Assembly: GCA_016872555.1 (NCBI GenBank) | Contig: VGZO01000014.1 | Coordinates: forward strand, 4,834 to 68,833 | Origin: Planctomycetota bacterium | Lineage (GTDB): Bacteria > Planctomycetota > Planctomycetia > Pirellulales > UBA1268 | Length of the DNA: 64,000 bases | Reading direction: 5' to 3' | Shown: in pieces, positions 1-64,000 of the stretch | Layout of the letters: every line of letters begins with the position of its first letter | How positions within the stretch are numbered: position 1 is the stretch's first letter | Notes under the pieces: generated by a model | Told to the model about the DNA's origin: nothing | Databases searched by the model: none | What the model saw: the letters and a program-made list of their open reading frames with translations, nothing else | Translations under genes and position numbers: made by a program

Positions 1-620
1 ATGCCGTCGGCGAGGCTCTCACGGCAGCCGTAGAGGTTGTCGAACTTGCTCTTGGTGCAGGAGTCGTTGATGTTGATCGCCGGCAGTTTGAGCTCGCCGT
101 TCTCGTGCATCTGGTAGAGGCGGTGAACCCCCGTGGTCGTCTCCTCGGAGAGACCGCGGATCCCGCCGATCAGTTCCGGATACTTGTTGTGAACCATCGC
201 GGTCAGGTCACCGCCGTCGTCGAGGATCATGTTGAGCGGCTCGCCGTTGGGGAAGAACAGCGTCTGCTCGATGCACCAGTCGAACTCCTCATTGGTCATT
301 CCCTTCCAGGCGTAGACCGGGAACCCCGCCTTGGCGATCGCGGCGGCGGCGTGATCCTGGGTGGAAAAGATGTTGCAGCTGCTCCAGGTCACCTCGGCTC
401 CCAGCTCGCGGAGGGTCTCGATGAGCACCGCGGTCTGGATCGTCATGTGAAGGCAACCGGCGATCCGTGCTCCCGCCAGCGGCTTGCTGCGGCCGTACTT
501 CTGCCGCAGCGCGATCAGGCCCGGCATCTCGTTCTCCGCCAGCATGATTTCCTTGCGGCCCCACTCCGCGAGAGCGAGGTCGGCGACTTTGTAGGGAAGG
601 CGGGTTTCGACGTGGGCCAC
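1..620 (-). CDS. ahcY: adenosylhomocysteinase, N-terminal ~206 codons (3' part runs off the window start)
   Basis: Absent from the ORF track because it is truncated. My reverse-strand translation from GTG at 620 reads [43 protein letters not shown]...[16 protein letters not shown]...[42 protein letters not shown], the hallmark AhcY N-terminal region. AGGAG lies 7 nt upstream of the GTG. Confidence 0.93.
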
Positions 621-727
621 AGGGAAACTCCTGAAAGGCGGGAGGAAAGGCAGAAGAAAAAGGGGCGGCACCGACAGCAGACCGTGCATCAAGTGACCGG
701 CCGCCGGATGCGGCCGACGGCGACCCG

Positions 728-794
728 GGAAACCGTTGGCGTTTCCCACGGTCGCCTGAGTGGACACAGGCCACGGTGGGCTTTGTCCACGGAC
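728..794. repeat. 67-nt double-hairpin intergenic element, copy 1
   Basis: ggaaaccgttggcgtttcccacggtcgcctgagtggacacaggccacggtgggctttgtccacggac is 61/67 identical to 30078-30144 in the same orientation. It contains GGAAAC-N7-GTTTCC and GTGGACA(C/A)AG-N11-CTTTGTCCAC stems. It lies between the trpF stop (861) and the ahcY start (620). Confidence 0.85.
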
Positions 795-860
795 GAACAA
801 GAGATCTTAGCCGTCCGGCAGTCCCTGCAAAGGGCACCGCGATCCCCTCTGCCGACCGGG

Positions 861-1589
861 TCAGCGCCCGGCGAAGGCCGTCCGGGCGGCGGCGACGAAC
901 CGCTCCATCGCCACGCGGTCCTTCCGGCCTGGCGCCGATTCGACGCCACTGGCGACGTCCACGGCGACCGCGCCGCTATTCCGGATGGCGGTCGCCACGG
1001 TGTCGGGGCGTAGTCCCCCTGCCAAGCCGACCGGCACCGGCAGCCCGCCGGCATCGCGCAGCGCCAGCCAGTCGACAGTCCGCCCCGTGCCGCCGAGCGT
1101 CGCGGCGGTGGCCGGGCCGGCCGGTGCGGCGTCGATCAACATCAGCACCGGCGCGTGGCCCAGTGCGTCGGCCCGCGCCAGCCACTCGCGCGCGGGGTCG
1201 AGGGCATCCGGCCCGGCACCGGGCGCGAAATGGACCGCGCGGATCACCGGCAGCTCGGCCAGTGCCGCGCAGGTCTCGGGAGGATCGGCGAGCGTGGGAT
1301 CGGCCGCCGGCCACCGGCCGTGGAGTTGGACGGCGTCGAGCCCGACGGCGGCGACGCATCGACGGATCTCCGCCGCGGTCGCGCCGACGAACACGCCGAC
1401 GCGCAGCATGTCCGGGGGGACGGCTGCGGCAATGTCGCTGGCGCGCTCGATCGACAGGCAGCGAGGCGACCCGACGACGAAGTTGAGGCCGATCGCGTCG
1501 GCCCCGGCCGCCGCCGCGTCCTTGGCGTCGGCGGCGCGGGTGATGCCGCAGATCTTCACTCGGAATGGTGCGGATCGCTCGCTGCTCAT
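861..1589 (-). CDS. trpF: phosphoribosylanthranilate isomerase
   Basis: The 242-aa ORF shows FRVKICGITRAADAKDAAAAGADAIGLNFVVGSPR...LHG...LAGGLRPDTVATAI...VAVDVASGVESAPGRKD, the typical TrpF TIM-barrel signature. Confidence 0.9.
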   Translation of the reverse strand: MSSERSAPFRVKICGITRAADAKDAAAAGADAIGLNFVVGSPRCLSIERASDIAAAVPPDMLRVGVFVGATAAEIRRCVAAVGLDAVQLHGRWPAADPTLADPPETCAALAELPVIRAVHFAPGAGPDALDPAREWLARADALGHAPVLMLIDAAPAGPATAATLGGTGRTVDWLALRDAGGLPVPVGLAGGLRPDTVATAIRNSGAVAVDVASGVESAPGRKDRVAMERFVAAARTAFAGR

Positions 1590-1778
1590 CGCTCTCGGGG
1601 GTCAGCGTCGCTGCCGGCGGCGTGACCGGCAGAACCGGCAGCATCGCCACCAGCGGCAGTCTACCCCGGCCCCCGGGCCGATCGTTCAGGTCCGCTGCGG
1701 CGGGAGTGCTCCGGCGGCCGACAAAGGATGTGGGGCGGCGAGGTACGCCGCCGTCCCCCCGGGAGACGAACCGAGCCG

Positions 1779-3107
1779 ATGCACCAGCGACGCCACCCTT
1801 CGAGCCGCCCGTTTCTCGCCGCCCCGCGAACGGCGTTTTACCACCCGGCGCGGCAGATCGACGCCGCCCTCACCGGGCTCGAGCGCGGGGTGCGACGGGC
1901 CGAGGGGGTCGGCCTCGTCGTCGGACCTCCAGGCACTGGAAAGTCGTTGCTCCTGCTGGCGCTGGCCGACAACCTCGCCGAAGATTTCGCCGTCGCATTG
2001 TCGTGCGGTGCGCGGATCTGCACGCGGCGCGCCCTCTGGCAGGCGATCCTGTCGGGAATCGGCGAACCGTTTCGTGGGATCGACGAGGGGGAGCTGCGTC
2101 TGGCCGTCGTCGAGCGGGTGCGCGGCCTGGCAGCGACCGGCGCGGGGCTCGTGATCCTCGTCGACGAGGCCCACACGCTGCCGCTCCGGCTGCTCGAAGA
2201 GCTCCGCCTGCTGACGACGATCCCGACGCCGCTCCCTGCCGTGCACCTGGTGCTCGCCGGAACCGTGGCCCTCGAGGAGCGGCTCGCCAATCCGCGGCTG
2301 GAGAGCCTCGCGCAGCGGATCGGCGGTCGGTTCACGCTCGAGGCGCTGGACCATGCCGAGACGTGTGCGTACGTCCGGACGCAGATGAAGGCCGCCACGC
2401 GGCAGTGGGAGACGGTGTTCGCCGCCGGGTGCGACGATGTCGTCTTTCAGGTGACCGATGGTGTGCCCCGGCTGATCAATCAGGTGTGCGACCTGGCGCT
2501 GGTCCGGGTCGCCGACGAGGGACGGGCCCGGGTGCTGCCGGCCGACATCGAATCGGCGTGGGCCGACATCCAGCGTCTGCCCGTTCCCCACGGGCGGCGC
2601 CTGGCGGCGCCGTCGGTCGTCGAGCGACCCGACGACGAGGGGGAGATCGAGTTCGGCGTGCTCGACGGGGCGGTCTCCGCGCCGCTGGTGGAACCGCCGG
2701 TGATGGTGCCGGGCCCCCCGGTCGCCGCACTGCCCGGGGCCGATCCCTGGGCGGGGCCCGACGTCGAGTTCGTCACCGAAATGCATTCCGATCCGTTCGC
2801 TTCCTGTTTCGCCGGGGACGACGCCGAGGTGGAGCGGATCGTCCGCGACGGGCCCCAGGGATTCACCGGTCACGGCTCCGTCGCCAGCGACGAGGGCCGG
2901 CGTCTGGCGACCACCCTCGCCCGGCTCGATCACCAGGAGGCCGGATCCCCCCCGGTGGCGACGGTCACGGCCGACGACGGCGACGAGGCGGACGATGGCG
3001 ACGACGGACTGATGGTGATCGAGGAGGATGTCGTCCCCCAGCCGAGTCCGGTCCGGGCGGGCCGCTACCGCGACCTGTTCGCACGCTTGCGCCGCGGAGG
3101 AGGCTGA
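1779..3107 (+). CDS. ExeA-like AAA ATPase (AAA_22 type) with an acidic disordered C-terminal tail
   Basis: Walker A GLVVGPPGTGKS, Walker B LVILVDEAHTL, then LRLL...LVLAG and RIGGRFTLEALDHAETCAYV, as in GspA/ExeA-type ATPases. I prefer the ATG at 1779 (in frame, 17 codons inside the track ORF). The start is uncertain. Confidence 0.75.
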   Translation: MHQRRHPSSRPFLAAPRTAFYHPARQIDAALTGLERGVRRAEGVGLVVGPPGTGKSLLLLALADNLAEDFAVALSCGARICTRRALWQAILSGIGEPFRGIDEGELRLAVVERVRGLAATGAGLVILVDEAHTLPLRLLEELRLLTTIPTPLPAVHLVLAGTVALEERLANPRLESLAQRIGGRFTLEALDHAETCAYVRTQMKAATRQWETVFAAGCDDVVFQVTDGVPRLINQVCDLALVRVADEGRARVLPADIESAWADIQRLPVPHGRRLAAPSVVERPDDEGEIEFGVLDGAVSAPLVEPPVMVPGPPVAALPGADPWAGPDVEFVTEMHSDPFASCFAGDDAEVERIVRDGPQGFTGHGSVASDEGRRLATTLARLDHQEAGSPPVATVTADDGDEADDGDDGLMVIEEDVVPQPSPVRAGRYRDLFARLRRGGG

Positions 3108-3141
3108 CGGCCGGGCTCGTTCCGGCGACAATCGGCAGGCG

Positions 3142-3927
3142 ATGAGTCAGCCCACCCCGTTGCCCGACCCGCTCCCCGGCGACGACCGGTCTACCCCTGC
3201 CTGGCCTCCGGGGCGCGTCCTCGCCGTCGCCGCCACCTACAACGAATCGGCCAACCTCGCCACGCTCGTCAGGCGCGTCCTCGCGGCCGATCCGGCGATC
3301 CAACTCCTCGTCGTCGACGACGACTCCCCCGACGGCACCGGTCGCAGTGCCCTGTCGCTGGCGGAGACCGAGCCGCGGTTCCACGTTCTCGTCCGCCGCG
3401 GACGGCGTGGACTCGGCGGCGCGATCGTCGAGGGTTTCGGCGAGGCACGGCGGCAGGGGTTCGAGATCGCCGTCAACCTCGACGCCGATCTCAGCCATGA
3501 TCCCGACGACATTCCCCGGCTGCTGGCTGCTCTCGAGCCACCTGGCGGTCGCCCGGCCGACGTGGCGCTCGGGTCGCGCCGCTTGGCGGGGGGCGCGATC
3601 GAGGGCTGGCCGTGGCGCCGCCACCTGACGCATCGGCTCGTCTGCTGGTTCACGCGGTGGGTGATCGGCGTCCCGGCGCGTGACGGCTCGACCGGATTCC
3701 GGGCCGTGCGGCTCGACACCTTCGCGCGCCTCCGCGGCGACTTGCCCACCGGGTACGCGTTTTTCGAGCACCTCCTCTGGGAGATCCACCGCATTGGCGG
3801 CCGGATCGTCGAGGTGCCGATCACGTTCGTCGAGCGCCAGCGCGGCAGCAGCAAGGTTCGCCCGGGCGTGATGGCCGAGGGGGCGCGCGACCTGCTCCGC
3901 ATCGCCTGGGCCCGGTGGCGGTCGTAG
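3142..3927 (+). CDS. GT2 polyprenol-phosphate mannosyl/glycosyl transferase (Dpm1/Ppm1-like)
   Basis: VLAVAATYNESANL...LLVVDDDSPDGTG...NLDADLSHDP...GSRRLAGGAIEGWPWRRHLTHR...DGSTGFRAV...ITFVERQRGSSKV is the classic Dpm1/Ppm1 pattern. The ATG at 3142 is in frame with track ORF 3028..3927. Confidence 0.85.
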   Translation: MSQPTPLPDPLPGDDRSTPAWPPGRVLAVAATYNESANLATLVRRVLAADPAIQLLVVDDDSPDGTGRSALSLAETEPRFHVLVRRGRRGLGGAIVEGFGEARRQGFEIAVNLDADLSHDPDDIPRLLAALEPPGGRPADVALGSRRLAGGAIEGWPWRRHLTHRLVCWFTRWVIGVPARDGSTGFRAVRLDTFARLRGDLPTGYAFFEHLLWEIHRIGGRIVEVPITFVERQRGSSKVRPGVMAEGARDLLRIAWARWRS

Positions 3928-3973
3928 CCGAGCGGGCCCCGGCGGCAGCGCTCCCGGTCGCGTCGCCACCGGC

Positions 3974-6067
3974 TCAACGCGGCGTCGACAGCGGCAGCGA
4001 CGTCGCCCCGGGCAGCGGCGGGGGGCCGAGAGTCGGCGACGGCGGCGCCATCGTCGGCGACACCGGACCCCCCTTGGCGGGGCGCTCCGCCGGCGGCGCG
4101 CCGGCCTCCGGTCTGGCTGCCGGGATGGGCAGGCCGACCGCCGACTGCGTCTTTGCCAGCTCCTCGCGGATTGTCGCCAGGTTCTTCTTGGCTTCCTCGT
4201 AATCGGGTTTGATCGACAGCGCGCGCTGCAGGCTGGCGATCGCGCCCTTGGCGTCGCCGCTGCGGTGGAGCGCGAAGGCATAGTTGTTGTAGAGCGTCGG
4301 ATCGTCGGGCCACTGCTGGAGCATCTTCGCGAACACCTGCTTCGCCTCGTCGACACGCCCCGACTGCATGCAGGTCATGGCGAGGTTGTTCTGGAAAACG
4401 ATGATTTGCGGCTGGATATCGGCCGCCTTGCGGAACTCGGCCAGGGCCTCGTCGATCCGACCCTTCGAGGCGAGGGCATTGCCGTAGTTGTTGTGTGTCT
4501 CGGCGAGATCGGGGCGGAGCCGCTTCGACTCGGAAAAGTGGAAGAACGCCTCGTCGAGCTTGCCCTGGGAATATTTCCGGGCGCCGAGTCGGCTGTTGGC
4601 CTGCCAGCAGCCGCAGTGGGTCAGCCGGCAGGGGACGGCGTGGCGGAGCAGCGTGTAGGTCCACATCGGCTCCTCGTCGGACCAGACGAACGAGTAGCGG
4701 AACGACCCGATCGCCAGGATGCCGACCAGCGCGGCAGCGCCACCCGCCGCCGCCAGCCGCTCACGCGGCTCGAGCTGGTGTGCCCAGGCGGTGGCAGCGG
4801 CCGCGGCGAGCATCAGCGGGCCGATCATCGGAGCGTAGACGAAGTGGTCGGCCACCCAGGTGATCCGCATGTAGGAGATCGTGATGAAGCCGAGGATCGG
4901 CAGCAGCATCAGCACGAAGAACCCGATGGCGAAAAGCACGTGGCGACCCCACGTCTGCCGGTTCACCCAGCACCACGCCGCCAGGCCGGCGAACACCGGC
5001 AGGGGGAGGAAGTGCCAGAGCTTCGGGACGTCGATCTCCCAACGCGGGTAGATCGGCATCAGGCCGTAGGGCAGGAACACCTTGCCGAGGTAGAAGGGCA
5101 CCGCCAGCGACGCCATCGCCAGCCGTGACCAGAACCCGCCGACGAGGATCGTCTCGGCGCCGATGGCGCGGCCGTGCTGGAAGTAGATCGTGATCAGCCC
5201 GTAGACCAGCGAGATGAGGAAGTAGGGAGCTGTCCGGACGAGGTCGGCCAGGCCGATCCAGTTCCGTTTCCACCACACGTAGAGGAGCAGCGTTGGCGGC
5301 AGCATCACGACCGACGTCTTGGCGAACATCGCCATCAGGAAGCAGACGAGCGAAATCGCGTAGTCGACCCACCAGCCAAGCCGCGCGGTGGCGCCGTCGG
5401 CGCCGGTGACACGGTCGTCGGCGCGGACGAAGTGGATTGCCGCCAGGAGCATGAACGGCAGCGAGAGGACGTTCTTCAGCTCCGACACCCAGGTGACCGA
5501 TTCGACGGCGAGCGGATGGACGGCGAACAGCAGCGCGGCGAACCAGCCACCCGGGAGCCGCATCACCGTCATCAACCGCCACAGCATCAGCGCCCCGATG
5601 GCGTGGAGCGCGGTGTTGACGACGTGGTATCCGGCGCTGTCGGGACCGAACAGGTGCCACTGCATCCAGAAGCCGGTCTGGGTCAGCGGCCAGTAGTCGG
5701 TTTCGCCGAAGGCGCACGGCGCCGGCGGTGGCGGGGGGGGGCCGTAGCCGAGCCAGTGCAACCCCTGGGCCGTCATCGCCTCGAACGCGTCGCCGACAGG
5801 GCTGACCCAGATCTTCCTGAACGAGAATGGCCCCTGGGTGATCGGGTTTTGCGTCACCGCCTGGTCGTCGTCCCACAGCCACGTGCCCTTGGTGGCCGGG
5901 GAGTAGCACCAGCCGCACAGCAGGACGACGGCGAGCACCTTGAGCACCGGCATCAGCCAGCGGTCGATCACCGCATCGCCGCTCGGCGCGGCGGAGCGGA
6001 GCGGGCGCGGCGTCCCCGGACGGACATCAGCGGGTGGACCGGGACGGTGACGACTGGGGAAGCTCAT
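3974..6067 (-). CDS. GT-C-fold membrane glycosyltransferase with C-terminal TPR repeats (TMTC / PMT_2-DUF1736-like)
   Basis: Polytopic N-terminal half carrying HVVNTALHAIGALMLWRL and LLFAVHPLAVESVTWVSELKNVL. The C-terminal half has at least 4 TPR units (ETHNNYGNALASKGRIDEALAEFRKAADIQP...). The R/P-rich first 160 codons of the track ORF look non-coding, so I start at the ATG (MSFPS) at 6067. MPVLKV about 38 codons further in is an alternative start. Confidence 0.75.
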   Translation of the reverse strand: MSFPSRHRPGPPADVRPGTPRPLRSAAPSGDAVIDRWLMPVLKVLAVVLLCGWCYSPATKGTWLWDDDQAVTQNPITQGPFSFRKIWVSPVGDAFEAMTAQGLHWLGYGPPPPPPAPCAFGETDYWPLTQTGFWMQWHLFGPDSAGYHVVNTALHAIGALMLWRLMTVMRLPGGWFAALLFAVHPLAVESVTWVSELKNVLSLPFMLLAAIHFVRADDRVTGADGATARLGWWVDYAISLVCFLMAMFAKTSVVMLPPTLLLYVWWKRNWIGLADLVRTAPYFLISLVYGLITIYFQHGRAIGAETILVGGFWSRLAMASLAVPFYLGKVFLPYGLMPIYPRWEIDVPKLWHFLPLPVFAGLAAWCWVNRQTWGRHVLFAIGFFVLMLLPILGFITISYMRITWVADHFVYAPMIGPLMLAAAAATAWAHQLEPRERLAAAGGAAALVGILAIGSFRYSFVWSDEEPMWTYTLLRHAVPCRLTHCGCWQANSRLGARKYSQGKLDEAFFHFSESKRLRPDLAETHNNYGNALASKGRIDEALAEFRKAADIQPQIIVFQNNLAMTCMQSGRVDEAKQVFAKMLQQWPDDPTLYNNYAFALHRSGDAKGAIASLQRALSIKPDYEEAKKNLATIREELAKTQSAVGLPIPAARPEAGAPPAERPAKGGPVSPTMAPPSPTLGPPPLPGATSLPLSTPR

Positions 6068-6210
6068 GGTGGACGCCGGGCGGTGAGGACGACGGGACGG
6101 CAGGCACGACCCGCCCGACCGCTCCGGGATCCTAACGGAGGGGGGACGGCGAATGAAGCGGCACCGGCGGTTTGGGGATCCTGGCGTGGACAGCCGTGGA
6201 TCGCCGGTCG

Positions 6211-7809
6211 CTACGGTGCCGCCCTGCGGCGGGCGAGAAGTCGTTTCAGCTCGTCGGCGTGGGGCCGCTCCATCGCCTTCACCGCGACGCGCCCGTCGGG
6301 GTCGGTAAGTTTGGGATTCACCTCGAGAGCCCGGTCGAGGTGGGCGAACGCCTCGTCGGTCCGCCCCCGTTCGGCGACGATCAGTGCCAAGGTCGCCCAC
6401 ACATCGCCGAAGCCGCCACCGGTCAATTCGACCGCCCGCCGCGCCGCCGCTTCGGCCTCCTGAAGCCGGCCGGCCTCGCGGAGCGCTTCTGAGCTCCCGG
6501 CCGACGCGGTGAACGACAGCGGATTCTTGCGGGCCGTGTCGGTCCACAGCGCGAGCGAATCACGCCAGACCGTCTGTCGGGAGATGCAGGCCGCGCCGAG
6601 GACGACTGCCAGCCCCGCGAGGATCCGCGCGGCGTGGCCGCGCCACCGGGGACGACGCGCCAGCCACGGCGCGTCGAGTGCCACTCCGACGGCGAGGGCG
6701 AGGCCGGCGACGGGGAGATAGAGGTAGCGGTCGGCGGCGGGGCGGTAGATGGGGACGAGGTTGGCGACCGAGAGCAGCGGCACGACGACGAGCGTCGCGG
6801 CGATCGCGAATCGTCGATCGGCGCGGATCGCCACGACACCCGCGATGGCGGCCACGGCGTCGATGACCAGGGCCACGGGCAGGGGGAGGTGGGCGAGCGA
6901 ATGGAGGCCGTAGTCGGCGCAGAGATTCACCGGAAGGACGACGAGTTGTGCGTAGAGGGCGAGGATCCGCGGTTCGATCAGCAGCGCCGCCGCCAGTGAA
7001 CCCCCCGGGTAGCTCGGCCGTGCCTCGAAGATCTTCGACGGGTTCGGCTCGAGGACGAATCGTGCGGCCAGGAACGCCACGACCACCGCTGCCGCCCCAC
7101 CCCCGGCCAGTTTCCAGAACGCGCCGCGGTCGTCGCGCCGCAGGGCGAGCCAGGCGACGGCGATCACTGCCGGTGCGGCGATTCCTGATTCCTTGCTGCC
7201 GATCGCCAGCAGTGCGCAGCCGATGCAGCCGAGCGCCCGCCAGACGTCGGGGAGGCCCGGGGCTGACCGGTGCCCGAGTGCGAGCGACAGGCCGGTCAGC
7301 GTGAACAGGGCGACGAGGATGTCCTCGCGGTAGCTCGGTTCGCAGACCGCCTCGGTGACCAGTGGATGGACGGCGAACAGCAGCGGAGCGACCACGCCCG
7401 CGGCCAGCGGCAGCGCCGGGGCCAGTTGCCGCAGGAGCCGCCAGACGAGGACCACGTCGAGGGCGTGGAGCAGCACGCTGGTGAGGTGGTACCCGAACGG
7501 CTCGCGCCCCCACAGTGTCGCGTCGAGCATCAACGACGCGAGGTTCACCGGGCGATTGAAGTCGAGGACGTCGAGCGCGAGCGTCTGGAACGACAGCACC
7601 GGCACCCAATTGGCCGGATCGAACAGAAACGAGTCGGTCAGGATCTGCATCCGCGAGTCGTAGACCAGCTCGGCCGACAGTGTCGGCCAGAACACCGCCA
7701 CGGTCACCACGGCGAGGCCGAGGGCCTCGAGCCAGGGGCGGCGGGCGGGTGCGGAGGGCGGTGCCGCGCCCTGCCTGACTCGGTTCGGGAGCGCGACGGA
7801 ACGGGGCAC
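6211..7809 (-). CDS. second TMTC-like GT-C membrane glycosyltransferase with a short TPR tail
   Basis: YHLTSVLLHALDVVLVWRLL and LLFAVHPLVTEAVCEPSYREDILVALFTL match the paralog upstream. There are multiple TM segments and a TPR-like C-terminus. No ATG precedes the first TM helix (PWLEALGLAVVTVAVFW), so I propose the GTG at 7809. The start is uncertain. Confidence 0.65.
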   Translation of the reverse strand: MPRSVALPNRVRQGAAPPSAPARRPWLEALGLAVVTVAVFWPTLSAELVYDSRMQILTDSFLFDPANWVPVLSFQTLALDVLDFNRPVNLASLMLDATLWGREPFGYHLTSVLLHALDVVLVWRLLRQLAPALPLAAGVVAPLLFAVHPLVTEAVCEPSYREDILVALFTLTGLSLALGHRSAPGLPDVWRALGCIGCALLAIGSKESGIAAPAVIAVAWLALRRDDRGAFWKLAGGGAAAVVVAFLAARFVLEPNPSKIFEARPSYPGGSLAAALLIEPRILALYAQLVVLPVNLCADYGLHSLAHLPLPVALVIDAVAAIAGVVAIRADRRFAIAATLVVVPLLSVANLVPIYRPAADRYLYLPVAGLALAVGVALDAPWLARRPRWRGHAARILAGLAVVLGAACISRQTVWRDSLALWTDTARKNPLSFTASAGSSEALREAGRLQEAEAAARRAVELTGGGFGDVWATLALIVAERGRTDEAFAHLDRALEVNPKLTDPDGRVAVKAMERPHADELKRLLARRRAAP

Positions 7810-8146
7810 AAGGTCACCGGGAAAGCTGGCGGAAGCGGCGGGAACACCCGAGCCCCAAACTACAGCCGGAGGGCGGGCTCTGCGACGGAGAACCGTGGCG
7901 GCCGGCCACGCCCTCTCGAGGGCCGCCTTGCGGGCAGCGGCGGCCCGAGGCAGGGCGGACCGACGAGCCGTCGGGCCGCAACGCTGTCGCGGTGCCTGCA
8001 GAGCATCCTGCCGCCATGCGGTAAGACACTTCCAGGGAGGGGCTCGGCAAGCTACCTTCGGTCGCACATCGGCCGGGCCGAGGCCTGGCACGATTCGGAA
8101 GGTCCGGTATTCTCCGCTCCGTCGGACCGCCACTCGAAGGCACGGA

Positions 8147-9388
8147 ATGAAGGCCGCCACGATCCGGATGGTCGACGCCTGGTTGGGGATCCCCGCCTGC
8201 GCCGTGCTGACGGCGTGGCGCCGGTTGTTCGGCAGCCGCCGCCCCGCCGGCCCGGTGAAGCGAATCCTGTTCTTCAAGCTTCTCGAGCAGGGGGCGACGG
8301 TCCTCGCCTACCCCTCGCTCCGCGCCGCGATCGACCGCGTCGGGGCGGAGAACGTGTTCTTCATCGTCCTCGCCGAGAACCAGCCGATCCTCGATCTTCT
8401 CGGGATCATCCGTCCCGAGAACGTGATCACGATCCCCAAGGGGGGTGCGGTGGCGACGTTCGTCGCCCTGTGGCGGGCGCTGTGGCGCGTCCGTGGCGAG
8501 CGGATCGACTCGATCGTCGATTTCGAGTTCTTCGCCCGATCGTCGGCGGTGTTCGCCTACCTCGCCGGGGCGCGGCGTCGGGTGGGTTACCACCGCTTCC
8601 AGGGCGGGGGGCCGTGGCGCGGCGACTTGATGACGCACCGGCTCGTCTACTCGCCGCACGTCCACTCGCTGCGGGCGATGCGGGTGATGGTCGAGGCCTT
8701 GTGGATGGATCCCGACCGGCTGCCGACGCTCGACCTCGACCAGTTCGCGTTCGACGAGTCGCTGCCGCTGCTGGCGCCGGCGGCTGCCGACGTCGCCGCG
8801 GTCCGTGAGACGATCGCGCGGGCCACCGGTGGCGTCCAGCCCCCGCGGCTGGTGCTCCTCAACGCCAACACCAGCGACCGTGACCTGGTCCCGCTGCGGC
8901 GCTGGGATCCCGAGCGCTACGCCGCCCTGGCGCGGCGCCTGCTCGCCACGCACGACGACGTGTTCATCGCGTTCACCGGCGCGCCGTCGGAGGCGGCTGA
9001 GGTCGAGCCGTTGGTGCGCGAGCTGGCGCATCCGCGCTGCTTCTCGATGGCCGGCAAGACGACCATGCGGCAGTTGCTCGTGCTCTACTCGTTGGCCGAG
9101 GTGATGGTCACCAACGACAGCGGCCCCGCCCATTTCGCGGCCGTCACCGGGGTCGACGTCGTCACGCTGTTCGGTCCGGAGACGCCCACGCTGTGGGCGC
9201 CCCTCGGCCCGCGCAGCCACGTCATCTGGCTGGCCCTGCCCTGCAGCCCCTGCCTCAGCGCCTACAACAACCGCCTCTCGATCGACTGTCGGGAGAACGT
9301 CTGCATGAAGGGCATCGGCGTCGAGCGCGTGTTCGACACGGTGCGCGGCATCCTCGCGGCACGGGCCCCCGCCCCGGCCGGGAACTGA
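8147..9388 (+). CDS. glycosyltransferase family 9 (heptosyltransferase-like)
   Basis: VKRILFFKLLEQGATVLAYPSL..., PLRRWDPERYAALARRL, FTGAPSEAAEVEPLV, MAGKTTMRQLLVLYSLAEVMVTNDSGPAHFAAVTGVDVVTLFGP is the GT9 RfaF/RfaC pattern. The ATG at 8147 is in frame with the track ORF. Confidence 0.85.
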   Translation: MKAATIRMVDAWLGIPACAVLTAWRRLFGSRRPAGPVKRILFFKLLEQGATVLAYPSLRAAIDRVGAENVFFIVLAENQPILDLLGIIRPENVITIPKGGAVATFVALWRALWRVRGERIDSIVDFEFFARSSAVFAYLAGARRRVGYHRFQGGGPWRGDLMTHRLVYSPHVHSLRAMRVMVEALWMDPDRLPTLDLDQFAFDESLPLLAPAAADVAAVRETIARATGGVQPPRLVLLNANTSDRDLVPLRRWDPERYAALARRLLATHDDVFIAFTGAPSEAAEVEPLVRELAHPRCFSMAGKTTMRQLLVLYSLAEVMVTNDSGPAHFAAVTGVDVVTLFGPETPTLWAPLGPRSHVIWLALPCSPCLSAYNNRLSIDCRENVCMKGIGVERVFDTVRGILAARAPAPAGN

Positions 9389-9398
9389 CGGCAGCACG

Positions 9399-9956
9399 AT
9401 GGCGACCTCCGCCGGCGTCCGGTTTCCCGCCGCCGTGTTCCTCGACCGCGACGGCACGCTCATCGAAGACCGCCACTACCTCGCCGATCCGGCCGGCGTG
9501 GCGATCCTTCCCGGCGTGCCCGAGGCGCTCGGCCGGCTCCGCGCCGGCGGCTCGCGGCTGTTCCTGTTCACCAACCAGTCGGGGGTGGGGCGGGGTTACT
9601 TCACGCTCGCCGACGTCGCCGCGGTGAACGCCCGGATGGTCGAGCTGCTCGGCCTCGGAGCCGACCCGTTCACCGCGGTGTGCATCGCACCGGAGCGACC
9701 CGACGAGCCGTCGGTGTACCGTAAGCCTTCGCCGCGTTTCATCACCGAGATGCTCGCCCGCCACGCGCTCGATCCGACGGCGGCGTGGATGATCGGCGAT
9801 GCACCGAGCGACTGGGAGGCGGGGATCGCCGCCGGGATTCGCGCGGCGGCGATCGTGGCTGATCCCGCCGCAGACCGCCACCGCGCCCGCCGGGAGGAGC
9901 TCGGCGTCGCCGCCCATCCCGGCCTGCTCGACTGGTTGCAGGCGGTCGTTCGCTGA
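9399..9956 (+). CDS. gmhB: D-glycero-D-manno-heptose 1,7-bisphosphate phosphatase (HAD-IIIA)
   Basis: AVFLDRDGTLIED (DxDGT), LFLFTNQSGVGRGYF, YRKPSPRF and MIGDAPSDWEAG are the GmhB/histidinol-phosphatase-family motifs. The gene sits directly after the GT9 gene. Confidence 0.8.
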   Translation: MATSAGVRFPAAVFLDRDGTLIEDRHYLADPAGVAILPGVPEALGRLRAGGSRLFLFTNQSGVGRGYFTLADVAAVNARMVELLGLGADPFTAVCIAPERPDEPSVYRKPSPRFITEMLARHALDPTAAWMIGDAPSDWEAGIAAGIRAAAIVADPAADRHRARREELGVAAHPGLLDWLQAVVR

Positions 9957-9984
9957 GCGGGCCGCGCCGTCTGCGGCTGCACGA

Positions 9985-11853
9985 TCAGGGGGTTTCAGGG
10001 GCCGGTCCGTCGCCGTCGGCGCGGAGGACGATGCAGGCCAGATCACCGGTCGAGTTGCGGAGCGGCGCGGCGGTGTAGCCGAGCTCGACGAGCGCCTCTT
10101 CGAGGCCCCGGCCGCGGTCGGGGAAACCGTTGCGGTTGACGTAGATCGCCGCGAAGCCGAGACGCCTCAGTTCATCGACGGCCGCCCGGGCGTTGCCCCG
10201 GTTGATGCGGATCACCCCCGCCTGCTGGTCGATCGTCGCCCCCTCGAAGAGCTTCGCCTGGAGCGCCGGCTGCCACTTCTCGCGCTCCCGGCCCTTCATC
10301 GAGCCGAACGAATAGCGGAGGTTTTTGGTGAACAGGTAGGGGCGGAAGTGGTCGTACGGCGGCACGCCGGGGATCGGTGCTTCGGGAAAGTCCATCACGG
10401 GTAGCTGGAACACCATCGCCCCGGGAGGTAGCGCCGCCTCCATCGTGGCGGCAAACTCACGGTCGCCATCGACGGCGCGGGTGATCACGGATGCTTCCTC
10501 GGCGGTCGGTGCCCGGGGAATCTGGTCCGCGACGATCACCAGGCAGGTCACCGCGGCCGCAGCAAGCACGCGCCAGTCTGCCGTGTCACCGGATGGCCCT
10601 CGGGACGCAGTCCGTTGCCGTGCTGACAAAGCTCGCGCCGCCCACAACAGCGTGATCGCCAGGATCACGACGCTGTATCGGCAGCCGCCGCGGAACATCG
10701 TGAAACCGGTCGTGGCTGCGAACAGTGCATTCAGACCGCCGGTGGTGAACATCAGCACCAACCACAGGACCTGCCAGGCCTCCATCGGCACCTGCTTCTC
10801 GCGGCCGCTGACCATGTCGCGGACGGCGGTGGCGACCAGCGCGACCAGGCAGGCCAGGCCGACGATCCCCTGGTATGACGCCCCCTCGTCGAGCAGTGGG
10901 GCGACCTGGCGGTGGGCCGTGGCGAAGTTCGCCAGCGCGTCCCAGCGGTGTGTCAGCGGCGGGATGAACAGGTCCTTGACCTTCAGCCCGTAGATCTCGA
11001 GCCACTTGTATTCACGGACCAACGCCCCGCTGTTGGAACCGTTGGCGAGCCTGTAGGTCCAGGTGTCGACGTTCATCAGGGCGAAAGCGAGCGCCGCCGC
11101 CCCGATCACCGCCAGGGCGGCCAGCAGCGGTGGCCACCGCCGGGTGCGGAGAAACTGCAAGCCGGCGCCGAGGAGGGTGAGTTGGCACAAGGCATTGGTG
11201 AAGTAGGGGTTGTGGAGGCCGGTCAGGAATCCGATCCCACAGGCGACCCAGAACCGCCGCGACCCGGGGGCGATACCCGGCTCCGTCGACACCCAGCGCC
11301 ACACGGGGAGGAACAGCGGCACCTGCCAGACCCAGGCGCAGGTGATGTGGTACGGCGACTGGGCGAAGATGAACGGGCAGACGCCGAAGGCGAGGGCTGC
11401 CGTGAACGCCCATGGCAGGGTGCAGTCCGAGACCCGGGCGACGGCGTAGAACACCAGCGCCGCGAGGACATGGCCCGCGACCATCGCCAGGTTGAGTCCG
11501 GCGAACAGTCCGAACAGCCGGGCGAGCAGGCCGAACACGGCGACCTGCAATTCCTCGACCAGCGGCCAGTCGTTCCAGTTGGCCGCGTGAGGAGCACCGA
11601 GATCTGCCGCCTGCTTCCAGGCCAGCGGCCACCACTCCCCGTTGGCCGCCATCTTCATCATGGCCAGGGCATGGATGACGTCCGATTTCTCCGGTTCGAG
11701 ATACGCGGTCGGTCGCGACAGTGCCCCCGCCGACCAGACGCCGTTTGCCGAACACCATGCGATGCCGACGATGAAGATCAGGAGGGCGAACGGCCCCCAC
11801 GTCAGCAGCGAGTTCTCGGCTCGATTGTTCGCCATGGCTGCAGGTCTGCCCAT
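9985..11853 (-). CDS. large polytopic membrane protein with a C-terminal soluble domain (possible GT-C-type transferase; function unknown)
   Basis: 622-aa ORF. It has roughly 11 hydrophobic segments over the first ~400 aa, then a ~200-aa hydrophilic domain (PPYDHFRPYLFTKNLRYSFGSMKGREREKW...). Composition is coding-like and I recognise no family motif with confidence. Confidence 0.6.
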   Translation of the reverse strand: MGRPAAMANNRAENSLLTWGPFALLIFIVGIAWCSANGVWSAGALSRPTAYLEPEKSDVIHALAMMKMAANGEWWPLAWKQAADLGAPHAANWNDWPLVEELQVAVFGLLARLFGLFAGLNLAMVAGHVLAALVFYAVARVSDCTLPWAFTAALAFGVCPFIFAQSPYHITCAWVWQVPLFLPVWRWVSTEPGIAPGSRRFWVACGIGFLTGLHNPYFTNALCQLTLLGAGLQFLRTRRWPPLLAALAVIGAAALAFALMNVDTWTYRLANGSNSGALVREYKWLEIYGLKVKDLFIPPLTHRWDALANFATAHRQVAPLLDEGASYQGIVGLACLVALVATAVRDMVSGREKQVPMEAWQVLWLVLMFTTGGLNALFAATTGFTMFRGGCRYSVVILAITLLWAARALSARQRTASRGPSGDTADWRVLAAAAVTCLVIVADQIPRAPTAEEASVITRAVDGDREFAATMEAALPPGAMVFQLPVMDFPEAPIPGVPPYDHFRPYLFTKNLRYSFGSMKGREREKWQPALQAKLFEGATIDQQAGVIRINRGNARAAVDELRRLGFAAIYVNRNGFPDRGRGLEEALVELGYTAAPLRNSTGDLACIVLRADGDGPAPETP

Positions 11854-11953
11854 ACGTCATTCAGGAAATGATGGACCGGGAGCGTAACGCACGTCAGCGC
11901 CACAGTCGTTCGATCCCGTCGGCGACATGTGCCGCAAACCGAATCGAGCAGGT

Positions 11954-12430
11954 CTAGCTCGGCGACACGGCGTTGAGCACGTGCATCGATCGCTCATCCC
12001 CTTCGAGCACGAAGTCCATTTCAAGCTTGCGGGTGCGGGTGACGAATAGTCGGGCCCGAATGCCGGAGCGGCCCCAGCGGCGGTGGTTTTCCACGCGCAC
12101 GCCCTCCGCCATTCGGCGGCGAGCGCCACGAGGTGGACCCGGTCGTACTTTGCGAGATCTTCCCGGGCAAGCCGGCGAAAATCGAAGCCGGCAGCCGCTC
12201 GAGTCCCGCTGGGCAGCGTTTCCGCCTCGGGTAAACCGGGCTTTGACCGAGTCGGCGGTGGAGTAGATTTCCAAGTGAAAGACGCCAGAGTTGTGGCCGC
12301 TGGCTTGGTGGCCGCCGGCCAACTCGCTCACCAGCTCCGTGTCCGATGCGTCATGGTGACGGTAGCGCAAGTCGCTGGCGACGGTAATCCCGAAGATGCT
12401 GCCACCCACGACATGATGAACGGTGCTGCC
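11954..12430 (-). pseudogene. decayed remnant of an FAD-dependent L-2-hydroxyglutarate-oxidase-type gene (LhgO-like) with a large internal deletion
   Basis: The translation HHVVGGSIFGITVAS...HQASGHNSGVFHLEIYSTADSVKARF matches the LhgO N-terminus (dinucleotide fold, [24 protein letters not shown]). It is then joined to SGIRARLF...LEMDFVLEGDERSMHVLNAVSPS, which matches the LhgO C-terminus (GVRAQ...DDFLF...IHTCNAPSPAAT). About 150 codons remain where I recall ~420 for intact E. coli LhgO, and a stop follows directly after NAVSPS. Confidence 0.5.
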
Positions 12431-12474
12431 GGTTCGTACGACTGGAACTTAACACAACCCGGAGAACGGCCGCG

Positions 12475-13134
12475 ATGGGCGTGGAAATCGACCTGCTTGT
12501 GAATTATCCCCGGCCCGACCGAGACGTCGCGGCCCGGGCCGCGGCGAAGACGGAGGAGGACCGCGCCATCGCCCGGCGCTTCGACCGGGAGTTCTTCGAC
12601 GGCGACCGGCGGACGGGCTACGGCGGATTCTCCTACAATCCCCGATTCTGGCAGCCGACGGTCCCGGTGTTCCAGCGGCATTTCGGGCTGACCGGCGATT
12701 CGTCGATCCTCGACGTGGGCTGCGCCAAGGGATTCATGATGCACGATTTTGCGGAGTTGATCCCCGGCATCACCGTCAAGGGGATCGACGTCTCGACCTA
12801 TGCCGTTGAGAACGCGATCCCGTCCATGCGGTCCCATGTGCAGGTGGCCGACGCGCGGGCGCTCCCCTTCGCCGACCGGTCCTTCGACGTGGTGATCTCG
12901 ATCAACACCATCCATAACCTGGAGATCGACGGCGTGAAGCAGGCGCTCCAGGAGATCCAGCGGGTGCAGCGCCGCGGCGCCTTCATCACGGTCGATGCCT
13001 GGCGCGACGCCGCCGAAAAGGAGCGGATGGACGCCTGGAACCTGACCGCGAAGACCATCCTCTCCGTTTCCGGCTGGCAGGCCCTGTTCGCGGAGGTCGG
13101 CTACACCGGGGACTACTTCTGGTTCATCCCATGA
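12475..13134 (+). CDS. class I SAM-dependent methyltransferase (type common in O-antigen/glycan loci)
   Basis: ILDVGCAKGFMMHDF (motif I), FDVVISINTIHNL, and an N-terminal NYPRPDRDV...FDREFFDGDRRTGYGGFSYNPRFWQP block. GGAGA lies 9 nt upstream of the ATG. Confidence 0.85.
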   Translation: MGVEIDLLVNYPRPDRDVAARAAAKTEEDRAIARRFDREFFDGDRRTGYGGFSYNPRFWQPTVPVFQRHFGLTGDSSILDVGCAKGFMMHDFAELIPGITVKGIDVSTYAVENAIPSMRSHVQVADARALPFADRSFDVVISINTIHNLEIDGVKQALQEIQRVQRRGAFITVDAWRDAAEKERMDAWNLTAKTILSVSGWQALFAEVGYTGDYFWFIP

Positions 13135-14129
13135 CGCCAACGGTCTCCGGCCAGGACGTGCCTCGCGAGGCGTTGCTCCGGTCAATGAAGCGGTTGCGGC
13201 GCCTCGAGGAGGCGATCGCCGAACGGTATCCCGAGGGCCGGATGCGGTGCCCGGTGCACCTGTCCATCGGCCAGGAGGCGGTCAGCGCCGCCGTCGGCCT
13301 GGCGTTGCATCCGGAAGATCTGGCCGTGAGCGGGCACCGCGCGCACACGCACTACCTCGCCAAGGGCGGGTCGATGCCCCGCCTGGTCGCCGAGATCTAC
13401 GGCAAGCAATCCGGGTGCAGTCGCGGCAAGGGCGGATCCATGCACCTCGTCGACGAGGCGGCGGGATTCAAGGGAAGCACAGCGATCGTCGGCGGCACGA
13501 TCCCCGTGGGCACGGGTCTGGGGCTGTCGCTGGCGACGCGCGGCTCGCCACAGGTGGCCTGCGTATTCTTCGGCGACGCGGCCGTCGAAGAAGGCGTATT
13601 CTTTGAGTCGGTCAACTTCGCGGCCATCCGGCGCCTTCCCGTGCTCTACCTGTGCGAAAATAACTTCTACTCGGTCTACTCCCCGCTCCGCGTGCGGCAG
13701 CCGGAGGGGAGGCGAATCCACGAGATGGTCGCGGGGCTCGGCCTGTCGGCCGCGTACGGCGACGGCAACGACCCCGAACTGGTCTACCAGATGACGGGAG
13801 ATGCCCTGGCATCCATCCGGTCCGGCGCAGGCCCGGTGTTCCTCGAGTTCACGACCTATCGCTACCGCGAGCACTGCGGCCCGAATTTCGATAACGACCT
13901 GGGCTACCGCACCGAGGCCGAGTTCCTCGAGCGGCGGTCGGCCGATCCGGTGGAGACCTACGAAATGCGACTGCTCGAGTCGGGAGTCGTGACGCGGGAG
14001 TCGTTGGCCACCATGGACGCGGCCATTGCGGCGGAGGTGGCTGACGCCTTTGCCTTCGCGGAAGCGTCGCCGTTTCCCGACCGGTCCGAGGCCTTCAGCG
14101 ACCTGTACGTGGGGGAGGACGGCGCGTGA
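13131..14129 (+). CDS. ThDP-dependent 2-oxoacid/acetoin dehydrogenase E1 component, alpha subunit
   Basis: HLSIGQEAVSAAVG, GKGGSMHL, GGTIPVGTGLGL, FFGDAAVEEGVFFESVNFAAIRRLPVLYLCENNFYS (the ThDP GDG-N motif region). The ATG overlaps the upstream stop (ATGA). Confidence 0.9.
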   Translation: MTPTVSGQDVPREALLRSMKRLRRLEEAIAERYPEGRMRCPVHLSIGQEAVSAAVGLALHPEDLAVSGHRAHTHYLAKGGSMPRLVAEIYGKQSGCSRGKGGSMHLVDEAAGFKGSTAIVGGTIPVGTGLGLSLATRGSPQVACVFFGDAAVEEGVFFESVNFAAIRRLPVLYLCENNFYSVYSPLRVRQPEGRRIHEMVAGLGLSAAYGDGNDPELVYQMTGDALASIRSGAGPVFLEFTTYRYREHCGPNFDNDLGYRTEAEFLERRSADPVETYEMRLLESGVVTRESLATMDAAIAAEVADAFAFAEASPFPDRSEAFSDLYVGEDGA

Positions 14130-15187
14130 CGCGGGTGCGCAGCTATGCGGCGGCGATCGCCGAGGCCACCGCCATCGCCATGGAGATCGACGAGCGGATC
14201 CTCTGTTTCGGTCTCGGCGTGGATGATCCCAAGCGGATTTTCGGGACCACCGCAGGGCTCGTGGAACGGTTCGGGCCCCGCCGCGTGTTCGACATGCCGA
14301 CCTCGGAAGCGGCCATGACGGGGGTGGCGATCGGCGCGTCGCTCGACGGCGCCCGCTGCCTGATGACGCACCAGCGGCTCGATTTCTTCCTGCTCACGCT
14401 CGACCAGATCGTCAATAACGCGGCGAAATGGCGGTACATGTTCGGGGGCCAGGCCGCGCCGGTGAGGATCGTGGTGCGGCTCATCCTGGGCCGGGGATGG
14501 GGGCAGGGGCCGACGCACTCGCAGAACCTGCAGGCGTGGTTCGCCCACATTCCGGGACTGAAGGTGGTCATGCCGGCCTCCCCGGCCGATGCCAAGGGCC
14601 TGCTCTTGTCGGCGCTCTTCGACGACAATCCGGTGCTCTTCCTGGAGCATCGCTGGTTGCACCAGATGCAGGGGGAACTTCCCGAGGGGGACCACCGGGT
14701 GCCGATCGGGAAGGCCGCCGTGGTGGCGGAAGGCAGCGACCTGACGATCGTCACGATGTCCTCCATGACCGTCGAAACGCTGCACGCGTTGCCTGCCCTG
14801 CAGGAGGCTGGTATCTCGGCCGAGGTGATCGATCTGCGGTCGATCCGGCCGCTCGACCTCGACACAGTGCTGGCCTCGGTGCGGAAGACCGGTCGGCTGC
14901 TCGCCGTGGATACGGCGAGCCCGGTGTGCTCGGTGGCCAGCGAGATCGTGGCCACGGCGGCCTGCGAATGCTTCGACCGGCTCGAGGGGCCGCCGCGGCG
15001 GCTGGCATTGCCCGACTTTCCGGTGCCGACGAGCCCGGCCCTGACCGACGGCTTCTATCCGCGGGCGGAGCAGATTGCCGTGGCCGCGGCCGGGATGCTC
15101 GGCCGCACGGTGGACGTCGCGGAGATCGTCGCCTCGCGGACGTCGCCGCACGACGTGCCGGGCGATTGGTTCAAGGGGCCGTTCTAA
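14126..15187 (+). CDS. ThDP-dependent dehydrogenase E1 component, beta subunit
   Basis: FGLGVDDPKRIFGTTAGLVERFGPRRVFDMPTSEAAMTGVAIGASLDG, DQIVNNAAKWRYMFGG, IDLRSIRPLD. The GTG start overlaps the alpha-subunit stop (GTGA). Confidence 0.9.
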   Translation: MTRVRSYAAAIAEATAIAMEIDERILCFGLGVDDPKRIFGTTAGLVERFGPRRVFDMPTSEAAMTGVAIGASLDGARCLMTHQRLDFFLLTLDQIVNNAAKWRYMFGGQAAPVRIVVRLILGRGWGQGPTHSQNLQAWFAHIPGLKVVMPASPADAKGLLLSALFDDNPVLFLEHRWLHQMQGELPEGDHRVPIGKAAVVAEGSDLTIVTMSSMTVETLHALPALQEAGISAEVIDLRSIRPLDLDTVLASVRKTGRLLAVDTASPVCSVASEIVATAACECFDRLEGPPRRLALPDFPVPTSPALTDGFYPRAEQIAVAAAGMLGRTVDVAEIVASRTSPHDVPGDWFKGPF

Positions 15188-15199
15188 GGAGCATTTTCG

Positions 15200-16075
15200 A
15201 TGACCGCTGAAGGACTTATAGAGGCTTCAGAGACGCTCGGTTCAATGCTCACGGCGCTGCCGGACATGATGGCCATGCACGCGCCCGGAACGCCGACCTA
15301 TCAGTTCCTCAATGTGGTGGCACGGCACGCGGTTGCCCGGGCATTTTCGTCGGTCGATCCGCCGGCGGTAGAGTTTGGCGAGTTCGGCCGCATCGTGTTC
15401 CCGTTTCGCCGCATGGGTGCGATCACGTCGCTTGACCTGTTCGGCCTGGACGAACTGGTGATTTTCGGGTTTTACCTGCGTCAGCGTGGCCGATACCGGA
15501 GGGTACTCGACGTCGGTGCCAACGTTGGGCTGCATTCGCTGCTACTGTCCCGCTGCGGTTTCGAGGTGAATTGCTTCGAGCCCGATCCCCTGACGTGCGC
15601 TGCGCTGCGGCGCACCCTGTCCGCGAACGACTGTCGGACGGTGCATGTGCATGAGGCGGCAGTCTCGTCGCAGACGGGGACCACGGAGTTCGTCCGGGTG
15701 TTGGGCAATACGACTGGCAGCCACGTCGCGGGCGCAAAGAAGCAACCGTATGGCGACCTCGAGCGGCTGGTCGTCAAGACCGTCGCGATCGGCGAACTCC
15801 TGGCGGATGTCGACTTCATGAAGCTCGACGCTGAGGGTCACGAGGCCGACATACTCTGCTGCACGACCGCGCAGCACTGGGCCGGCACGGAGGCGATCGT
15901 GGAGATCGGAAGCCCCGAGAACGCGGTGGCCGTCCATCGACACATGACGGGGCTTGGTGTAAGCCTGTTCGCGCAGCAGCGGGGCTGGCATCGCGTCGAT
16001 ACTGTCGCGGACATGCCACGGTCCTACCACGACGGCTCCGTCTTCATCTCGAACAACAAGGTCATGCCATGGTAA
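15200..16075 (+). CDS. FkbM-family methyltransferase
   Basis: VLDVGANVGLHSLLLSRCGFEVNCFEPDP...VHVHEAAVSSQTGTTEF...VDFMKLDAEGHE is the characteristic FkbM pattern. Confidence 0.85.
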   Translation: MTAEGLIEASETLGSMLTALPDMMAMHAPGTPTYQFLNVVARHAVARAFSSVDPPAVEFGEFGRIVFPFRRMGAITSLDLFGLDELVIFGFYLRQRGRYRRVLDVGANVGLHSLLLSRCGFEVNCFEPDPLTCAALRRTLSANDCRTVHVHEAAVSSQTGTTEFVRVLGNTTGSHVAGAKKQPYGDLERLVVKTVAIGELLADVDFMKLDAEGHEADILCCTTAQHWAGTEAIVEIGSPENAVAVHRHMTGLGVSLFAQQRGWHRVDTVADMPRSYHDGSVFISNNKVMPW

Positions 16076-16884
16076 ATTGCATCCCAGAGGTGTTCATCGC
16101 GGGTGCCAATGCTGACATCGGCAATGCACTGCTAAGGAACTTCGCAGCCGACGGATGGCGCGTGGGCGGCACATATCGAAACACAAGCCCAGAACTGACA
16201 GGAGCGCCAGACTCCGCAGAACCCTTCTTCATCGCCTGCGATTTTTCGCTGCCCGGATTCGCGGGCGAAGTCGCTGAACGTTATACGTCAGCGGGCCGCG
16301 AGTGGGACGTCTTCATTTCGGCGGTCGGCACGATGCTGCCTGTCGGACCCTTCATGGAGACACCGTTCGCCGACTGGGAGCAAGGGCTGCGGGTCAATCT
16401 GTTGTCACAGCTCGAGTTGGTCCACAGCCTCTATCCGTACCGCCGTCCCGACAAAGTCGCGCATGTGGTCTTGCTGGCCGGTGGCGGCACAAACGGCCCG
16501 TTTCGCAACTACTCCGCCTACTGTCTGTCGAAGATCGGCCTGATCAAGGCCTGCGAACTGCTCGACGACGAGTGCGCTGACCTGAATGCGTTCATTGTGG
16601 GCCCGGGCTGGGTGCGGACGAAGATTCACGCCGAGACGCTCGTGAGCGGTGCTCGCGCAGGGGAGAATCAGGCGCGGACGCGCGACTTCCTCGACTCGGG
16701 CGATTCGGGAACGGCCCACGACGTCATCTATCGGTGCATCCGGTGGGGCATCGAGGCCGGGCGGGAGGTCGCCGGAGGCCGCAACTTTTCGGTGGTTCAC
16801 GACCCGTGGAGAGAGGCCGGATTCTCAGCACGATTGAAGGCCGATGGTAATCTCTGCAAACTGCGGAGGAGTAATCCACAGTGA
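16069..16884 (+). CDS. short-chain dehydrogenase/reductase (SDR)
   Basis: VFIAGANADIGNAL (glycine-rich NAD(P) motif) and YSAYCLSKIGL (YxxxK). The start overlaps the FkbM gene end by 7 nt. Confidence 0.8.
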   Translation: MVNCIPEVFIAGANADIGNALLRNFAADGWRVGGTYRNTSPELTGAPDSAEPFFIACDFSLPGFAGEVAERYTSAGREWDVFISAVGTMLPVGPFMETPFADWEQGLRVNLLSQLELVHSLYPYRRPDKVAHVVLLAGGGTNGPFRNYSAYCLSKIGLIKACELLDDECADLNAFIVGPGWVRTKIHAETLVSGARAGENQARTRDFLDSGDSGTAHDVIYRCIRWGIEAGREVAGGRNFSVVHDPWREAGFSARLKADGNLCKLRRSNPQ

Positions 16885-16921
16885 TCGTTCGAAAGCGAGG
16901 CCGGCGTCCGGGAGTCATCGC

Positions 16922-18709
16922 ATGAAGCTTTCCGACTACGTTGCCGCGTTCCTCGCCCAACAGGGCATCCGACACGCCTTCGCCATCGCTGGCGGAGCCT
17001 GCCTGCATCTGATCGACTCAATCGCCGCCCGCACCGACATCGCCTACGTGTGTCCGCATCACGAACAGGCGGCGGCGATGGCCGCGGACGCATATTCCCG
17101 CGTCTCGGAGCGGCCTGGGGTGGCTATCACGACGAGCGGCCCCGGAGCGACGAATCTGATCACGGGCATTTGTTGTGCCTACTACGATTCCGTGCCGGTA
17201 CTCTTCATCACCGGCCAGGTCGCGACGTTTCGCCTCAAGCAGGACACGGGCGTGCGGCAGTTCGGCTTCCAAGAGACCGACATCGTCGGCATGTGTCGTT
17301 CCGTGACCAAGTATGCCGTGATGGTGGAGGATCCGCTGAGGATTCGCTACGAACTCGAAAAGGCGGTGGCCCTGGCCACCTCGGGCCGGCCCGGGCCGGT
17401 ACTGGTCGATATCCCGGACGACCTGCAGCGTCGCGACATCGACCCGGGAACGTTGGAAGGTTACTCGCCGCCACCGCCGGCTTCTTCGTCGGCCAACCAT
17501 GCCGGTCAGGCCCGGGAGGCGCTTGCGTTGCTACGCCGTGCCCGCAGGCCGATCGTGATCCTCGGCTGGGGTATCCATCTCGCGAATGCCGCTGCGGATG
17601 CGGTGACCTTCTTGCGCCTTAGCGGGCTGCCCGTCGTGCCAACCTGGGGGGCCATCGATCTCGTCGCCCACACGCCGGACAACTTCGTCGGCACCTTTGG
17701 GCTACATGGAACGCGATACGGCAACTTCGCGGTGCAAAACTCCGACTGCATCCTGGCGATCGGTACCAGGCTCGATACCCACGAAACGGGAAGCCCTTTG
17801 AGCAGCTTCGCGCGCGAGGCTCGGAAAATCATCGTTGACATCGACCGCGCTGAACTCACCAAGTTCCCGAGATTCGGAATGCCGGTCGATCTACCCATCG
17901 AGGCGGACGCCGGAGATTTCCTCCGCGCCCTGTCGTTGGAACTCCCGCAGGCAGAAATGCCCGACATCACGCCATGGCGGCTGCAGATCGCCGAATGGCA
18001 GAGGGAGTTCGAAATCTGTCCTGCTAGCAACTTTAACGAGCCCACGCCGAACCCCTATGCAGCGATCAAGGCCCTTTCACGGGCCGCGGCCGCCGATGGC
18101 ACCGTCGTGATCGACACGGGCTGCGTGATCGCATGGTTCATGCAGGCCTGGGAGCCACGGCCTGGTCAGCGGATATTCAGCGCCCTCAACAACACACCCA
18201 TGGGATACGCGCTTCCCGGCGCAATCGGCGCTAGCTTCGCGCTCGATCGTGCGACGGTACTCTGCCTGATCGGCGACGGCGGGTTGATGATGAACATTCA
18301 GGAACTCGCGACCATCATGCACCACGCCCTACCAATCAAGATCATCGTGTTCAACAACCGTGGATACAGCATGATCCAGCAGACACAGGATCAGTGGCTT
18401 GGATCCCGCTACCATGCTTCCTCGAAGGACGGCGGGTTGTCGTTTCCAGACTTCGTCGAGGTTGCAAGAGCGCATGGTATCCCGGCCGCGAGAATAGACA
18501 GGAGTGTGACGATGCCCGACGTAATAGCTCAGGCCCTGGCCCACGACGGGCCGTTCCTTTGTGATCTGACACTTGATCCGGCTGAGCGGGTGGTTCCGCA
18601 GGTCGTGTACGGACGGCCAATCGAGGATGCGGGGCCCTTGCTGAGTCGAGACCTGTTTCTGCGAAACATGCTTGTGAAGCCGCTTGATATCTCTCTGCTG
18701 GGTGAGTGA
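16922..18709 (+). CDS. acetolactate-synthase-like ThDP-binding enzyme (three-domain IlvB/AlsS/YerE family)
   Basis: HHEQAAAMAADAYSRVSERPGVAITTSGPGATNLITGICCAYYDSVPVLFITGQV, FQETDIVGM, and the C-terminal ThDP motif LIGDGGLMMNIQELATI...IIVFNNRGYSMI. The ATG at 16922 is in frame with the track ORF. Confidence 0.9.
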   Translation: MKLSDYVAAFLAQQGIRHAFAIAGGACLHLIDSIAARTDIAYVCPHHEQAAAMAADAYSRVSERPGVAITTSGPGATNLITGICCAYYDSVPVLFITGQVATFRLKQDTGVRQFGFQETDIVGMCRSVTKYAVMVEDPLRIRYELEKAVALATSGRPGPVLVDIPDDLQRRDIDPGTLEGYSPPPPASSSANHAGQAREALALLRRARRPIVILGWGIHLANAAADAVTFLRLSGLPVVPTWGAIDLVAHTPDNFVGTFGLHGTRYGNFAVQNSDCILAIGTRLDTHETGSPLSSFAREARKIIVDIDRAELTKFPRFGMPVDLPIEADAGDFLRALSLELPQAEMPDITPWRLQIAEWQREFEICPASNFNEPTPNPYAAIKALSRAAAADGTVVIDTGCVIAWFMQAWEPRPGQRIFSALNNTPMGYALPGAIGASFALDRATVLCLIGDGGLMMNIQELATIMHHALPIKIIVFNNRGYSMIQQTQDQWLGSRYHASSKDGGLSFPDFVEVARAHGIPAARIDRSVTMPDVIAQALAHDGPFLCDLTLDPAERVVPQVVYGRPIEDAGPLLSRDLFLRNMLVKPLDISLLGE

Positions 18710-18710
18710 C

Positions 18711-19757
18711 ATGCGTGGTGTCGTTCTTACACGTCCGGGAGGCGACCTCGAGATTGCGACCGATCTCGAATTTCCGGAGCCTATGCATGGCCAGGTAAGC
18801 GTGCAGGTGGCGTTCAGCGGGGTGTGCCACAGCCAGCTCATGGAGGCCCGCGGGCTGCGCGGCGAGGATCGCTACGTGCCCCACCTGCTCGGACACGAGG
18901 GCACTGGTGTAGTCCGAGCGATCGGCTCCGGCGTAACAAAGGTAGCGGCCGGCGACCGGGTGGTGCTGACCTGGATCAAAGGCGAAGGATTGGACGTCGG
19001 CGGCGGCCGTTACGGCTGGAATGGACGCCGCGTCAATGCCGGCGCGGTGACGACGTTCAACGAGGTGGCCGTTGTCGCCGAGAATCGGGTCGTACGGCTG
19101 CCGGCCGGCGTTCCCATGGATGTTGGTGTGCTCCTCGGCTGCGCGTTGCCGACGGGTGCGGGTGTCGTCTGCAATACCCTCCAGCCGGAGCCAGGGCGAA
19201 CGCTGGTCGTTTACGGCCTAGGTGGCGTGGGTATTTGCGCGCTGGCGGCTGCGAGTCGTTACGGCCTGAAGCGACTGATCGCTGTCGATGTCGAGCCGGG
19301 CAAGCTGTCATTAGCGCATGATTTCGGAGCGACCGACGTCATTGACGCGTCCCGCGAGGAGCCGGTCGAGGTCATTCGCGGGCTCACTGACGGGCGGGGC
19401 GCGGACTACGCTGTGGAGGCGGCCGGCGGCACCGCAACCATCGAGCGCGCGTTCTCATCGGTTTGTGATGATGGCGGCCGATGCGTGTTCGCCTCCCATC
19501 CGCCCGCAGGGAAGCGAATCTGCCTCGATCCGCACGCATTGATTCGAGGCCGCCGGATTGAGGGCAGTTGGGGCGGGGGGTGCTTGCCCGACCGGGACAT
19601 CCCACTCCTGGCAAGCCTGTGCCTCGACCCCGGGCTGCCCTTCCGTTCGCTGGTCCGCGACCGATACCCGCTTGCCGAGGTAAACCGGGCGCTCGCCGAC
19701 CTCGAGACACGTCGGGCCATGCGGCCGCTTCTGGTGGTCGCCCCCGAGCTAGAGTAA
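18711..19757 (+). CDS. zinc-dependent medium-chain alcohol dehydrogenase/reductase
   Basis: SGVCHSQL, LGHEGTGVV and GDRVVL (zinc ligands), then GLGGVGICALAAA (Rossmann fold). It starts 2 nt after the ALS-like stop. Confidence 0.88.
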   Translation: MRGVVLTRPGGDLEIATDLEFPEPMHGQVSVQVAFSGVCHSQLMEARGLRGEDRYVPHLLGHEGTGVVRAIGSGVTKVAAGDRVVLTWIKGEGLDVGGGRYGWNGRRVNAGAVTTFNEVAVVAENRVVRLPAGVPMDVGVLLGCALPTGAGVVCNTLQPEPGRTLVVYGLGGVGICALAAASRYGLKRLIAVDVEPGKLSLAHDFGATDVIDASREEPVEVIRGLTDGRGADYAVEAAGGTATIERAFSSVCDDGGRCVFASHPPAGKRICLDPHALIRGRRIEGSWGGGCLPDRDIPLLASLCLDPGLPFRSLVRDRYPLAEVNRALADLETRRAMRPLLVVAPELE

Positions 19758-19761
19758 AGGT

Positions 19762-20487
19762 TCACATAACGCGATGCGGCCGCTTCGCGAACTCCCTACG
19801 ACGGGCGAACTTGATCTCGTAGACGAGTCGCAGGTAGGAGCGCACCACCTCTGTGAGGTTGCGGAGTGACAGTGACGTGCTCCCCGCGAGCCCCTTCTGC
19901 ATGTACCCTGCCACCTCGTAATAGCTAGCACCCGAGCAGAGCAACTTGATCGTCGCCTCGACCACGATGCTGAAGCGATTCGCTCGCAAATTGATACGGC
20001 GGAGCCTGTCCGTGGGATAGACGCACGGGCCATTAATGTACTGCACGTAGATACCGAACGTGATCATGTAGATCGCCCCGAAGATCAGGGAGATCACGTT
20101 CCGCGCGACTCCCCTCGCCTCCTTGTTTACGAAGTAGCTCAACACCATATCGGCCCGGTAGGCGTTCTTGAACAGGGCGCAGAGCAGGTCGAGTGAGATG
20201 TCGTTGTCACCTGGAACGATGAGAAAACGGTCGCACGTGGCGATCGCCAAGGCATCGCGAAAGCCGGTGCCCAACCCCTGGTTGGTCGCGTGCTCGACCA
20301 CCGTCACGTTTGCCATGCGGCTGGCAAAATCGGCGGCGATCGCGCCGGTTGCATCTCGGCTGCCGTCGTTCACGATGATGATCTGCAGGTCCGTGCAGCC
20401 GGCCCTGCCGGCCGCGGCCATGACGGTGTCTACGGTCGCCGCCAAATTGGCGGCCTCGTTGAACGCCGGAATGAACACAGAAATCAC
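19762..20487 (-). CDS. GT2 glycosyltransferase of the polyprenol-phosphate (Dpm1/ArnC/GtrB-like) type
   Basis: ISVFIPAFNEAANL, IIIVNDGSRDAT, LIVPGDNDISL, followed by a hydrophobic stretch VISLIFGAIYMITFGIYV. The GTG start overlaps the upstream stop (GTGA). Confidence 0.85.
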   Translation of the reverse strand: MISVFIPAFNEAANLAATVDTVMAAAGRAGCTDLQIIIVNDGSRDATGAIAADFASRMANVTVVEHATNQGLGTGFRDALAIATCDRFLIVPGDNDISLDLLCALFKNAYRADMVLSYFVNKEARGVARNVISLIFGAIYMITFGIYVQYINGPCVYPTDRLRRINLRANRFSIVVEATIKLLCSGASYYEVAGYMQKGLAGSTSLSLRNLTEVVRSYLRLVYEIKFARRREFAKRPHRVM

Positions 20488-20996
20488 GCTCCTGCCCCCA
20501 GCATGACCCGCTTGGCCAAGCGGAACAGTTTGGCGACGTAGAGCATCCGCCTGCGCCCGGTGTAATAGCGGCCATCCTCGTACGTCAGTTGGCCGCTGCG
20601 GGTAAGCCGCCCGAGTCGGATGTCGAGGATCTTGGCGGCGTCGTAGAACTGTAGGATCTCGGGCTCGCTAAGTGGTCCGCGGGCGGCGAGCTCCTGCAAG
20701 ATCCTGATGCGGACGGACGCCTCGGGGATGTGGACGAGGTGGAAGAAGACATATGAGGCGGATGCATAGGTGAGAAATGCGGCCGCAACGGTCGCAGCCC
20801 TTTCGGTGGCAGGCAGGGCTGATCCGCAGACGACCGACGCCATGATGAACGCCACGCAACCGAGGACGAAACTGCCGGCCAGGCTGCGGACGATGCTCGT
20901 GCAAAGGCGGGTACGGAGCAGGATCACGTTGGTCGCTACGTTGACGACGAACGCAATCCATGGAAACGCCGGCAGATACCAGCCGCAGGAAAGCAT
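20484..20996 (-). CDS. small membrane protein with a C-terminal winged-helix-like domain (paralog A; unknown function)
   Basis: 170 aa. It has three hydrophobic segments, then SVRIRILQELAARGPLSEPEIL...RLGRLTRSGQLTYEDGRYYTGRRR. The architecture is shared with the next gene. Confidence 0.6.
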   Translation of the reverse strand: MLSCGWYLPAFPWIAFVVNVATNVILLRTRLCTSIVRSLAGSFVLGCVAFIMASVVCGSALPATERAATVAAAFLTYASASYVFFHLVHIPEASVRIRILQELAARGPLSEPEILQFYDAAKILDIRLGRLTRSGQLTYEDGRYYTGRRRMLYVAKLFRLAKRVMLGAGA

Positions 20997-21014
20997 GAAG
21001 AGACTTCTCTCCTG

Positions 21015-21512
21015 TCAGCCGGCCAAGCCCCGGCGGCCTACAAGGCGGTGGTACGACAAGAATCCGTGGAGGAACTTTCGGCCTCTGGCCGTAATCCGCA
21101 GCCGCCCATCAGCACGTTCCACCAGGCCATCAAGTTCAAGGCCCCGAGCGCGATTAAGCACGAACTTATCATCGTTGATGATGGCGGCCAGATCGTCCCG
21201 GCTGGCCCCGTCACCACCCCGCTCGTCAACGCACGTCACGATCAGTGAGGAGGGGCTCTCGGATTCCAAGGCAGGCAACGATATCAGATAACTGGCCACC
21301 ATGGTGCAAAAAAGGAGCCAAGCCGCGGTCAAGTCTGCGGCGGCCGGGGCAGGGCAACGCGCGCGCGCTGCCCAGACACCGACCGCTGCTCCTAGGAGCG
21401 CCGCGAGCGGCACCAGCCGCGCCGGACTACGCGGCCGCAGCATGCGCCAAGCGGCCACATGGATGGCGACGGTCGCCAGCAGGCCGATAATCGGGGCAAG
21501 GAGCGAAAACAC
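21015..21512 (-). CDS. small membrane protein with a C-terminal winged-helix-like domain (paralog B; unknown function)
   Basis: 165 aa. It has three hydrophobic segments, then SPSSLIVTCV...SRDDLAAII...RARGLELDGLVERADGRLRITARGR. It has the same layout as paralog A. Confidence 0.6.
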   Translation of the reverse strand: MFSLLAPIIGLLATVAIHVAAWRMLRPRSPARLVPLAALLGAAVGVWAARARCPAPAAADLTAAWLLFCTMVASYLISLPALESESPSSLIVTCVDERGGDGASRDDLAAIINDDKFVLNRARGLELDGLVERADGRLRITARGRKFLHGFLSYHRLVGRRGLAG

Positions 21513-21527
21513 GGCGCGAAGTGTCCC

Positions 21528-22526
21528 TTACAACTTATGAACGTAGTCTGCGGGAATCATCCGCAGCCGGTCGAGGTTGATCTTCATCCAGTCGATCGTT
21601 TCACCGATTACGTCGGCCACCGTGAGCTTCGGCTCCCAGCCGAACTCGCCGCGGGCCTTCGTGCAGTCGAGCAGATAGGCCGGATCCTGGGCGAGCCGCG
21701 GCGGCGTGGACTCGACGGCGTCGTCGAACCGTGCCCCGAGCTGCCGGCAGATCTCCTCGACGACCTCGCGGATCGTCTGGTTGGTGCCGGTGGCGAGGTG
21801 GTAGACGTCGCCGGCGATCCCCCGACGGGCCACGGCGAGCGTGCCCCGGGCGACGTCGGCCATGTGGATGAAGGAGCGGACGCTCGTGCCACCCCCTTCG
21901 AGCTTGAGCCGGCGCCCCGTGAGGATGCAGAACACCGTCCGGGGGATGATCCGGTACAGCGGCTGTCCTGGCCCGCAGACGTTGGCCGCCCGCGTGAACG
22001 CGACGGGGAAGCCGTAGGCCTTCCGGTAGGCCTGGAGGTTCATGTCGCAGGCCGCCTTCGACACGGCGTAGGGGGTGCTCGGGTTGAACGGCGCCGTTTC
22101 CTTCACCAGGCCGCTCGTGCTGCCGTAGACCTCGGGGGTAGAGATCTGGACGAACTTCTTGAGAAACTCGGCCTTCTTCAGCCGGTCGACCAGCCGGGCC
22201 GTGGCGACGACGTTGGTCTGGTACCAGTGCTCGGGATGGTCCCAGCTCTGGGCGACCATGCTCTGTGCGGCGAAGTTGATGACGTAGTCCGGCCGGGCCG
22301 CGTCGATCACGGCGCCGATGCCCTCGAGATCACGGTTGAAATCGAGGGCGTGGAACGTGAACCACTCGTGCGGTGCCCACCGGTAGGGGAGGAGCGCTTC
22401 GTCGGGCTCCGCGGAGCGGCTGATCCCGATCACCCGTGCGCCGTCGGCGAGCGCCTCGGCCACGAAGGTGGCGCCGGAGAACGAGTTGCTCCCGAGGACG
22501 ACGAAGGTTTCGGACGGCGGGGCCAT
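21528..22526 (-). CDS. NDP-sugar 4,6-dehydratase-type extended SDR
   Basis: VVLGSNSFSGATFV (NAD fold), ISTPEVYGS and YAVSKAACD (the S/T-Y-K catalytic set laid out as in RfbB-type dehydratases), NVCGPGQ. Confidence 0.85.
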   Translation of the reverse strand: MAPPSETFVVLGSNSFSGATFVAEALADGARVIGISRSAEPDEALLPYRWAPHEWFTFHALDFNRDLEGIGAVIDAARPDYVINFAAQSMVAQSWDHPEHWYQTNVVATARLVDRLKKAEFLKKFVQISTPEVYGSTSGLVKETAPFNPSTPYAVSKAACDMNLQAYRKAYGFPVAFTRAANVCGPGQPLYRIIPRTVFCILTGRRLKLEGGGTSVRSFIHMADVARGTLAVARRGIAGDVYHLATGTNQTIREVVEEICRQLGARFDDAVESTPPRLAQDPAYLLDCTKARGEFGWEPKLTVADVIGETIDWMKINLDRLRMIPADYVHKL

Positions 22527-22530
22527 GGGC

Positions 22531-23550
22531 TCACTTCAGGTGGATGGCCTTCATCGTCTTGATGTTGGAATACCTGGTGTCGGTCATCGAGTCGGGGAGC
22601 TTGCCGGCCTTGAAGGCCCGGATCAGGTCGCGGGCCCCGTCTTCGACGGTGTGCCGCGGCGTAAAGCCGAGCACCCGGCGGATCTTGTCGGAGTTGATCC
22701 GGTAGGAGCGGATATCGTCCGACGGGGTGGTGACGATCTCGATCTCCCCCTTCTCCGGCATCTCCTCGCGGACCACGTTCCGCACCACCTCGGCCGTCTC
22801 GGCGACGGAATAATTCTGGTAGCCGGCGTTGAAAATCTGGCCGGCGATCGTGTCGTCGGGCGCCTCGAGGAGGAGGCAGTACAGGTCGACCATGTCCTGC
22901 ATGTGGAGGTTGGGCCGCATCTGCACGCCGCCGAACACCGTGATCCGGCCGTTGTTGACCGCGTGATTGGTGAGGATGTTGACCGTCAGGTCGAGTCGCT
23001 GGCGTGGCGAGTAGCCGCAGATCGTCGCCGGTCGCACGGCGACCGTGGTGAACGACGGCGCTTGCTCGGCCAGCAGCAGCGGCTCACAGGCGGCCTTGTA
23101 CTTGTTGTAGAGCGACACCGGTACCAGCGCGTGCTCTTCGGTGACCTGAGGCGAGTCGCTGACGCCGTAGACGCTCCCCGAGGAGGCGAAGACGAACCGG
23201 CGGACCCCCGCCGCCTTCGCCGCCTTCACGGTCGGGCCGAAGGAGTCGAGATTCACCGACTTGGAAAGGTCGGGGTCGAGTTCGACGCTCGGGTCGTTGG
23301 AGATGCAGGCCAGGTGGATGACCGCATCAACGCCGCGGACGGCCCGCTGCACCGCTTCGTCATCGCGGACGTCGCCCGCGATGATCTCGAGCCGCGGATG
23401 GCCAGCGACGGCCGCCAGGGCCTCCGCACCGTAGATGAACAGATCGAACACACGGACGCGGTAGTCGAGCTCGAGGAGCCGCGGCACGAGCACCGCCCCC
23501 ACGTATCCCGCGCCGCCGATCACCGCCACGCTGTCGAAACGCCGTGCCAC
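22531..23550 (-). CDS. NAD-dependent NDP-sugar epimerase/reductase (extended SDR)
   Basis: VAVIGGAGYVGAVLV, FASSGSVYG, YNKYKAACE (YxxxK), RPATICG. It starts 4 nt before the dehydratase gene. Confidence 0.88.
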   Translation of the reverse strand: MARRFDSVAVIGGAGYVGAVLVPRLLELDYRVRVFDLFIYGAEALAAVAGHPRLEIIAGDVRDDEAVQRAVRGVDAVIHLACISNDPSVELDPDLSKSVNLDSFGPTVKAAKAAGVRRFVFASSGSVYGVSDSPQVTEEHALVPVSLYNKYKAACEPLLLAEQAPSFTTVAVRPATICGYSPRQRLDLTVNILTNHAVNNGRITVFGGVQMRPNLHMQDMVDLYCLLLEAPDDTIAGQIFNAGYQNYSVAETAEVVRNVVREEMPEKGEIEIVTTPSDDIRSYRINSDKIRRVLGFTPRHTVEDGARDLIRAFKAGKLPDSMTDTRYSNIKTMKAIHLK

Positions 23551-23575
23551 GTACGCGCACTCCCGTCGCCGCGGA

Positions 23576-25105
23576 TCAGTTCTTGAGCAACGACTCGATC
23601 TGCCGTGTTAGCGCCACGCGGTCGATCGGGTCGCGGTTGGCCACGCTCGCCACCGCCAGCGCGCCGGCGGCGTTTCCCGCCAAGCCGACGACCTCGAGCG
23701 GCGCGTTCTGGACCGCCACGAGCGCCGACACCGAGAGAAAGGCGTCGCCGGCTCCGATCCGGTCGACGACCTTCCCCGCCACCGCCGGAATCTCGATCGG
23801 GCTGCCGAAGCGCTCGCTGCACAGGCAGCCGTGCCGGCCGCGGGTCACGGCCAGCCGGCGGCAGCCGAGCGCTCCCTGGACTTCCCGGGCGAGCTGCCGG
23901 ATGTCGCCGTGCCGGTCACGGGCCTCGATGCGGATCTCGTTCTCGGTGGCGGTCATGTAGTCCGCGGCCGGATACTTGGAGAGGGCGTGGTGGCCGAGAT
24001 TCCCGGCGTTGCACTGGGCGTTGACCGCCAGGAAGCGGGCCTGCTCCCGGATCAACCGCCGCGTCCGCTCGCCGAGCATGGCGTGGCCGAAGTCGATGAC
24101 GATCACCAAATCGTAGCCGGGAATCTCCCGCTCCAGCAGCCGGCAGACCTCGTCCTCCTCGGCGGCGGAGGGTGCCGCGTCGTTGATCTCGTAGATCTCG
24201 AGGAGCTTGAGAAAGAAGTAGTGCTCGACGAGCCGTTGCTTGAGGATCGTCGGCGAGTCGCGGCGCGTGATGAACGTCGGCCGGACGTTGGGCCGGAGCT
24301 TCTCGGCGATGAACGCGGCGTGCGACGGGCTGTCGCCGATCTGGGCGATCACGCCGACCTCGTTGCAAAATCCGGCGACGTGGTTGGCGGCGGCGAGGAT
24401 GCCCCCGGCGAAGCGCTCGGCGGACTGCCGCCTCACGACCATCGTCGGCTCCTTCGACGACTTCCCGATCGCCTCACAGTACACGTACTCGTCGATGATC
24501 GGCTCGCCGACGAGCAGCACGCGGAGGCCGCGGGCGCGCTCGAGGTAGCCGAGCACCTCGTCGGCCGGATGGCGCTGCGAGAATCCCGCCAGGTACGACT
24601 GCACCTCCGGCGCGAGCGTGCTCATGTGGCGGTTGATGAGCCGCGTCGAGCTGAAGACGTCGCCGGCGGTGAAGACGATCCGCCCGCCGACTGCCACGAC
24701 CGCCCGCTCCTCGTCGTTGATCTTGCCGGTCACGTCCTTGGACATGTCGGCGTAGTCGGGGCCTTTGACGTAGCAATCGGGGCGGATCAGGGCGATCGCC
24801 TCGACGGCCGTCGGGTGCGGGTTGATCGCGACGAAGTCGACACACTCCAGGCCGGCGATGACCTCGGCGCGGAGCTGCTCGGGGAAGGCCGGACGGTGGG
24901 GACCCTTGTTGACGAACCGGTCCGTCGTGAGGGTCACCACGAGCACGTCGCCGAGGGCCTTCGCCTCTTCGAAGTAGCGGAGGTGGCCGACGTGGAGCAG
25001 GTCGAAGACGCCGTGGCAGTGGACCACGCGCTGGCCGGCCTTGCGGCAGGAATCGAGGACACGGGCCAGTTCGTCCAGACTCTTGTGTTTGCCCGACTGC
25101 TTCAT
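23576..25105 (-). CDS. bifunctional sugar-phosphate nucleotidyltransferase / PfkB-family sugar kinase (HldE-like, domain order reversed)
   Basis: N-terminus: VVHCHGVFDLLHVGHLRYFEEAKALGDVLVVTLTTD...PDCYVKGPDY (cytidylyltransferase HxGH fold, as in HldE domain II). C-terminus: LLVGEPIIDEY...VDRIGAGDAFLSVSAL (PfkB kinase, as in HldE domain I). Confidence 0.88.
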   Translation of the reverse strand: MKQSGKHKSLDELARVLDSCRKAGQRVVHCHGVFDLLHVGHLRYFEEAKALGDVLVVTLTTDRFVNKGPHRPAFPEQLRAEVIAGLECVDFVAINPHPTAVEAIALIRPDCYVKGPDYADMSKDVTGKINDEERAVVAVGGRIVFTAGDVFSSTRLINRHMSTLAPEVQSYLAGFSQRHPADEVLGYLERARGLRVLLVGEPIIDEYVYCEAIGKSSKEPTMVVRRQSAERFAGGILAAANHVAGFCNEVGVIAQIGDSPSHAAFIAEKLRPNVRPTFITRRDSPTILKQRLVEHYFFLKLLEIYEINDAAPSAAEEDEVCRLLEREIPGYDLVIVIDFGHAMLGERTRRLIREQARFLAVNAQCNAGNLGHHALSKYPAADYMTATENEIRIEARDRHGDIRQLAREVQGALGCRRLAVTRGRHGCLCSERFGSPIEIPAVAGKVVDRIGAGDAFLSVSALVAVQNAPLEVVGLAGNAAGALAVASVANRDPIDRVALTRQIESLLKN

Positions 25106-25298
25106 CTATGGTCGCCGGCAGTGGTCACCGGCAGGGCCGGAGTGAGGCAGGGATTGCAGGGAACGGACCCGATTCGTTTGTATTGCACCACAGGCCGATT
25201 GCAAGCCGGCACCCGTGGCGCCGTGCCCGGTCGGTCCGCCTGCCGCGGACCGAGGGGTGGGAAGTCCCGCCGCCCCCGACACCTCCCAGGATCGAGCG

Positions 25299-26438
25299 AT
25301 GGCCAACCGCAAACCCTGCATCGGCGTGCTCACCGGCGGCGGCGATTGCCCCGGGCTCAACGCCGTGATCCGCGCGGTGGTCAAATCGGCGACCCGCCTG
25401 GGATATGACTGCGTCGGCTTTCTGCGCGGCTACGAAGGACTCGTCGATCCGGTCAGCTACATGCCGCTCGACCGGCAGAACACGTCGGAGATCCTCCTCC
25501 GCGGCGGGACGATCCTCGGCTCCACCAACAAGGGCCGGTTCACGGCGCTGGTCGGGCACGGCGAGCGGGTCCGCATCGACCCTGACCTTCTCGCCCAGGC
25601 CGGCGACACGCTCCGCCGGCTCCGCGTCAGCGGCCTGATCTGCGTCGGCGGCGACGGCTCGCTGGCGATCGCCCAGCAGCTCTTCGAGCACGGATTGCCC
25701 GTCGTCGGGGTTCCGAAGACGATCGACAACGACCTCGGCGCGACCGCGTTCACGTTCGGCTTCGACTCGGCGGTGGCCACGGCGACCGACGCCCTCGACC
25801 GGCTCCACACCACCGCCGCCAGCCACGAACGGGTGATGGTCCTCGAGGTGATGGGGCGCCACGCCGGCTGGATCGCCCTCCACGCCGGCATTGCCGGCGG
25901 CGGCGACGTGATTCTGATCCCCGAAATTCCCTGGACGTTCGAGGCGGTCTGCGCGCATGTTTCGGCGCGCGAGGCGGAGGGAAGGCGGTCGACGCTGATC
26001 GTCGTCGCCGAGGGGGCGGCGCTCCCCGACGGCGGTCTCGTCCACGAGGCGACTGCCGACGCCCAGCGCCAGGTGAAACTCGGCGGGATCGGCCAGCGCG
26101 TGGCCGCGGAACTCGGCGCTCGGCTCGACCGCGAGGTCCGCGCCGTCGTCCTCGGCCACCTTCAGCGCGGCGGCACGCCGACGCCGTTCGACCGCCTCCT
26201 TGCCACGCAGTTCGGCGCCCATGCGGTGGGCTTGGTACACGACGGGCGGTTCGGAGAGATGGTCCGCTACCGGCCGCCACACATCGAGGGGGTGCCGATC
26301 GCCACCGCGATCCACGAATTGTCGGTCGTCGATGCCGCGAGCTCGGCGGTGCGCGCCGCCCGCGCGCTGGGGGTGAGCTTCGGCGATGGCGTCGCGGCGA
26401 CGGAGACGGCTGCTCGCGGCACCGCCGCGCGTGGCTGA
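25299..26438 (+). CDS. pfkA: 6-phosphofructokinase
   Basis: [63 protein letters not shown]. The ATG at 25299 is in frame with the track ORF. Confidence 0.9.
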
Positions 26439-26524
26439 CCGGCCTGCGGCAGGCTACAACTGTCGGCTTCGCGGGGTGGAATCGGCCGCCGGTTCAGCCG
26501 GCAGCCCCCGGCGGAGGCGAGGCA

Positions 26525-28513
<1,989 letters not shown>

Positions 28514-28594
28514 CACACGGTGGCCGGCCACTGGATGCGGCCGGAGGAGCGCCGGGCTTCCCTCGCGCTCTGCCTCGCGGTCGGTACGCAAACG

Positions 28595-28628
28595 AAAAAA
28601 GGTCGGGCCGGCTCGCGCCGGCCCGACC
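28595..28628 (-). terminator. intrinsic terminator for the DUF937 gene (possibly bidirectional, between convergent genes)
   Basis: Perfect 11-bp stem ggtcgggccgg / ccggcccgacc with a 6-nt loop (28601-28628). On the minus strand it is followed by TTTTTT (A6 at 28595-28600). It lies between the acs stop (28513) and the DUF937 stop (28681). Confidence 0.6.
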
Positions 28629-28680
28629 CCTTCGATTCATCGCGTCAGCGTTCGTCGCCGCCGCATCTGGTCGACGGTAT

Positions 28681-29856
28681 TCAGACGCCCAGCGCCTTGA
28701 GGACCTCGACCATCGGATTGACGACCGGGCCGAGGATCTCGCCCACGCCCGGGATCGCCATCACCTTCTCGATCAGCCCAGTCAGGCTGCCCATCCCCTT
28801 GCCGACCGTCTCCTTGACCGCCGCCCGACCGGCGTCGGGCAGGGCCGCCGTCCGATCCTTGATCGACGTCAGCGTGGGGAGGAGATCCTTGAGGGTCGGG
28901 ACGATCGACTCGGCCGACGCCGCGTCGGTCACGCCGCCGAGGGTCGTGGTGAGGCTGCCGAACAGGCCGGTGAGGTCCTCGCCGATCTTGACCGCGTCGC
29001 CGAGGTTGGCGGGCAGTTCCAGGCCGCTGTCGGCCGGCTTGACCTCGATCTCGCGGGCCGGCTCGACCGAAAGCGGCATCTGCACGTTCGGGGCCGCCAT
29101 CTGGTTCCCGGCTGGCTTGTTGGCGCTGTTGTTCAGGTACCACCAGGCGCCCAGGCCCACCAGCGGCAGAAGCAACAGCGGGAGCCATGCCGGGAAGCCC
29201 GACCCGGTCGGCTCCGGCTCACGACGGGTCTGCGAGTGGGAGTGTGAGTGGTCGACGTGAGTCGAACGCCGCTCCTCGCCCCGCCGCTCGTCGTGGTGGC
29301 CACCGCCGGCGACGGCGCCGGTCGCGGCACTGACGAAGTCACCCAGCGACAGCCCCTTGGGCAACGCACCGGTGATGTTCGAGGCCTGCGACGACAGCAG
29401 GCTCTGCACGCCGCGGGCGTCGATCTTTCCACCCTTGAACGAGCTGGCCACCTGCCCGAGGACGACCGGGGCCAGATACGTCAGCAGCGTCTTGGTCATT
29501 CCGGGCTTCATGCCGAGGAACGAGGCCAAGGCGTTGACCAGCATCGAGGTGCCGGCATTGCCGAACAGCGAACCGAGCAGGCTGCCGCCCATGTCGGCGG
29601 CGCGGCTGGCATTCGATCCACCGAACAGGCCGGCGAGGTTGCCGAGCATGCCCATGTCGAGGCCGCCGAGCGCCGAGGCGATCTGCCCCGCACCGTTGTC
29701 CGTCGACGCCAGCTTGGAGAGCCCGCTGAGCAGCGCCGGTACGGCTGCGGCTGTTGCCGACTTGGTCTGCCGGCTGTCGGCGCCAATCAGCGAGCCGAGG
29801 CTGCCGAGGACGGCGTCGTTGGACAGTTGGCCCGTGATCATCTCAACCAGATTCAT
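28681..29856 (-). CDS. DUF937-domain protein with a central TM segment
   Basis: The N-terminus MNLVEMITGQLSNDAVLGSLGSLIGADSRQTKSATAAAVPALLSGLSKLAS is typical of DUF937. It is followed by a His/Arg-rich linker (HVDHSHSHSQ), the TM helix WLPLLLLPLVGLGAWWYL and a C-terminal domain. Confidence 0.75.
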   Translation of the reverse strand: MNLVEMITGQLSNDAVLGSLGSLIGADSRQTKSATAAAVPALLSGLSKLASTDNGAGQIASALGGLDMGMLGNLAGLFGGSNASRAADMGGSLLGSLFGNAGTSMLVNALASFLGMKPGMTKTLLTYLAPVVLGQVASSFKGGKIDARGVQSLLSSQASNITGALPKGLSLGDFVSAATGAVAGGGHHDERRGEERRSTHVDHSHSHSQTRREPEPTGSGFPAWLPLLLLPLVGLGAWWYLNNSANKPAGNQMAAPNVQMPLSVEPAREIEVKPADSGLELPANLGDAVKIGEDLTGLFGSLTTTLGGVTDAASAESIVPTLKDLLPTLTSIKDRTAALPDAGRAAVKETVGKGMGSLTGLIEKVMAIPGVGEILGPVVNPMVEVLKALGV

Positions 29857-30077
29857 TTGCAGCTCCAGAAGCAGAAGAAAAAACGCCGCCCGCCGATCAA
29901 GCGGTGAACGGTCATGAAAACCGTGTACCGATCCCTCTCTCAGGGATCCGTTGTCTTACCCCCTTTTTCGGGTCGCCACAAGCAGCCCGCGGAACCGTTT
30001 CGGCCGCTGAAAAGAGCTGACGGACGGGGCGATTGTGCGGGCAGGACGACTGGCTGAAGGCACCCGTTGCAGACCAT

Positions 30078-30144
30078 GGAAACCCTTGGCGTTTCCCGCG
30101 GTCGCCCGAGTGGACAAAGGCCAGGGAGGGCTTTGTCCACGGAC
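30078..30144. repeat. 67-nt double-hairpin intergenic element, copy 2
   Basis: ggaaacccttggcgtttcccgcggtcgcccgagtggacaaaggccagggagggctttgtccacggac is 61/67 identical to 728-794. Here the second stem is a perfect 10 bp. The element ends 16 nt before the U32 ATG. Confidence 0.85.
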
Positions 30145-30160
30145 AGCTAGACTGCGAGAC

Positions 30161-32686
30161 ATGACCGACCGCCGCACGCCGCCGGGCCCCGAATTGCTCT
30201 CCCCGGCCGGGGACCACGACTGCGTGGCGGCCGCCGTCGAAAATGGTGCCGATGCCGTCTATTTCGGCCTCGATGTCGGGTTCAATGCCCGAGCCCGGGC
30301 GACCAATTTCACGCTCGAGGAGCTGCCCCGGCTCGTTTCCGACCTCCACCGCCGCGGGGTTCGCGGCTACGTCACGCTCAACACCCTGGTGTTCCAGGCG
30401 GAGCTCGCCGACGTGGCGCGGGTGGCGGCAGCCGTCGCCGCCGCAGAGGTCGACGCGGTGCTCGTCCAGGACGTCGGCGCCGCGCGGCTGATGAAGGTCG
30501 TCTGCCCCGAGCTGCCCCTCCACGCTTCGACCCAGATGACGCTCTCGAGCGCCGAGACGATGGTCCTCGCCCGGCAGTTGGGGATCGAGCGCGTGGTGGT
30601 GCCGCGTGAATTGTCGGTGGCGGAAATCGCGCAGATCGCGGCGGCGACCGATCTCGAGCTCGAGGTCTTCGTCCACGGCGCGCTGTGCGTGGCGTGGTCG
30701 GGGCAGTGCCTGACGAGCGAATCGCTCGGCGGGCGGAGCGCCAACCGTGGCCAGTGCGCCCAGGCCTGCCGGCTCCCCTACGAGCTGGTCTGCGACGGCC
30801 GTCCGGTCGACCTCGGCGCCCAGCGGTATCTGCTCTCGCCGCAGGATCTCGCTGCCCACGCGCTGGTGCCCGATCTGATCCGCGCCGGAGTGGCGAGCCT
30901 CAAGATCGAGGGGCGGCTGAAGTCACCCGAGTACGTGGCCGCGATCACCCGTCACTACCGTTCAGCGATCGACGCCGCCGTCGCCGAGCGGCCCGCGCCG
31001 CTCGACGCAGCCGCGCGCGAGGAGATGGAGATGGTCTTCTCGCGCGGGCTGTCCACGGGATGGCTCGGCGGCACCGACCACAAGCGGCTGGTGCCCGCCA
31101 CCAGTAGCGCCAAGCGTGGGCTGCGCGTGGGAACGGTGACCGCGACGCGGCGCGGACGCGTCGAGGTGGAGCTCTCGGGGAGCCTGCAGCGCGGCGACGG
31201 CGTCGCGTTTGGCGGTGTCGCCGACGATCCGTCCGGCGGGCCCGGTGGGCCGCAAGGGGGCCGGATCTACGAAGTCTTCGCCGCCGGGGAATCGGTCGGC
31301 GGCGCGGTTGCCGCCGGGCGGGTGGAGCTGGCCTTCGGCCGCGACGCCGTCGACGTCAACGCCGTGGCACCCGGACAGGCGGTCTGGAAGACCGACGACC
31401 CACGGCTCAGCGCACGGCTGCGCGAGACCTTCGCCGGGCGAACGCCGCGCCGCCGCCGGGCCCTCGACCTGACCGTCCGGGCGGTGGTCGGCGAGCCCCT
31501 TGCGGTGACGGCCAGGGTGGCGGGCTCCCCTGGGGCTGTGACGGTGACGGCAGACGATCCCCTCGAGCCAGCGCGGCGCCACGCGCTCGACACCGCCGTG
31601 CTCGGGGAGCAGTTCGGCCGTCTCGGCGGAACGGCTTACCGTCTCGAATCGATCGCGGCCGAGATCGTCGGCGCGCCGATGGTGCCGTTGAGCGTGCTGG
31701 GGAAAGTCCGTCACGCGCTGGTCGCCAAGCTCGACGCTGCCTCCACCGACCGGGCACCGCGGGCGATCGACATTGATGCGGGAATAACGCTCGTCGCCGC
31801 GGTGGCCGACCGGTCCGCCGCCGCGCCCACCACGCTCCACATCCTCTGCCGGTCCGTCGAACAGGTCGAGGCGGCGGTCGGCCTCGGGGTCGCCGACCTG
31901 TACGCCGAGTTCGCCGACATCCGGCGCTACGCCGATGCCGTCCGGATCGCGCGTGCCTCGGGGGCGCGGCTGTTCACCGCCACGCCGCGGATCCACAAGC
32001 CGGGGGAGACCGGGATCTTCGCGCTCCTCGAGCGCCAGCGTCCCGACGGCATCCTGGCGCGGAACGCCGCCGCCCTCGACCACTTCCACGCCCGCGGCGT
32101 GCCGGTGGTCGGCGACTTCTCGCTCAACGTCACCAACGCCCTGTCCGCCGGGCAGTTCCTCGCCGCCGGCTGCCGCCGGGTGACCGCCGCCTACGACTGC
32201 GACCGCGAACAGCTCCTCGCCCTCGCCGAAGCCGTGCCCGGCGGGGCGCTCGAGGTGGTGATCCACCAGCGGATGCCGCTGTTCCACATGGAGCACTGCG
32301 TGTTCTGCGCGGTGCTCTCGCCGGGGACCGACAAGACCAACTGCGGCCGGCCGTGCGACGACCATGTCGTCCACCTCCGCGACCGAATCGGGGTCGAGCA
32401 TCCGCTCACCGCCGACGTCGGCTGCCGCAACACGCTCTACAATGCCGTCCCCCAGACCGGCGCCGAGGTCGTCGCGCGGCTGCGCGCGGTCGGGGTCCGC
32501 GACCTCCGCGTCGAGGTGCTCGCCGAGTCGGCTGCCGAGGTCGCGACCGTCGTCTCCGCCTATCGCGGGTTGCTCGCCGGCACGCTCGACGCCCGCACCG
32601 TCCGCACGCGCCTCGGAGCGATGAACCGCGTCGGCGTCACGACCGGCACGCTCGAAACCCGGCGCGACCCGCTGGCGATCGTGTGA
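30161..32686 (+). CDS. long-form U32-family protein (peptidase U32 / RlhA-TrhP-UbiU-like)
   Basis: ELLSPAGDHDCVAAAVENGADAVYFG, ASTQMT, VPRELS, EVFVHGALCVAWSGQCLTSESLGGRSANRGQCAQACRLPY (U32 Cys motif), LKIEGRLKSPEYVA. A second U32-like half follows (RIHKPGE...HQRMPLFHMEHCVFC...CGRPC). The ATG at 30161 is in frame with the track ORF. Confidence 0.88.
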   Translation: MTDRRTPPGPELLSPAGDHDCVAAAVENGADAVYFGLDVGFNARARATNFTLEELPRLVSDLHRRGVRGYVTLNTLVFQAELADVARVAAAVAAAEVDAVLVQDVGAARLMKVVCPELPLHASTQMTLSSAETMVLARQLGIERVVVPRELSVAEIAQIAAATDLELEVFVHGALCVAWSGQCLTSESLGGRSANRGQCAQACRLPYELVCDGRPVDLGAQRYLLSPQDLAAHALVPDLIRAGVASLKIEGRLKSPEYVAAITRHYRSAIDAAVAERPAPLDAAAREEMEMVFSRGLSTGWLGGTDHKRLVPATSSAKRGLRVGTVTATRRGRVEVELSGSLQRGDGVAFGGVADDPSGGPGGPQGGRIYEVFAAGESVGGAVAAGRVELAFGRDAVDVNAVAPGQAVWKTDDPRLSARLRETFAGRTPRRRRALDLTVRAVVGEPLAVTARVAGSPGAVTVTADDPLEPARRHALDTAVLGEQFGRLGGTAYRLESIAAEIVGAPMVPLSVLGKVRHALVAKLDAASTDRAPRAIDIDAGITLVAAVADRSAAAPTTLHILCRSVEQVEAAVGLGVADLYAEFADIRRYADAVRIARASGARLFTATPRIHKPGETGIFALLERQRPDGILARNAAALDHFHARGVPVVGDFSLNVTNALSAGQFLAAGCRRVTAAYDCDREQLLALAEAVPGGALEVVIHQRMPLFHMEHCVFCAVLSPGTDKTNCGRPCDDHVVHLRDRIGVEHPLTADVGCRNTLYNAVPQTGAEVVARLRAVGVRDLRVEVLAESAAEVATVVSAYRGLLAGTLDARTVRTRLGAMNRVGVTTGTLETRRDPLAIV

Positions 32687-32743
32687 CGACGCTGGCGGAG
32701 CGCGATCATGCCCTCCCCGACGGCGCCCAGCGGGCCCGTGGGC

Positions 32744-33217
32744 TCAGGTGCTCTTCGCGTCGATCGCCACCGGTGCGCCCGGCCGGACGTCGACCTCGAT
32801 GCCCGACGTCGCCGGATCCTCGAGCTTCTTCGGCACCGCGCGGAACGTGCCCTCCAGTTCGCGCATCGACACCGGTTGACCGCCGCCCCCGCCGCGCGCC
32901 TTCTCGGCAGCGGCTGCCATCCCGGCGTACATCGATGTCTGCACGGCGACGCGGTAACGGCCGGGCGGGATCGCGTACAGCCGGAACGACCCGTCCTTCT
33001 GGATCGTCCCCGAATGCGCCTCCCCGCCCCCGGCCGGGGTGAGCACGACCATCCCCATCTCGAGCGCCGTCCCGTCGAGCCGCGCGGTGCCGGTGGTGTC
33101 GATCCCGACCGTGGCCTGACCCCCACACCCGACGAGCGCGACGAGCAGCCAGAAGGCGGCGGCGGGACGGGCGAGTCCCCACACGACGGGGAGCCCAGTC
33201 GGACGGTCGCGCATCAT
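32744..33217 (-). CDS. small lipoprotein (carboxypeptidase-regulatory-like beta-sandwich), partner of the DUF1559 gene
   Basis: It occupies the C-terminal 157 codons of track ORF 32744..34000. The lipobox LLVALVGC follows a signal-like N-terminus, then [18 protein letters not shown]. Its ATG overlaps the DUF1559 stop (ATGA). Confidence 0.6.
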
Positions 33218-34209
33218 TCCAGCTCCAGGGAGGACCGATCCTTCGGCAGGATCGCGGCGTTCCAGGCCGTCTGGTCGACGTTGACGTTGACCGCCCGGGT
33301 GCTGCCGTCCCCCATCCCGCAGAGCACGACGCCCGGAGAGTGCCCGATCGCCCGGGTCTCCGACCAGAGGCACTGGCTGCGCTGTGGCGTCGCCAGGGGG
33401 AGGAAGAACGACCGGTAGTTGGGGTCGTTCTGGTTGCTCGTGTAGCCGACGTTGATCCGTGCGAACACCGGCCAGTAGCGGTCGTCGGCGGGGTGGCCCC
33501 AGGCGTTGCCGAAGGTGTCGGTGTTGTTGGGCTGCGGGGCCGGACCACACCCCATCCGCCGCTCCGCCAGGAAGATCGTCTTGCTCGTGCCGTCGATCAC
33601 CGAGGCCATCGTCTTCTGGCCGTGGGTGTTGTGCCAGTTCCAGATGTCGCCAGGGACGTTCTCCGGCCGGCCGAACACCTGGAAGTTGCAGCCATAGCTG
33701 CAGAGGGCGACGTCGACCGGATTCCGCCACATCCATCCGGCCGAGAAGCCGCCCGCGTGAATCGACGAGGTGGCGCTGGCGTCGTTGGGTGCGACGAGCG
33801 TCGGGATCACGACGCTCATCGCGGCGCGGGTGGCGTCGATCTGCCCGAGGCCGCTCCCCTTCCAGTTGGAGATCGCGTTGGGGAGTTGCCCCTCCTCGAA
33901 GTAGGGCGTCAGGCAGAAGAAGAACGTGCCGTCGCTCTTGGTGTAGCCGCCGGTATACGTCGGGCTGCTCCACCAGAAGGCGACCGCCGGCGGGAAGCAC
34001 TTCATCGCGTCGTGGGCGTTGTGGGTGGCCAGGCCGATCTGCTTGAGGTTGTTGAGGCTCTGCGACCGCCGTGCCGCCTCGCGCGCCGCCTGCACCGCCG
34101 GCAGGAGGAGGCCGACGAGCGTGCCGATGATCGCGATCACGACGAGGAGTTCGACGAGCGTGAACCCGCGGCGGCGTGAGGCCGGGAGCAGGACGGTGGA
34201 TCCGGTCAT
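33214..34209 (-). CDS. DUF1559 protein with a prepilin-type N-terminal cleavage/methylation domain
   Basis: [56 protein letters not shown] is the canonical planctomycete DUF1559/type IV pilin-like N-terminus. I start at the ATG (MTGS) at 34209, inside the track ORF. Confidence 0.85.
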
Positions 34210-34386
34210 GGAGTGGGCTCCGACGAAGGTCGGGAAACGGATGATCGGCGGCCCGGGCAGGCTGTGCACCGACGGGTCTCGCCGCACGGTCCGATTCTGG
34301 GCAGCCCTGCAGGCGGGGTCAACGCCACGGGCACCAGAAGGGCCGGCGGCGCGAGCCCGCCCCGCGGCCCGCCGGCGCGGTACCGG

Positions 34387-37300
34387 TCACCAGTAGATGT
34401 ACTGGAGGAACCGCTCCCGGTCGGGCTGGGGGAGGTCGTCGAGGCGGCGCACGACCCAGCGGTTTTCCTCGGTATCGACGAGCATCTTCCCTTCGGCGCC
34501 GAACTCGACGGCCTGGCTCTGCGTCCAGCGCGTCGTGAACCGGCGCCGACCGACGTCGGTTTCGACGTCGAAGTCGAGGTAGCCGTGGCCGAGGCGTACG
34601 GCGTGGATGCGGCTGATCTCGCGGATCAGCGCCCGGCGGCGGAGCGCCGCATCGATCACCGCGCGGTCGGCCGCGGGCCAGTCGGCGAGGTCGCGGATCA
34701 TCCCCAGCTCGATCTCGTCGCCGTTCTCGTACCAGCCGCGCACCGACAGCCAGGCCTGGGGCCACGACGCCGGAAAGGTGCGGACGATGAACGCCGCCGC
34801 CGCCAAGGCCGTGCCCTCCTCGAGGAGCACGATCCGGTCGTGATCGCCGCGCTGGAAGCGGTGCCGGGCCGGGTCGAGCCAGCGGATTCCCGTCGTCCGT
34901 CGGGGCGCCGGCTCCGCGGCCGGCTCGTCGCGCGGCGTGTCCTTTTCCTGCTCGGCGAGCAGCGTGTCGACCGTCGGCTGCTTGGTGACCTGCGTCTGGA
35001 TGCGCACCAGCCGGGCGTAGATCCCGTCGCGGGCGAGCAATTCGGCGTGGGTTCCCTGCTCCACCAGCCGGCCGCGGTCGAAGGCGAGGATCCGGTCGGC
35101 GTTGCGCAGCGTCGACAGCCGGTGGGCGATGGCGATCGTCGTCCGGCCGCGGACGAGCTCCGCGAGCGCTTCCTGGATCGCCTTCTCGGCCTCGGCGTCG
35201 ATGTTGCTGGTGGCCTCGTCGAGGACGAGGATCCGCGGGTCGTAGAGCAGCGTCCGCGCGATCGAAAGCCGCTGCTTCTCCCCCCCCGACAGTCCCGCGC
35301 CGTGCTCGCCGAGGAGCGTCTCGTAGGCCAGCGGCTGGCGGCAGAGGAAGTCGTGGGCCCCGGCCGCCTTGGCCGCCTCGAGCCCCTGCTCGATCGTCGC
35401 GCCGGGGCGCCCGTAGGAGAGGTTCTTCCAGATCGTGCCGCGGAACAGGAACGAGTCCTGGAACACGATCCCGAGGCGCTCGCGCAGCTGCCGCGTCGAC
35501 AGCTTCCGGACGTCGATCCCGTCGATCGTGATCGCCCCCTCCTGCACGTCGTGGAACCGTCCCAGCAGGTTGACCAGCGTCGTCTTTCCCGACCCCGAAC
35601 GGCCGACGATCCCGACCATCTCGCCGGGGGCGACGGTAAAGCTCACGTCGCGGAGGACCGGCTGGTTGCGGTCGTAGCCGAAGGTCACGCCGGAGAAGCC
35701 GAGCTCGCCGCGCACCTCCGGCCACGGCGCCGGATCCGTGGCGTCGGGGATCGTCACCGGCGTGTCGAGCAATTCGAGGACGCGCTGGCTGCCGGAGAGG
35801 AAGCTCGTCAGCCAGGTGGTGAAGTTCGAGAGCGCCCCCAGCGGCGCGTAGAACATCGCCAGGTAGGCGAGGAACGCGATCAGCTGGCCGAGCGACATCT
35901 TCGCGCCGATCACGTCGAGGCCGCCGACGTACCAGACGATCAGCCCGCCGAGGCTGAACACGATCTGCATCGTCGCCGAGTAGGTGGAGTTGGTGCGCTC
36001 GACCCACAGCCGCCAGTCGGAGAGGTGATCGCTGGCCTGCTGGAACCGCTCGCGCTCCCTCGGCTCCTGGGCGAAGGCCTTGACGACGCGGATCCCCGAC
36101 AGCATCCCCGACAACGCCGCCATCTGCTTGCTCGACGCGTCCCACAGCCGGTAGTGGCGCGGGTAGACGTGCCGCCAGAAGATCCACGAGCCGAGGATCA
36201 CCAGGGGCACCGGGATCAGCGTGAACAGCGCCAGCTTCGGGTTGATCCACACGAGCATCGCGCCGACGCCGACGAGCTGCACGATCTGGAGGAGGAAGCC
36301 TCCGGTGATCTGGTGCATCAGGCCGTGGAGGACCTCGCTGTCGTGGGCCACGCGGCTGATCATCGAGCCGACCTGGTGGCGGTCGTAGTAGGCGATCGCG
36401 AGGTTCTGCAGCTTGTCGACCATCTCGCGGCGCAGGGATCCGGCCAGCCCGGTGCCGATCGTCGTCGCCAGCCGCCCCTTGAGAACGCCGACCACCGAGA
36501 GCACGATCCGCGAAAACGCCAGTGCCAGCACGACCACGAGCAGCGCGGTACGGAAGTCGGCCGGGGAGGTCGTCGCGCCGTCGGCAGCGCGCGCCGCGGC
36601 GCTGCCGGTGAGGACGTCGTCGACCATGTATTGCTGGAGCTTGGGCGGCACAAGCTCCGCGACCACGCCGAGGAGCGTCAGCAGGCACAGCGCGATGGCG
36701 CCGCCCCGGTGGGGTGCGAGGATCGCGGCGACGCGCGCGAGGATCCTCCCCTTCTGCATGCAGCGCGGGCAGGATTCCTCGCGGACGGTCAGCCGCAGCG
36801 AGCACGACGGGCAGCGCGGCGGATCGAGCGGCCCATCGATCACGATCGGACCGACGATCGCCGGCGGGGCGTCGCCCTCGGTGGGGGCGGCTTCGCGCGC
36901 CAGTTCGAGGGCCCGCGACACCTTGTGGAACCGGGTCGCCAGCGCGTTGGAAAACCGGATCAGGTCGATCCAGCCGCCGTCGGCCTTCACCTGGAGCGTG
37001 CCGCCGCCGACGCCGGCGCTGGTCCGCACCTGCTCGACCTCCGGCCAGGGGACGAAGCGCACGAGCCGGGCCGCCGGGGAGGCGCCGGCGTATTCGCCGG
37101 CCGCCGGGGGGGCATCGGCGACGACCGAGAGGTGGTCGGCGGTGACGACGAGCCATTCCCGGTCGGGGGTGCCGTCGAGGGCGACGTTGCTGTCGACCGC
37201 GATGAGCACCGGGCGGTTGTCGAGCCCGGCGGCGTGCAGGCAGCGTTCGACGGCGGCGGGCGGGGGGGGGAGCGGGCTGCCCGCCGGCAGGGGCGCTGGC

Positions 37301-37389
37301 CCGTCGGCCGCCGGGGCGTTAGGCTCGTCGCGCTTCGTGACGGTGCGGATGGCGGCTTCCTTTCCTGACTTCCGGCGGAGTATTCCCAT
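34387..37389 (-). CDS. four-module fusion: PH-like N-terminal domain, CxxC..CxxC zinc ribbon, ABC exporter (TMD+NBD), C-terminal DUF1854
   Basis: aa ~55-165: WLVVTADHLSVV...GGGTLQVKADGGWIDLIRFSN. Zinc ribbon: CPSCSLRLTVREESCPRC. Six-TM exporter domain. Walker A GRSGSGKTT, signature LSGGEKQR, Walker B ILVLDEATS. C-terminal ~150 aa: VRTFPASWP...IELGMIRDLADWP...IREISRIHAV...FDVETDVGRRRFTTRW...LVDTEENRWVV...RERFLQYIYW, matching the DUF1854 pattern. Confidence 0.88.
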   Translation of the reverse strand: MGILRRKSGKEAAIRTVTKRDEPNAPAADGPAPLPAGSPLPPPPAAVERCLHAAGLDNRPVLIAVDSNVALDGTPDREWLVVTADHLSVVADAPPAAGEYAGASPAARLVRFVPWPEVEQVRTSAGVGGGTLQVKADGGWIDLIRFSNALATRFHKVSRALELAREAAPTEGDAPPAIVGPIVIDGPLDPPRCPSCSLRLTVREESCPRCMQKGRILARVAAILAPHRGGAIALCLLTLLGVVAELVPPKLQQYMVDDVLTGSAAARAADGATTSPADFRTALLVVVLALAFSRIVLSVVGVLKGRLATTIGTGLAGSLRREMVDKLQNLAIAYYDRHQVGSMISRVAHDSEVLHGLMHQITGGFLLQIVQLVGVGAMLVWINPKLALFTLIPVPLVILGSWIFWRHVYPRHYRLWDASSKQMAALSGMLSGIRVVKAFAQEPRERERFQQASDHLSDWRLWVERTNSTYSATMQIVFSLGGLIVWYVGGLDVIGAKMSLGQLIAFLAYLAMFYAPLGALSNFTTWLTSFLSGSQRVLELLDTPVTIPDATDPAPWPEVRGELGFSGVTFGYDRNQPVLRDVSFTVAPGEMVGIVGRSGSGKTTLVNLLGRFHDVQEGAITIDGIDVRKLSTRQLRERLGIVFQDSFLFRGTIWKNLSYGRPGATIEQGLEAAKAAGAHDFLCRQPLAYETLLGEHGAGLSGGEKQRLSIARTLLYDPRILVLDEATSNIDAEAEKAIQEALAELVRGRTTIAIAHRLSTLRNADRILAFDRGRLVEQGTHAELLARDGIYARLVRIQTQVTKQPTVDTLLAEQEKDTPRDEPAAEPAPRRTTGIRWLDPARHRFQRGDHDRIVLLEEGTALAAAAFIVRTFPASWPQAWLSVRGWYENGDEIELGMIRDLADWPAADRAVIDAALRRRALIREISRIHAVRLGHGYLDFDVETDVGRRRFTTRWTQSQAVEFGAEGKMLVDTEENRWVVRRLDDLPQPDRERFLQYIYW

Positions 37390-38029
37390 GGCTTACGCGG
37401 CGACTGGAGCGGCGGTTCGGCGGGTGGCGCTCGGTGTGGCGATCCTGGCCGCGGCGGCGGCCCGGGCCGACGAGCCCGGCTTCGAGCCGCTGTTCGACGG
37501 CAAGAGCCTCGCCGGCTGGAAGGTCAACGAGAACCCCCAAAGCTGGAAGGTCGAGGGGGGCGAGATCGTCTGCCACGGCCCGCGCAGTCACTTGTTTTAC
37601 GTCGGTGCCGACGCCGCCAAGCCGGCCGAGTTCAAGAACTTCCACTTCAAGGCCGAGGTGATGACCCGGCCGGGGGCCAACTCGGGGATCTTTTTCCACA
37701 CCAAGTTCCAGCCGGAGGGCTGGCCGGCGGCGGGCTACGAGATGCAGGTCAACAACTCCCAGGGGGATCCGGTGCGAACCGGGAGCATCTACAACGTGGT
37801 CAAGAATTTCACCGCGCCGGCCAAGGACGACGTCTGGTTCACCGAGGAGGTGGTCGTCAAGGACAAGCAGATCACGGTCCTCGTCGACGGCAAGGTGCTG
37901 TTCGAGTACGTCGAGCCCGACGGGGTGACCGGGACCCGCAAGCTCTCGGCCGGGACCTTCGCGCTGCAGGCCCACGATCCGGGCAGCGAGGTCCACTACC
38001 GCAACATCCGCGTCAAGCGGCTGCCGTAG
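37388..38029 (+). CDS. DUF1080 (3-keto-disaccharide-hydrolase-like) secreted protein
   Basis: Signal peptide MAYAATGAAVRRVALGVAILAAAAARA, then FEPLFDGKSLAGWKV...W.VEGGEIVC...SHLFY...FKNFHFKAEV...NSGIFF...YEMQV...TGSIYN...HYRNIRVKRL. Confidence 0.85.
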   Translation: MAYAATGAAVRRVALGVAILAAAAARADEPGFEPLFDGKSLAGWKVNENPQSWKVEGGEIVCHGPRSHLFYVGADAAKPAEFKNFHFKAEVMTRPGANSGIFFHTKFQPEGWPAAGYEMQVNNSQGDPVRTGSIYNVVKNFTAPAKDDVWFTEEVVVKDKQITVLVDGKVLFEYVEPDGVTGTRKLSAGTFALQAHDPGSEVHYRNIRVKRLP

Positions 38030-38263
38030 GCGGCGGCGTCGGGCGTCCGCGGGATCGGGCCGGAGCCGACGGTGCGGCCCCCGCCAGCGCGGCGGCCGGG
38101 GCGGGGTGGATGGGGAGACGGCGGAGGGGGCGGAAACCAGGGTTGTTCGCCGGCGGCGAAAACCGTACGGTGCCCCGGTGGCGATGCTCGCCCCGCGGCG
38201 CCGCCGCGCCGGTCGCCGTGACCGGCGGCAAGGGCCGCGGTTTCCTCCGCGACGGGTGACCCC

Positions 38264-39241
38264 ATGGTCGGTTCCGCGCACGCCTCCTCCACGCTCCCCC
38301 TCGGCATCCGCGACGACATCACGCAGTGCATCGGCCGCACGCCGCTGGTGCGCCTCCGCCGCGTCACCGAGGGCTGCCACGCCACGGTCGTCGGCAAGAT
38401 CGAGAACATGAACCCGCTGTGGAGCGTGAAGGACCGGATCGCCTGCGCGATGATCGACGCCGGCGAACGCGAGGGGCGGATCGGCCCCGACACCGTGATC
38501 ATCGAGCCGACCAGTGGCAACACCGGCATCGGCCTGGCCTATGTCTGCGCCGCGCGCGGCTACACGCTCCGCGTGACGATGCCGGAGAGCATGAGCCTCG
38601 AGCGCCGGCGGATGCTCAAGGCGCTCGGCGCGGAGCTGGTCCTCACGCCGGCGGCCGAGGGGATGCCGGGCGCCGTGCGCCACGCCGAGGACATCAGCCG
38701 GACCAGCGAACGCTACTTCATGCCGCAGCAATTCAAGAACCCGGCCAACCCCGAGATCCACCGGCGCACGACCGCCGAGGAGATCTGGGCCGACACCGCC
38801 GGGATGGTCGACATCCTCGTTTGCGGCGTCGGCACCGGCGGCACGATCACCGGCTGCGGCGAGGTGCTCAAGGCGAAGAAGCCGGGGCTCAAGGTGGTGG
38901 CGGTCGAGCCGGCCAACAGCCCGGTGATCTCGCAGAAGCTCGCCGGCGAGCCGATCAAGCCCGGGCGGCACACGATCCAGGGGATCGGAGCCGGGTTCAT
39001 TCCCGAGATCCTCAACCTCTCGATCATCGACGAGGTAGTGAAGGTCGACGACGAAGACGCGATGGAGACCGCCCGTCAGATGGCCAAGCGCGAGGGGTTG
39101 ATGTGCGGGATCAGCTGCGGGGCCGCCGCCTGGGCGGCGCTGCAGGTCGCCCGACGCCCGGAGAACTCCGGGAAGATGGTCGTCGTCGTCCTTCCCGACC
39201 TCGGCGAGCGCTACCTGTCGACGCGGCTGTTTCCCGAGTGA
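38264..39241 (+). CDS. cysK: cysteine synthase A (O-acetylserine sulfhydrylase)
   Basis: [25 protein letters not shown] (PLP lysine), [34 protein letters not shown]. Confidence 0.92.
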
Positions 39242-39250
39242 GCCGGCCGG

Positions 39251-39967
39251 TCAGGCCGGCGGGGCGTCGCCCAGTTCGAGCTTGAGGCGCCGCGGCATCC
39301 CGATCCGGCCGAACATCCCCACGCTCCCCTTGGGGAGCCCGAGGAACTCGAGCTGCTCGAACCATCCCGGCACCTCGGCGCCCAGCTTGCCGACGGCCGT
39401 GCCGCGGAGATCGAGGCGCCGCAGCCCCTTGAGCTCCTTGAGCTGGAGCAGGCCGGTGTCGGTGAGCGTGCCGCCGGCGAGGTCGAGCGTGTGGAGGTCC
39501 TTGAGCGACTCGGCTCGGAAGCCGACGAGCACCGCGAAGGCGTCATCGGCCTTCGGCCCGCGGAGCGTGATCCGGACGAGTTTGTCGGCGACGTGTCCGA
39601 AATCCTCGCCGAAGCTCTTCCGCAGCCAGTCGGTCTCCTCCATCTCGATCTCGCCGCCGCGTTCGATCGTCTCGGCGGCCACGTCCTGCTGCTGTGAATA
39701 GATCTCCACCTTCGACGCCAGCCACTCGAGCTTCGAGGCCTTGAATTTCACATACTCGTTGGCCTCCTCGTAGGCCTTCTGCAGCCGGATGAACGCCGCC
39801 GGATCACCGCCACGGTCGGGGTGGGCCGCCATCGCCCGGGCGAGGTAGGCCTGCTTGACGTCCTCGGCCGTCACCGGGGGGAGGAGACCGAGGATCGTCA
39901 GGCACGCCGGATGGTTGGGATCGGTGCCCCGCTGCGGACGGCCGTCGGCGCTCTTCTCGGTGGACAT
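39251..39967 (-). CDS. J-domain (DnaJ-like) protein with a C-terminal leucine-rich-repeat region
   Basis: ILGLLPPVTAEDVKQAYLARAMAAHPDRGGDPAAFIRLQKAYE carries the HPD motif. The C-terminus has LHTLDLAGGTLTDTGLLQLKELKGLRRLDLRGTAV (LRR units). The ATG (MSTEKS) at 39967 is in frame with the track ORF. Confidence 0.7.
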   Translation of the reverse strand: MSTEKSADGRPQRGTDPNHPACLTILGLLPPVTAEDVKQAYLARAMAAHPDRGGDPAAFIRLQKAYEEANEYVKFKASKLEWLASKVEIYSQQQDVAAETIERGGEIEMEETDWLRKSFGEDFGHVADKLVRITLRGPKADDAFAVLVGFRAESLKDLHTLDLAGGTLTDTGLLQLKELKGLRRLDLRGTAVGKLGAEVPGWFEQLEFLGLPKGSVGMFGRIGMPRRLKLELGDAPPA

Positions 39968-40221
39968 GGCGCGGGTACCTGGGGGAACTGGGGGAACGAC
40001 GGGGTGGAGCGTATCGCACGAACCCAGGGTCGCCAACGTGGGTCGTTCCCGGTCGACTACGCCGCCGCGGTTCGCCTTGATCGCGTTTCCTCCGCGGCCT
40101 ATCGTCGCGGTCGATGATCGGGGCCGCACCCGCGGTCTCCGCGGCGGCCATCGCGCCGGCACGACGCCGGGGAGCGGGCCGCGGGATCTGCTCGCGCGAC
40201 GTGCCAGGGAGGGCGACCGTC

Positions 40222-42231
40222 ATGCCAGGGGGAGAGTCGTCGGGTTTCGGATCGCGGTCGCTTGCCGCGTTGTCCGAGAATCAACGTGACCGCGCGACCG
40301 GCCGCTGGCGCCGGCCGTGGCTCCGCGAGGCCCTCGTGGCACTGGCGGTGATCGCCGCCGCCATCGGGTGGCGCGCGACGACCGGCGACAGCCGTGCCGT
40401 CGCCAAACCGCCGCGGCCTGCCGAGCCGGCCCCGGTCTCCCGACCGGCCGACGAACTGGTGGCGTTGGTCAACGGCGCCGAGATCCGGCGCGGGCAACTG
40501 GCGGCCGAATGCCTCGCGCGCCACGGGCGTTCCGTGCTCGATTCGCTCGTCAACAAGCGGATCATCTCCCAGGCGTGCCGGCAGCACGGGATCGTCGTCT
40601 CAGCCGCCGACGTCGATGCCGAGATCGACACGCTCACCCGCCGCTTCAACGTGCCGCGTGCCAAGTGGATCGAGATGATCGGCCGGGAGCGCGGTGTCAC
40701 GCCACGGCAGTACGCCGACGAGATCGTCTGGCCGATGCTCGCCCTCCGCCGCCTCGCCGCCGGGGCGGCCGATCCGACCGCCGAGGAGATCGCCGACCTG
40801 TACGACAACCAATTCGGTCCGGCCGTCAAGGCGCGGATCATCGTCGCCGGGTCGGCGGCGGAGGCGGAATCGCTCCGCCGCCGCGCGCTGGCGGCCCCCG
40901 ACGAATTCGGGGCCCTCGCCCGGCAGCACTCCGTCGACGTCGGCAGCGCCAGCGCCAACGGCTGGGTCCAGCCGGTGCGCCGGAACTCCGGCGAACCACG
41001 CTTCGAGGCGGTGGTGTTCGGGCTCGCCGAGGGGCAGATCTCCGACGTCGTCCAGGTGGCCGACCAGTTCATCGTCGTCAAGTGCGAGGGCCACCTGCCG
41101 GCCGCCGACGTCAAGCTCGCCGACGTCCGCGACCAGCTCGCCGCCGAGCTCGCCGAGCGCAAGAGCCGGGAGTCGGCGACGACGGTCTTCCGGTCGCTGC
41201 GCGACGCCGCCACCGTCGTCGACGGCCTGGCCGATGCCCGGGCGGCTGGCGGTGCCGCGGCGCTGGTCAACGGCGAGCCGATCCCGTTCGACGAGGTCCA
41301 GGCCGTCTGCCTCGAGCGCCACGGCACCGACGTCCTCGAGGTGCTCGTCTCGCGCACGCTCCTCAAGCAGGCCCTCGACCGCGGCGGAGTTTCCATCGCC
41401 CAGGCCGACGTCGATGCGGAGATCGCCCGGGCCGCCGAGCTGATGGGGTTCCGCACCGCCGCGGGCGAACCCGACGTGGCGGCGTGGCTCGACAAGGCGA
41501 CGCGGGATCAGGGGGTGCCGCTGCAGCACTACCTCGAGGACATCGTCCAACCGACCGTCGCGCTCAAGAAGCTCGTCGGCACGGTCCCGGTGACGCGCGA
41601 GGACCTCGACCGTGCGTTCGAGGCCACGTTCGGCCGTCGCGCCCGCTGCCGGATGATCGTCCTCGACAGCCAACGGCGGGCACAGGAAGTCTGGCAATTG
41701 GCCCGCCAGCAGCCGACCGCGGAGCGGATCGGGGACCTCGCCGAGCGTTACTCGGTCGATCAGGCGAGCCGCGGACTGCGGGGCGAGGTGCCGCCGATCC
41801 AGCGCTTCGGTGGGCAGCCGGCGCTCGAGCGCGAGGTGTTCGGTCTCCAGGCCGGCGAGCTGTCGGGCGTGGTGCAGATTGCCGACCGCTTCCTGGTGAT
41901 CTACTGCGAGGGCTTCACCGAGCCAGCGCCGGTGACGTTCGAGGAGGTCCGCAACGAACTCTACGACGACATCCACGAGAAGAAACAGCGGATCGAGATG
42001 GCGCGGATGTTCACCCACCTCCGTGAATCGGCGGCGATCGACAATCATCTTGCGGGCACGAGCCAGTCGCCCACGGCGGCTCCCGCCGGCGCCGTGATCC
42101 CCGCGACCGCCGGGGTGCCCGCCGAAGCCCCGACGCCGCGCGCCGGCAGCCGGCGCGGCACCGCATCCGGCGACGGCGTCGTCCCGGCGTCGCTCGAAGC
42201 GCCGCCGGGAGCTCGGGGCGTTGGCCGCTGA
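40222..42231 (+). CDS. SurA/PrsA-like peptidyl-prolyl isomerase with two chaperone+parvulin modules
   Basis: N-terminal TM anchor LVALAVIAAAIGW. The module VNGAEIRRGQLAAECLARHGRSVLDSLVNKRII...ARIIVAGSAAEAE...DVVQVADQFIVVKCEG is repeated as VNGEPIPFDEVQAVCLERHGTDVLEVLVSRTLL...CRMIVLDSQRRAQ...GVVQIADRFLVIYCEG. Confidence 0.8.
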   Translation: MPGGESSGFGSRSLAALSENQRDRATGRWRRPWLREALVALAVIAAAIGWRATTGDSRAVAKPPRPAEPAPVSRPADELVALVNGAEIRRGQLAAECLARHGRSVLDSLVNKRIISQACRQHGIVVSAADVDAEIDTLTRRFNVPRAKWIEMIGRERGVTPRQYADEIVWPMLALRRLAAGAADPTAEEIADLYDNQFGPAVKARIIVAGSAAEAESLRRRALAAPDEFGALARQHSVDVGSASANGWVQPVRRNSGEPRFEAVVFGLAEGQISDVVQVADQFIVVKCEGHLPAADVKLADVRDQLAAELAERKSRESATTVFRSLRDAATVVDGLADARAAGGAAALVNGEPIPFDEVQAVCLERHGTDVLEVLVSRTLLKQALDRGGVSIAQADVDAEIARAAELMGFRTAAGEPDVAAWLDKATRDQGVPLQHYLEDIVQPTVALKKLVGTVPVTREDLDRAFEATFGRRARCRMIVLDSQRRAQEVWQLARQQPTAERIGDLAERYSVDQASRGLRGEVPPIQRFGGQPALEREVFGLQAGELSGVVQIADRFLVIYCEGFTEPAPVTFEEVRNELYDDIHEKKQRIEMARMFTHLRESAAIDNHLAGTSQSPTAAPAGAVIPATAGVPAEAPTPRAGSRRGTASGDGVVPASLEAPPGARGVGR

Positions 42232-42296
42232 GCGGGCTCGGTGGGTGACGGGGGCCGCCGGCTGTAGAATCGGCGGCGACCGAGGAACCCATCCCG

Positions 42297-43616
42297 ATGA
42301 CGACCCCCGCCGACCTGCAACCGCCCATTGACGCCGCCGACGAGGCCGATCGCTCGACCGCCACCGCCGACGGCCCCACCGATCTGGCCGCCGACCGCGG
42401 TCCCGGCACGGCGCCGCCGCAGTTTCGCCTCGCCGATCGCGTGGCGAGCCTGCCCCCGTACCTGTTCGCGCGGATCAATCAGCTCACCTACCAGCGCCGC
42501 CGGGCCGGCCACGACATCATCGACATGAGCATGGGCAATCCGTCGGATGCCCCGAGCCACGCGGTGATCGACAAGCTCGCCGAGGCGGCCGCCGACCCGC
42601 GGAACCACGGCTATTCGCCCGCGCTGGGAATCATGAGCCTCCGCCGCGAGGTCGCGTCGCGGTATCTGAAGAAGTGGGGGGTGCGGCTCGATCCGGAGTC
42701 GCAGGTGATCGGTACGCTCGGGTCGAAGGAGGGGTTCGGCCACCTCTGCCTGGCGACGATCGGGCCCGGCGACGGCGTCGTCGTGCCGGCCCCCTCCTAC
42801 CCGGCGCACGTCTACGGCGTCGCCCTCGCCGGCGGCACGGCGCACCTCTTCGACACCACCGACCCGTCCCGCTACCTCGCCGACATCGCCCGCGCCGCCG
42901 AGACGGTGCGGCCGAAGATGGTGATCGTCAATTTCCCCCACAACCCGACCGCCACGGTCGTCGGCCCCGACTTTTACCGCGAGGTGGTTCGCCTGGCGCT
43001 CCGGCACGGCTTCATGGTCGTCTCCGACCTCGCCTACGCCGACGTCACCTTCGACGGATACTCGAGCCCGAGCATCCTCGCCGTCGATGGCGGCGACCGC
43101 GTCGCGGTCGAGTTCACGACGATGAGCAAGGGGTTCAACATGGCCGGCTGGCGCGTCGGCTTCTGCGCCGGCAACCGCGAGATCGTCAAGGCACTGGGCA
43201 CGATCAAGACCTACTACGACTACGGCATGTTCCGGCCGATCCAGATCGCCGCCATCGTCGCCCTCCGGCATGGCGAGGCCGACGTCGAGGCCCAGGCGAA
43301 GATTTACGAGCGGCGCCGCGACGTGCTCTGCGAGGGGCTGGCCCGGATCGGCTGGCCGGTCGCCGTGCCGAAGGCCTCGATGTTCGTCTGGGCGCGGATG
43401 CCGGAGTCGCTCACCAGCCGGATGTCGAGCATGGATTTCGCCGCCAAACTCCTCGAGGAGGCCGACGTGGCCGTCAGCCCCGGTGCCGGTTTCGGCGTTG
43501 CCGGGGAGGGGCACGTGCGGATGGCCCTGATCGAGAACGAAAGCCGGATCCGCCAGGCGGTGCGGCAGATCGGCCGCTCCCTGGCGGCCGATCTGCGCCC
43601 GTCGTTGACCGGCTGA
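42297..43616 (+). CDS. class I/II PLP-dependent aminotransferase (AlaA/AspC-like)
   Basis: LPPYLFARINQL, IDMSMGNP, GYSPALG, PSYPAH, NFPHNPT, SDLAYADV, TMSKGFNMAGWRVGF (PLP lysine in SK). The N-terminal ~45 aa extension is acidic/disordered, so the start is uncertain. Confidence 0.88.
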   Translation: MTTPADLQPPIDAADEADRSTATADGPTDLAADRGPGTAPPQFRLADRVASLPPYLFARINQLTYQRRRAGHDIIDMSMGNPSDAPSHAVIDKLAEAAADPRNHGYSPALGIMSLRREVASRYLKKWGVRLDPESQVIGTLGSKEGFGHLCLATIGPGDGVVVPAPSYPAHVYGVALAGGTAHLFDTTDPSRYLADIARAAETVRPKMVIVNFPHNPTATVVGPDFYREVVRLALRHGFMVVSDLAYADVTFDGYSSPSILAVDGGDRVAVEFTTMSKGFNMAGWRVGFCAGNREIVKALGTIKTYYDYGMFRPIQIAAIVALRHGEADVEAQAKIYERRRDVLCEGLARIGWPVAVPKASMFVWARMPESLTSRMSSMDFAAKLLEEADVAVSPGAGFGVAGEGHVRMALIENESRIRQAVRQIGRSLAADLRPSLTG

Positions 43617-43630
43617 CGAGAGCTTGTCGC

Positions 43631-45226
43631 TCAGCCCAATTCCGGGAGGGTCGCCTCCGCGGCGGCGGCCTCGCGCAGCTTCTCGAGAGCTTTGGCCTCG
43701 ATCTGCCGGACGCGCTCCTTCGTCACCCCCAGTGCCGAGCCGACCTCCTTGAGGGTCTGTGGCTCGTGGCTGTGATCGAGACCATAGCGGCGGATGATGA
43801 TCGTCTGCTCGCGGGAATCGAGCCGGTCGAGGAATCGCCCCACCTGGCGGAGCCGGTCGCTCTCGACGAGCCGCGACTGGTGCTCGTCGGCGCGGGTGTC
43901 GGCGGCGGTTTGGAGAAGGTCCATGTCGGCGGCGCGGAACCGCTCCCGCCGCCGATGCTCGTCCGGAATCGTCCGGGCGAAGTTCTTCATGATCGCCCAC
44001 GAGGCGTAGGTGCTGAACTTGTTGCCGCGGGCGTAATCGAACTTCTCGACCGCCTTGATCAGCGACATGTTCCCGTCGCTGACGAGGTCGAAGAAGCTGT
44101 CGCCCGACGACACCCGCCGCTTGGCGATCGACACCACGAGGCGGAGATTGGACCGGACGAGACGGTTCTTCAGCGTCACCACTTCCTCGTACAGGCGCTC
44201 GATCTGGTCCATCAGGCGGCCGCTGGGACGCTGCGGATCGAGTTGGGAGCGGAGCTCGCTCGCCTTGTACTTGAGGTAGTTGAACTTGCGGAACAGCCAC
44301 ACCTCCTGCTCGCGCGTCAGCAGCGGGACCTCGTAGAGGCTCGCCAGGTAGGCCGGTAGGCCCGACGGGCGGCGGACACGGCGCGTGGCATCGTCGAGCC
44401 CGGGGAACGGCTGGTTCACGACCTCCTCGGCACTGCGCCGGGCGAACAGCGCGTTGGGGATGTAGTCGAGCGGCAGCTTGAGCACCTGCTCGCAACGCTG
44501 GGCGAGGATGATCCGGTAGATGCCGGCCCGGCTGCGATGGTAGCGCTGGGCGATCGAGTCGACCGATTCACCGCCGAGGTGGAGCTGGTAGATCCGCACG
44601 CAGACTTCGGGTCGGAGGTTGCCGTCGACCGCCGGAAAGACCTCGGCACCGGGGTGCTCGCGGTCGTGCTGCTTGATCGTGTAGCGGATCGTCTCGACGC
44701 TGCGGTTGAGCCGCCGCGCGATCCGCCGGTGGATCTCGGCGGGGGTCGCACCGAGACCCGCCAACCGCCGCGCCCAGGCGATGATCCGCGCGTGTTCGTC
44801 GACGGAGAGTTGGCTGAAACGCGTGCCGCGCTCGACCCGCAGCGGGTTGTCGGCCACGAACCGATCGACAGTCGTGGGACGGAAGCCGACCCGGCGCCGC
44901 CCGCCGAGTTCGATCGTCTCCGGGACCAGTCCGTGCGTCCGCCACCGTGAGATCGTCTTGGTGGAGACGTTGAACCGTCGCGCGACGTCCTCGATCGACA
45001 GCAGCGCGGCAGAGTCGCCCCGCGTCTGTTCGGCCGGGAGGGCCACGGTGGCATGCCGTTGGCCGTCGTCACCCTGATCGAACTGATCGAACTGATCGAA
45101 CTGGTCGAACTGGTCGAACTGGTCGAGATCGTGGCCGACGGTCAGCCCCGGCGCCGCACCGGCGCCCGAGAGATTCCGTTCAGCCTCGAGAAACCGGACA
45201 AGAGAATCGTCTGCTGTCGAGCGCAT
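43631..45226 (-). CDS. sigma-70 family sigma factor (group 1/2-like core) with a ~270-aa N-terminal extension carrying extra HTH modules
   Basis: Core: LTREQEVWLFRKFNYLKYKA, NLRLVVSIAKRR, DLVSDGNMSLIKAVEKFDYARGNKFSTYASWAIMKNFARTI (region 2), LKEVGSALGVTKERVRQIEAKAL (region 4.2). N-terminus: LLSIEDVARRFNVSTKTISRWRTHGL (MerR/excisionase-type HTH) plus two further HTH-like blocks. The start is the ATG at 45226; the ATG at 45301 is also possible. Confidence 0.85.
   Translation of the reverse strand: MRSTADDSLVRFLEAERNLSGAGAAPGLTVGHDLDQFDQFDQFDQFDQFDQGDDGQRHATVALPAEQTRGDSAALLSIEDVARRFNVSTKTISRWRTHGLVPETIELGGRRRVGFRPTTVDRFVADNPLRVERGTRFSQLSVDEHARIIAWARRLAGLGATPAEIHRRIARRLNRSVETIRYTIKQHDREHPGAEVFPAVDGNLRPEVCVRIYQLHLGGESVDSIAQRYHRSRAGIYRIILAQRCEQVLKLPLDYIPNALFARRSAEEVVNQPFPGLDDATRRVRRPSGLPAYLASLYEVPLLTREQEVWLFRKFNYLKYKASELRSQLDPQRPSGRLMDQIERLYEEVVTLKNRLVRSNLRLVVSIAKRRVSSGDSFFDLVSDGNMSLIKAVEKFDYARGNKFSTYASWAIMKNFARTIPDEHRRRERFRAADMDLLQTAADTRADEHQSRLVESDRLRQVGRFLDRLDSREQTIIIRRYGLDHSHEPQTLKEVGSALGVTKERVRQIEAKALEKLREAAAAEATLPELG
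45074..45127. repeat. in-frame 9-bp tandem repeat x6 inside the sigma-factor gene
   Basis: (ctgatcgaa)x3 (ctggtcgaa)x2 ctggtcgag on the plus strand. On the minus strand it encodes LDQFDQFDQFDQFDQFDQG. Confidence 0.95.
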
Positions 45227-45557
45227 GGCATTCCTCCAGGTCCGGCGATCCCTCGCCGGGGGGTGGGTCGGAGCGGCCCCTGATGGCCCCGACACCGTCA
45301 TCGCGGAGAAACCGTCGACGTCGTCACCGACGCATCGGAGGGCGTTCGCGGCACGGACCCGCAGGTCGATGTGGCCGCCGATCGCTCGTCCGGAAAATCG
45401 CGGGAGTCATCCCTGACACCCGTCTGCCCCGTCACGGGTCGCCAAAGTTATACGCCCATGGGCCCGAAATGTTCTGCCGCTCGGAGGGTGATCTTGACTT
45501 TTTTCCTGGCGCGGCTCCGCGGCCCCCTTCTTGCCCCGATCATCTGCTCTGAAGTTG

Positions 45558-45573
45558 AACCACTGCAGTGGTT
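45558..45573. other. perfect 16-bp palindrome in the long sigma/infC spacer
   Basis: aaccactgcagtggtt equals its own reverse complement. It is located in a non-coding, visibly AT-richer stretch. Confidence 0.9.
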
Positions 45574-46055
45574 TAGGACGAGGCCCTGAATGCGCCTGAG
45601 ACACCTTCCCGACCGAGACGATCAAAGAGTCCGTTCGGTTTGGGAAGGCTGGGTCGATGGACACTTTGGCCGACCTTCGGCCGAAGACCTCCCGAACGGC
45701 CCGGCGGGAGGCGGTCCGCGGCTTGACTGATAGGGAAACCTGTGGGATTCTGCGAGGTTCTCAGGGACGAGTCCATCGGTCTCCGGCATTTGCCTCGACG
45801 CGTCAGCCGGTGATTCAGGACCGTTGATGATCGCCTCCGTGAGGTGGCGTTCGCGATCCTGCCGATGTGGATGATCCGGGCTGACGTCGGCTCCCGGCCC
45901 TGTCGGCAGGGCCGCGGTGTCTGGGTTGCGACCGGCGCGGGATTCCTGCGGCGTGTTCGTAGCTGGCCTCGAGTGGCAGCTTCGGGTGTGCGGCACCGCG
46001 GACGAGACGCGGTGGGTGGGACAAAACGAGTCGTGCCCCGCGGGCTCGTGCCGTC

Positions 46056-46616
46056 ATGCGGCCGGTAACGGCCGTCGGCAGGCGCGGGTTTCATTGGTCG
46101 ACGGAGTCAGCAGCCATCGAGAAGCAGCATCGCATCAACGAACAGATCCGGATCTCGCCGATCCGGGTGATCTCGGCAGAGGGGGCCCAGCTGGGCATCA
46201 TCTCCACCGACGAGGCGATGGCCCGGGCCCGCGAGGCGGGCCTCGATCTGGTCGAGGTGGCACCCAACGAGAAGCCGCCCGTCTGCCGGATCATGGATTT
46301 CGGCAAGTTCAAGTACCAACAAAAGAAGAAACAGCACCGCACCCACGTCCACCAGACGAAGATCAAGGAAATCCGGCTTCGGCCCAAGACCGGCGACCAC
46401 GACATCGAGTTCAAGGTCAACCAGGCCCGCGGATTTCTCCAGCACAAGGACAAAGTGATCGTGTCGGTCGTGTTCCGTGGACGCGAGTTGGCCCACATCG
46501 ACGAGGGGCAGCGGGTGATGCGCAACATCCTCGAACAACTCGATCCTGTCGGGAAGGTCGAGTCGCCGCCCCAGCAGATGGGACGCCGGCTCGTTTGCAC
46601 GCTCACCCCCCGTTGA
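46056..46616 (+). CDS. infC: translation initiation factor IF-3 (true start possibly the AUC at 46116)
   Basis: [67 protein letters not shown]...[42 protein letters not shown]. Confidence 0.9.
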
Positions 46617-46667
46617 CAGCTGCCGCACAACGTTTCGAGTCACCCCGTTTTTCCGGAGAGTCGGCCG

Positions 46668-46871
46668 ATGCCCAAGCAGAAGACGCACAAGGGGGTACGG
46701 AAGCGCTTCCGTCTCACCGCCAACGGCAAGGTGAAGCACCGCCGTGCCGGCACGAGCCACCTCCAGGTGAGGCTGACGGCGAAGCGGCGGCGGAATCTCC
46801 GCGGCACCGGTGTTCTCGCCTCGGTCGACACGCCGAAGATCGTGGCGGCCCTCGGCAAATACAGCTACTGA
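46668..46871 (+). CDS. rpmI: 50S ribosomal protein L35
   Basis: MPKQKTHKGVRKRFRLTANGKVKHRRAGTSHL is the canonical L35 sequence. Confidence 0.93.
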   Translation: MPKQKTHKGVRKRFRLTANGKVKHRRAGTSHLQVRLTAKRRRNLRGTGVLASVDTPKIVAALGKYSY

Positions 46872-47024
46872 TCCGCCGCGCCGTTCGGCGCCGACCATTC
46901 CCGGGGCGTTCCCCGCGGCCGGCGGCGAGTGTCATTCCCCAACCGATCCCCGTCGTGTAGCCTCTCCTCTCCAGAAACAGACCACCTCCGGGTTCATCCC
47001 GGAACGATTCCGGAAATCCGAGCC

Positions 47025-47402
47025 ATGCGCACCAAGAGCGTCGTGCCCCGTCTGCGGGCCAAGAAGCGGCTGTTCAAGCGGGTCAAGGGTTCGGTCGGCG
47101 GACGTCGGCGCCTCCTCCGCACCGCCAAGGAATCGATCATCCGTTCCGGCGTCTTCGCCCGCCGCGACCGGCGGCGGCGGAAGCGCGATTTCCGGCGACT
47201 GTGGATCGTGCGGATCAATGCCGCGGTGCGGCAGCGTGGCATCCGCTACAGCCAGTTCATCGCCGGTCTCGAGAAGTGCGGCTGCGAGCTCGATCGGCGG
47301 ACGCTCGCCGAGATGGCGGTGCTCGATCCGACCGGATTCGACGCCGTGGTCGAGCGGGTCCGTGCGGCACTCGATTTGCCGGCTCCCGCGGGCGCTGCCT
47401 GA
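47025..47402 (+). CDS. rplT: 50S ribosomal protein L20
   Basis: MRTKSVVPRLRAKKRLFKRVKGSVGGRRRLLRTAKESIIRSGVFARRDRRRRKRDFRRLWIVRINAAVR. The ATG at 47025 is in frame with the track ORF. Confidence 0.92.
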   Translation: MRTKSVVPRLRAKKRLFKRVKGSVGGRRRLLRTAKESIIRSGVFARRDRRRRKRDFRRLWIVRINAAVRQRGIRYSQFIAGLEKCGCELDRRTLAEMAVLDPTGFDAVVERVRAALDLPAPAGAA

Positions 47403-47536
47403 GTTCCGGCGGCGATGGGCCCGGCGTCGGCCGCCGGCGATGTCGGAGCTGACGGCCACGGTCGTGGGCTCGCTTCAGGTCGGCCGTGGTCGCTCCCGGT
47501 GGACTGACCCGGTGGTCGTTGCCCCCACGGGAAAGG

Positions 47537-48562
47537 ATGCTCAGTCGCGTGGCTGACGTGTCGCTCGACGAATTGATCGGGGAGATCGGCCGCTGCCGCA
47601 GCGCTGCCGAGGACCTCCTGGGCAACGCCGCCGATGCCGCCGCCGTCGAGCGCGCCCGTGTGGAACTGCTCGGCGCCCGCAGCGGCCGGCTCAAGGCGAT
47701 CCAGAAGTCGCTTTCCGCAGTCGATCCGTCACAGCGGCGCGATGCAGGGAGGCACTTTAACGAACTCAAGGACTGGCTCGCCGCCGCACTGGCCGCGGCC
47801 CAGGAGCGGGTCGCGGCACGGCCGGAGCGGGTGGTGCCGATCGACGTCACGCTCCCCGGCGCGGCAGCGCCGCTCGGCCACGTCCACCCGATCACGCAGA
47901 CGATCCGGCGCGTCGAGGAGATCATGGCGCGGCTCGGTTTCGAAAGCGTCGACGGGCCGGAGGTCGAGGACCAGTGGCACAACTTCGACGCGCTGGCGAT
48001 CCCACCGGAGCACCCCGCCCGCGATCCGCTGGACAACTTCTTCCTCGCCGTCGCACGGGGCGCCGAGCCGCTGCTGCTGCGCTCCCAGACGAGCACCGTG
48101 CAGATCCGGGTGATGGAACGGCGCCGACCACCCCTGCGGATCGTCTCGCTGGGACGGGTCTACCGCCCCGACACCGCCGATGCGACCCACTACCCGATGT
48201 TCCATCAGGTCGAGGGGCTGCTGGTCGAGCCGGGGGCGACGATGGCCCATCTCAAGACCACCCTCCGCCTCCTCGCCGTCGGGTTTCTCGGGCCGGGAGT
48301 CCGGGTCAGGTTCCGCCCGTCGTTCTTCCCGTTCACCGAGCCGAGCGTCGAGGTCGACATGGAATGGGGCGGCCGCTGGGTGGAAATGGGGGGCGCCGGA
48401 ATGGTCGATCCGGCGGTCCTCGCCGCCGTCGGACTCGACCCGGAGACCATCTCGGGATTCGCCTTCGGTCTGGGGGTCGAGCGGATCGCCGCGCGGCGCC
48501 ACGGCGTGGCCGACATCCGCGACTTCTACCGCAACGACGTCCGCTTCCTGCGCCAATTCTGA
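47537..48562 (+). CDS. pheS: phenylalanine--tRNA ligase alpha subunit
   Basis: [54 protein letters not shown]...[39 protein letters not shown] lies upstream of the ATG at 47537. Confidence 0.92.
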
Positions 48563-48632
48563 GCCTGCAGCGGTTGCCGCCCCGACGCCCTCCCGCCCGC
48601 CCGGCGGGGATGACGATTCTCAGGAGCCCCCG

Positions 48633-50702
48633 ATGCTCGTCTCCCGTGCCTGGCTGTCCGATTACGTGCGGCTCGACGAACCGGCCGCGGCGCTCGCCGA
48701 GCGGCTGCTGATGGCCGGCCTCAATCTCGAGGCGCTCCACGGCTCGGGCGACGACGCGGTCATCGAACTGGAGGTGACGAGCAACCGGCCGGACTGTCTC
48801 GGTCACGTCGGTGTCGCACGCGAGTTGGCGGTCCTCCTCGACCGGCCTCTCCACCTGCCCGACCCGCGCCCCGCGGAGACCGGCCCGCCGTCAGGTCTGA
48901 CGGTCGCGATCGACGACGCCACGCTCTGCCCCTGCTACACCGCCCGCGTGATCCGTGGCGTGCGCGTCGGGCCGAGCCCCGACTGGCTCCAGTCGCGGTT
49001 GCGCGCGATCGGTGTCGAGCCGGTCAACAACGTCGTCGACGTCACCAACTACGTCCTCTTCGAATGCGGTCAACCGCTCCATGCCTTCGACCTCCGTGCT
49101 CTCCATGGCGCCCGGATCACCGTGCGCCGGGCCCGTGACGGCGAGGCGTTCACGGCGCTCAACCACCGCGACTACCGCCTCACCACCGCGATGGGCGTGA
49201 TCGCCGACGAGCGCGGGCCGGTGGCGCTGGCGGGAGTGATGGGGGGGGTGGGAACGGAGATCTGCCCGGCGACGGTCGACGTGCTCCTGGAATCGGCGCA
49301 GTTCGCCCCGCTGGCGGTCCGCGCCGCGGCCCGCGGTCTGGTGCTCTCCAGCCCGTCGTCGTACCGCTTCGAGCGCGGACCCGATCCCGCCGCGGTCGAC
49401 TGGGCGAGCCGCCGGGCCTGCGCGTTGATCCTCGAGCTGGCCGGCGGCGTTCTCGCCGCCGGGGTCGCCACCGCGGGCACACTCCACGCGCCCCAGGCGA
49501 CGATCCCCCTGCGCGCCGGGCGGGCCGCCGAGGTCCTCGGGATCGAGATCGACCAGCAGCGGCAGCGGCGGATCCTCGGCGGCCTCGGGTTCGTCGAGGC
49601 CGCACCGCCTTCGTCGCCGGCGCGCTGGCGGGCCCCCTCCTGGCGGCGTGATTGCACCCGCGAGATCGACCTGGTCGAGGAGATCGGCCGGATCGAGGGC
49701 TATGCGGCGATCCCCGACTCGATGCCGCTGGCGACACGCCCGGTGGAGGTCGCCCCGCGGACGCGGATCGTGCGGGTGGCGACCGACTGCCTGGCGGCGA
49801 TCGGATTGTGCGAGGCGCTGACCCGCAGCGTCGTGCCGGCGACCGCGGAAGAGGCAGGCAGCCCGTGGACGACCAGCCCGGCCCTGGTGATCACGCCGGC
49901 GCTGGTGCGCGGCGCCGATCGGCTGCGGAGGTCGCTCGTTCCGAGCCTGCTCGAGGCCCGGGCGGGCAACGAAGCGGTCAGCGCCGGTCCGGCGGATCTG
50001 TTCGAGGTGGCCCATGCATATCTCGCCGACGACGCCGGCGGCCGGTCGGCCGAGGAAGGCCCCGTCGACGAGCCGTTGCTCGTGGCGCTGGTGAGGAGCG
50101 GGGACTTCACCGCCGCCAAGGGGGCGGTCGATACGCTCCTGCGGCGGCTCCGGATCGGCCCCTGGGACGGCACCGCCGGCCATGCCGGTGTGGAGTGGCG
50201 CCCGGCGGATCTCGGACCGTTCACGGCGGGGCGAGCGGCCGAGATTTTCCTCCACCGGCCGGGCCACCCGGCTGAGCGGATCGGCGTCGCTGGCGAGGTC
50301 GCCGCCTCCGAGCGGACGCGGCTGTCGCTATCCGCGCCGGTGGCGGCCGCCGAGGTGCGGCTCGACCGGCTCGAGTTCGCCCTCGGCGAGGAGGTGGTGC
50401 TCGTGCCGACGAGCGACTCTCCGGTCGTGCTCCGCGACGTCAACCTCGTCGTCGGCCGCGCCGTACCTTGGGGGACGGTGTCCCGGCTGATCACCGCCGC
50501 CGGCGGCGCGCTGCTCGAGCGCTGCGAGCTGGTGCAGGTCTGGGAGGATGCCGAGCGCCTCGGCACCGACCGCAAGAGCTTCGTGGTCTCGCTCGCCCTC
50601 CGCCCCCGATCGGGGAGCATCTCGGGCGACGAGGCCAACACCGCCGTCGGCCGGATCGTCGAAGCCTGCACCGCCGGTGTCGGGGCGGAACTGCGGCGGT
50701 AG
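48633..50702 (+). CDS. pheT: phenylalanine--tRNA ligase beta subunit (short form lacking the N-terminal OB tRNA-binding domain)
   Basis: MLVSRAWLSDYV...LLMAGLNLEAL runs directly into IELEVTSNRPDCLGHVGVARELA. It continues with B3/4 (NNVVDVTNYVLFECGQPLHAFD), B5 and the C-terminal FDX-ACB-like domain. Length is 689 aa. Confidence 0.9.
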   Translation: MLVSRAWLSDYVRLDEPAAALAERLLMAGLNLEALHGSGDDAVIELEVTSNRPDCLGHVGVARELAVLLDRPLHLPDPRPAETGPPSGLTVAIDDATLCPCYTARVIRGVRVGPSPDWLQSRLRAIGVEPVNNVVDVTNYVLFECGQPLHAFDLRALHGARITVRRARDGEAFTALNHRDYRLTTAMGVIADERGPVALAGVMGGVGTEICPATVDVLLESAQFAPLAVRAAARGLVLSSPSSYRFERGPDPAAVDWASRRACALILELAGGVLAAGVATAGTLHAPQATIPLRAGRAAEVLGIEIDQQRQRRILGGLGFVEAAPPSSPARWRAPSWRRDCTREIDLVEEIGRIEGYAAIPDSMPLATRPVEVAPRTRIVRVATDCLAAIGLCEALTRSVVPATAEEAGSPWTTSPALVITPALVRGADRLRRSLVPSLLEARAGNEAVSAGPADLFEVAHAYLADDAGGRSAEEGPVDEPLLVALVRSGDFTAAKGAVDTLLRRLRIGPWDGTAGHAGVEWRPADLGPFTAGRAAEIFLHRPGHPAERIGVAGEVAASERTRLSLSAPVAAAEVRLDRLEFALGEEVVLVPTSDSPVVLRDVNLVVGRAVPWGTVSRLITAAGGALLERCELVQVWEDAERLGTDRKSFVVSLALRPRSGSISGDEANTAVGRIVEACTAGVGAELRR

Positions 50703-50719
50703 CCGTCCGGTCCGCCCGG

Positions 50720-53086
50720 TCAGCGGTCGGCGTAGACGCGGGTCACCTCTTCCTTGGTGATCGGCGCCGGTTGGTCGTCGGTGGTGAGCTGAATCTGGAC
50801 GCGCTGGTCGCCGGGCCGACGGCCGCGGATCCGCACCCTGTAGACCGCTTCCTCGGCCGGTGCCAGCCGGGTCAACGGCTCGAACGTGATCGCCAGGTTG
50901 TCGAGCCGGTACGGCACCGGGCCCTTGGCCGCCACCGGCTCCACGTCGCCGAGCAGTGTGGCGACGAGGCGGACGCCGCTGGCCGCCTTGGTGCCCTGGT
51001 TGGAGACGCGGACGACGTATTCGGTGAGCCCGCCGACCTCGATCGGATCCTCGCTGTCGGTGACCTCGAAGGACAGTGCCGCCAGGCCTTCGACCTCGAT
51101 GACGTGGACCGCCTGGTCGGCGAGTCCGCCTGTGGCCCGCGCTGCCGCGACGATCTTCTGCGGCCCCAGTTCCACCGGCATCACCACCAGCTCGACACCG
51201 CCGGTCTCGGCCGCCGGCAGTTCCTCGAGGTTCCACAGCACGCGGTGGGAGCGCTCGTCGTAATAGCCGGCGTTGTTGGTGCGGACGAACTTCAGACCGG
51301 CAGGCAGTTGGGCGACCAGCTCGACATCGCGCGCCGGCGCCGTGCCGGCGTTGTGCATCGACAGCAGGCAGGTGGCGGGGCGCTGCAGGTAGCGCCGCGC
51401 GGGGATCTCGGCGGCGACTTCGAGCGTGGGCGCGGTGACCTCGAGACGGACCGGGGTGACGACCTCGAGCGCGCCGTCGGCACGGGCGACGAGTTGGAGA
51501 CTGTGAACACCGGGGCCGGTGGTGCCAAGCTCGAGGTCGATCGACCGCGACTGCCCCGGGGCGAGGCGGCCGACGTCGAATTCCAGTTCGCGGCCGGCCG
51601 GATGGGCCAACCCCTCGGGCACGACCCCCTCGAGGACCACGCCGGTGGCGGTGCCGGTGCCCGGATTGCTGACGGTGATCGCCAGTGGGAGGCTGCCGCC
51701 GACGAGCACCGGCTCGGTCGGCCGCGCCTCGAGGACCAGCGCGGGCTTGGTGGCCCGCGCCCGAACGGCCGCCTCGGCACGGAACGTCACGCTCGCCAAG
51801 CTGCCGATCTCCCCTTCGAGCGTCGGCATCAGCTCGACGGCGACGCGGACCTGCGACCCGGGAGGAAGCGTTCCGATCCGCCATACGAGGTCGCCGGTCG
51901 TGGCATCGGCCCCGGGGCTGGCCGGGGGGCTGGTCGCGACGAGCGTCGTTCCGTAGGGCACCGTGTCGTGAACGACGACGTCCTGCGCGACGGCGGCGCC
52001 GACGTTGCGCACGAGGATTTCGTAGCGGCATGCCTGGCCGACCTGCACCTCGCGTGGGCCGCGCTTCTCGAGCGTGAGTTGCGGTGTCTGCACCCCCTCG
52101 AGCTGCTTGGGGCCGGGGCGCCCCTGTCCGGCCGTGACCGTGCGCGACGCCCCTGGCATCGTCGGTGTCGCAGGGATGCCGACGGAAGGCTGCATGCCGG
52201 GCAGCGGGGAGGGAACGTTCGCGGTGCCGAGCGGGGGCGCGGCCGCGAACGGCGATCCGGCCGGGTTGCCGCTCACCGGTCCCGATCCGGGTGGCTGCCC
52301 GCCGAATTGCGGCGGGAGCGCGTCGATCGGAATCGGGGCGTCGGGATCGTCGAGGCCGATTGCCGCCTGCGGCGGTGCCACGGGAGACGACGGCGCGGGC
52401 GCCAGGGGAGCTGGCACCGCCGGTCGGAGCGATGGTTGCCGTCCCACCGCCGCGCCCGGTCCGGCCACAGGGGCCGGCTCCCCAACGGGCAGATCGCCGG
52501 AGCCGGTCAGCGGCGCCGGGGGATCGTCAACAGGCAGTTCGTCTACCCCGGGCGCGACCGGTTCCTCGTCTGTCGCCGGACCGTCAGCGAGAGCGGCGCT
52601 GGTCGTGATCGCGATCGGCACTGGCGCCAGGGGAGCGGGGGGGTCGCTTACGGGCTCCGTCCGCGGCCACGGCGGTGGCGCCGCCGATCGATCGTCGGAG
52701 GCCGCCGAAAACCGCGACAAAGGACGCTCAGAGCGGGTGTCGAGCGGCGCGGGCGGGTTTGCCATCGGAGCCGCCGCGGCGGCGACTTCATCCGGAACGG
52801 CATCCAGCGACCGAGCGTCGCTCGGGGGTTCGAGGAGCTCCGGCGCCGCGGGTGGGTCGAACGACGGCGGCGGAGGCACGGGGGCCGCGGTCAGGTCGGG
52901 AACGGCGTCGACGACGACCGGCGCGGCCGGTTGGCCCGACTCTCCCCGCGCGGTCGGCCGGAGGCCGGCGACCGTCCACAGGGTGAGAGCACCACCACAC
53001 AGGCCGGCGGTCGCACCGAGCAGGTAGGGCCAGCCCAGGCTCCGTGGCCGCACGACGAGCAGCTGTCGTGACGGACGGTCGGCCAT
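50720..53086 (-). CDS. membrane-anchored protein with a Pro-rich spacer and about four DUF11-type repeat domains
   Basis: TM anchor WPYLLGATAGLCGGALTLW and a long P/A-rich region. The units then recur: VGQACRYEILVRNVGAAVAQDVVVHDTVP; LPLAITVSNPGTGTATGVVLEGVVP; CLLSMHNAGTAPARDVELVAQLP; TEYVVRVSNQGTKAASGVRLVATL. AGGGAGGA lies upstream of the ATG at 53086. Confidence 0.8.
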   Translation of the reverse strand: MADRPSRQLLVVRPRSLGWPYLLGATAGLCGGALTLWTVAGLRPTARGESGQPAAPVVVDAVPDLTAAPVPPPPSFDPPAAPELLEPPSDARSLDAVPDEVAAAAAPMANPPAPLDTRSERPLSRFSAASDDRSAAPPPWPRTEPVSDPPAPLAPVPIAITTSAALADGPATDEEPVAPGVDELPVDDPPAPLTGSGDLPVGEPAPVAGPGAAVGRQPSLRPAVPAPLAPAPSSPVAPPQAAIGLDDPDAPIPIDALPPQFGGQPPGSGPVSGNPAGSPFAAAPPLGTANVPSPLPGMQPSVGIPATPTMPGASRTVTAGQGRPGPKQLEGVQTPQLTLEKRGPREVQVGQACRYEILVRNVGAAVAQDVVVHDTVPYGTTLVATSPPASPGADATTGDLVWRIGTLPPGSQVRVAVELMPTLEGEIGSLASVTFRAEAAVRARATKPALVLEARPTEPVLVGGSLPLAITVSNPGTGTATGVVLEGVVPEGLAHPAGRELEFDVGRLAPGQSRSIDLELGTTGPGVHSLQLVARADGALEVVTPVRLEVTAPTLEVAAEIPARRYLQRPATCLLSMHNAGTAPARDVELVAQLPAGLKFVRTNNAGYYDERSHRVLWNLEELPAAETGGVELVVMPVELGPQKIVAAARATGGLADQAVHVIEVEGLAALSFEVTDSEDPIEVGGLTEYVVRVSNQGTKAASGVRLVATLLGDVEPVAAKGPVPYRLDNLAITFEPLTRLAPAEEAVYRVRIRGRRPGDQRVQIQLTTDDQPAPITKEEVTRVYADR

Positions 53087-53176
53087 CGTCGATCCTCCCT
53101 GCGGACACCGGCTTTCGTGCGGCGGAAGGGAATACCAAAGCTGACGGGGCCGGGAGAAGGGCAACCGGGGTGACGG

Positions 53177-54088
53177 TCAGCCGAGACCTGGAAGGCCATG
53201 GAGCCGGAAGTGGAACTTGCCCAGCCTGCCACCGTAGTTGCCGGCGGAGATGGCGACGAGGTCGTTGCCGGCGGCGGCGATGATTCCCGCCGCCATCGCG
53301 GCAGCGACGGCCTGCTCGTCGCGGCCGTCGATCACGATCTCCAACGCGCAACAGGCCTCGGGGTGCAGCTCGGTCCGCACCCGCCCCACCAACCCCGGGC
53401 AGAATGCTTCGTTGGAACTGGCGCGGAGGGCGCCAGACCGCGACCCGACCTTGCTTCCCGACCGCACGACGCCGCCGGGAAACGGCGTGATCACACCGGG
53501 CAGCGCGGCGATCGCGGCGACTGCCCGGCGGGCCGCGGCGAGCGTGGCGGGGGCCGAGCGCCCCTGGAGGATGAGATTGCCTCCGCCGACCCCCTTCTCG
53601 ATACCGGCGCTGTCCTCGACGACGAACTCGCCGTCCATCACCGGCACGCGCCAGTATCGCCGTCCGGCGATCACCTTCGTCTTCTCGAAGCCGTCACCGA
53701 AGTAGCGCACGTGGGCCCCGAGGGGGCGCCGTTCCTCCGCCGCGGGCAACCCGTCGTACACCGACACGGTCGGGCAGGTAAGGAGACATTGTCCGGTCCG
53801 GTTGGCGACCGCCCGGCCGACGTCGTCGGCGGTGAACGCGAACAGCATGATCGCCACACCGGGCCGGCCATCGGGCGTGGCATCCGATGCGAGCGGCGAT
53901 TCGGCACCGACTTCGGCGTCGCAGCCGAGGACGCTCGTGCCGTAGCCGCAGACGGCGGCCGTGGCGGCGGCAAGCCAGTGGTCGTCGGCAGCGGTCACCA
54001 CCAGGCGCGCGTACCGGAGGCGGAACGCCTCGGCGAAGGTGTCGGCGATCGCGGTGCCGGCGATGTCCACGGGACGGCGCGTCTCCAC
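53177..54088 (-). CDS. fhcD: formylmethanofuran--tetrahydromethanopterin N-formyltransferase homolog (Ftr/FhcD)
   Basis: IADTFAEAF...RLVVTAADDHWLAAATAAVCGYGTSVLGCDAE...TPDGRPGV...GQCLLTCPT...YFGDGFE...RYWRVPVMDGEFVVE...GGGNLILQG...ITPFPGGVVRSGSKVGS...EAFCP...ISAGNYGGRLGKFHFRLH. The ~200 R/P-rich codons upstream in the track ORF are rejected, and I propose the GTG at 54088 as the start. Confidence 0.85.
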   Translation of the reverse strand: METRRPVDIAGTAIADTFAEAFRLRYARLVVTAADDHWLAAATAAVCGYGTSVLGCDAEVGAESPLASDATPDGRPGVAIMLFAFTADDVGRAVANRTGQCLLTCPTVSVYDGLPAAEERRPLGAHVRYFGDGFEKTKVIAGRRYWRVPVMDGEFVVEDSAGIEKGVGGGNLILQGRSAPATLAAARRAVAAIAALPGVITPFPGGVVRSGSKVGSRSGALRASSNEAFCPGLVGRVRTELHPEACCALEIVIDGRDEQAVAAAMAAGIIAAAGNDLVAISAGNYGGRLGKFHFRLHGLPGLG

Positions 54089-54377
54089 GGGAAAATGATC
54101 GGCTGGGAGTGAGCGGGGGGCGGTCGGCGGCCGAGCCGGCGCGGCTCTGGCGACGACCGGGGACGGCGCCGAGCCGGGACAATTCCACAGCAAACCGATT
54201 GCCCTGCCAACTTCCGATGGACTCGCGACGCGCCGGCGTGTCACACTGGGGGGTGGACTGACCTGCCCGTGCCGTTCCGGCGTGAGCCCGGCCCATGCCC
54301 TGGGTCGGCACACGCCGCGGCCCCTGTGCGGTGACGGGCCCCGTTCCCCGAGTTCGTCTTCCCGTCCGGAGTGAGCC

Positions 54378-56687
54378 ATGAACGCTCTCCACGATCGTCG
54401 TTCGGCCCGGTTCCTCGTCGCGCTGACGAGCCTTGTCGCCGCCTGCCCGCTCGTGGTGTCGGCGTCGGGGCGTGCCGACGATGCCCTCATGACGGGGGTG
54501 GCGATGGTCCCGGCGGACGCCGCCTTCCTCTCGGCCACGCTCCGCCTCCGCGAGCAGGTCGAGAAGGTGCTGGCGAGCAACGCCTTCGCGTCGGTGAAGC
54601 GGCTTCCCGCCGTCGAGCGCGCCCTCGACGCGCTGGAGGAGCAGAAGATCCAGCCCGGCAGCCCGCTGTCGATGGCGGCGACGTTTCTCGAGCTACCGGA
54701 GAACAAGCAGGCCGTCGCCGTCCTCACCGACATGGTCTCGAGCGACGTGTTCCTCTACGGCGAACCGTCGTGCATCGCGCTCCTCGACCTGTTCCAGAAG
54801 GTGAACCGGGCCCAGCAGGCGGCCGGGTTCCTCGAGATGGGGCGCGCGACCGGGGATGGGGACGGCGCCGCCGTCGGCGGGCGATCGGCGATCGTGCCGG
54901 TGCGCCGCCAGCTGCCCGACACGGTCGATCCCGACCTGTCGCGGCTCCAGGCGCGGTTGATCGCCCAGACGCTCGTCGACAATGTCGAGTCGATCGTGGT
55001 GCCCGACCTCGTCTGGGGCTTCAAGATCACCGACGCCGCGGCCGCCAAGACCCAGATCGAGCGGCTCCGGGTGATGCTGAATCTCGTGACCCAGGGAAAT
55101 CCCGATCTCGCCAAGGCGGTGTCGCGGAAGAAGGTCCGCGACGGCGAGCTGATGACGATCACGGTCGACGGGGCAATGATCCCCTGGGGCGAGTTCGTGG
55201 CGGGAATGATCGACGATCTCGACGTCGACGGCTTCGAGGCGGTGCTCGAGCGGCTCCAGGACCTCGACCTGGTGGTGGCCCTGGGCCTCGTCGGCGATCG
55301 CGTGATCCTCTCGCTGGGTGACTCGGCCGACCATCTCGACAAGCTCGCCACGCCGGGCGACGGCAAGGGCTTGGTGAGCGTGCCGGCCCTCGCGCCGCTC
55401 CGCGAGCACCGCAGCCGGCCGATCACCGCGATCAGCTACGCCAGCGAGGCGCTCAACAAACTGCAGATGGGGTCGACCGCCGACATCGAGCAGTTGGCCG
55501 AGTTGAGCGAGCAGGCCGCGCAGCGTGCCGGGCTGTCGGACGAGGCGGCGGCGGAAGCGCGGCGGATCCTCGACAAGGCCGCGGCCGCCATGCGCCGGCA
55601 GATGCCGATCGCCGGGCCGACGATGGGCTATTCGTTCATGACCGACTCGGGCTACGAGGGCTACGACTGGAACTGGTCGAAGAATCTTCCGTACGACGGG
55701 TCGAAGCGTCTCGACCTCACCTCCCACGTCGGCGGCGCCCCGCTGGCGGCGTGGGTGATCCGCGGCCGTACCGATGCCGCCCAGTTCGAGGAGTTGGTCT
55801 CCGTCGGCGGTCTGGCGATGTCGTTCCTCCGGCGCCACGTCCTGCCGCGGGTCGCCGGGGACGATCGCGACAAGGCCGAGGCATTCGACGAACGGCTCGC
55901 GCCGCTGGCGGCGAAGGCGACCGAAATCCTCCGCAAGAAGATCCTTCCGGCCACCGCCGACGGCCAGCTGGGGCTGGTGATCGACGACAAGGGACGCACG
56001 AAGCGCGTTTCGGAAGCGCTGCCGGCGTCGGCCGATCCGCTGCCGCTGGTCGAGCCGGCGATCGCCATCCGGCTCACCGACGCGGCCCTGTTCCGCGAGG
56101 GGCTCAGCGACCTGTTTTCGCTGGCCGACGAACTGGTCGAGCAGATCCGCGCGGTCGACCCGGGCGCGGTGCCCTCCGGCTACCGGATTCCGGAGCCGGA
56201 GAAGACCAAGGTTCCGGGGGGGAGCGTGTGGTCGTTCCGCCTCCGCGGCGCCGGGCTCGACGAGCAGATCCAGCCGTCGATCGGAGTCGGCGACGAGGTC
56301 GCCGTCCTCAGCTTCGTGCCCAAGCAGGCGGCACGGATCGTGGCCGGGGCACCGCTCGAGACGGGCTCCCAGTTGACGAAATACGAGGAGCCGCTCGCCT
56401 CGGCCGCGGCCCTCGACGTCGCCGGGTTGATCGACCTCGTCGAGCCGTGGCTGGTGTACGCGGCACGGTATGGATCGGTGCAGCAGGCGGAGGGGGAGGT
56501 CGACGCCGATCGGGTGCTGTCGGTGGACGACGAGAACCCCCAAGCGCGCGACATCCTCGGCCAGGTCAAGGTCGTGCTCGAGGCACTCCGTTCGATCCGT
56601 GTCGCGGTGGCCGAGACGCGCGTCACTCCCGAGGCCACGGTGACACGGTGGCGCAACGTGATCCGCGATCAGCCCTCGGGGCTGTGA
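54378..56687 (+). CDS. secreted hypothetical protein (769 aa)
   Basis: Signal peptide MNALHDRRSARFLVALTSLVAACPLVVSASG. Amino-acid composition is balanced and coding-like throughout. I recognise no family. Confidence 0.7.
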   Translation: MNALHDRRSARFLVALTSLVAACPLVVSASGRADDALMTGVAMVPADAAFLSATLRLREQVEKVLASNAFASVKRLPAVERALDALEEQKIQPGSPLSMAATFLELPENKQAVAVLTDMVSSDVFLYGEPSCIALLDLFQKVNRAQQAAGFLEMGRATGDGDGAAVGGRSAIVPVRRQLPDTVDPDLSRLQARLIAQTLVDNVESIVVPDLVWGFKITDAAAAKTQIERLRVMLNLVTQGNPDLAKAVSRKKVRDGELMTITVDGAMIPWGEFVAGMIDDLDVDGFEAVLERLQDLDLVVALGLVGDRVILSLGDSADHLDKLATPGDGKGLVSVPALAPLREHRSRPITAISYASEALNKLQMGSTADIEQLAELSEQAAQRAGLSDEAAAEARRILDKAAAAMRRQMPIAGPTMGYSFMTDSGYEGYDWNWSKNLPYDGSKRLDLTSHVGGAPLAAWVIRGRTDAAQFEELVSVGGLAMSFLRRHVLPRVAGDDRDKAEAFDERLAPLAAKATEILRKKILPATADGQLGLVIDDKGRTKRVSEALPASADPLPLVEPAIAIRLTDAALFREGLSDLFSLADELVEQIRAVDPGAVPSGYRIPEPEKTKVPGGSVWSFRLRGAGLDEQIQPSIGVGDEVAVLSFVPKQAARIVAGAPLETGSQLTKYEEPLASAAALDVAGLIDLVEPWLVYAARYGSVQQAEGEVDADRVLSVDDENPQARDILGQVKVVLEALRSIRVAVAETRVTPEATVTRWRNVIRDQPSGL

Positions 56688-57832
56688 GGCTCGCGGGCCG
56701 ACCGATCGCAGGTGACGTCGCTTCCATCGCTCCCGGCCCATGGTCGCGTTGGAAATGGCCTCGGGCAGGAGGCGCGGAGAAGGATGTCGCCTTCGATCAT
56801 CTCCACCGATTCGATCTCGAGCCCGGCGACATCGCGGATCGAGGCCGACGGGTCGGCGGCGGGAGCGTCGGTGACGAACACCCAGGCCTCGTCGACGAGA
56901 CCGGCTTCGAAGGCCTCGTGGAGCAGCTGAGCGCCCCCTTCCATCAGCACGTTGGTGCAACGCCGGCGTCCCAGTTCGGCGAGGACTTCGGCCAGTCGCG
57001 CGCCTGGCGACGAGGTCGTCCCCACCCCGACGTCGGCGCCGGCGGCGCGGAGGGCAGCGACCCAGGCCGGATCGGCCGCGGCCGAGGTCACCACCAGCAC
57101 AGGTGCCTCGGCCACGGTGGCCACCAGCCGTGAGGTGAGTGGAAGCCGCCCGCGGCCGTCGAGGACGACACGCAGCGGCGTCCGTGGCCCCGCGGGGCGG
57201 GCGGTGAGCAGCGGATCATCGGCCAGCGCCGTCCCGCTGCCGACGACGATCGCGTCGACCTCACCCCGGAGTCGGTGAACGAGTGCCCGCGACCCCGCCG
57301 ACGACAGCCACCGCCGGCCCGGCGGAGAGGCGAGCCCGCCACTGGCGCCTGTCGCCCACTTGGCGATCACCCACGGCCGGCGGCGGAGGAGGAGCGTGCG
57401 GTAGGGGCCCGTAAGAGCCAGCGCCGCCGCCTCGCCGAGGCCGGTTTCGACGGCGATCCCGGCGGCGGCCAGCCGCGCGAGCCCCTTGCCCCCGACGAGC
57501 GGATGGGGGTCGACGGTGGCGGCCACGACGCGACGGATCCCGGCGGCGAGGATCGCGTCGGTGCACGGCGGAGTCTTGCCGTGGTGGCAGCAGGGCTCGA
57601 GCGTGACATACAGCGTGCCACCCCGCGCCTGCGTGCCGGCCCTCGCCAGCGCCACGACCTCGGCATGCGGCCCGCCGTAGCGGGCGTGCCACCCCTCGCC
57701 GACGTACCGCGGCACGGCGGCGTCCGCCACCACCGCGCCGACCATCGGATTGGGTTCGACCAGTCCGCGGCCCTGCCGTGCCAGTTCGACGGCACGCTGC
57801 ATCGCGGCGGCGTCGAAGGGCGAGAAGCCCAT
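56669..57832 (-). CDS. ribD: bifunctional riboflavin-biosynthesis deaminase/reductase
   Basis: MQRAVELARQG...PNPMVGAVV...HAEVVAL...TLYVTLEPCCHHGKTPPC (CDA zinc motif), then the reductase half: WVIAKWATGASGG...VDAIVVGSGTALADDPLLT...LMEGGAQL. The ATG at 57832 is in frame with the track ORF. Confidence 0.9.
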   Translation of the reverse strand: MGFSPFDAAAMQRAVELARQGRGLVEPNPMVGAVVADAAVPRYVGEGWHARYGGPHAEVVALARAGTQARGGTLYVTLEPCCHHGKTPPCTDAILAAGIRRVVAATVDPHPLVGGKGLARLAAAGIAVETGLGEAAALALTGPYRTLLLRRRPWVIAKWATGASGGLASPPGRRWLSSAGSRALVHRLRGEVDAIVVGSGTALADDPLLTARPAGPRTPLRVVLDGRGRLPLTSRLVATVAEAPVLVVTSAAADPAWVAALRAAGADVGVGTTSSPGARLAEVLAELGRRRCTNVLMEGGAQLLHEAFEAGLVDEAWVFVTDAPAADPSASIRDVAGLEIESVEMIEGDILLRASCPRPFPTRPWAGSDGSDVTCDRSAREPHSPEG

Positions 57833-60009
57833 CACCCGGGCGTCCAGATTTTCTTCTTCTCTCCCGGCGCGGCGGCCGCCTCGCCGCCGGGGGTCCAGAT
57901 GCCGGTGGCAGCGGCAGGTGCCTGGGCCGCGGCGGGCGGAGCCGCTGGCGCCGGGCGGCGCCCCGGGGCCGGTGGCCGGCCGGCGGCCATGCCGGGGATG
58001 TCGACCCCCGCCTCCATCAGCACCTCCGCGAGGGCCCCGAGCACGCGCTGGTCGCTGCCATGATCGCGCCGCAGGTGGTCGAGGAGGCGCACGACCTCGG
58101 TCTGATCGCCACGCTCGATCCGGACGCGCAGCTCGGCGACGTCGAGCATCCCGTCGCCCATCGACAATTGGCGGGCGATGGCGCGCAGTTCGCCGAGGAG
58201 TTCCAGGCGGCCGACGGTCGACGGTGTGCGCTCCTCGAGGATGCTGAGGGCCTCCCAGCGGTCTTCGGGAGCCGCGTCGGGGCGGGCGGCGAGCGCCGTC
58301 GCGGCCCGCTCGGTGGCCTGCTCGAAGCCGGCGTCGGCGGCGGTGAACAGCAAGCCCCGCAGGTCGTCGAGCGGCATGTCGGCGAGGCGCAGCCGGTGCC
58401 AACGGGCCGGCGGCACGTCGACGAACGACCCGTCGGCGGCGATCTCGGAGGGCACGGGCAGGCCGAGCACCGCGCGGATCCGGCTCCAGGCGCCGGCAGC
58501 GTCGCCGCGCCGCGCCGTCGCCTCGCCCTCGCTGACCAGGGCTTCCACCCGCCGCCGCCCCTCGGCATCGGCCAGCGCTTCGCGCGGGATGCGGCCGAGT
58601 AGTTCGGGGAGGGGGGTGTCGGGCCAGAGGCTGACCAGTCGGTTCCACGCCGCCTCGCGCTGCTCGGCGACCAGCGTCTCGAACACCGTCGGCGCGCCGG
58701 GCGCCGGTGCGGCCGGCGGCGTCGCCGGGGGCACGACCCGGTACTGCGCGGCGACCAGCCACGTCGTCGGGCTGACCACCGGCAAGGAAACGCCTTCGGG
58801 GTTGCGCGGCGTGAACGTGCAGCCGAGCAGTGCCTGGACCGCGGGCGCGGCGGCGGCGAGGTCGGGGGCGAATCCCTGGAGAACGGCCTCGGCCTCGCGG
58901 TCGGTCTGCCGCCCGAAGATCATCAGCGTCCCCAGGAGCCGCGACGGCGCGCCGGCCGCGGCCGCGTCGAACACGCGCCACACCGACCGGGGTGGTGCCG
59001 CACCGCGCGAGACCCACTCCGTGCGATCGACGGCCGCCGGCTCGCAGTGGCCGTCGTGACGGATCCGGTCCTCGAGAAGGTCGAGGTCGGGGCACCCCTC
59101 GCGCGACAGTTCGGCGGCCCAACGCTCCAGTCGGATCGTCGGCGACCGCTCCGGATTGGCCTCGGTCTCCAGGGCGATCGCCCGGCCGGTCGCCTCGACG
59201 GCCGCGTCGCCGTCGCCACCCGGAAGCTTGGCGACCGAAAGCCAGGCCTCGGCGGCCTCGTAGGGCCGGGCCAGCGCCTCACAGAGGATGGCGACGTTGG
59301 TGAACACGGCCGGATGGTCGGTGGCCACGCCCCGGAGGCTGCGGAACGTGGTCAGCGCCTTGCCGAGCCGCCAGTCCTGGGCCGCCTTGAGCGCGGTGTC
59401 GAACTCGAACCGCCACGGCGAGTCGGCGGGAGTCGGCGCCAGCGGCATCCGCGCGCGGAGCGCGGGCGGCACGCCGGCACTGCCGACCACCATCGCCAGC
59501 ATCCGCCGATCTTCGGCACTGCCCAGGCCGGTTTCCTCGAGCCACTCGACGATCGACTGCGCGCAGCCGGGGTGGCCCGCCTGGGCCATGGCCTGCACGA
59601 GGGTGGCCGCGATCCGGACGAGATCGGTGGGGGGCTCCTTGCCGGCGGCCTCGCGGGCCCGATCGAACAGCGCCGCCGCTTCGGGAGAGGCACCGGCGAT
59701 GGCGGCGCTGATCGCGGCGTAGCCGAGGGCGACGGGATTCTCGGGATGGGCTTCGAGAAACGCCCGGCTGGCGGCGGCGGCGCCGGCGAAGTCGCGCGCC
59801 GCCAGATCGAGCCGTGTCCTTGCCGCCAGCAGGCAGGCACGCCCGGGGTGGTCGGCATCGAGCGCGCGGACCCGCTCGCGTGCCGCCGCGAGCTGGTCTC
59901 CCTCGACGAGACGCTCGATCTGCTCGAGGTCGCCGACGAGCTCGGCACAGCAGAACTTGAGCTTCTTGCCCGTCCCTCCGGGGCAGGGCGAGTAGGGATC
60001 GAGCGGCAT
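57832..60009 (-). CDS. SEC-C-motif-like / TPR-like helical protein (725 aa, unknown function)
   Basis: The N-terminus MPLDPYSPCPGGTGKKLKFCC resembles the SecA C-terminal metal-binding motif. It is followed by a long alpha-helical repeat-like body. The C-terminus ends GIWTPGGEAAAAPGEKKKIWTPG. Its stop overlaps the ribD start (TGATG). Confidence 0.7.
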   Translation of the reverse strand: MPLDPYSPCPGGTGKKLKFCCAELVGDLEQIERLVEGDQLAAARERVRALDADHPGRACLLAARTRLDLAARDFAGAAAASRAFLEAHPENPVALGYAAISAAIAGASPEAAALFDRAREAAGKEPPTDLVRIAATLVQAMAQAGHPGCAQSIVEWLEETGLGSAEDRRMLAMVVGSAGVPPALRARMPLAPTPADSPWRFEFDTALKAAQDWRLGKALTTFRSLRGVATDHPAVFTNVAILCEALARPYEAAEAWLSVAKLPGGDGDAAVEATGRAIALETEANPERSPTIRLERWAAELSREGCPDLDLLEDRIRHDGHCEPAAVDRTEWVSRGAAPPRSVWRVFDAAAAGAPSRLLGTLMIFGRQTDREAEAVLQGFAPDLAAAAPAVQALLGCTFTPRNPEGVSLPVVSPTTWLVAAQYRVVPPATPPAAPAPGAPTVFETLVAEQREAAWNRLVSLWPDTPLPELLGRIPREALADAEGRRRVEALVSEGEATARRGDAAGAWSRIRAVLGLPVPSEIAADGSFVDVPPARWHRLRLADMPLDDLRGLLFTAADAGFEQATERAATALAARPDAAPEDRWEALSILEERTPSTVGRLELLGELRAIARQLSMGDGMLDVAELRVRIERGDQTEVVRLLDHLRRDHGSDQRVLGALAEVLMEAGVDIPGMAAGRPPAPGRRPAPAAPPAAAQAPAAATGIWTPGGEAAAAPGEKKKIWTPG

Positions 60010-60233
60010 CGGGCGGGATCTCCGGAAACGGGCGTCCGGCCCGCGCCGGACGATGGCTTGAATGTACCAGAGGGTGCGGCGCCGCTCCGGCGTCTCCCGG
60101 GGATCCCGGGGGACCAGCAGGAGCCAGGCCAGACCGCGGTGGCGCTCGCCGAGGGGATACACTTGGCCGCGCTCCGCGCCGCCGCACTCGGGCAAACGTC
60201 GGCGGGCCGGTGCGGTTTCTCCCCGTTCCCGCC

Positions 60234-61643
60234 ATGCGCCAGCCGCGGATCATCGTCATCGACGCAGCGGGGCCGGCGGCGCTCCCCTACGCCCGTCTGG
60301 TCGCCCGGCTCCAGCCCCTCGAGCTGCGGATCGAGACGAACGTCGATGCCGCGCTGGAGGCGGTGGCGCGCGATTCGTGGGATCTCGCGGTCGTCACGGC
60401 CCGCGACGCCCTCCCCGCGGCGCGGTTGCTGGAGAGCGTGCGTGCGGCCGATCCCCAACTCCCGGTGGTGGTCATCGATTCCGAGCCGGCGGTGGCGACG
60501 GCGCGGAAGTGTCTCCAGGCGGGAGCCACCGATTATCTCGAATTGGCCCGTGTCGATGCCGAGCTCGAGGGGGCGCTGGGGCGCCTCCGGGAGGCGGCAC
60601 GCCGCCAGGCGAGGGGCGAAACGCTGCGCCGTGCGGTCGAGCGTCCCTATTCGTTCGAGGAGTTCATCGGCGAAAGCGCGCCGATGCGGCAGGTGTATGC
60701 CCTCATCGAGCGCGTCGCCGCCAGTTCGATCGACGTCCTCGTCAGCGGCGAGACCGGCACCGGCAAGGAACTGGTGGCCCGCGCGATCCACAGACGCAGC
60801 CGGCGGGCGGCCGGTCCGTTCGTGCCGGTCGACTGCGGGGCGATCCCCGACACGCTCCTCGAGAGCGAGTTGTTCGGCCACGAGCGCGGGGCGTTCACCG
60901 GCGCCGACGCGCGGCGGATTGGCCTGGTGGAGTGCGCCGACGGCGGCACGCTGCTCCTCGACGAGGTCGGGGAGCTGCCGCCGGCGCTCCAGGCCAAGCT
61001 GCTCCGCGTGCTCCAGGAACGGCGCGTCCGCCGGGTCGGCGCGCGGCAGGAGACCGCGGTCGACGTCCGCGTGGTCGCGGCGACGTCACGGCCGCTCGAC
61101 GCGATGGTCGAGCGCGGCCAGTTCCGCCGGGATCTCTTCTTCCGGATCAACGTCGTCCGCGTCGACCTGCCGCCGCTCCGGGCGCGCGGCGACGACATCG
61201 GCCTCTTGGCCGAGGCCTTCGCCAGCCGCGCCGCCCACGAGGCGGGGCGGCCGGTGCCGGGGCTGTCGGCCGACGCCTACCAGGTGCTCCGGAGCTACTC
61301 CTGGCCGGGTAACGTCCGGGAGCTGTCCAACGTCATCCGCCGCGCCGTGGCGATGGCGACGGGGCCGCTGGCCGGCGTCGACGACCTCCCCGACGAGCTC
61401 GTCGCCGCGGCCGGTCGCGGTGCCGAGCCGGAGGGAGCGACGGGATTCTTCGCGCAGCGTGCCGAGCACGTCGCCCGGTTCGAGCGGCAGTTCCTCGTCG
61501 AATTGCTGTCGCGCCACGTCGGCGACGTCGCCGCCGCGGCACGCGAGGCCCGGCTGCCGCGCGGCACGCTGTACCGCCTCTTGAAGGCGCACGGCCTCGA
61601 CGGGGCGTCGTTCCGCCGGCCGGCGGCTGGGCCACCGGGCTGA
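60234..61643 (+). CDS. sigma-54-dependent transcriptional activator (NtrC family) with a degenerate receiver domain
   Basis: AAA+ core: VLVSGETGTGKELVARAIH, ESELFGHERGAFTGA (GAFTGA), GGTLLLDEVGEL, RVVAATS, WPGNVRELSNVI. C-terminal Fis-type HTH: AAAREARLPRGTLYRLLKAHGL. The N-terminal REC-like fold lacks several conserved residues. Confidence 0.9.
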   Translation: MRQPRIIVIDAAGPAALPYARLVARLQPLELRIETNVDAALEAVARDSWDLAVVTARDALPAARLLESVRAADPQLPVVVIDSEPAVATARKCLQAGATDYLELARVDAELEGALGRLREAARRQARGETLRRAVERPYSFEEFIGESAPMRQVYALIERVAASSIDVLVSGETGTGKELVARAIHRRSRRAAGPFVPVDCGAIPDTLLESELFGHERGAFTGADARRIGLVECADGGTLLLDEVGELPPALQAKLLRVLQERRVRRVGARQETAVDVRVVAATSRPLDAMVERGQFRRDLFFRINVVRVDLPPLRARGDDIGLLAEAFASRAAHEAGRPVPGLSADAYQVLRSYSWPGNVRELSNVIRRAVAMATGPLAGVDDLPDELVAAAGRGAEPEGATGFFAQRAEHVARFERQFLVELLSRHVGDVAAAAREARLPRGTLYRLLKAHGLDGASFRRPAAGPPG

Positions 61644-61686
61644 CCGTCGGCAGGCGCGGGGGCACTCCGCCTTCCGGCGACCGCGC

Positions 61687-63084
61687 TCAGCCGCCGGGAG
61701 CCTTGCGGTTCCAGGTGCGCCCTTCCTTGTAGCGGTTGCAACGCTCGACGAGCTCGGCGTTGGTGGTCGTCGCGATCACCCGGTCGAGGGCCTTGGTGAA
61801 CTCCTCCTTGTTGCCGTCGCGCAGCTGCTGGTGGTGGGCCAGCTCGACCACGCTCAGGCAGGCGGATTCGGCGAGCGCGGGCTGGTCGAGGTAGGGCACC
61901 ACGAATCGCAGGGTGTCGACGGTGCGGATCGCGTTGGCTCGCTCCAGCACGCGGCGCCGGTCCTCGTCGCGCCGGCAGAGGTCCATCGTCCGCCGCAGCA
62001 ACTCGAGCTTCTGTTTGTCGTCGAGGGTGTTGTTGGGGAGCGGCGCGATGCGGATCAGCGTCCCGAGGAGCACGTCGCGCTCCTTCTCGTCGCCGGTGGC
62101 CGCGAGCAGCTCGAGGAGCCGGTCCTTGACGGTGGCGTCGGGCCAGCGCGACAGCGCTTCCAGCCCGACCGCCCGCTGCGCCGGGTCGGCGAGGAGGCGA
62201 TCGACGACGCCCCGGGCCTCCGGACCGCCGATGCGGCCGAGGACTCCCACCAGCTGCCGCCGGGCGTCGGGCACGGCGCCGGCGAACTGGCCGAGGAACG
62301 CCTCCGCGGCCCGCTGGCGGTCGCGTCCGGCCGTGCACACCGCGACCAGCGCCCGCTCCGCCTCGTCGCGCTGCTGCCCGGCAGTGCTGCGGAGCAGGCC
62401 CCGGACCATCGTGGGGACCTCCGCCGCCGTGCCGAGCTGGCCGAGGGCGCGCAGCGCCGCACCGCGCAGCGCCTCGTCGTCACCGGAGGCGTCGCCGGCC
62501 AGATCGGGCGCGGCCGCCGTCACCCGCCGGGCGGCGAGGATCTCGATCAATGCCAGCCGCGTGTCGCGCGGCGCTCCGCGGGCTGCGGCCAACAGTGCCG
62601 CGGTCGCTCCGGGCCCGTCGACGAGAAGCAGACCGCGCCGCGCGGCATCGGCCTCGGGACCACCGGCACCGAGCCGGCCGACGAGCAGCGGCACGTCGTC
62701 GCCCCCCGCCAGTGCCGCCACCGTGACGAGCGCCCCGGCCCGGATCGCGGGGTCGGAGGCGGCTTCGGCCAGGCTCCTGACCCCCGGCAGCGCGGCCGGG
62801 TCGCCGCGGTCCGCCAGCGCCGCCAGCAGCGCCGGCTGACACGCCGCCTCCAGGCCCGGAAGCAGCGTCTCGGCGAGGCGGATGCTGGCGGCCTCGCCGC
62901 GCAAGCCGTCGCGGACGCGCTCGAGGCCGACGGCGCGGAGATCGGGGTCGGTGGAGCGCACCAATTCGGCGACGGCAGCGAAGGCCTCGTCGGCCCACGC
63001 CGCCATGGGGGCGACCGCCGCCCAGGCCCCGGCGACGACGGCCGCGACGGCGATCCGACCACGAAGGGAAACCAGCAGCGGCAT
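61687..63084 (-). CDS. secreted HEAT-repeat protein
   Basis: Signal peptide MPLLVSLRGRIAVAAVVAGAWAAVAPMAAWA. HEAT/ARM-like units recur (DPDLRAVGLERV, DPAIRAGALVTVAALAG, EALRGAALRALGQLG, ...). Confidence 0.7.
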   Translation of the reverse strand: MPLLVSLRGRIAVAAVVAGAWAAVAPMAAWADEAFAAVAELVRSTDPDLRAVGLERVRDGLRGEAASIRLAETLLPGLEAACQPALLAALADRGDPAALPGVRSLAEAASDPAIRAGALVTVAALAGGDDVPLLVGRLGAGGPEADAARRGLLLVDGPGATAALLAAARGAPRDTRLALIEILAARRVTAAAPDLAGDASGDDEALRGAALRALGQLGTAAEVPTMVRGLLRSTAGQQRDEAERALVAVCTAGRDRQRAAEAFLGQFAGAVPDARRQLVGVLGRIGGPEARGVVDRLLADPAQRAVGLEALSRWPDATVKDRLLELLAATGDEKERDVLLGTLIRIAPLPNNTLDDKQKLELLRRTMDLCRRDEDRRRVLERANAIRTVDTLRFVVPYLDQPALAESACLSVVELAHHQQLRDGNKEEFTKALDRVIATTTNAELVERCNRYKEGRTWNRKAPGG

Positions 63085-63132
63085 CGGGATGCCTCCGGAA
63101 AGCGGGGGAACGACGGGAAGCGCCGGTGAAAC

Positions 63133-63864
63133 TCAGGTGCGGTCGAGGCAGGCGAGCCGGCCGCGCGTGGCGGCGATCCGCAGGGCCCGGTCGCGGTGGC
63201 TGGTCGGCGTCGGGCCGACCCCGGCGGCGATCGCGTCGTAGATGCCGCGTGCCTGCGTCCGCTCGCCGCGCGCGAGAAATGCGTCGGCACAGGCGAGGCG
63301 GGCGTCGAGGATCGCCGCGTCGGCAGGTCCGGGCTTTGCCGCCGCCAGCGCGGCGGCGGCCTCCGGCGAGGCCAACCGCCCCAGCCCCTCGGCAGCGGCG
63401 ATCGCCAGCGCCGGTTCGGCGTTGAGCAAGTCGGCCAACAACGGCACGCAGCCGGCGTCGCCACGGCCGACCAGCGACGAGACGACGCCGATCCGTCGCT
63501 GGCCCGTGGTCGTCGCCAGCGCCGCGCGGAGGGCCGCGCCGGCCTCGGGGGCATCGATCCGCTCCAGCGCGAACCGGGCCATGTGCGACTGGTGCGGATC
63601 GTCGAGGAGCCTGGCCAGTCCGGGCACGCTCGCCGCCGAGCCGATCACGGCCAGGCGCCTGCAGACGTATTCCTTGGCCGCCCGCGACGCAGTGCCGGCG
63701 AGCACGCCGAGCAGGCGCCGTTCGAGGTCGGCCCGCAGCGCCTCTCCGCCGTGGGTGGCGACGACCGCTTCGTCGATCGTCGCCAGGGGGCCGGGATCGG
63801 CGCCCCAGTCGAATGCCGTCAGCGCCGCCAGCGCTGCATCGAGACGGCTGGAATCGAAGGCCAT
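63133..63864 (-). CDS. HEAT-repeat protein
   Basis: Repeats such as [54 protein letters not shown] lies upstream of the ATG (MAFDSS) at 63864. Confidence 0.65.
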   Translation of the reverse strand: MAFDSSRLDAALAALTAFDWGADPGPLATIDEAVVATHGGEALRADLERRLLGVLAGTASRAAKEYVCRRLAVIGSAASVPGLARLLDDPHQSHMARFALERIDAPEAGAALRAALATTTGQRRIGVVSSLVGRGDAGCVPLLADLLNAEPALAIAAAEGLGRLASPEAAAALAAAKPGPADAAILDARLACADAFLARGERTQARGIYDAIAAGVGPTPTSHRDRALRIAATRGRLACLDRT

Positions 63865-63919
63865 CGGAAGTCCTCCGGGGAATGTCGGGCGGGGAGCAGA
63901 AACGGCGCCGGCGACGGTC

Positions 63920-64000
63920 TCAGACGATCCACGGCTCGCGCCGCGCCCGGTCGACGAGCCGGTCGGCCCCGGCGTCGTCACGGAAGCGCTCCGCGGCGCG
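63920..64000 (-). CDS. 3' end of an unidentified gene (only 26 codons in the window)
   Basis: The reverse-strand reading frame stays open to the window edge and ends ...DRARREPWIV then TGA at 63920-63922. It is too short to classify. Confidence 0.3.
   Translation of the reverse strand, partial: RAAERFRDDAGADRLVDRARREPWIV

Follow-up and report, generated by a model that had tools for sequence, protein, structure and literature searches.

Two intergenic repeats in a stretch of Planctomycetota DNA, very probably decayed copies of a 119-bp MITE with the ends of IS1182/IS5-like insertion sequences

Two intergenic spacers of the 64-kb window (the whole stretch of DNA that was analysed) carry the same short sequence, at 728-794 and 30078-30144, and pairwise alignment gave an ungapped identity of 61/67 in the same orientation. 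The pair was reported in an initial annotation as a repeated double hairpin, and it proved to be real, identity and orientation being reproduced. The flanking genes named there were likewise borne out by Pfam (AdoHcyase, PRAI/trpF, DUF937, Peptidase_U32), and they are arranged as follows.

Start codon at 620, minus strand: S-adenosylhomocysteine hydrolase (AdoHcyase, ahcY)
861-1589, minus strand: PRAI/trpF
28681-29856, minus strand: DUF937 protein
ATG at 30161, plus strand: Peptidase_U32 protein

The distance from the first copy to ahcY, previously given as 108 nt, is corrected to 107 nt, with the ahcY start codon at 620. When each half-pattern was searched with up to three mismatches, exactly two matches were obtained in the 64-kb window, where shuffled sequences would give 0.02 and 0.00, and the window is otherwise free of any stretch resembling the pair. 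Minimum-free-energy folding of either strand produces both of the hairpins claimed for each copy (z-scores -2.4 to -3.8). The scan against Rfam that had been proposed with the first description was run on the whole window and gave no match at gathering thresholds, and around both copies only chance-level matches were obtained at E up to 5-10; no described RNA family was matched, in line with the earlier statement that the sequence was not recognized. A consensus promoter scan around both copies found none, and a terminator scan of the same regions found one terminator-like hairpin, which is part of a conserved leader of the DUF937 gene and not of the element.

Alignment of the copies with their flanks revealed that conservation extends about 50 nt farther in the 5' direction than was originally seen. 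The consensus unit is 119 nt long (CAGMCCGTGGAAAAAGT-GATCGGCCGCCGGATGCGGCCG-AC-GGCGACCCGGGAAACCCTCGGCGTTTCCCGCGGTCGCC-TGA-GTGGACAAAGGCCAGGGAGGGCTTTGTCCACGGACAG) and has sharp conservation boundaries at its CAG...CTG termini. The 67-nt repeat was therefore genuine but under-called, since similarity runs over 678-796 and 30070-30150, and the double hairpin is only the portion still common to two relics. The unit contains three hairpins, namely H0, H1 (hairpin 1 of the initial annotation with an outer stem added) and H2 (hairpin 2 of the same); the two described before were found again, but the hairpin at 698-716 and the 5' terminal module of copy 1 had been overlooked. The element is bounded by TIRs of 17 nt (CAGMCCGTGGAAAAAGT ... 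GCTTTGTCCACGGACAG). In the family consensus, the 5' end CAGMCCGTGGAAAAAG matches the reverse complement of the 3' end CTGTCCGTGGACAAAG at 13/16 positions, and because the two ends match as inverted repeats, the 3' arm of H2 lies within the 3' TIR. The 5' arm of H2 is an internal inverted copy of the TIR core. With a length of 119 bp, the element is too short for a transposase ORF and is non-coding. Its size falls in the range of about 70-300 bp without coding capacity by which MITEs are defined here (PMC3733652), and its TIRs in that of about 15-30 bp. The features of the two copies are listed below.

674..677, plus strand: putative target-site duplication, 5' flank ACAG of copy 1 (3/4 match to ACAA)
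678..796, plus strand: copy 1, full-length (119 nt) degenerate MITE, 112.9 bits with the covariance model
678..694, plus strand: 5' TIR of copy 1, CAGACCGTGCATCAAGT, with 3 differences from the family/IS consensus CAGMCCGTGGAAAAAGT
698..716, plus strand: hairpin H0, CGGCCGC-CGGAT-GCGGCCG, present in copy 1 only of the window pair
719..756, plus strand: hairpin H1 of copy 1 from folding, outer stem GGCGACC...GGTCGCC
760..790, plus strand: hairpin H2 of copy 1 from folding, its 3' arm being part of the 3' TIR
780..796, plus strand: 3' TIR of copy 1, GCTTTGTCCACGGACGA (family consensus GCTTTGTCCACGGACAG)
797..800, plus strand: 3' flank ACAA of copy 1
30070..30146, plus strand: copy 2, internally deleted MITE (77 nt), from comparison with the full copy of the relative L172
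30147..30150, plus strand: CTAG 3' flank of copy 2, the canonical target tetranucleotide

Copy 1 sits in the spacer that runs from the trpF stop (861) to the ahcY start (620) and is antisense to both genes. In copy 2, the terminal CAGACC is fused directly to ATGGAAACC, and comparison with the L172 ortholog shows that about 43 nt are missing, namely the remainder of the 5' TIR, hairpin H0, and the outer stem arm on the 5' side of H1. The deletion apparently took place between the short direct repeats CCGTGGAAA and CCGGGAAA. The U32 ATG (30161) follows 10 nt past the 3' end of the CTAG flank of this copy. Both copies have probably ceased to be mobile, the TIRs of copy 1 being mutated and copy 2 lacking most of its 5' TIR.

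The distribution of the family was studied with an exact-pattern scan (GGAAAC-N6-8-GTTTCC-N11-15-GAGTGGACA) of one genome per species, which returned 37 loci, 34 of them true. Three non-planctomycete matches (L007, L010, and L019) were discarded as chance, the covariance model not having confirmed them. All the true loci belong to high-GC planctomycete MAGs. About 26 copies were located on about 21 contigs of the MAG 'Planctomycetota bacterium REEB424', a count that is a lower bound because the scan was an exact-pattern scan. The further host MAGs are one Pirellulales, one Planctomycetaceae, and three labelled Candidatus Kuenenia, and more copies are present on freshwater metagenome contigs, including those of the window's own sample series. 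A covariance-model search, also suggested in the initial annotation, was run with a model built on the 105-nt core and brought up many further copies: 46 were detected in the pattern-scan loci, and in the window only the two known ones.

Gene context was assessed with our own crude GC3-based caller, which reproduces the known genes around both window copies. According to these calls, 44/46 copies lie outside ORFs, and the gene pairs around the copies comprise 11 co-directional (same/same), 12 antisense (opposite/opposite), 7 divergent, and 3 convergent contexts. Across the 46 copies, no orientation bias towards neighboring genes was found, which is unlike the distribution expected of a strand-specific cis-regulatory RNA. 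The earlier picture of a structured element placed upstream of minus-strand genes is not upheld by this lack of bias, nor by the absence of the element from related spacers.

Several variant forms were encountered among these loci. Those at L013:1977-2043, L012:3097-3140, and L032:2470-2500 are recombinant or deleted; one copy among such forms has lost H1, so that H0 is joined to H2, and 3'-end fragments were also seen that run straight into H0 of the following copy, with no 5' TIR in between. The family is therefore evidently prone to internal deletion and inter-copy recombination. In the MAGs labelled Candidatus Kuenenia (L042:4300-4650, L024:6027-6315, L020, L022, L025, L036-L038), the H0-H1-H2 core is found without the 5' TIR module and in alternation with a module of about 95 nt that forms a hairpin (GGCTCGGGGG…CCCCCGAGCC), giving 200-nt tandem units in a BIME-like mosaic. 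True Kuenenia has a GC content of about 41%, and these MAGs have 66-69%, so their label is doubtful. A weak covariance-model match (31 bits) upstream of trpF in the 68% relatives (L050:2789-2869, also in L051 and L052) could represent one more small element with TIRs, located elsewhere in that lineage.

The flanking 4-mers of 28 copies were compared and are of the YTAR/CTAG type, with the consensus YTAG. The first position is C or T in 24-25 of the 28, the third is A in 20-24, and the fourth is G in 25. Both flanks are identical in 8/28 copies, compared with 2.2 in shuffles (P about 5e-4), and the matched variants include TTAA/TTAA, TTAG/TTAG (twice), GTAG/GTAG, TCAG/TCAG, CGAG/CGAG, and CTGG/CTGG. 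At four tandem junctions, which were read by eye, the copies are separated by exactly one 4-mer, as is expected if a new copy enters the CTAG regenerated at the border of an older copy. The ACAG/ACAA flanks of copy 1 are not of the YTAR type. An IS630/Tc1-like TA duplication was our first hypothesis and was dropped, because the flanking tetramers co-vary and the related insertion sequences are IS1182/IS5-like with 4-bp repeats.

Comparison of filled and empty sites demonstrated that both window copies are insertions. The trpF-ahcY pair is syntenic in relatives. Where the element is present, in the window species and a relative at 94% identity (L044-L046), about 240 nt separate the two genes; where it is lacking, in L047 and L050 (TrpF 68% identical), the distance is 104 and 98 nt. 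In the latter two, the motif GCTAAGATCT directly adjoins the CCGCC...CAGGAG...GTG leader at the place where the element sits in the window. The divergent U32-DUF937 spacer is 304 nt long in the window versus 226 and 204 nt without the element in L174 (76%) and L175 (73%), and the 93% relative L172 has two full-length tandem copies exactly at this site. The relatives with empty sites, at about 68-76% protein identity, are too diverged for the original target to be read base by base. The homology of L172 with the window (93.5% over 4.5 kb) ends precisely at the 3' end of the element (30148).

Other observations were made at the same two sites. The 10-nt motif upstream of ahcY (806-815, minus-strand reading GCTAAGATCT) is kept in L044, L047, and L050 and is a possible promoter or operator element; insertion of the MITE has left it about 125 nt farther from ahcY in the window species. 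At the other site, L172 has a G6PD/cNMP-binding gene past the element, where the window has U32 and no G6PD at all. This G6PD gene is bracketed by inverted MITE copies at 424-528 (plus strand), 2543-2647 (minus strand), and 2666-2770 (minus strand), and the end of synteny at the MITE suggests a rearrangement mediated by or associated with it.

Between copy 2 and the DUF937 gene lies a conserved leader, which is kept in relatives without the element. It is about 130 nt long (29857-29990, minus strand), is conserved in the 73-93% relatives independently of the MITE, and contains TTGCTTGTGG, GTAAGACA, and a CCCT/AGGG hairpin. The terminator-like hairpin with its T-run (29904-29876) is located in this leader, 20 nt before the start codon. 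Nothing in Rfam matched this leader, which could be truly cis-regulatory. A 12-mer (TTTTTCTTCTGC, minus strand) is present at both 650-661 and 29871-29882, preceding the start codon of ahcY by 30 nt and that of DUF937 by 15 nt. It is kept upstream of DUF937 in relatives and absent upstream of ahcY in the 68% relatives, and it could be either chance or a leader motif. BLAST matches to 34011-34174 and 60705-61399 were set aside as unrelated to the element. Read from the translations alone, the former is apparently a prepilin-type/DUF1559-like N-terminus and the latter an NtrC-type sigma-54 activator; both appear to belong to large paralogous protein families of planctomycetes and not to repeats.

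A scan of metagenome contigs with the 5' TIR (AGCAGMCCGTGGAAAAAGT) yielded at least 119 loci. Among the matches listed, four kinds of element are headed by this TIR: (a) the MITE of the window (L068, L084, L122, and L160); (b) another MITE, about 122 nt long and unrelated to the first, which lake metagenomes contain in great abundance; (c) small elements whose long TIRs are nearly perfect (L088, L130, L140, and L168); and (d) elements with a transposase ORF beginning about 100 nt inside the TIR. The second MITE (…GTCCTCCGGACGTTTTTCCACGG…CAGGCTGTTTATCCACAGCCTG) has the same 17-nt TIR, CTAG flanks, and an unrelated interior, and is often in tandem (L085:29-155, L092:440-565, L067:9970-10095, and many others among L053-L171). 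Among the matches listed, it is commoner in lake metagenomes than the window's family.

At least 11 complete insertion sequences of 1459-1531 bp, bounded by an inverted second TIR, were recovered. Their 17-nt TIR is identical to the 5' TIR of the MITE; at the end used for retrieval this identity arises by construction, which is not the case for the second inverted TIR, the transposase ORF, or the direct repeats. The flanks are 4-bp direct repeats, CTAG/CTAG in five cases, and also TTAG/TTAG and CTAA/CTAA. An intact transposase ORF of 448-468 aa is present in 7 of the at least 11 insertion sequences (L053:10459-11949, also L061, L070, L125, L129, L162, and L165, with the TIR CAGCCCGTGGAAAAAGT), and in the remainder no ORF longer than 150 aa runs without interruption. 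One of them, the 448-aa ORF from L053, was scanned and matches the Pfam families DUF772, DDE_Tnp_1, and DDE_Tnp_1_6, all above thresholds. In NCBIfam this ORF comes closest to IS1182 (E = 8e-60) and next to IS5, both scores lying below the curated cut-offs (203 vs 270 bits for IS1182; 114 vs 140 bits for IS5_4). Therefore, these insertion sequences are described here as an IS1182/IS5-like divergent lineage and are not filed as members of either family. The transposases of different insertion sequences are only 41-48% identical to each other despite their one common TIR, and together they are possibly an undescribed IS group.

The resemblance between the MITE and these insertion sequences is confined to the ends. 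At the 3' end, 3/17 positions of the MITE's TIR deviate from that of the insertion sequences, and sequence comparison together with covariance-model searches of the MITE interior against the IS interiors found only the 17-18-nt TIR in common. No TIR-sharing insertion sequence was found on any contig carrying the MITE, a search by TIR matching inside the 37 genome loci gave no full-length insertion sequence, and no helper transposase was found in the same genome as the MITE. It had been stated at the outset that the claim would fall if the repeat proved to be the terminal repeat of an insertion sequence; in substance this is the outcome, the 5' TIR being identical to that of transposase-encoding insertion sequences.

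Taken as a whole, the window pair very probably consists of two decayed copies of a MITE of about 119 bp, whose family would depend on IS1182/IS5-like transposases; a riboswitch, an sRNA gene, and a REP are all rejected. The anatomy of the element, its copy number, the target duplication, the polarity of insertion at both loci, and the existence of insertion sequences with the same ends were observed directly. Having no transposase of its own, the MITE would be moved in trans by the DDE transposase of the 1.5-kb insertion sequences of IS1182/IS5 type; these presumed helpers share its TIR and its 4-bp duplication. Insertion of the MITE occurs into YTAR tetranucleotides, mostly CTAG, which get duplicated.

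Whether the structure is under selection was examined in two ways. Firstly, compensatory double changes between lineages were found at 4/15 pairs of H1, which is 98% paired, and at 3/7 pairs of H0, in a sample whose copies cluster phylogenetically into a few subfamilies and which is biased by the search pattern that fixed the inner H1 stem. These changes exceed the shuffled expectation. No compensatory changes, only breaks, were seen in H2, so that the tabulation suggested for both stems in the initial annotation gave compensatory changes in the first and none in the second. Since a purely neutral relic would not keep its pairing, the changes in H0 and H1 indicate selection on structure in propagating copies. 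Secondly, the copy between trpF and ahcY was compared with its ortholog in L044: the divergence is 10.9% in the element, 12.5-17% in the adjacent spacer, and 4-5% in coding sequence, and several of the L044 changes break pairs of H1 and H2. The resident copy is thus without host constraint and decays at the rate of the surrounding spacer. The simplest reading would be that hairpin integrity matters for the propagation of master copies and not for the host.

A somewhat different reading, which we regard as unlikely, is that the MITE is more than a parasite and that H0/H1 pairing is kept as a functional module travelling with the element. Such a module could be where the transposase or a host factor binds, or an RNA or DNA structure that terminates, insulates, or stabilizes neighboring transcripts. 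If this is true, copies like the one 10 nt upstream of the U32 start would be recruited as promoter or 5'-UTR parts. Full exaptation of the MITE, with H0/H1 acting for the host as an RNA stabilizer, a terminator or insulator, a promoter donor, or a host-factor site, and with the copy adjoining the U32 start codon shaping U32 expression, is considered very unlikely. Copy 2 ends 10 nt before the U32 ATG, and U32 transcripts must therefore start in or cross the element; moreover, effects on transcription and mRNA stability are established for MITEs of other bacteria, ERIC and Correia among them. However, copy 2 itself lacks H0 and half of the outer stem of H1, and the trpF-ahcY copy evolves like neutral spacer, with stem pairs lost in the sister lineage. 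The compensatory changes at four H1 and three H0 pairs across lineages, which would speak for exaptation, separate subfamilies of different genomes, are explained equally well by needs of the transposition machinery in master copies, and come from the sample biased by the fixed inner H1 stem.

A cis-acting regulatory RNA on the minus strand, that is, a riboswitch-like leader or attenuator upstream of ahcY and the DUF937 gene, was among the options of the initial annotation. The stable folding of both window copies and their position upstream of minus-strand genes would be in keeping with such an RNA, as would the compensatory changes in H1 and the terminator-like hairpin that, with its T-run, intervenes between copy 2 and the start of DUF937. 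Its probability is nevertheless very slight, because the orthologous copy decays at the spacer rate with no sign of purifying selection, and wobble counts (GT/TG 9 vs AC/CA 20) carry no strand signal and favor neither strand decisively. The 46 copies have no orientation preference towards downstream genes, orthologous spacers of relatives do without the element and the real DUF937 leader is kept regardless, Rfam yielded nothing beyond chance level, and TIRs and target duplications are present. There is scarcely any probability that the element is a REP/REPIN palindrome spread by a RAYT (an IS200/IS605-like tyrosine/HUH transposase): it is dispersed, intergenic, and hairpin-rich, and REP families were reported in Planctomycetes (PMC3733652), but a 119-bp unit with three different hairpins and CAG/CTG termini is unlike a 20-40-bp GTAG/CGTC-tagged palindrome, and its TIRs are identical to those of DDE-transposase insertion sequences and go with 4-bp direct repeats. 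Of the three options initially offered, a REP/MITE-like repeat, a protein-binding site, and a cis-acting RNA, the first is the right one; of its "REP/MITE-like" label, the MITE half stands, on the TIRs, the 4-bp duplications, and the dispersed copies, and the REP half does not.

The MITE of the window can be compared with several known systems. In Paracoccus yeei, the intergenic MITEPye1 has 4-bp direct repeats, and its 18-bp TIRs resemble those of IS1182-family insertion sequences (PMC11578231). Both elements are small, non-coding, intergenic, and stably folding, with 4-bp direct repeats and with TIRs that match those of insertion sequences, and trans-mobilization is presumed for both alike. 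The host of MITEPye1 belongs to the Alphaproteobacteria, a different phylum, and the likeness is one of design. MITEPye1 is present in 1-3 copies per chromosome, whereas the window's MITE has at least 26 in one incomplete MAG (REEB424), and tandem arrays and several sister MITE families under one TIR are found in the window's family, unlike in MITEPye1. As in the IS1182 and IS5 families, the TIR-sharing insertion sequences (one protein scanned) encode DUF772 and DDE_Tnp_1 proteins and measure 1.46-1.53 kb. Unlike members of those families, they score below both curated cut-offs, and the window element itself encodes nothing. A 4-bp YTAR duplication is a hallmark of the IS5 group (ISfinder).

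The element also resembles ERIC/IRU of enterobacteria, Correia/NEMIS of Neisseria, and RUP of Streptococcus pneumoniae, which are intergenic, 100-150 bp long, and bounded by TIRs with short target duplications, have extensive hairpin potential, and are present in many copies per genome. MITEs of this classical type are often co-transcribed with neighboring genes and typically duplicate TA; several have a helper transposase that belongs to another family or is not known, and effects on transcripts are documented. They differ from the window's family in their unrelated sequences and their targets. REP, BIME, and REPIN elements are likewise dispersed intergenic palindromes, sometimes in mosaic tandem clusters, with which the 200-nt arrays of the 'Kuenenia'-labelled MAGs may be compared. 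REPs, unlike the window's MITE, are shorter, have no TIRs in common with DDE insertion sequences, and are linked to RAYT tyrosine transposases. It was reported that REPs, as 20-40-bp palindromes tagged GTAG or CGTC, form a group separate from TIR-bearing MITEs (PMC3733652).

Papers on planctomycete MITEs were sought, as was the TIR string itself, and in the literature covered no description of the family or of its TIR was found; the MITE family is therefore probably unnamed, though of a thoroughly known kind. For annotation, the MITE and its sister families with the TIR CAGCCCGTGGAAAAAGT will be met again in planctomycete genomes and freshwater metagenomes, where they look like conserved structured motifs between genes, and families with this TIR should be masked as mobile DNA before searches for riboswitches and sRNAs. 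The element also marks assembly break-points and synteny breaks. The occurrence of one 17-nt TIR across diverged IS1182/IS5-like transposases and several MITE families suggests a large and little-described transposon guild of the Planctomycetota, whose common, ultra-conserved TIR would make a useful system for the study of TIR-transposase co-evolution.

Follow-up and report, generated by a model that had tools for sequence, protein, structure and literature searches.

A seven-gene planctomycete operon with two ThDP enzyme systems: possible tailoring core of a mobile cassette for a branched, methylated higher sugar

Introduction

Why would one planctomycete operon combine two ThDP enzyme systems with two methyltransferases and two reductases? 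Both types of ThDP enzyme are known to add acyl branches to keto sugars, with reduction or methylation following (PMC9306805, PMC12247030, PMC4753412). The same domain families also occur in acetoin and amino-acid metabolism. We put the probability at roughly 0.6 that the operon forms the tailoring core of a mobile cassette whose product, assembled on a nucleotide carrier, is a methylated higher sugar with a C branch (or a C2 extension). This has no enzyme assay behind it, and no product is known. The analysis covers the whole 64-kb stretch of DNA, called here the window, and 84 loci from about 20 phyla that carry an ortholog of the ALS-like gene. Forty-three of these loci are fully flanked, i.e. 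extend for 8 kb or more to either side of that ortholog, and individual loci are given L numbers.

Organization of the operon

Seven co-directional, tightly coupled open reading frames were observed on the + strand at 12475-19757 by ORF and Pfam domain check, in the order class-I methyltransferase, E1-alpha, E1-beta, FkbM methyltransferase, SDR, ALS-like ThDP enzyme and Zn-ADH:

12475..13134, +, MT1, class-I SAM methyltransferase, 219 aa (Pfam Methyltransf_25/11), coupled to E1-alpha
13131..14129, +, stand-alone ThDP E1-alpha subunit, 332 aa (E1_dh, PF00676, E=7e-58)
14126..15187, +, E1-beta subunit, 353 aa (Transket_pyr, PF02779, and Transketolase_C, PF02780)
15200..16075, +, FkbM-family methyltransferase, 291 aa (Methyltransf_21; TIGR01444, 78 bits, above the 37.7 cut-off)
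16069..16884, +, classical SDR, 271 aa, presumed branch ketoreductase (adh_short, adh_short_C2)
16922..18709, +, putative YerE/JanthE-like ThDP carboligase of the decarboxylase (AHAS-like) superfamily, 595 aa (TPP_enzyme_N/M/C)
18711..19757, +, Zn-dependent medium-chain dehydrogenase, 348 aa, presumed second ketoreductase (ADH_N, ADH_zinc_N)

Along the operon, the junctions are an ATGA at 13131, a GTGA overlap at 14126, a 12-nt gap (15188-15199), a 7-nt overlap (16069-16075), a 37-nt gap (16885-16921) and a 1-nt gap at 18710. Open reading frames, domains and all six junctions agree with the preliminary description, which had proposed a seven-gene coupled operon. For the 595-aa ThDP enzyme and the 348-aa ADH, separate gene calls on identical metagenome contigs agree on the start codons, and the ADH has the catalytic Cys/His/Cys ligands. 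No E2, E3, AlsD, ilvN or ilvC-type gene was found among the sizeable open reading frames of the 64-kb window, which upholds the claim that the E1 pair lacks E2 and E3 and that the ALS-like enzyme lacks a small subunit and ilv or als neighbours.

Assignment of the two ThDP enzyme systems

The E1 subunits belong to known families at the domain level but fall below the models of specific enzymes: E1-alpha reaches 275 bits against the 394 cut-off of TIGR03182, and E1-beta 278 bits against the 321 cut-off of NF006667. Human PDH E1a is the best PDB match of E1-alpha (174 bits), and the subunit has a GDAAxxEG...NN ThDP motif. Heteromeric E1 proteins without E2 and E3 are known as alpha-KADH2 (AviB1/AviB2, Pau11/Pau12, aldgamycin, kosinostatin, kibdelomycin KbDH). 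As here, their genes adjoin sugar-nucleotide tailoring genes, followed by reductase and methyltransferase genes; no sequence comparison with AviB1/B2, Pau11/12 or KbDH was made. The described examples come from actinomycete antibiotic clusters, whereas the present loci are of surface-glycan type in Gram-negative bacteria, CPR bacteria and archaea, and here the E1 pair is accompanied by a YerE-like enzyme.

The ALS-like protein scores below the cut-off of every AHAS and AlsS equivalog model in NCBIfam (AlsS, 239 bits vs 510; best AHAS model, 413 vs 538). Its best PDB match is JanthE (8rph, 372 bits), with AHAS structures at no more than 305 bits. JanthE is a published YerE-like carboligase that accepts ketones. 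The protein has the invariant GDG (451-453) and NN (478-479) and, in common with JanthE, a GY-x-MI-x-x-TQ motif where IlvG has a Trp (W464). Because of the sub-cut-off scores, the nearest solved relative and the common motif, it is predicted to behave as a YerE-like enzyme and as neither an AHAS nor an AlsS equivalog, a prediction without an enzyme assay. The identities differ only slightly (39% to JanthE, about 35% to IlvG), and PpYerE (5ahk) ranks below plant AHAS as a PDB match. The family is a tight clade of its own, with 50-60% identity across phyla.

YerE-like lyases from LPS/LOS branched-sugar pathways (YpYerE, ErwE, MMAR_2332, MygE, JanthE) have the same three-domain ThDP/FAD-type architecture with GDG...NN. 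Their genes likewise adjoin a dedicated reductase and a methyltransferase in a nucleotide-sugar setting, and the cassette resembles a surface-glycan pathway. There are also differences: the identity to JanthE is hardly above that to true AHAS; the acceptor described so far is CDP-3,6-dideoxy-4-keto-glucose, but the activation genes at this locus are of heptose type; and the known systems work without an E1 partner and obtain long donors through aldolases, for which no gene occurs here.

An acetoin/2,3-butanediol or branched-chain amino-acid gene set (AcoA/B, AlsS or IlvB, BudC, BdhA) would draw on identical domain families, and public annotations do read 'acetolactate synthase' and 'pyruvate/acetoin dehydrogenase'. 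This explanation is hardly tenable. The AlsS and AHAS scores and the low identity to true IlvG given above argue against it, E2, E3, AlsD, IlvN and IlvC are missing from the sizeable open reading frames of the window and none recurs in the 84 loci, and the linkage to methyltransferases and nucleotide-sugar genes is constant. AcoC and AcoL, whose presence would have favoured acetoin catabolism, are likewise absent from the window and are not recurrent neighbours in the 84 loci, as is AlsD. The sugar-pathway reading passed all tests that were run, among them the search for E2, E3 and AlsD in the 64 kb, the AHAS and AlsS cut-offs and the comparison with solved structures.

Neighbouring genes for sugar activation and transfer

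The operon converges on a set of minus-strand genes, and three further genes lie upstream:

7895..9388, +, GT9 heptosyltransferase-family protein (PF01075)
9399..9956, +, GmhB-like HAD phosphatase, 185 aa (NF006506, 93.8 bits vs 178 cut-off; TIGR01656 above cut-off)
9985..11853, -, GT-C-fold membrane glycosyltransferase of a planctomycete-specific family, 622 aa, about 10 TM helices (AF2 and Foldseek)
19762..20487, -, GT2 glycosyltransferase, 241 aa (PF00535), convergent, its stop and that of the ADH 4 nt apart
20484..20996, -, small membrane protein, 170 aa, with roughly three TM helices and a soluble tail by hydropathy
21015..21512, -, second small membrane protein, 165 aa, of similar architecture by hydropathy
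21528..22526, -, RmlB-like extended SDR, 332 aa (TIGR01181, 198 bits vs 365 cut-off)
22531..23550, -, second extended SDR, 339 aa (best PDB match 6vo6, E=2.6e-35)
23576..25105, -, HldE-like bifunctional protein, 509 aa, domain-swapped, with an N-terminal nucleotidyltransferase (PF01467) and a C-terminal PfkB sugar kinase (PF00294)

The preliminary description read the minus-strand genes as a sugar-nucleotide operon with a 4,6-dehydratase and an epimerase. The GT2, two extended SDRs and the HldE-like gene are real, but the two SDR labels need correcting. The match of the second SDR, 6vo6, is presumably Cj1427, the GDP-heptose C4-dehydrogenase of C. jejuni. The function of Cj1427 has been described (PMC10680097). 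The RmlB-like protein is closest in the PDB to dTDP-glucose 4,6-dehydratase (6bi4), but it has a family-conserved S-T-P-E-V-Y-G where RmlB has S-T-D-E-V-Y-G. Because the catalytic Asp of RmlB is thereby missing, dehydratase activity, judged from the motif, is not assured.

Several clues point to a heptose-type sugar: the two rfaE domains, the GmhB-like phosphatase, SIS_2 genes in other loci and the 6vo6 match. The HldE-like (rfaE domain II, 109 bits; domain I, 100 bits), GmhB-like and RmlB-like proteins all fall below their equivalog cut-offs, PDB matches of the HldE-like protein are weak, and no SIS/GmhA gene lies in the window. A heptose substrate is unproven, and the identity of both sugar and nucleotide is inferred. 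The GDP-heptose pathways of C. jejuni (Cj1427 C4-dehydrogenase, heptose 4,6-dehydratase, epimerases, reductases) similarly have a heptose activation set and two extended SDRs leading to 4-keto intermediates. There, however, tailoring at the keto group goes no further than epimerisation or reduction, without C-C bond formation, and separate HddA and HddC enzymes act with GDP in place of a domain-swapped HldE-like fusion.

The 622-aa protein has no Pfam match. Its AF2 model (pLDDT 80.7, pTM 0.84) matches AftA, STT3, ArnT and PglB in Foldseek with probability 1.0 and TM 0.44-0.53, and the gene is syntenic, as is that of the GmhB-like phosphatase, in L007, L011 and L091. The modelled GT-C fold, with the gene neighbourhood as the only other support, suggests delivery via a polyprenyl-phosphate carrier. 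GT2 proteins of this cluster (c16) occur with the cassette in 16 loci, and a PDB search of the GT2 gave no informative match. Homologs of the 170-aa protein adjoin the GT2 in L007, L011, L013, L032, L043, L057 and L087. The 165-aa protein, whose gene was absent from the preliminary description, is 53% identical to a 165-aa ORF of L007; neither small protein has a Pfam match. Lipid-carrier systems (ArnC/ArnE-F/ArnT, GtrA/B/C) likewise place a small GT2, small membrane proteins and a GT-C-fold transferase beside sugar-synthesis genes. Unlike ArnE/F or GtrA, the small proteins here combine about three TM helices with a soluble tail, and neither sequence nor Pfam matches support membership of those systems. 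The GT9 gene, which recurs in none but the nearest relatives (L001, L003, L011), may be a general LPS-core gene outside the cassette.

Distribution and modularity

The same gene set surrounds the ALS-like orthologs in about 70 of the 84 loci, which belong to unrelated phyla, and the arrangement is therefore far beyond chance. Carriers span bacterial and archaeal phyla and include Prochlorococcus, CPR bacteria and archaea, so the cassette is no oddity of a planctomycete. In the fully flanked loci, MT1 is conserved in 39 of 43, SDR in 38 (70 of all 84), E1-alpha in 37, Epi/DH in 35, HldE-like in 33 and Zn-ADH in 21. Sugar-nucleotide genes thus almost always accompany the orthologs; their consistent absence there would have counted against a sugar pathway.

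The two ThDP systems are separable modules, as the preliminary description had supposed in calling them independent. A related planctomycete locus (L091) has methyltransferase-E1ab and activation genes without the YerE block, and the SDR-MTase-YerE triad occurs alone in L060, L068 and L036. Pairwise identities point the same way (E1-beta with E1a, rho 0.90; MT1 with E1a, 0.52; YerE-like with SDR, 0.48; YerE-like with E1a, a weak 0.29). E1-beta adjoins E1a in 49 loci and MT1 does so in 20; FkbM adjoins the YerE-like gene in 40 and the SDR in 28, SDR and YerE-like genes are adjacent in 32, and FkbM is fused to the SDR in L009. GC3 is also split, with a lower value, as expected of an insertion, from FkbM (0.78), the first gene of the block, to GT2. 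Because of this split and the low identity of Zn-ADH (only 39%) and GT2 to their counterparts in the E1-only locus L091, 15200-21512 is marked as a putative inserted block. To which module the Zn-ADH belongs is ambiguous.

Such modularity bears on whether both enzymes act on the sugar. One could act on it and transfer a donor prepared by the other, for instance a functionalised 2-oxo acid or acyloin that the latter has assembled or shortened; a proposed parallel is the aldolases that supply donors to ErwE and MMAR_2332. Pyruvate is not accepted by some YerE-like enzymes, which depend on special donors made by enzymes encoded in the same cluster (PMC9306805). Without an aldolase, a non-standard donor would need another enzyme here, and the single obvious 4-keto acceptor fits one branching step more easily. 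Nevertheless, the E1 module with activation genes but no YerE-like gene in L091, and the triad without E1 in L060, L068 and L036, mean that either enzyme evidently works without the other, and YerE-E1a coevolution is weak; this division of labour is therefore possible but unlikely.

The inserted block could alternatively make and transfer a branched sugar of its own (FkbM-SDR-YerE-ADH-GT2) and leave modification of the heptose-type sugar to the E1 module. The block has a distinct GC3, its own GT2 and small membrane proteins, and the triad works in other sugar contexts, e.g. with a DegT aminotransferase and GT41 in L068. We give this little credence: genes for activation or keto formation are missing from the block, and in most phyla E1 genes and triad follow one another in the same direction, accompanied by only one HldE-like gene and one Epi/DH pair.

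In one cassette variant, a UDP-glucose-6-dehydrogenase-like gene and a GFO/IDH/MocA oxidoreductase adjoin the HldE-like gene. This would suit chain extension, in which at least one ThDP module adds C2 to an aldehyde formed by oxidation of an exocyclic carbon, so that the higher-carbon sugar becomes longer but stays linear. ThDP enzymes usually act on aldehydes as acceptors, and no second ring ketone would be needed. The window has neither of these genes, however, and in the two families known to act on sugars, YerE-like and alpha-KADH2, the target is a ring ketone, which leaves chain extension distinctly unlikely.

Proposed sugar pathway

In the favoured branched-sugar pathway, the HldE-like kinase/nucleotidyltransferase, the GmhB-like phosphatase and a GmhA encoded elsewhere in the genome would produce an NDP-heptose-type sugar, which the two extended SDRs may convert to keto intermediates. 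Each ThDP module would then move an acyl-anion equivalent, in the simplest case pyruvate-derived hydroxyethyl, onto a sugar carbonyl, the first module being the E1 pair that travels with the class-I methyltransferase and the second the YerE/JanthE-like enzyme that travels with the SDR and FkbM methyltransferase. Gene content and coupling, the family assignments, the GT-C fold, conservation and modularity rest on direct analysis, but the chemistry does not. The donor acids and attacked positions are inferred, as is the action of both modules on one molecule; branch positions and the use of one sugar by both enzymes remain unproven. Since re-oxidation of a branched C4 is impossible, a second acceptor carbonyl must be postulated.

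The SDR and Zn-ADH would reduce the new side-chain ketones, and the two methyltransferases would cap them. By the inferred lipid-carrier route, the GT2 would put the finished sugar on polyprenyl phosphate, with the two small membrane proteins possibly serving as its flippase, and the GT-C-fold protein would move the sugar to an envelope glycan. The planctomycete operon is one copy of a widespread, horizontally spread cassette, and its product is probably an elaborate, still undescribed cell-surface sugar.

Gene content of the operon and its surroundings

The preliminary description placed an operon of seven plus-strand genes at 12475-19757, and this structure is borne out by ORF listing and translation. 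Pfam and NCBIfam assignments agree with the reported gene order and families, namely a class-I methyltransferase (MT1), an E1_dh alpha subunit (E1a), a Transket_pyr/Transketolase_C beta subunit (E1b), an FkbM methyltransferase, a classical SDR, a three-domain ThDP enzyme referred to here as the YerE-like enzyme, and a Zn-type medium-chain dehydrogenase (ADH). All six junctions were recovered as described (ATGA, GTGA, 12-nt gap, 7-nt overlap, 37-nt gap and 1-nt gap), and start codons are identical in the gene calls of identical metagenome contigs. The convergent set of sugar genes needed amendment: a GT2, an RmlB-like SDR, a second extended SDR and an HldE-like fusion do lie on the minus strand, but so do two small membrane proteins, one of which had been missed. 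The features surrounding the operon are as follows.

3-806, minus strand: S-adenosylhomocysteine hydrolase fragment at the window edge
3028-3927, plus strand: further GT2
7895-9388, plus strand: GT9, upstream of the operon
9399-9956, plus strand: GmhB-like phosphatase, upstream of the operon
9985-11853, minus strand: 622-aa membrane protein, upstream of the operon
11903-12382, minus strand: fragments of a DAO-family FAD oxidoreductase gene
20484-20996, minus strand: small membrane protein
21015-21512, minus strand: small membrane protein
21528-22526, minus strand: RmlB-like extended SDR
22531-23550, minus strand: second extended SDR
23576-25105, minus strand: HldE-like fusion
Within the window, by domain annotation: DUF1559/N-methyl protein, which together with the source annotations assigns the window to a freshwater planctomycete MAG

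The DAO-family fragments, three in number and out of frame, occupy the 620-bp "intergenic" gap between the gene for the 622-aa protein and MT1. Since an intact gene (401-445 aa) is found at the equivalent position in L007 and L091, two related loci from other genomes, the fragments represent a decayed pseudogene. The two small membrane proteins are paralog-like and lack Pfam matches; in each, about three N-terminal TM helices are followed by a soluble tail of 80 aa. No TPP riboswitch or other RNA was detected by an Rfam scan, and scans for sigma-70 promoters and terminators performed no better than on shuffled sequences.

Recurrence of the cassette and the metabolic alternative

Three contexts sampled at the outset, two from planctomycetes (a related one and a 10.1-Mb chromosome) and one from a deltaproteobacterial MAG, carry the same gene set as the window. 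With each GTDB species represented by a single genome, a scan returned 370 relatives of the YerE-like enzyme, and the best 80 of these 370 loci were compared. Bacterial phyla among these best 80 are Planctomycetota, Bdellovibrionota, Pseudomonadota, Chloroflexota, Nitrospirota, Desulfobacterota, Verrucomicrobiota, Omnitrophota, Acidobacteriota, Elusimicrobiota, Bacteroidota, Lentisphaerota, Campylobacterota, Patescibacteria and Cyanobacteria (Prochlorococcus and Phormidium among them), and the archaea among them are Methanoregula, Woesearchaeota and Pacearchaeota. The cassette was defined by tblastn with the window proteins and by all-against-all ORF clustering. Across 84 loci, many of them incomplete, the YerE-like gene was found in 83, SDR in 70, MT1 in 64, the two extended SDRs (usually paired) in 62, E1b in 60, E1a in 54, FkbM in 50, the HldE-like gene in 48, ADH in 43 and a SIS/GmhA-like gene in 27, with a GT2 in some. 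No cassette was found on plasmids, where only true ilvG genes were recovered (34-36% identity). Candidate carriers in culture include Phormidium sp. FACHB-1136 (L083), Polynucleobacter sp. IMCC 30228 (L078) and the planctomycete with the 10.1-Mb chromosome (LR593886.1, L009).

The search for syntenic loci had been proposed as a check on the sugar pathway, and the cassette indeed recurs widely across phyla. Most of the 43 loci with at least 8 kb of flanking sequence on both sides contain E1a (37/43), MT1 (39/43), SDR (38/43) and the HldE-like gene (33/43). The preliminary description also named a result that would favor acetoin metabolism over sugar biosynthesis, that orthologous operons are never beside sugar-nucleotide genes; the opposite was found, with the extended SDRs present in 35 of the 43. 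Comparative genomics thereby proved the decisive part of the analysis.

An acetoin/butanediol or ilv gene set was rejected because the partner genes are absent from the window and every equivalog score failed. When each sizeable ORF of the 64-kb window was run against Pfam, none matched an E2, E3, acetolactate decarboxylase, AHAS small subunit or ilv family, and no E2, E3 or AlsD-type cluster recurs among the 84 compared loci. No NCBIfam model for AHAS, AlsS, Gcl or related enzymes reaches its curated cut-off with the YerE-like enzyme; the best of them, the AHAS model TIGR00118, gave 413 bits vs a cut-off of 538, the remaining AHAS models fall short of theirs by more, and the AlsS model NF006378 gave 239 bits vs 510. 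By score it is not an AHAS large subunit (IlvB/IlvG/IlvI), and the window contains neither an ACT-type small subunit nor ilv neighbors. Membership in catabolic AlsS failed as well, with no AlsD and no AcoC/AcoL partners. E1a and E1b are similarly below the PDH equivalog cut-offs (TIGR03182, 275 bits vs 394; NF006667, 278 vs 321), so that, with no E2/E3 operon, membership in PdhA/PdhB failed.

The two ThDP enzymes

The YerE-like enzyme has the TPP_enzyme_N/M/C architecture in Pfam, and the ThDP-binding GDG...NN motif (G451-D452-G453 and N478-N479) is invariant in the family alignment. A search of the PDB placed 8rph first (372 bits), ahead of plant AHAS (at most 305 bits), the PpYerE-type entry 5ahk (292 bits) and AlsS (139-163 bits). 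The top entry is JanthE, which has been described as a YerE-like enzyme joining 2-oxo acids and ketones. JanthE is 38.7% identical to the window enzyme and bona fide Salmonella IlvG 35%; this margin is modest and rests on pairwise comparison only, without a tree. The window enzyme and JanthE have in common a GY-x-MI-x-x-TQ motif, whereas IlvG reads GM-V-R-Q-W there, including the substrate-specificity Trp. This AHAS Trp is missing from the window enzyme, which has Thr in its place. JanthE differs in having a CDG motif where the window enzyme has the canonical GDG. Genes that form keto-sugar nucleotides and a side-chain reductase are encoded alongside. The homologs of the enzyme number in the thousands and keep 50-60% identity across phyla.

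The E1 pair fits the stand-alone sugar-branching type (alpha-KADH2, AviB1/AviB2 type) by content, with its E1_dh alpha and Transket_pyr/Transketolase_C beta subunits located inside a sugar-tailoring cluster and with E2 and E3 absent from the window and from the 84 loci.

Modularity and probable history of the cassette

The SDR, a methyltransferase and the YerE-like gene form a triad that is almost always contiguous. The methyltransferase slot is filled by FkbM or, in 12 loci, by a different class-I enzyme, and on the 10.1-Mb planctomycete chromosome (LR593886.1, locus L009, 8214-9968) a single fusion protein of 584 aa combines SDR and FkbM. E1a and E1b are always paired, usually with MT1 ahead of the pair. 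Correlations of pairwise identity are 0.90 for E1a-E1b, 0.52 for E1a-MT1, 0.48 for YerE-SDR and only 0.29 for YerE-E1a. The two modules can also be found apart. L060, L036 and L068 have the triad without E1 or HldE-like genes, and L091, from a sample seeded with E1, lacks FkbM, the triad SDR and the YerE-like gene. That the two ThDP modules act on different molecules, and not on one, is carried as a rival to their sequential action on a single sugar.

Three loci of the E1-seeded sample were informative, and one of them has a complete cassette. The backbone of L091 (MT1, E1a and E1b, both extended SDRs, HldE-like gene, GmhB and 622-aa protein) is 57-87% identical to that of the window, whereas its ADH (39%) and GT2 (28%) are unrelated in origin to the window copies. 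Within the window, GC3 is 0.87-0.93 for MT1, E1a, E1b, the two extended SDRs and the HldE-like gene, and 0.71-0.82 for FkbM, SDR, the YerE-like gene, ADH, GT2 and the two small membrane proteins. The low-GC3 block at 15200-21512 holds the YerE module, both small membrane proteins, ADH and GT2. Given its GC3 and its absence from the otherwise orthologous L091, the block was probably inserted at a later time into an E1-only cassette like that of L091, which is the simplest history. In the remaining E1-seeded locus, L092, a transketolase is split (Transketolase_N plus Transket_pyr/C; 16849-18548) and is accompanied by a methyltransferase, an ADH and a ketoreductase within the same heptose-type cassette context. 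According to a review, split-gene sugar transketolases are known only from Streptomycetes.

In L068 (Marinibaculum pumilum, 4125-14805), the neighbors of the triad are a DegT aminotransferase and several GT41/TPR proteins; by analogy, the arrangement recalls protein (flagellin-type) glycosylation islands. A deltaproteobacterial cassette (L010, 1511-21788) has the ALS-like ThDP enzyme in three paralogous copies, along with a radical-SAM gene and a gene of the TAL/FSA transaldolase family. These extra genes hint at more elaborate products or a longer sugar backbone.

Sugar activation and possible substrate

The activation genes are heptose-type but non-equivalog. The rfaE domains II and I of the HldE-like fusion scored 109 and 100 bits, both under the cut-off, and membership in HldE failed (NF008454, 163 bits vs 521). 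The nucleotidyltransferase domain comes first, which reverses the order of HldE with its N-terminal kinase and C-terminal adenylyltransferase. Since the protein is related to HldE but is no equivalog, heptose remains only a lead as the substrate. The phosphatase encoded upstream is GmhB-like, and SIS_2 genes occur in many other cassette loci; no SIS/GmhA homolog was found in window positions 1-64000.

The second extended SDR has its best match in PDB 6vo6 (E=2.6e-35), which we provisionally take to be Cj1427, the C. jejuni GDP-heptose C4-dehydrogenase. The GDP-heptose C4-dehydrogenase function of Cj1427 in C. jejuni has been reported (PMC10680097). The RmlB-like SDR retains Tyr-x3-Lys (YAVSK) and Glu. 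Its family conserves S-[ST]-P-E-V-Y-G vs S-T-D-E-V-Y-G in RmlB, with Pro in place of the catalytic Asp, the residue by which dTDP-glucose 4,6-dehydratase protonates its leaving group. Because of this family-conserved replacement its reaction is uncertain, and membership in RmlB failed (TIGR01181, 198 bits vs 365). The virenose/dihydrohydroxystreptose system of Coxiella was considered as the identity of the cassette and dropped for want of literature support.

Possible delivery to the envelope

The 622-aa protein has no Pfam match and belongs to a family of about 600 members that is apparently restricted to planctomycetes; some JGI records label homologs as "phosphoglycerol transferase". Its AlphaFold (AF2) model is confident (pLDDT 80.7, pTM 0.84) and matched AftA, STT3, ArnT, PglB and PMT in Foldseek with probability 1.0; these top-ranking structures are without exception GT-C enzymes whose donors are linked to polyprenyl phosphate. 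The model predicts a GT-C fold with a multi-span N-terminal domain and a periplasmic C-terminal domain, an assignment of fold only. A sequence search of the PDB with the window GT2 gave no informative match. The short GT2 is accompanied by the small membrane proteins in several phyla, and these could be flippase subunits. Together, the GT-C fold, the short GT2 and its two accompanying membrane proteins suggest an ArnC/ArnT- or Gtr-like route for the cassette sugar, although this step is an inference from fold and gene neighborhood.

Proposed pathway

Published work shows that keto-sugar nucleotides can receive an acyl-anion equivalent derived from a 2-oxo acid, and that this transfer is carried out both by YerE-like enzymes and by stand-alone E1 alpha/beta pairs; reduction, methylation or another modification of the resulting side-chain ketone follows (PMC9306805, PMC12247030, PMC4753412). 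The route proposed here maps this published chemistry onto the cassette genes. The HldE-like enzyme would activate the sugar and the two extended SDRs would form keto groups, after which each ThDP module would make one C-C bond. Acceptance of a ketone by the YerE-like enzyme is inferred and the donors are not fixed; extension of an exocyclic aldehyde by one of the modules, in place of branching at a ring ketone, is carried as a further rival. In the proposed route, SDR and ADH would then carry out ketoreduction, FkbM and MT1 would methylate, and the sugar would be transferred to the envelope.

In its full form, the model has both modules acting sequentially on one heptose-type nucleotide sugar to give a chemically undescribed sugar of 11-13 carbons with two C-substitutions and two methylations. 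The sugar would be placed through a lipid carrier and lineage-specific GT-C transferases on the envelopes of about 20 phyla, including Prochlorococcus, Polynucleobacter, CPR bacteria, and DPANN and methanogenic archaea. This full model is tentative, and we give it a probability of roughly 0.3.

Significance

Both kinds of branching enzyme, YerE-like and E1 alpha/beta, are already known. In the accessible literature, the YerE type is associated with Gram-negative and mycobacterial LPS sugars and the E1 alpha/beta type with actinomycete antibiotics. A literature search returned nothing on a combination of E1, YerE and heptose. The accessible literature likewise contains no conserved E1/YerE-like pairing, no such system with a heptose-type substrate, no E1-type brancher beyond actinomycete secondary metabolism and no distribution this broad, although prior mention cannot be excluded. 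The cassette unites both enzyme types with heptose-type activation genes and is common in uncultured, ecologically dominant lineages. If the model holds, thousands of database labels reading "acetolactate synthase" or "pyruvate dehydrogenase E1" would be corrected, and the family would offer a large natural collection of ThDP carboligases that accept ketones, which are wanted for the production of chiral tertiary alcohols. For the organisms themselves, the cassette would then define an unrecognized class of complex surface sugars with relevance to phage receptors, grazing resistance and immune recognition.

Follow-up and report, generated by a model that had tools for sequence, protein, structure and literature searches.

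What do two small membrane proteins do when they are encoded directly ahead of a glycosyltransferase that probably acts on a lipid carrier? The question touches on two aspects of lipid-carrier glycosylation that are poorly resolved, the membrane crossing of polyprenyl-phosphate sugars and the holding of anchor-less synthases. For the proposed lipid-linked sugar flippases, direct proof is still lacking (PMC11127046). The locus lies in a window of 64 kb, the whole stretch of DNA that was analyzed, and is made up of three co-directional minus-strand ORFs in the order A, B, GT2:

21512-21015, minus strand: gene A, 165 aa from a GTG start; predicted product with three TM helices, a winged helix on the cytoplasmic side, and a terminal helix (AlphaFold2, hydropathy)
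20996-20484, minus strand: gene B, 170 aa from an ATG start; predicted product with three TM helices, TM3 being continuous with helix 1 of the winged helix, which is basic, and an amphipathic C-terminal helix last
20487-19762, minus strand: GT2, 241 aa from a GTG start; PF00535 at E 8e-19

The three ORFs sit exactly where the initial annotation had placed them. It gave the two small proteins as 170 and 165 aa; these values are right but the order is reversed, the upstream protein having 165 aa and the downstream one 170 aa. It also described the stop codon of the second gene as overlapping the GT2 start. Direct reading of the sequence (...gca gga gcg tga ttt ctg) confirms this, with the GTG of GT2 (20487-20485) and the TGA of B (20486-20484) overlapping as GTGA at 20484-20487. 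Neither promoter-like nor terminator-like sites were found inside the A-B-GT2 unit.

The 241-aa GT2 is a putative polyprenyl-phosphate glycosyltransferase of the Dpm1/ArnC/GtrB type without a TM anchor. It has a GT-A catalytic domain with a DxD-type motif, followed by interface helices, and is homologous to DPMS, ArnC, and GtrB. Against the PDB, the best match of its family profile is P. furiosus DPMS (5mlz; 2.7e-21, profile positions 4-227 of 255), with ArnC and GtrB next, in agreement with the type first proposed for it. Residues G93 and D94, in a PGDN stretch, are invariant. PpgS is a weak NCBIfam match. The match to DPMS, ArnC, and GtrB spans the catalytic and interface-helix region and stops where the TM helices of these proteins start; C-terminal TM helices like theirs were not found in the 241 residues. 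By hydropathy, the sole hydrophobic segment of the GT2 is in the interface-helix region, and 38 of the 46 GT2 family members have no TM segment.

A and B are built alike. Kyte-Doolittle windows place the hydrophobic segments of A at about residues 1-25, 30-51, and 59-84, the TM helices being assigned to about 1-25, 30-52, and 58-83, and those of B at about 8-28, 31-65, and 70-88. The AlphaFold2 monomer models (pLDDT 82.7 for A, 72.2 for B) consist of three long helices and a helix-strand-helix-helix-hairpin-helix domain, and about half of each protein is modeled as a cytoplasmic winged helix. The three hydrophobic segments with a soluble tail, and the winged-helix-like character of the pair, had both been proposed from the sequence and agree with these predictions and with Foldseek. 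The top Foldseek matches of the A model are all MarR-type winged helices at E 0.016 or worse, and the B model matches winged helices only, also weakly; the membrane part of neither model gave a match. Across both models E ranges from 0.016 to 0.6; matches this weak speak at most for the winged-helix fold class of A and B, not for membership of a family. The secondary-structure order fits this fold class, and the predicted H-b-H-H-hairpin arrangement resembles that of MarR/ArsR winged helices, including the non-DNA-binding dimerisation domains of O-methyltransferases. Unlike these, the domain in A and B follows three TM helices; scores for the HTH models of Pfam stay below the cut-off in A, B, 36 B-family members, and 30 A-family members. 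An RRE/PqqD-like role, prompted by radical SAM/SPASM neighbors, was considered and rejected because the winged helix of A and B is predicted to be of the canonical helix-first topology, whereas the PqqD arrangement is strand-first.

By profile comparison, A and B are distant paralogs with similarity well above chance, which BLASTP does not detect (A against B, best E 23). Narrow family profiles align by hhalign at 82.7% and E 1e-5. Broad profiles align over their full length (97.6%, E 3.9e-12, 159 colinear columns), and it is on this alignment that the paralogy first suspected from the sequence now stands. A local HMM of the B model also matches A members, at E 1e-7 to 1e-4. In the tails, hhalign pairs RLGRLTRSGQLTYEDGRYY of B with RARGLELDGLVERADGRLR of A as R-x3-L-x3-G-x-(L/V)-x3-D-G-R. 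The shared tail motif noted earlier is thus real, except that the G/L assigned to its third position fails in A, which has R.

In both subfamilies the winged helix and its junction with TM3 are the most conserved parts, and the outer loop and the N-terminus the least. The conserved residues of A are H18, W22, P27, Y75, and the junction motif E83-x-D-S-P-S. Those of B are N19, S38, G46, Y82, F85, R96, R98, E102, Y118, R127, and R130, and its junction motif is F-H-F-x-N-x-G-E...R-I-R. Polar or small residues are conserved within the TM helices (N19, S38, G42, and G46 in B; H18 and W22 in A). Conservation is at its sharpest exactly on the membrane/cytoplasm boundary, in a cluster of polar and charged residues.

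Neither Pfam nor NCBIfam has a model that matches A, B, or 36 B-family members, and no Pfam model matches 30 A-family members. In the same set, Pfam models for GtrA (PF04138) and for DPM2/DPM3 gave no match. SMR/EamA, MATE, and Wzx Pfam families had none in A, B, or sampled family members, and an EamA/Multi_Drug_Res-type match was likewise absent from Pfam and NCBIfam searches of the two proteins and sampled relatives. Alignment of A and B to the GtrA domain by hhalign gave a probability below 1%, and the early statement that the pair resembles neither GtrA nor ArnE/F stands. No similarity to an enzyme family was detected in Pfam, NCBIfam, or PDB profile searches. PDB sequence searches with narrow and broad profiles returned chance-level matches only (Stf76 0.33, ArcB 0.04, macro-domain phosphatase 0.01, Sso10a 0.11).

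The family is large. At 50% identity, no fewer than 1,705 clusters match the profile of the B family. Most occurrences are in uncultured phyla, and the lineages named for A and B are Omnitrophota, Nitrospirota, Desulfobacterota, Elusimicrobiota, Planctomycetota, CPR, and DPANN. Together, A and B define a strictly paired family that is linked to the lipid-carrier step and has no Pfam or NCBIfam model. As the genes are currently annotated "hypothetical protein", a new family model is justified.

Related loci were collected by a genome scan with an alignment narrower than the 36-sequence B alignment. A is present in 64 of 66 loci, from about ten phyla, and is immediately upstream of B in 63; in most loci the stop of A and the start of B abut or overlap. 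In 35 of the 66, the pair is preceded on its own strand by an orthologous GT2. The remaining 31 have no orthologous GT2 within 6 kb, some of their contigs being truncated. Where the GT2 precedes the pair, the end of its ORF can overlap the start of A (GT2 end 5491, A start 5488; L009, L027, L030), and in L001 the A-B-GT2 trio occurs alone in an otherwise unrelated context. Other neighbors of A-B are sugar-tailoring enzymes, radical SAM enzymes, and GT-C-type membrane proteins (DUF2079, YfhO, PMT_2, TPR-polytopic). Genes for DUF2079, YfhO-like, or PMT_2 proteins adjoin the pair in related loci, and radical SAM genes often abut it in loci without a nearby GT2. The pair is kept beside the same enzyme families in about ten phyla, CPR and DPANN lineages included. 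The tie to GT2 genes seen at the outset extends across phyla, as does one to GT-C-type membrane proteins; widespread occurrence of the pair without glycosyltransferase neighbors was looked for and was not observed. A literature search for DUF2079 together with radical SAM and glycosyltransferase found none.

In the window, the genes around the trio point to the supply of a sugar:

21528-22526 and 22531-23550, minus strand: two NDP-sugar dehydratase/epimerase genes (Pfam, NCBIfam)
23576-25105, minus strand: cytidylyltransferase::PfkB kinase gene (Pfam, NCBIfam)
12475..19757, plus strand: convergent sugar-tailoring block, conserved with the trio (Pfam)

The genes at 21528..25105 lie upstream in the same tightly packed minus-strand unit as A-B-GT2, from which 15 nt separate them at the A end; the two epimerase genes lie 4 nt apart. 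They are predicted from their sequence families to make or tailor the nucleotide-sugar cargo, and epimerase and cytidylyltransferase::PfkB kinase genes recur in related loci. The convergent block encodes a methyltransferase, TPP-dependent E1 alpha and E1 beta, an FkbM methyltransferase, an SDR, an acetolactate-synthase-like TPP enzyme, and a Zn-ADH. This tailoring set also adjoins A-B-GT2 in L002-L005 and L067, and E1 alpha/beta is found in 33 of 71 loci.

The explanation that is favored, tentatively and at a little under an even chance, is that A and B together act as a heterodimer that adapts or anchors to the membrane a polyprenyl-phosphate glycosyltransferase with no anchor of its own. The two would lie as a parallel heterodimer in the cytoplasmic membrane, with 3+3 TM helices, N-termini outside, and both winged helices in the cytoplasm, and would serve as the dedicated membrane subunit of the TM-less GT2. 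Docked to the membrane through the winged-helix domains and the conserved TM3/winged-helix junction, the GT2 would move the tailored nucleotide sugar from the neighboring enzymes onto polyprenyl phosphate at the cytoplasmic face. DPMS, ArnC, and GtrB have their membrane-embedded part in cis; for the GT2, A and B would provide it. In other lineages, the radical SAM tailoring enzymes whose genes lie alongside would be docked in this way too.

A and B are a new component inside a known type of system. The logic proposed for them, a TM-less Dpm1-type GT2 with two small membrane proteins, is that of DPM2/DPM3. One of these two proteins tethers DPM1 through a cytoplasmic domain. At 84-92 aa, DPM2 and DPM3 are two-TM proteins without a winged helix and without paralogy to one another, whereas A and B are paralogous, with three TM helices and a winged helix, and no sequence or Pfam relation to DPM2/DPM3 was detected. 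According to PMC7728079, DPM2 and DPM3 are the partners of DPM1, and in yeast the role of Dpm3 is filled by the C-terminal TM domain of Dpm1. Mycobacteria also encode anchor-less polyprenyl-phosphate GT2s beside an integral membrane partner: Ppm1 has an interaction partner in the membrane, the protein Ppm2 (PMC3485146), and PpgS is described as working "with the assistance of Rv3632" (PMC9671496). Rv3632 is small and integral to the membrane, and Ppm2 has the form of a 6-TM domain; each is a single partner rather than one of a paralogous pair, and neither has a winged helix.

Two further systems are close in gene content. The GtrA family (GtrA, GtcA, Rv3789; PF04138) provides the small membrane component of three-component GT2/GT-C systems. 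Its members have about 120-140 aa, four TM helices, and no soluble domain, and share no homology with the three-TM, winged-helix A and B. ArnE/ArnF is a small paralogous membrane pair encoded with an ArnC-type GT2 and a GT-C (ArnT). These are four-TM, SMR/EamA-like proteins without a cytoplasmic domain, whereas A and B have no Pfam match, and a flippase activity for them is putative. GtrA does meet the family in one clade of B, where B is fused to a GtrA/DPMS TM domain in at least 18 clusters. The fusion would be compatible with a cytoplasmic B winged helix. As the fusion loci keep A and GT2, B appears to act alongside, and not in place of, the canonical small membrane component. A further GtrA was sought in 71 loci and the window with a local GtrA-domain HMM, a narrow model, and none was found. 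Two other apparent fusions were set aside: the 847-aa A fusion of L069 is really an upstream ORF extension in high-GC DNA, and the B::UPF0102 ORF of L068 possibly arose as an artefact of assembly or read-through.

An adaptor or anchor is supported by the GT2 itself, whose profile match ends where the TM helices would begin and whose family mostly lacks a TM segment, and by the precedent of separate membrane partners in DPM2/DPM3, Ppm2, and Rv3632. Conservation on the cytoplasmic side, translational coupling (B to GT2 in the window, GT2 to A elsewhere), and movement of the trio as a module argue in the same direction, and the radical SAM genes that abut A-B in loci without a GT2 fit a scaffold for cytoplasmic enzymes working at the membrane. 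Against it, the GT2 ortholog is missing within 6 kb in nearly half of the loci, the winged-helix matches are weak, and a passive anchor needs neither conserved polar and small TM residues nor two long-kept paralogs. It also leaves the flippase slot vacant, as another candidate is absent from most loci and from the whole window, where other small multi-TM ORFs number 8 in 71 loci and 0, respectively. This scarcity, with the conserved TM residues, the likeness to the ArnE/ArnF pair, and the position of A-B between GT2 and GT-C-type genes (DUF2079, YfhO-like, TPR-polytopic, PMT_2) in many loci, would suit a new heterodimeric six-TM flippase for polyprenyl-phosphate-sugar in the GtrA, ArnE/ArnF, SMR-like, or MATE slot, its winged helices coupling it to the synthase. 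The component is interchangeable between systems, and direct biochemical proof is absent for all (PMC11127046). The flippase is nevertheless held to be unlikely, though a serious contender: conservation is weakest in the outer loop and N-terminus, a soluble domain found in no known small flippase takes up half of each protein, homology to GtrA and Pfam matches to SMR/EamA, MATE, and Wzx are absent, and the B::GtrA clade would be redundant, GtrA being the usual proposed flippase. To our knowledge, three TM helices with a winged helix occur in no known lipid-linked sugar flippase. The initial annotation had offered a paired "flippase or adaptor", or a membrane-tethered regulator. The flippase half is putative, and an adaptor or anchor is at least as strongly indicated, given the TM-less GT2, the cytoplasmic conservation, and the B::GtrA clade. 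Either way, a widespread envelope-glycan pathway gains in A and B a candidate, concrete and testable, for the membrane subunit or flippase that it had been missing.

Both functions could be joined in an unrecognised class of translocator, in which the synthase docked on the winged helices hands over polyprenyl-phosphate-sugar and the parallel 3+3-helix pair flips it. This is rather unlikely; if true, a single widespread complex, present from Omnitrophota to the DPANN lineages, would couple sugar-lipid synthesis physically to flipping. The boundary cluster of polar and charged residues, and the link to radical SAM and other tailoring enzymes even without an adjacent GT2, could instead point to a membrane-associated chemical step, such as binding or modifying the lipid carrier or lipid-linked sugar through the junction motifs, rather than to a passive partner. 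Such a role is improbable for proteins that are small, resemble no enzyme family searched, have no cofactor-binding signature, and differ from each other in the junction motif. Least probable, and only slightly entertained, is a pair of membrane-tethered winged-helix transcription regulators or sensors controlling the envelope-glycan cluster. The best structural matches are DNA-binding winged helices of the MarR, ArsR, and HxlR types, the cytoplasmic part of B is basic (15 K/R vs 8 D/E in residues 92-170), and its invariant R127 and R130 fall in the putative recognition helix. The corresponding part of A is almost neutral (14 K/R, 13 D/E), however, and all HTH Pfam models are below threshold. 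The pair also sits mid-operon among biosynthetic genes, translationally coupled to enzymes, and its retention beside the same enzyme families in so many phyla is unusual for regulators. An extracytoplasmic sensor domain is absent, the outer loops being short and variable, and a GtrA-domain fusion has no regulatory logic.

For a transferase that would use the lipid-linked sugar, the window has candidates:

3974-6547 and 6211-8277, minus strand: two polytopic membrane proteins with C-terminal TPR (longest ORFs, which overlap)

The initial annotation saw in this region every role of an ArnC/ArnEF/ArnT pathway, with three polytopic ORFs as GT-C-like enzymes. This holds in part. No GT-C Pfam model matches the polytopic ORFs of the window, and the third of them, at 9985-11853, has no match at all. 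The other two, with 7-8 hydrophobic segments and TPR Pfam matches, are homologous to a TPR-polytopic family (cluster c19; BLASTP 1e-35 to 1e-9) that follows A-B in L014, L019, L034, L061, and L063, and are candidate GT-C-type transferases using the lipid-linked sugar. In a PDB profile search with this family, TPR matches dominated and the membrane domain was not informed. The family consensus carries FVWDD near its N-terminus.

The adjacent membrane proteins A and B belong to a very widespread family of paired subunits that is undescribed and has no model, each subunit with three transmembrane helices and a predicted winged helix. The family has a conserved set of operon partners and a natural fusion to GtrA. 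The type of system, lipid-carrier three-component glycosylation, is already known. In the window, the pair and a polyprenyl-phosphate-type glycosyltransferase (GT2) follow a group of sugar genes:

23576-25105, minus strand: cytidylyltransferase::PfkB, preceding both epimerase genes
22531-23550, minus strand: second NDP-sugar dehydratase/epimerase, preceding the 21528-22526 gene
21528-22526, minus strand: NDP-sugar dehydratase/epimerase, stop 15 nt ahead of the A start
21512-21015, minus strand: A, 165 aa, GTG start
20996-20484, minus strand: B, 170 aa, AGGAGA ahead of the ATG start
20487-19762, minus strand: GT2, 241 aa, GTG start

The overlap of the B stop (TGA) with the GT2 start (GTG), reported in the initial annotation, is read from the sequence as GTGA at 20484-20487. 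Between 19000 and 26000, no promoter-like site was found. The only terminator-like matches in this range are two that overlap each other near 23200, fewer than in shuffled sequences; both lie inside the second epimerase gene and none within A-B-GT2. Given this and the tight spacing, A, B, GT2 and the upstream sugar genes look like one operon. The same B protein sequence appears in a Planctomycetota MAG, labelled 'hypothetical protein'.

Three hydrophobic segments and a soluble tail were described for each protein and are seen in both the hydropathy and the AlphaFold2 models, which were built from shallow family alignments. The A model (pLDDT 82.7) has three long helices followed by a helix, a short strand, two helices, a beta-hairpin, and a final helix. 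The B model (pLDDT 72.2) has the same order, with TM3 continuous with helix 1 of the soluble domain. Foldseek searches of the PDB with A and B return only winged-helix domains at weak E-values of 0.016-0.6 (MexR, MepR, HucR, SqrR, PagR, HxlR, and O-methyltransferase dimerisation domains), and the models support a winged-helix fold class for the soluble part, without family assignment. Loop 1 is arginine-rich and the C-terminal halves are basic, so by the positive-inside rule both proteins are predicted to be N-out, C-in, which would make A and B a parallel pair.

Conservation in both families peaks where TM3 reaches the cytoplasm and joins the winged helix, followed by the winged helix itself. 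The junction motif is Y-x-Y-F-H-F-V-N-x-G-E-x-x-x-R-I-R-x-L-x-E-L in B and A-Y-x-I-T-Y-S-A-x-E-x-D-S-P-S-L-V-I in A. The outer loop and N-terminus are least conserved, and a few polar or small transmembrane residues are retained (N19, S38, G42, and G46 in B; H18 and W22 in A). In most A-family proteins the C-terminus is a conserved ...Y-R-x-L-L-x-x-x-K-G-G (alignment A5), a curious terminal Gly-Gly for a membrane-tethered cytoplasmic domain; window A ends in R-G-L-A-G (residues 155-165).

The proposed paralogy of A and B is borne out by profiles, though BLASTP detects no similarity between them. Aligned profile to profile, the close-homolog sets match at 82.7% probability (E 1e-5) over 138 colinear columns. 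Broad alignments, with 36 B-family and 30 A-family members drawn from many phyla, give 97.6% (E 3.9e-12) over 159 columns, which take in both the transmembrane and the soluble regions. A-family proteins are also hit by a local B-family HMM (E 1e-7 to 1e-4). Judged from these profiles, A and B are real, ancient paralogs, and the tail motif noted as common to both falls in helix 3 and the wing of the winged-helix domain.

Word-seeded searches recover no more than 12 and 9 close relatives. When the B profile is searched exhaustively as an HMM, it matches 1,705 clusters (50% identity) at E up to 1e-3 and 980 at E up to 1e-10, nearly all 160-190 aa long. No Pfam or NCBIfam model scores above threshold against window A and B, and a scan of the 36 B and 30 A members finds no family. 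Scanning one genome per species gave 66 loci, which include Omnitrophota, Nitrospirota, Nitrospinota, Desulfobacterota/'Deltaproteobacteria', Elusimicrobiota, Planctomycetota (with Scalindua), Latescibacterota, TA06, and Vicinamibacterales. A-B, GT2, and radical SAM (rSAM) genes also occur in a CPR Levybacteria bin (L007) and a DPANN Woesearchaeota bin (L021), which points to horizontal transfer of the module, or to mis-binning.

The assignment of the GT2 to the polyprenol-phosphate type is supported by a profile of 27 orthologs searched against solved structures. The best relative is the P. furiosus dolichol-phosphate-mannose synthase (DPMS) 5mlz (E 2.7e-21, positions 4-227 of 255), followed by ArnC (9hwj, 9bhc, 8vxh; ~1e-18, positions 6-218); GtrB 5ekp also matches (4e-18). 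Full-length matches are polyprenyl-phosphate enzymes, and matches to other GT2s cover just the first ~100 residues. The alignment stops where the DPMS transmembrane domain starts. The sole hydrophobic stretch of the window GT2 (130-151) lies in the interface-helix region, and no transmembrane segment is predicted in 38 of 46 family members. A point to add to the initial annotation is that this GT2 lacks a membrane anchor of its own.

Neighbourhoods were compared using local HMMs and clustering, with labels from Pfam. A is detected in 64 of 66 loci, and in 63 it immediately precedes B in the same orientation. It is missing where B is at a contig end (L052) or truncated (L070), and the sole split pair, in a Nitrospirae bin (L006:2601-6001), has a 1,083-aa YfhO-like (GT-C-type) gene between A and B. 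The pair was not found to be widespread without glycosyltransferase neighbours: 35 of 66 loci have an orthologous GT2 (~255 aa) upstream in the same orientation, adjoining A directly in nine, and 31 have none within 6 kb. The GT2-A gap most often holds one rSAM/SPASM gene (367 aa) and/or a B12-binding rSAM gene. Genes are most often arranged as [cytidylyltransferase::PfkB, SIS] - rSAM/SPASM - E1 alpha - E1 beta - GT2 - rSAM/SPASM - A - B. Genes after B vary and include short rSAM, DUF2079, YfhO-like, TPR-polytopic, another polytopic family, LPG_synthase_TM, DegT aminotransferase, and epimerases; 45 of 71 loci encode one or more proteins with at least seven transmembrane segments. In the most divergent locus (L001), GT2-A-B stands alone among unrelated Na/Ca exchanger, RACo, BamD-like, and DNA ligase genes, so the trio behaves as a module.

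The B gene of one locus (L067:5977-6930) is fused to a GtrA/DPMS transmembrane domain (PF04138, E 1e-16) that occupies residues 200-310 of the 317-aa product. A search with this protein finds at least 18 further clusters of the same architecture (312-319 aa, 45-70% identity). The fusion members are:

L067:5977-6930, B::GtrA
P0171-P0188, B::GtrA proteins
L072:8001-8957, B::GtrA
L074:8001-8948, B::GtrA

They come from Omnitrophica and Sedimentisphaerales and are named 'GtrA family protein' or 'putative flippase GtrA', annotations that mask the B-type N-terminal half. Gene order is GT2 - (B12 rSAM) - A - B::GtrA - ... - PMT_2. GtrA would start in the cytoplasm, and the fusion is compatible with a cytoplasmic B winged helix. 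A and B themselves are, as first described, unlike GtrA (hhalign under 1%). The architecture ties B firmly to polyprenyl-phosphate-sugar handling and shows that, in the fusion clade at least, B would act alongside the canonical small membrane component, not as its replacement.

Known polyprenyl-phosphate GT2s without transmembrane helices, like that of the window, depend on separate membrane partners: DPM2 and DPM3 for DPM1 (PMC7728079), Ppm2 for Ppm1 (PMC3485146), and Rv3632 for PpgS (PMC9671496). A and B may well be a comparable heterodimeric adaptor that would hold the anchor-less GT2 at the membrane, and probably neighbouring tailoring enzymes at the membrane face too. This favoured but tentative reading draws on the missing anchor, the GTGA overlap that couples translation of B and GT2, conservation concentrated on the cytoplasmic side, the size of the soluble domains, and the GtrA fusion. 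It is compatible with a second, less probable role as a flippase of the lipid-linked sugar. Most loci, and the whole 64-kb window, encode no other small membrane protein, some transmembrane residues are conserved, and flippase components of known systems are interchangeable and unproven (PMC11127046).

It is improbable that the junction motifs themselves catalyse a reaction or bind lipid directly. A regulatory role is more unlikely still, given the mid-operon position, the linkage to enzymes across phyla, the absence of a sensor domain, and the GtrA fusion.

Conserved sugar-tailoring genes lie on both sides of the trio:

12475-19757, plus strand: methyltransferase, pyruvate-dehydrogenase-like E1 alpha/beta, FkbM methyltransferase, SDR, acetolactate-synthase-like TPP enzyme, Zn-ADH
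21528-25105, minus strand: two NDP-sugar dehydratase/epimerases, cytidylyltransferase::PfkB

This set recurs in the window's own relatives (L002-L005). The cytidylyltransferase domain precedes the kinase domain in the window protein, whereas E. coli HldE has the reverse order. This conserved set suggests an unusual sugar cargo, possibly C2-branched or heptose-derived.

Two candidate GT-C-type transferases, which would use the lipid-linked sugar (the first two entries), and two further ORFs lie elsewhere in the window:

3974-6547, minus strand: polytopic ORF with C-terminal TPRs
6211-8277, minus strand: polytopic ORF with C-terminal TPRs
7895-9388, plus strand: 497-aa ORF, strongly coding-like GC3 (0.90), no Pfam match
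9985-11853, minus strand: 622-aa protein, ~9 transmembrane segments, no Pfam match

That the region encodes every pathway role is plausible but only partly shown. The two TPR-polytopic ORFs are BLASTP homologs (1e-35 to 1e-9) of the family after A-B in Omnitrophota and other loci, and related loci carry clear GT-C genes (PMT_2, DUF2079, YfhO-like). However, GT-C Pfam models do not match the two ORFs, and neither the 9985-11853 protein nor the 7895-9388 ORF has a homolog among related loci. The TPR-polytopic consensus has 'FVWDD' near the N-terminus, which may resemble the acidic motif of GT-C loop 1. Taken at their longest, the two TPR-polytopic ORFs overlap over 337 nt (6211-6547), so translation of the downstream gene probably begins later than 6547.

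In loci beyond the window's Planctomycetota clade (L006-L071; e.g., L019:4300-5440, L025:3932-5428), rSAM genes of three types flank A-B: rSAM/SPASM (~367 aa), B12-binding rSAM (~500 aa), and short rSAM (~287 aa). They are often nearer A-B than GT2 is, and the window clade lacks all three. At L068:4119-5129, the B ORF extends through a UPF0102 (YraN-like nuclease) domain; an artefact of read-through or assembly is more probable here than a true fusion. LPG_synthase_TM (MprF-flippase-like, PF03706) follows A-B in four loci (L053:9323-10330, L013, L033, and L054) and is a further candidate translocator in these systems.
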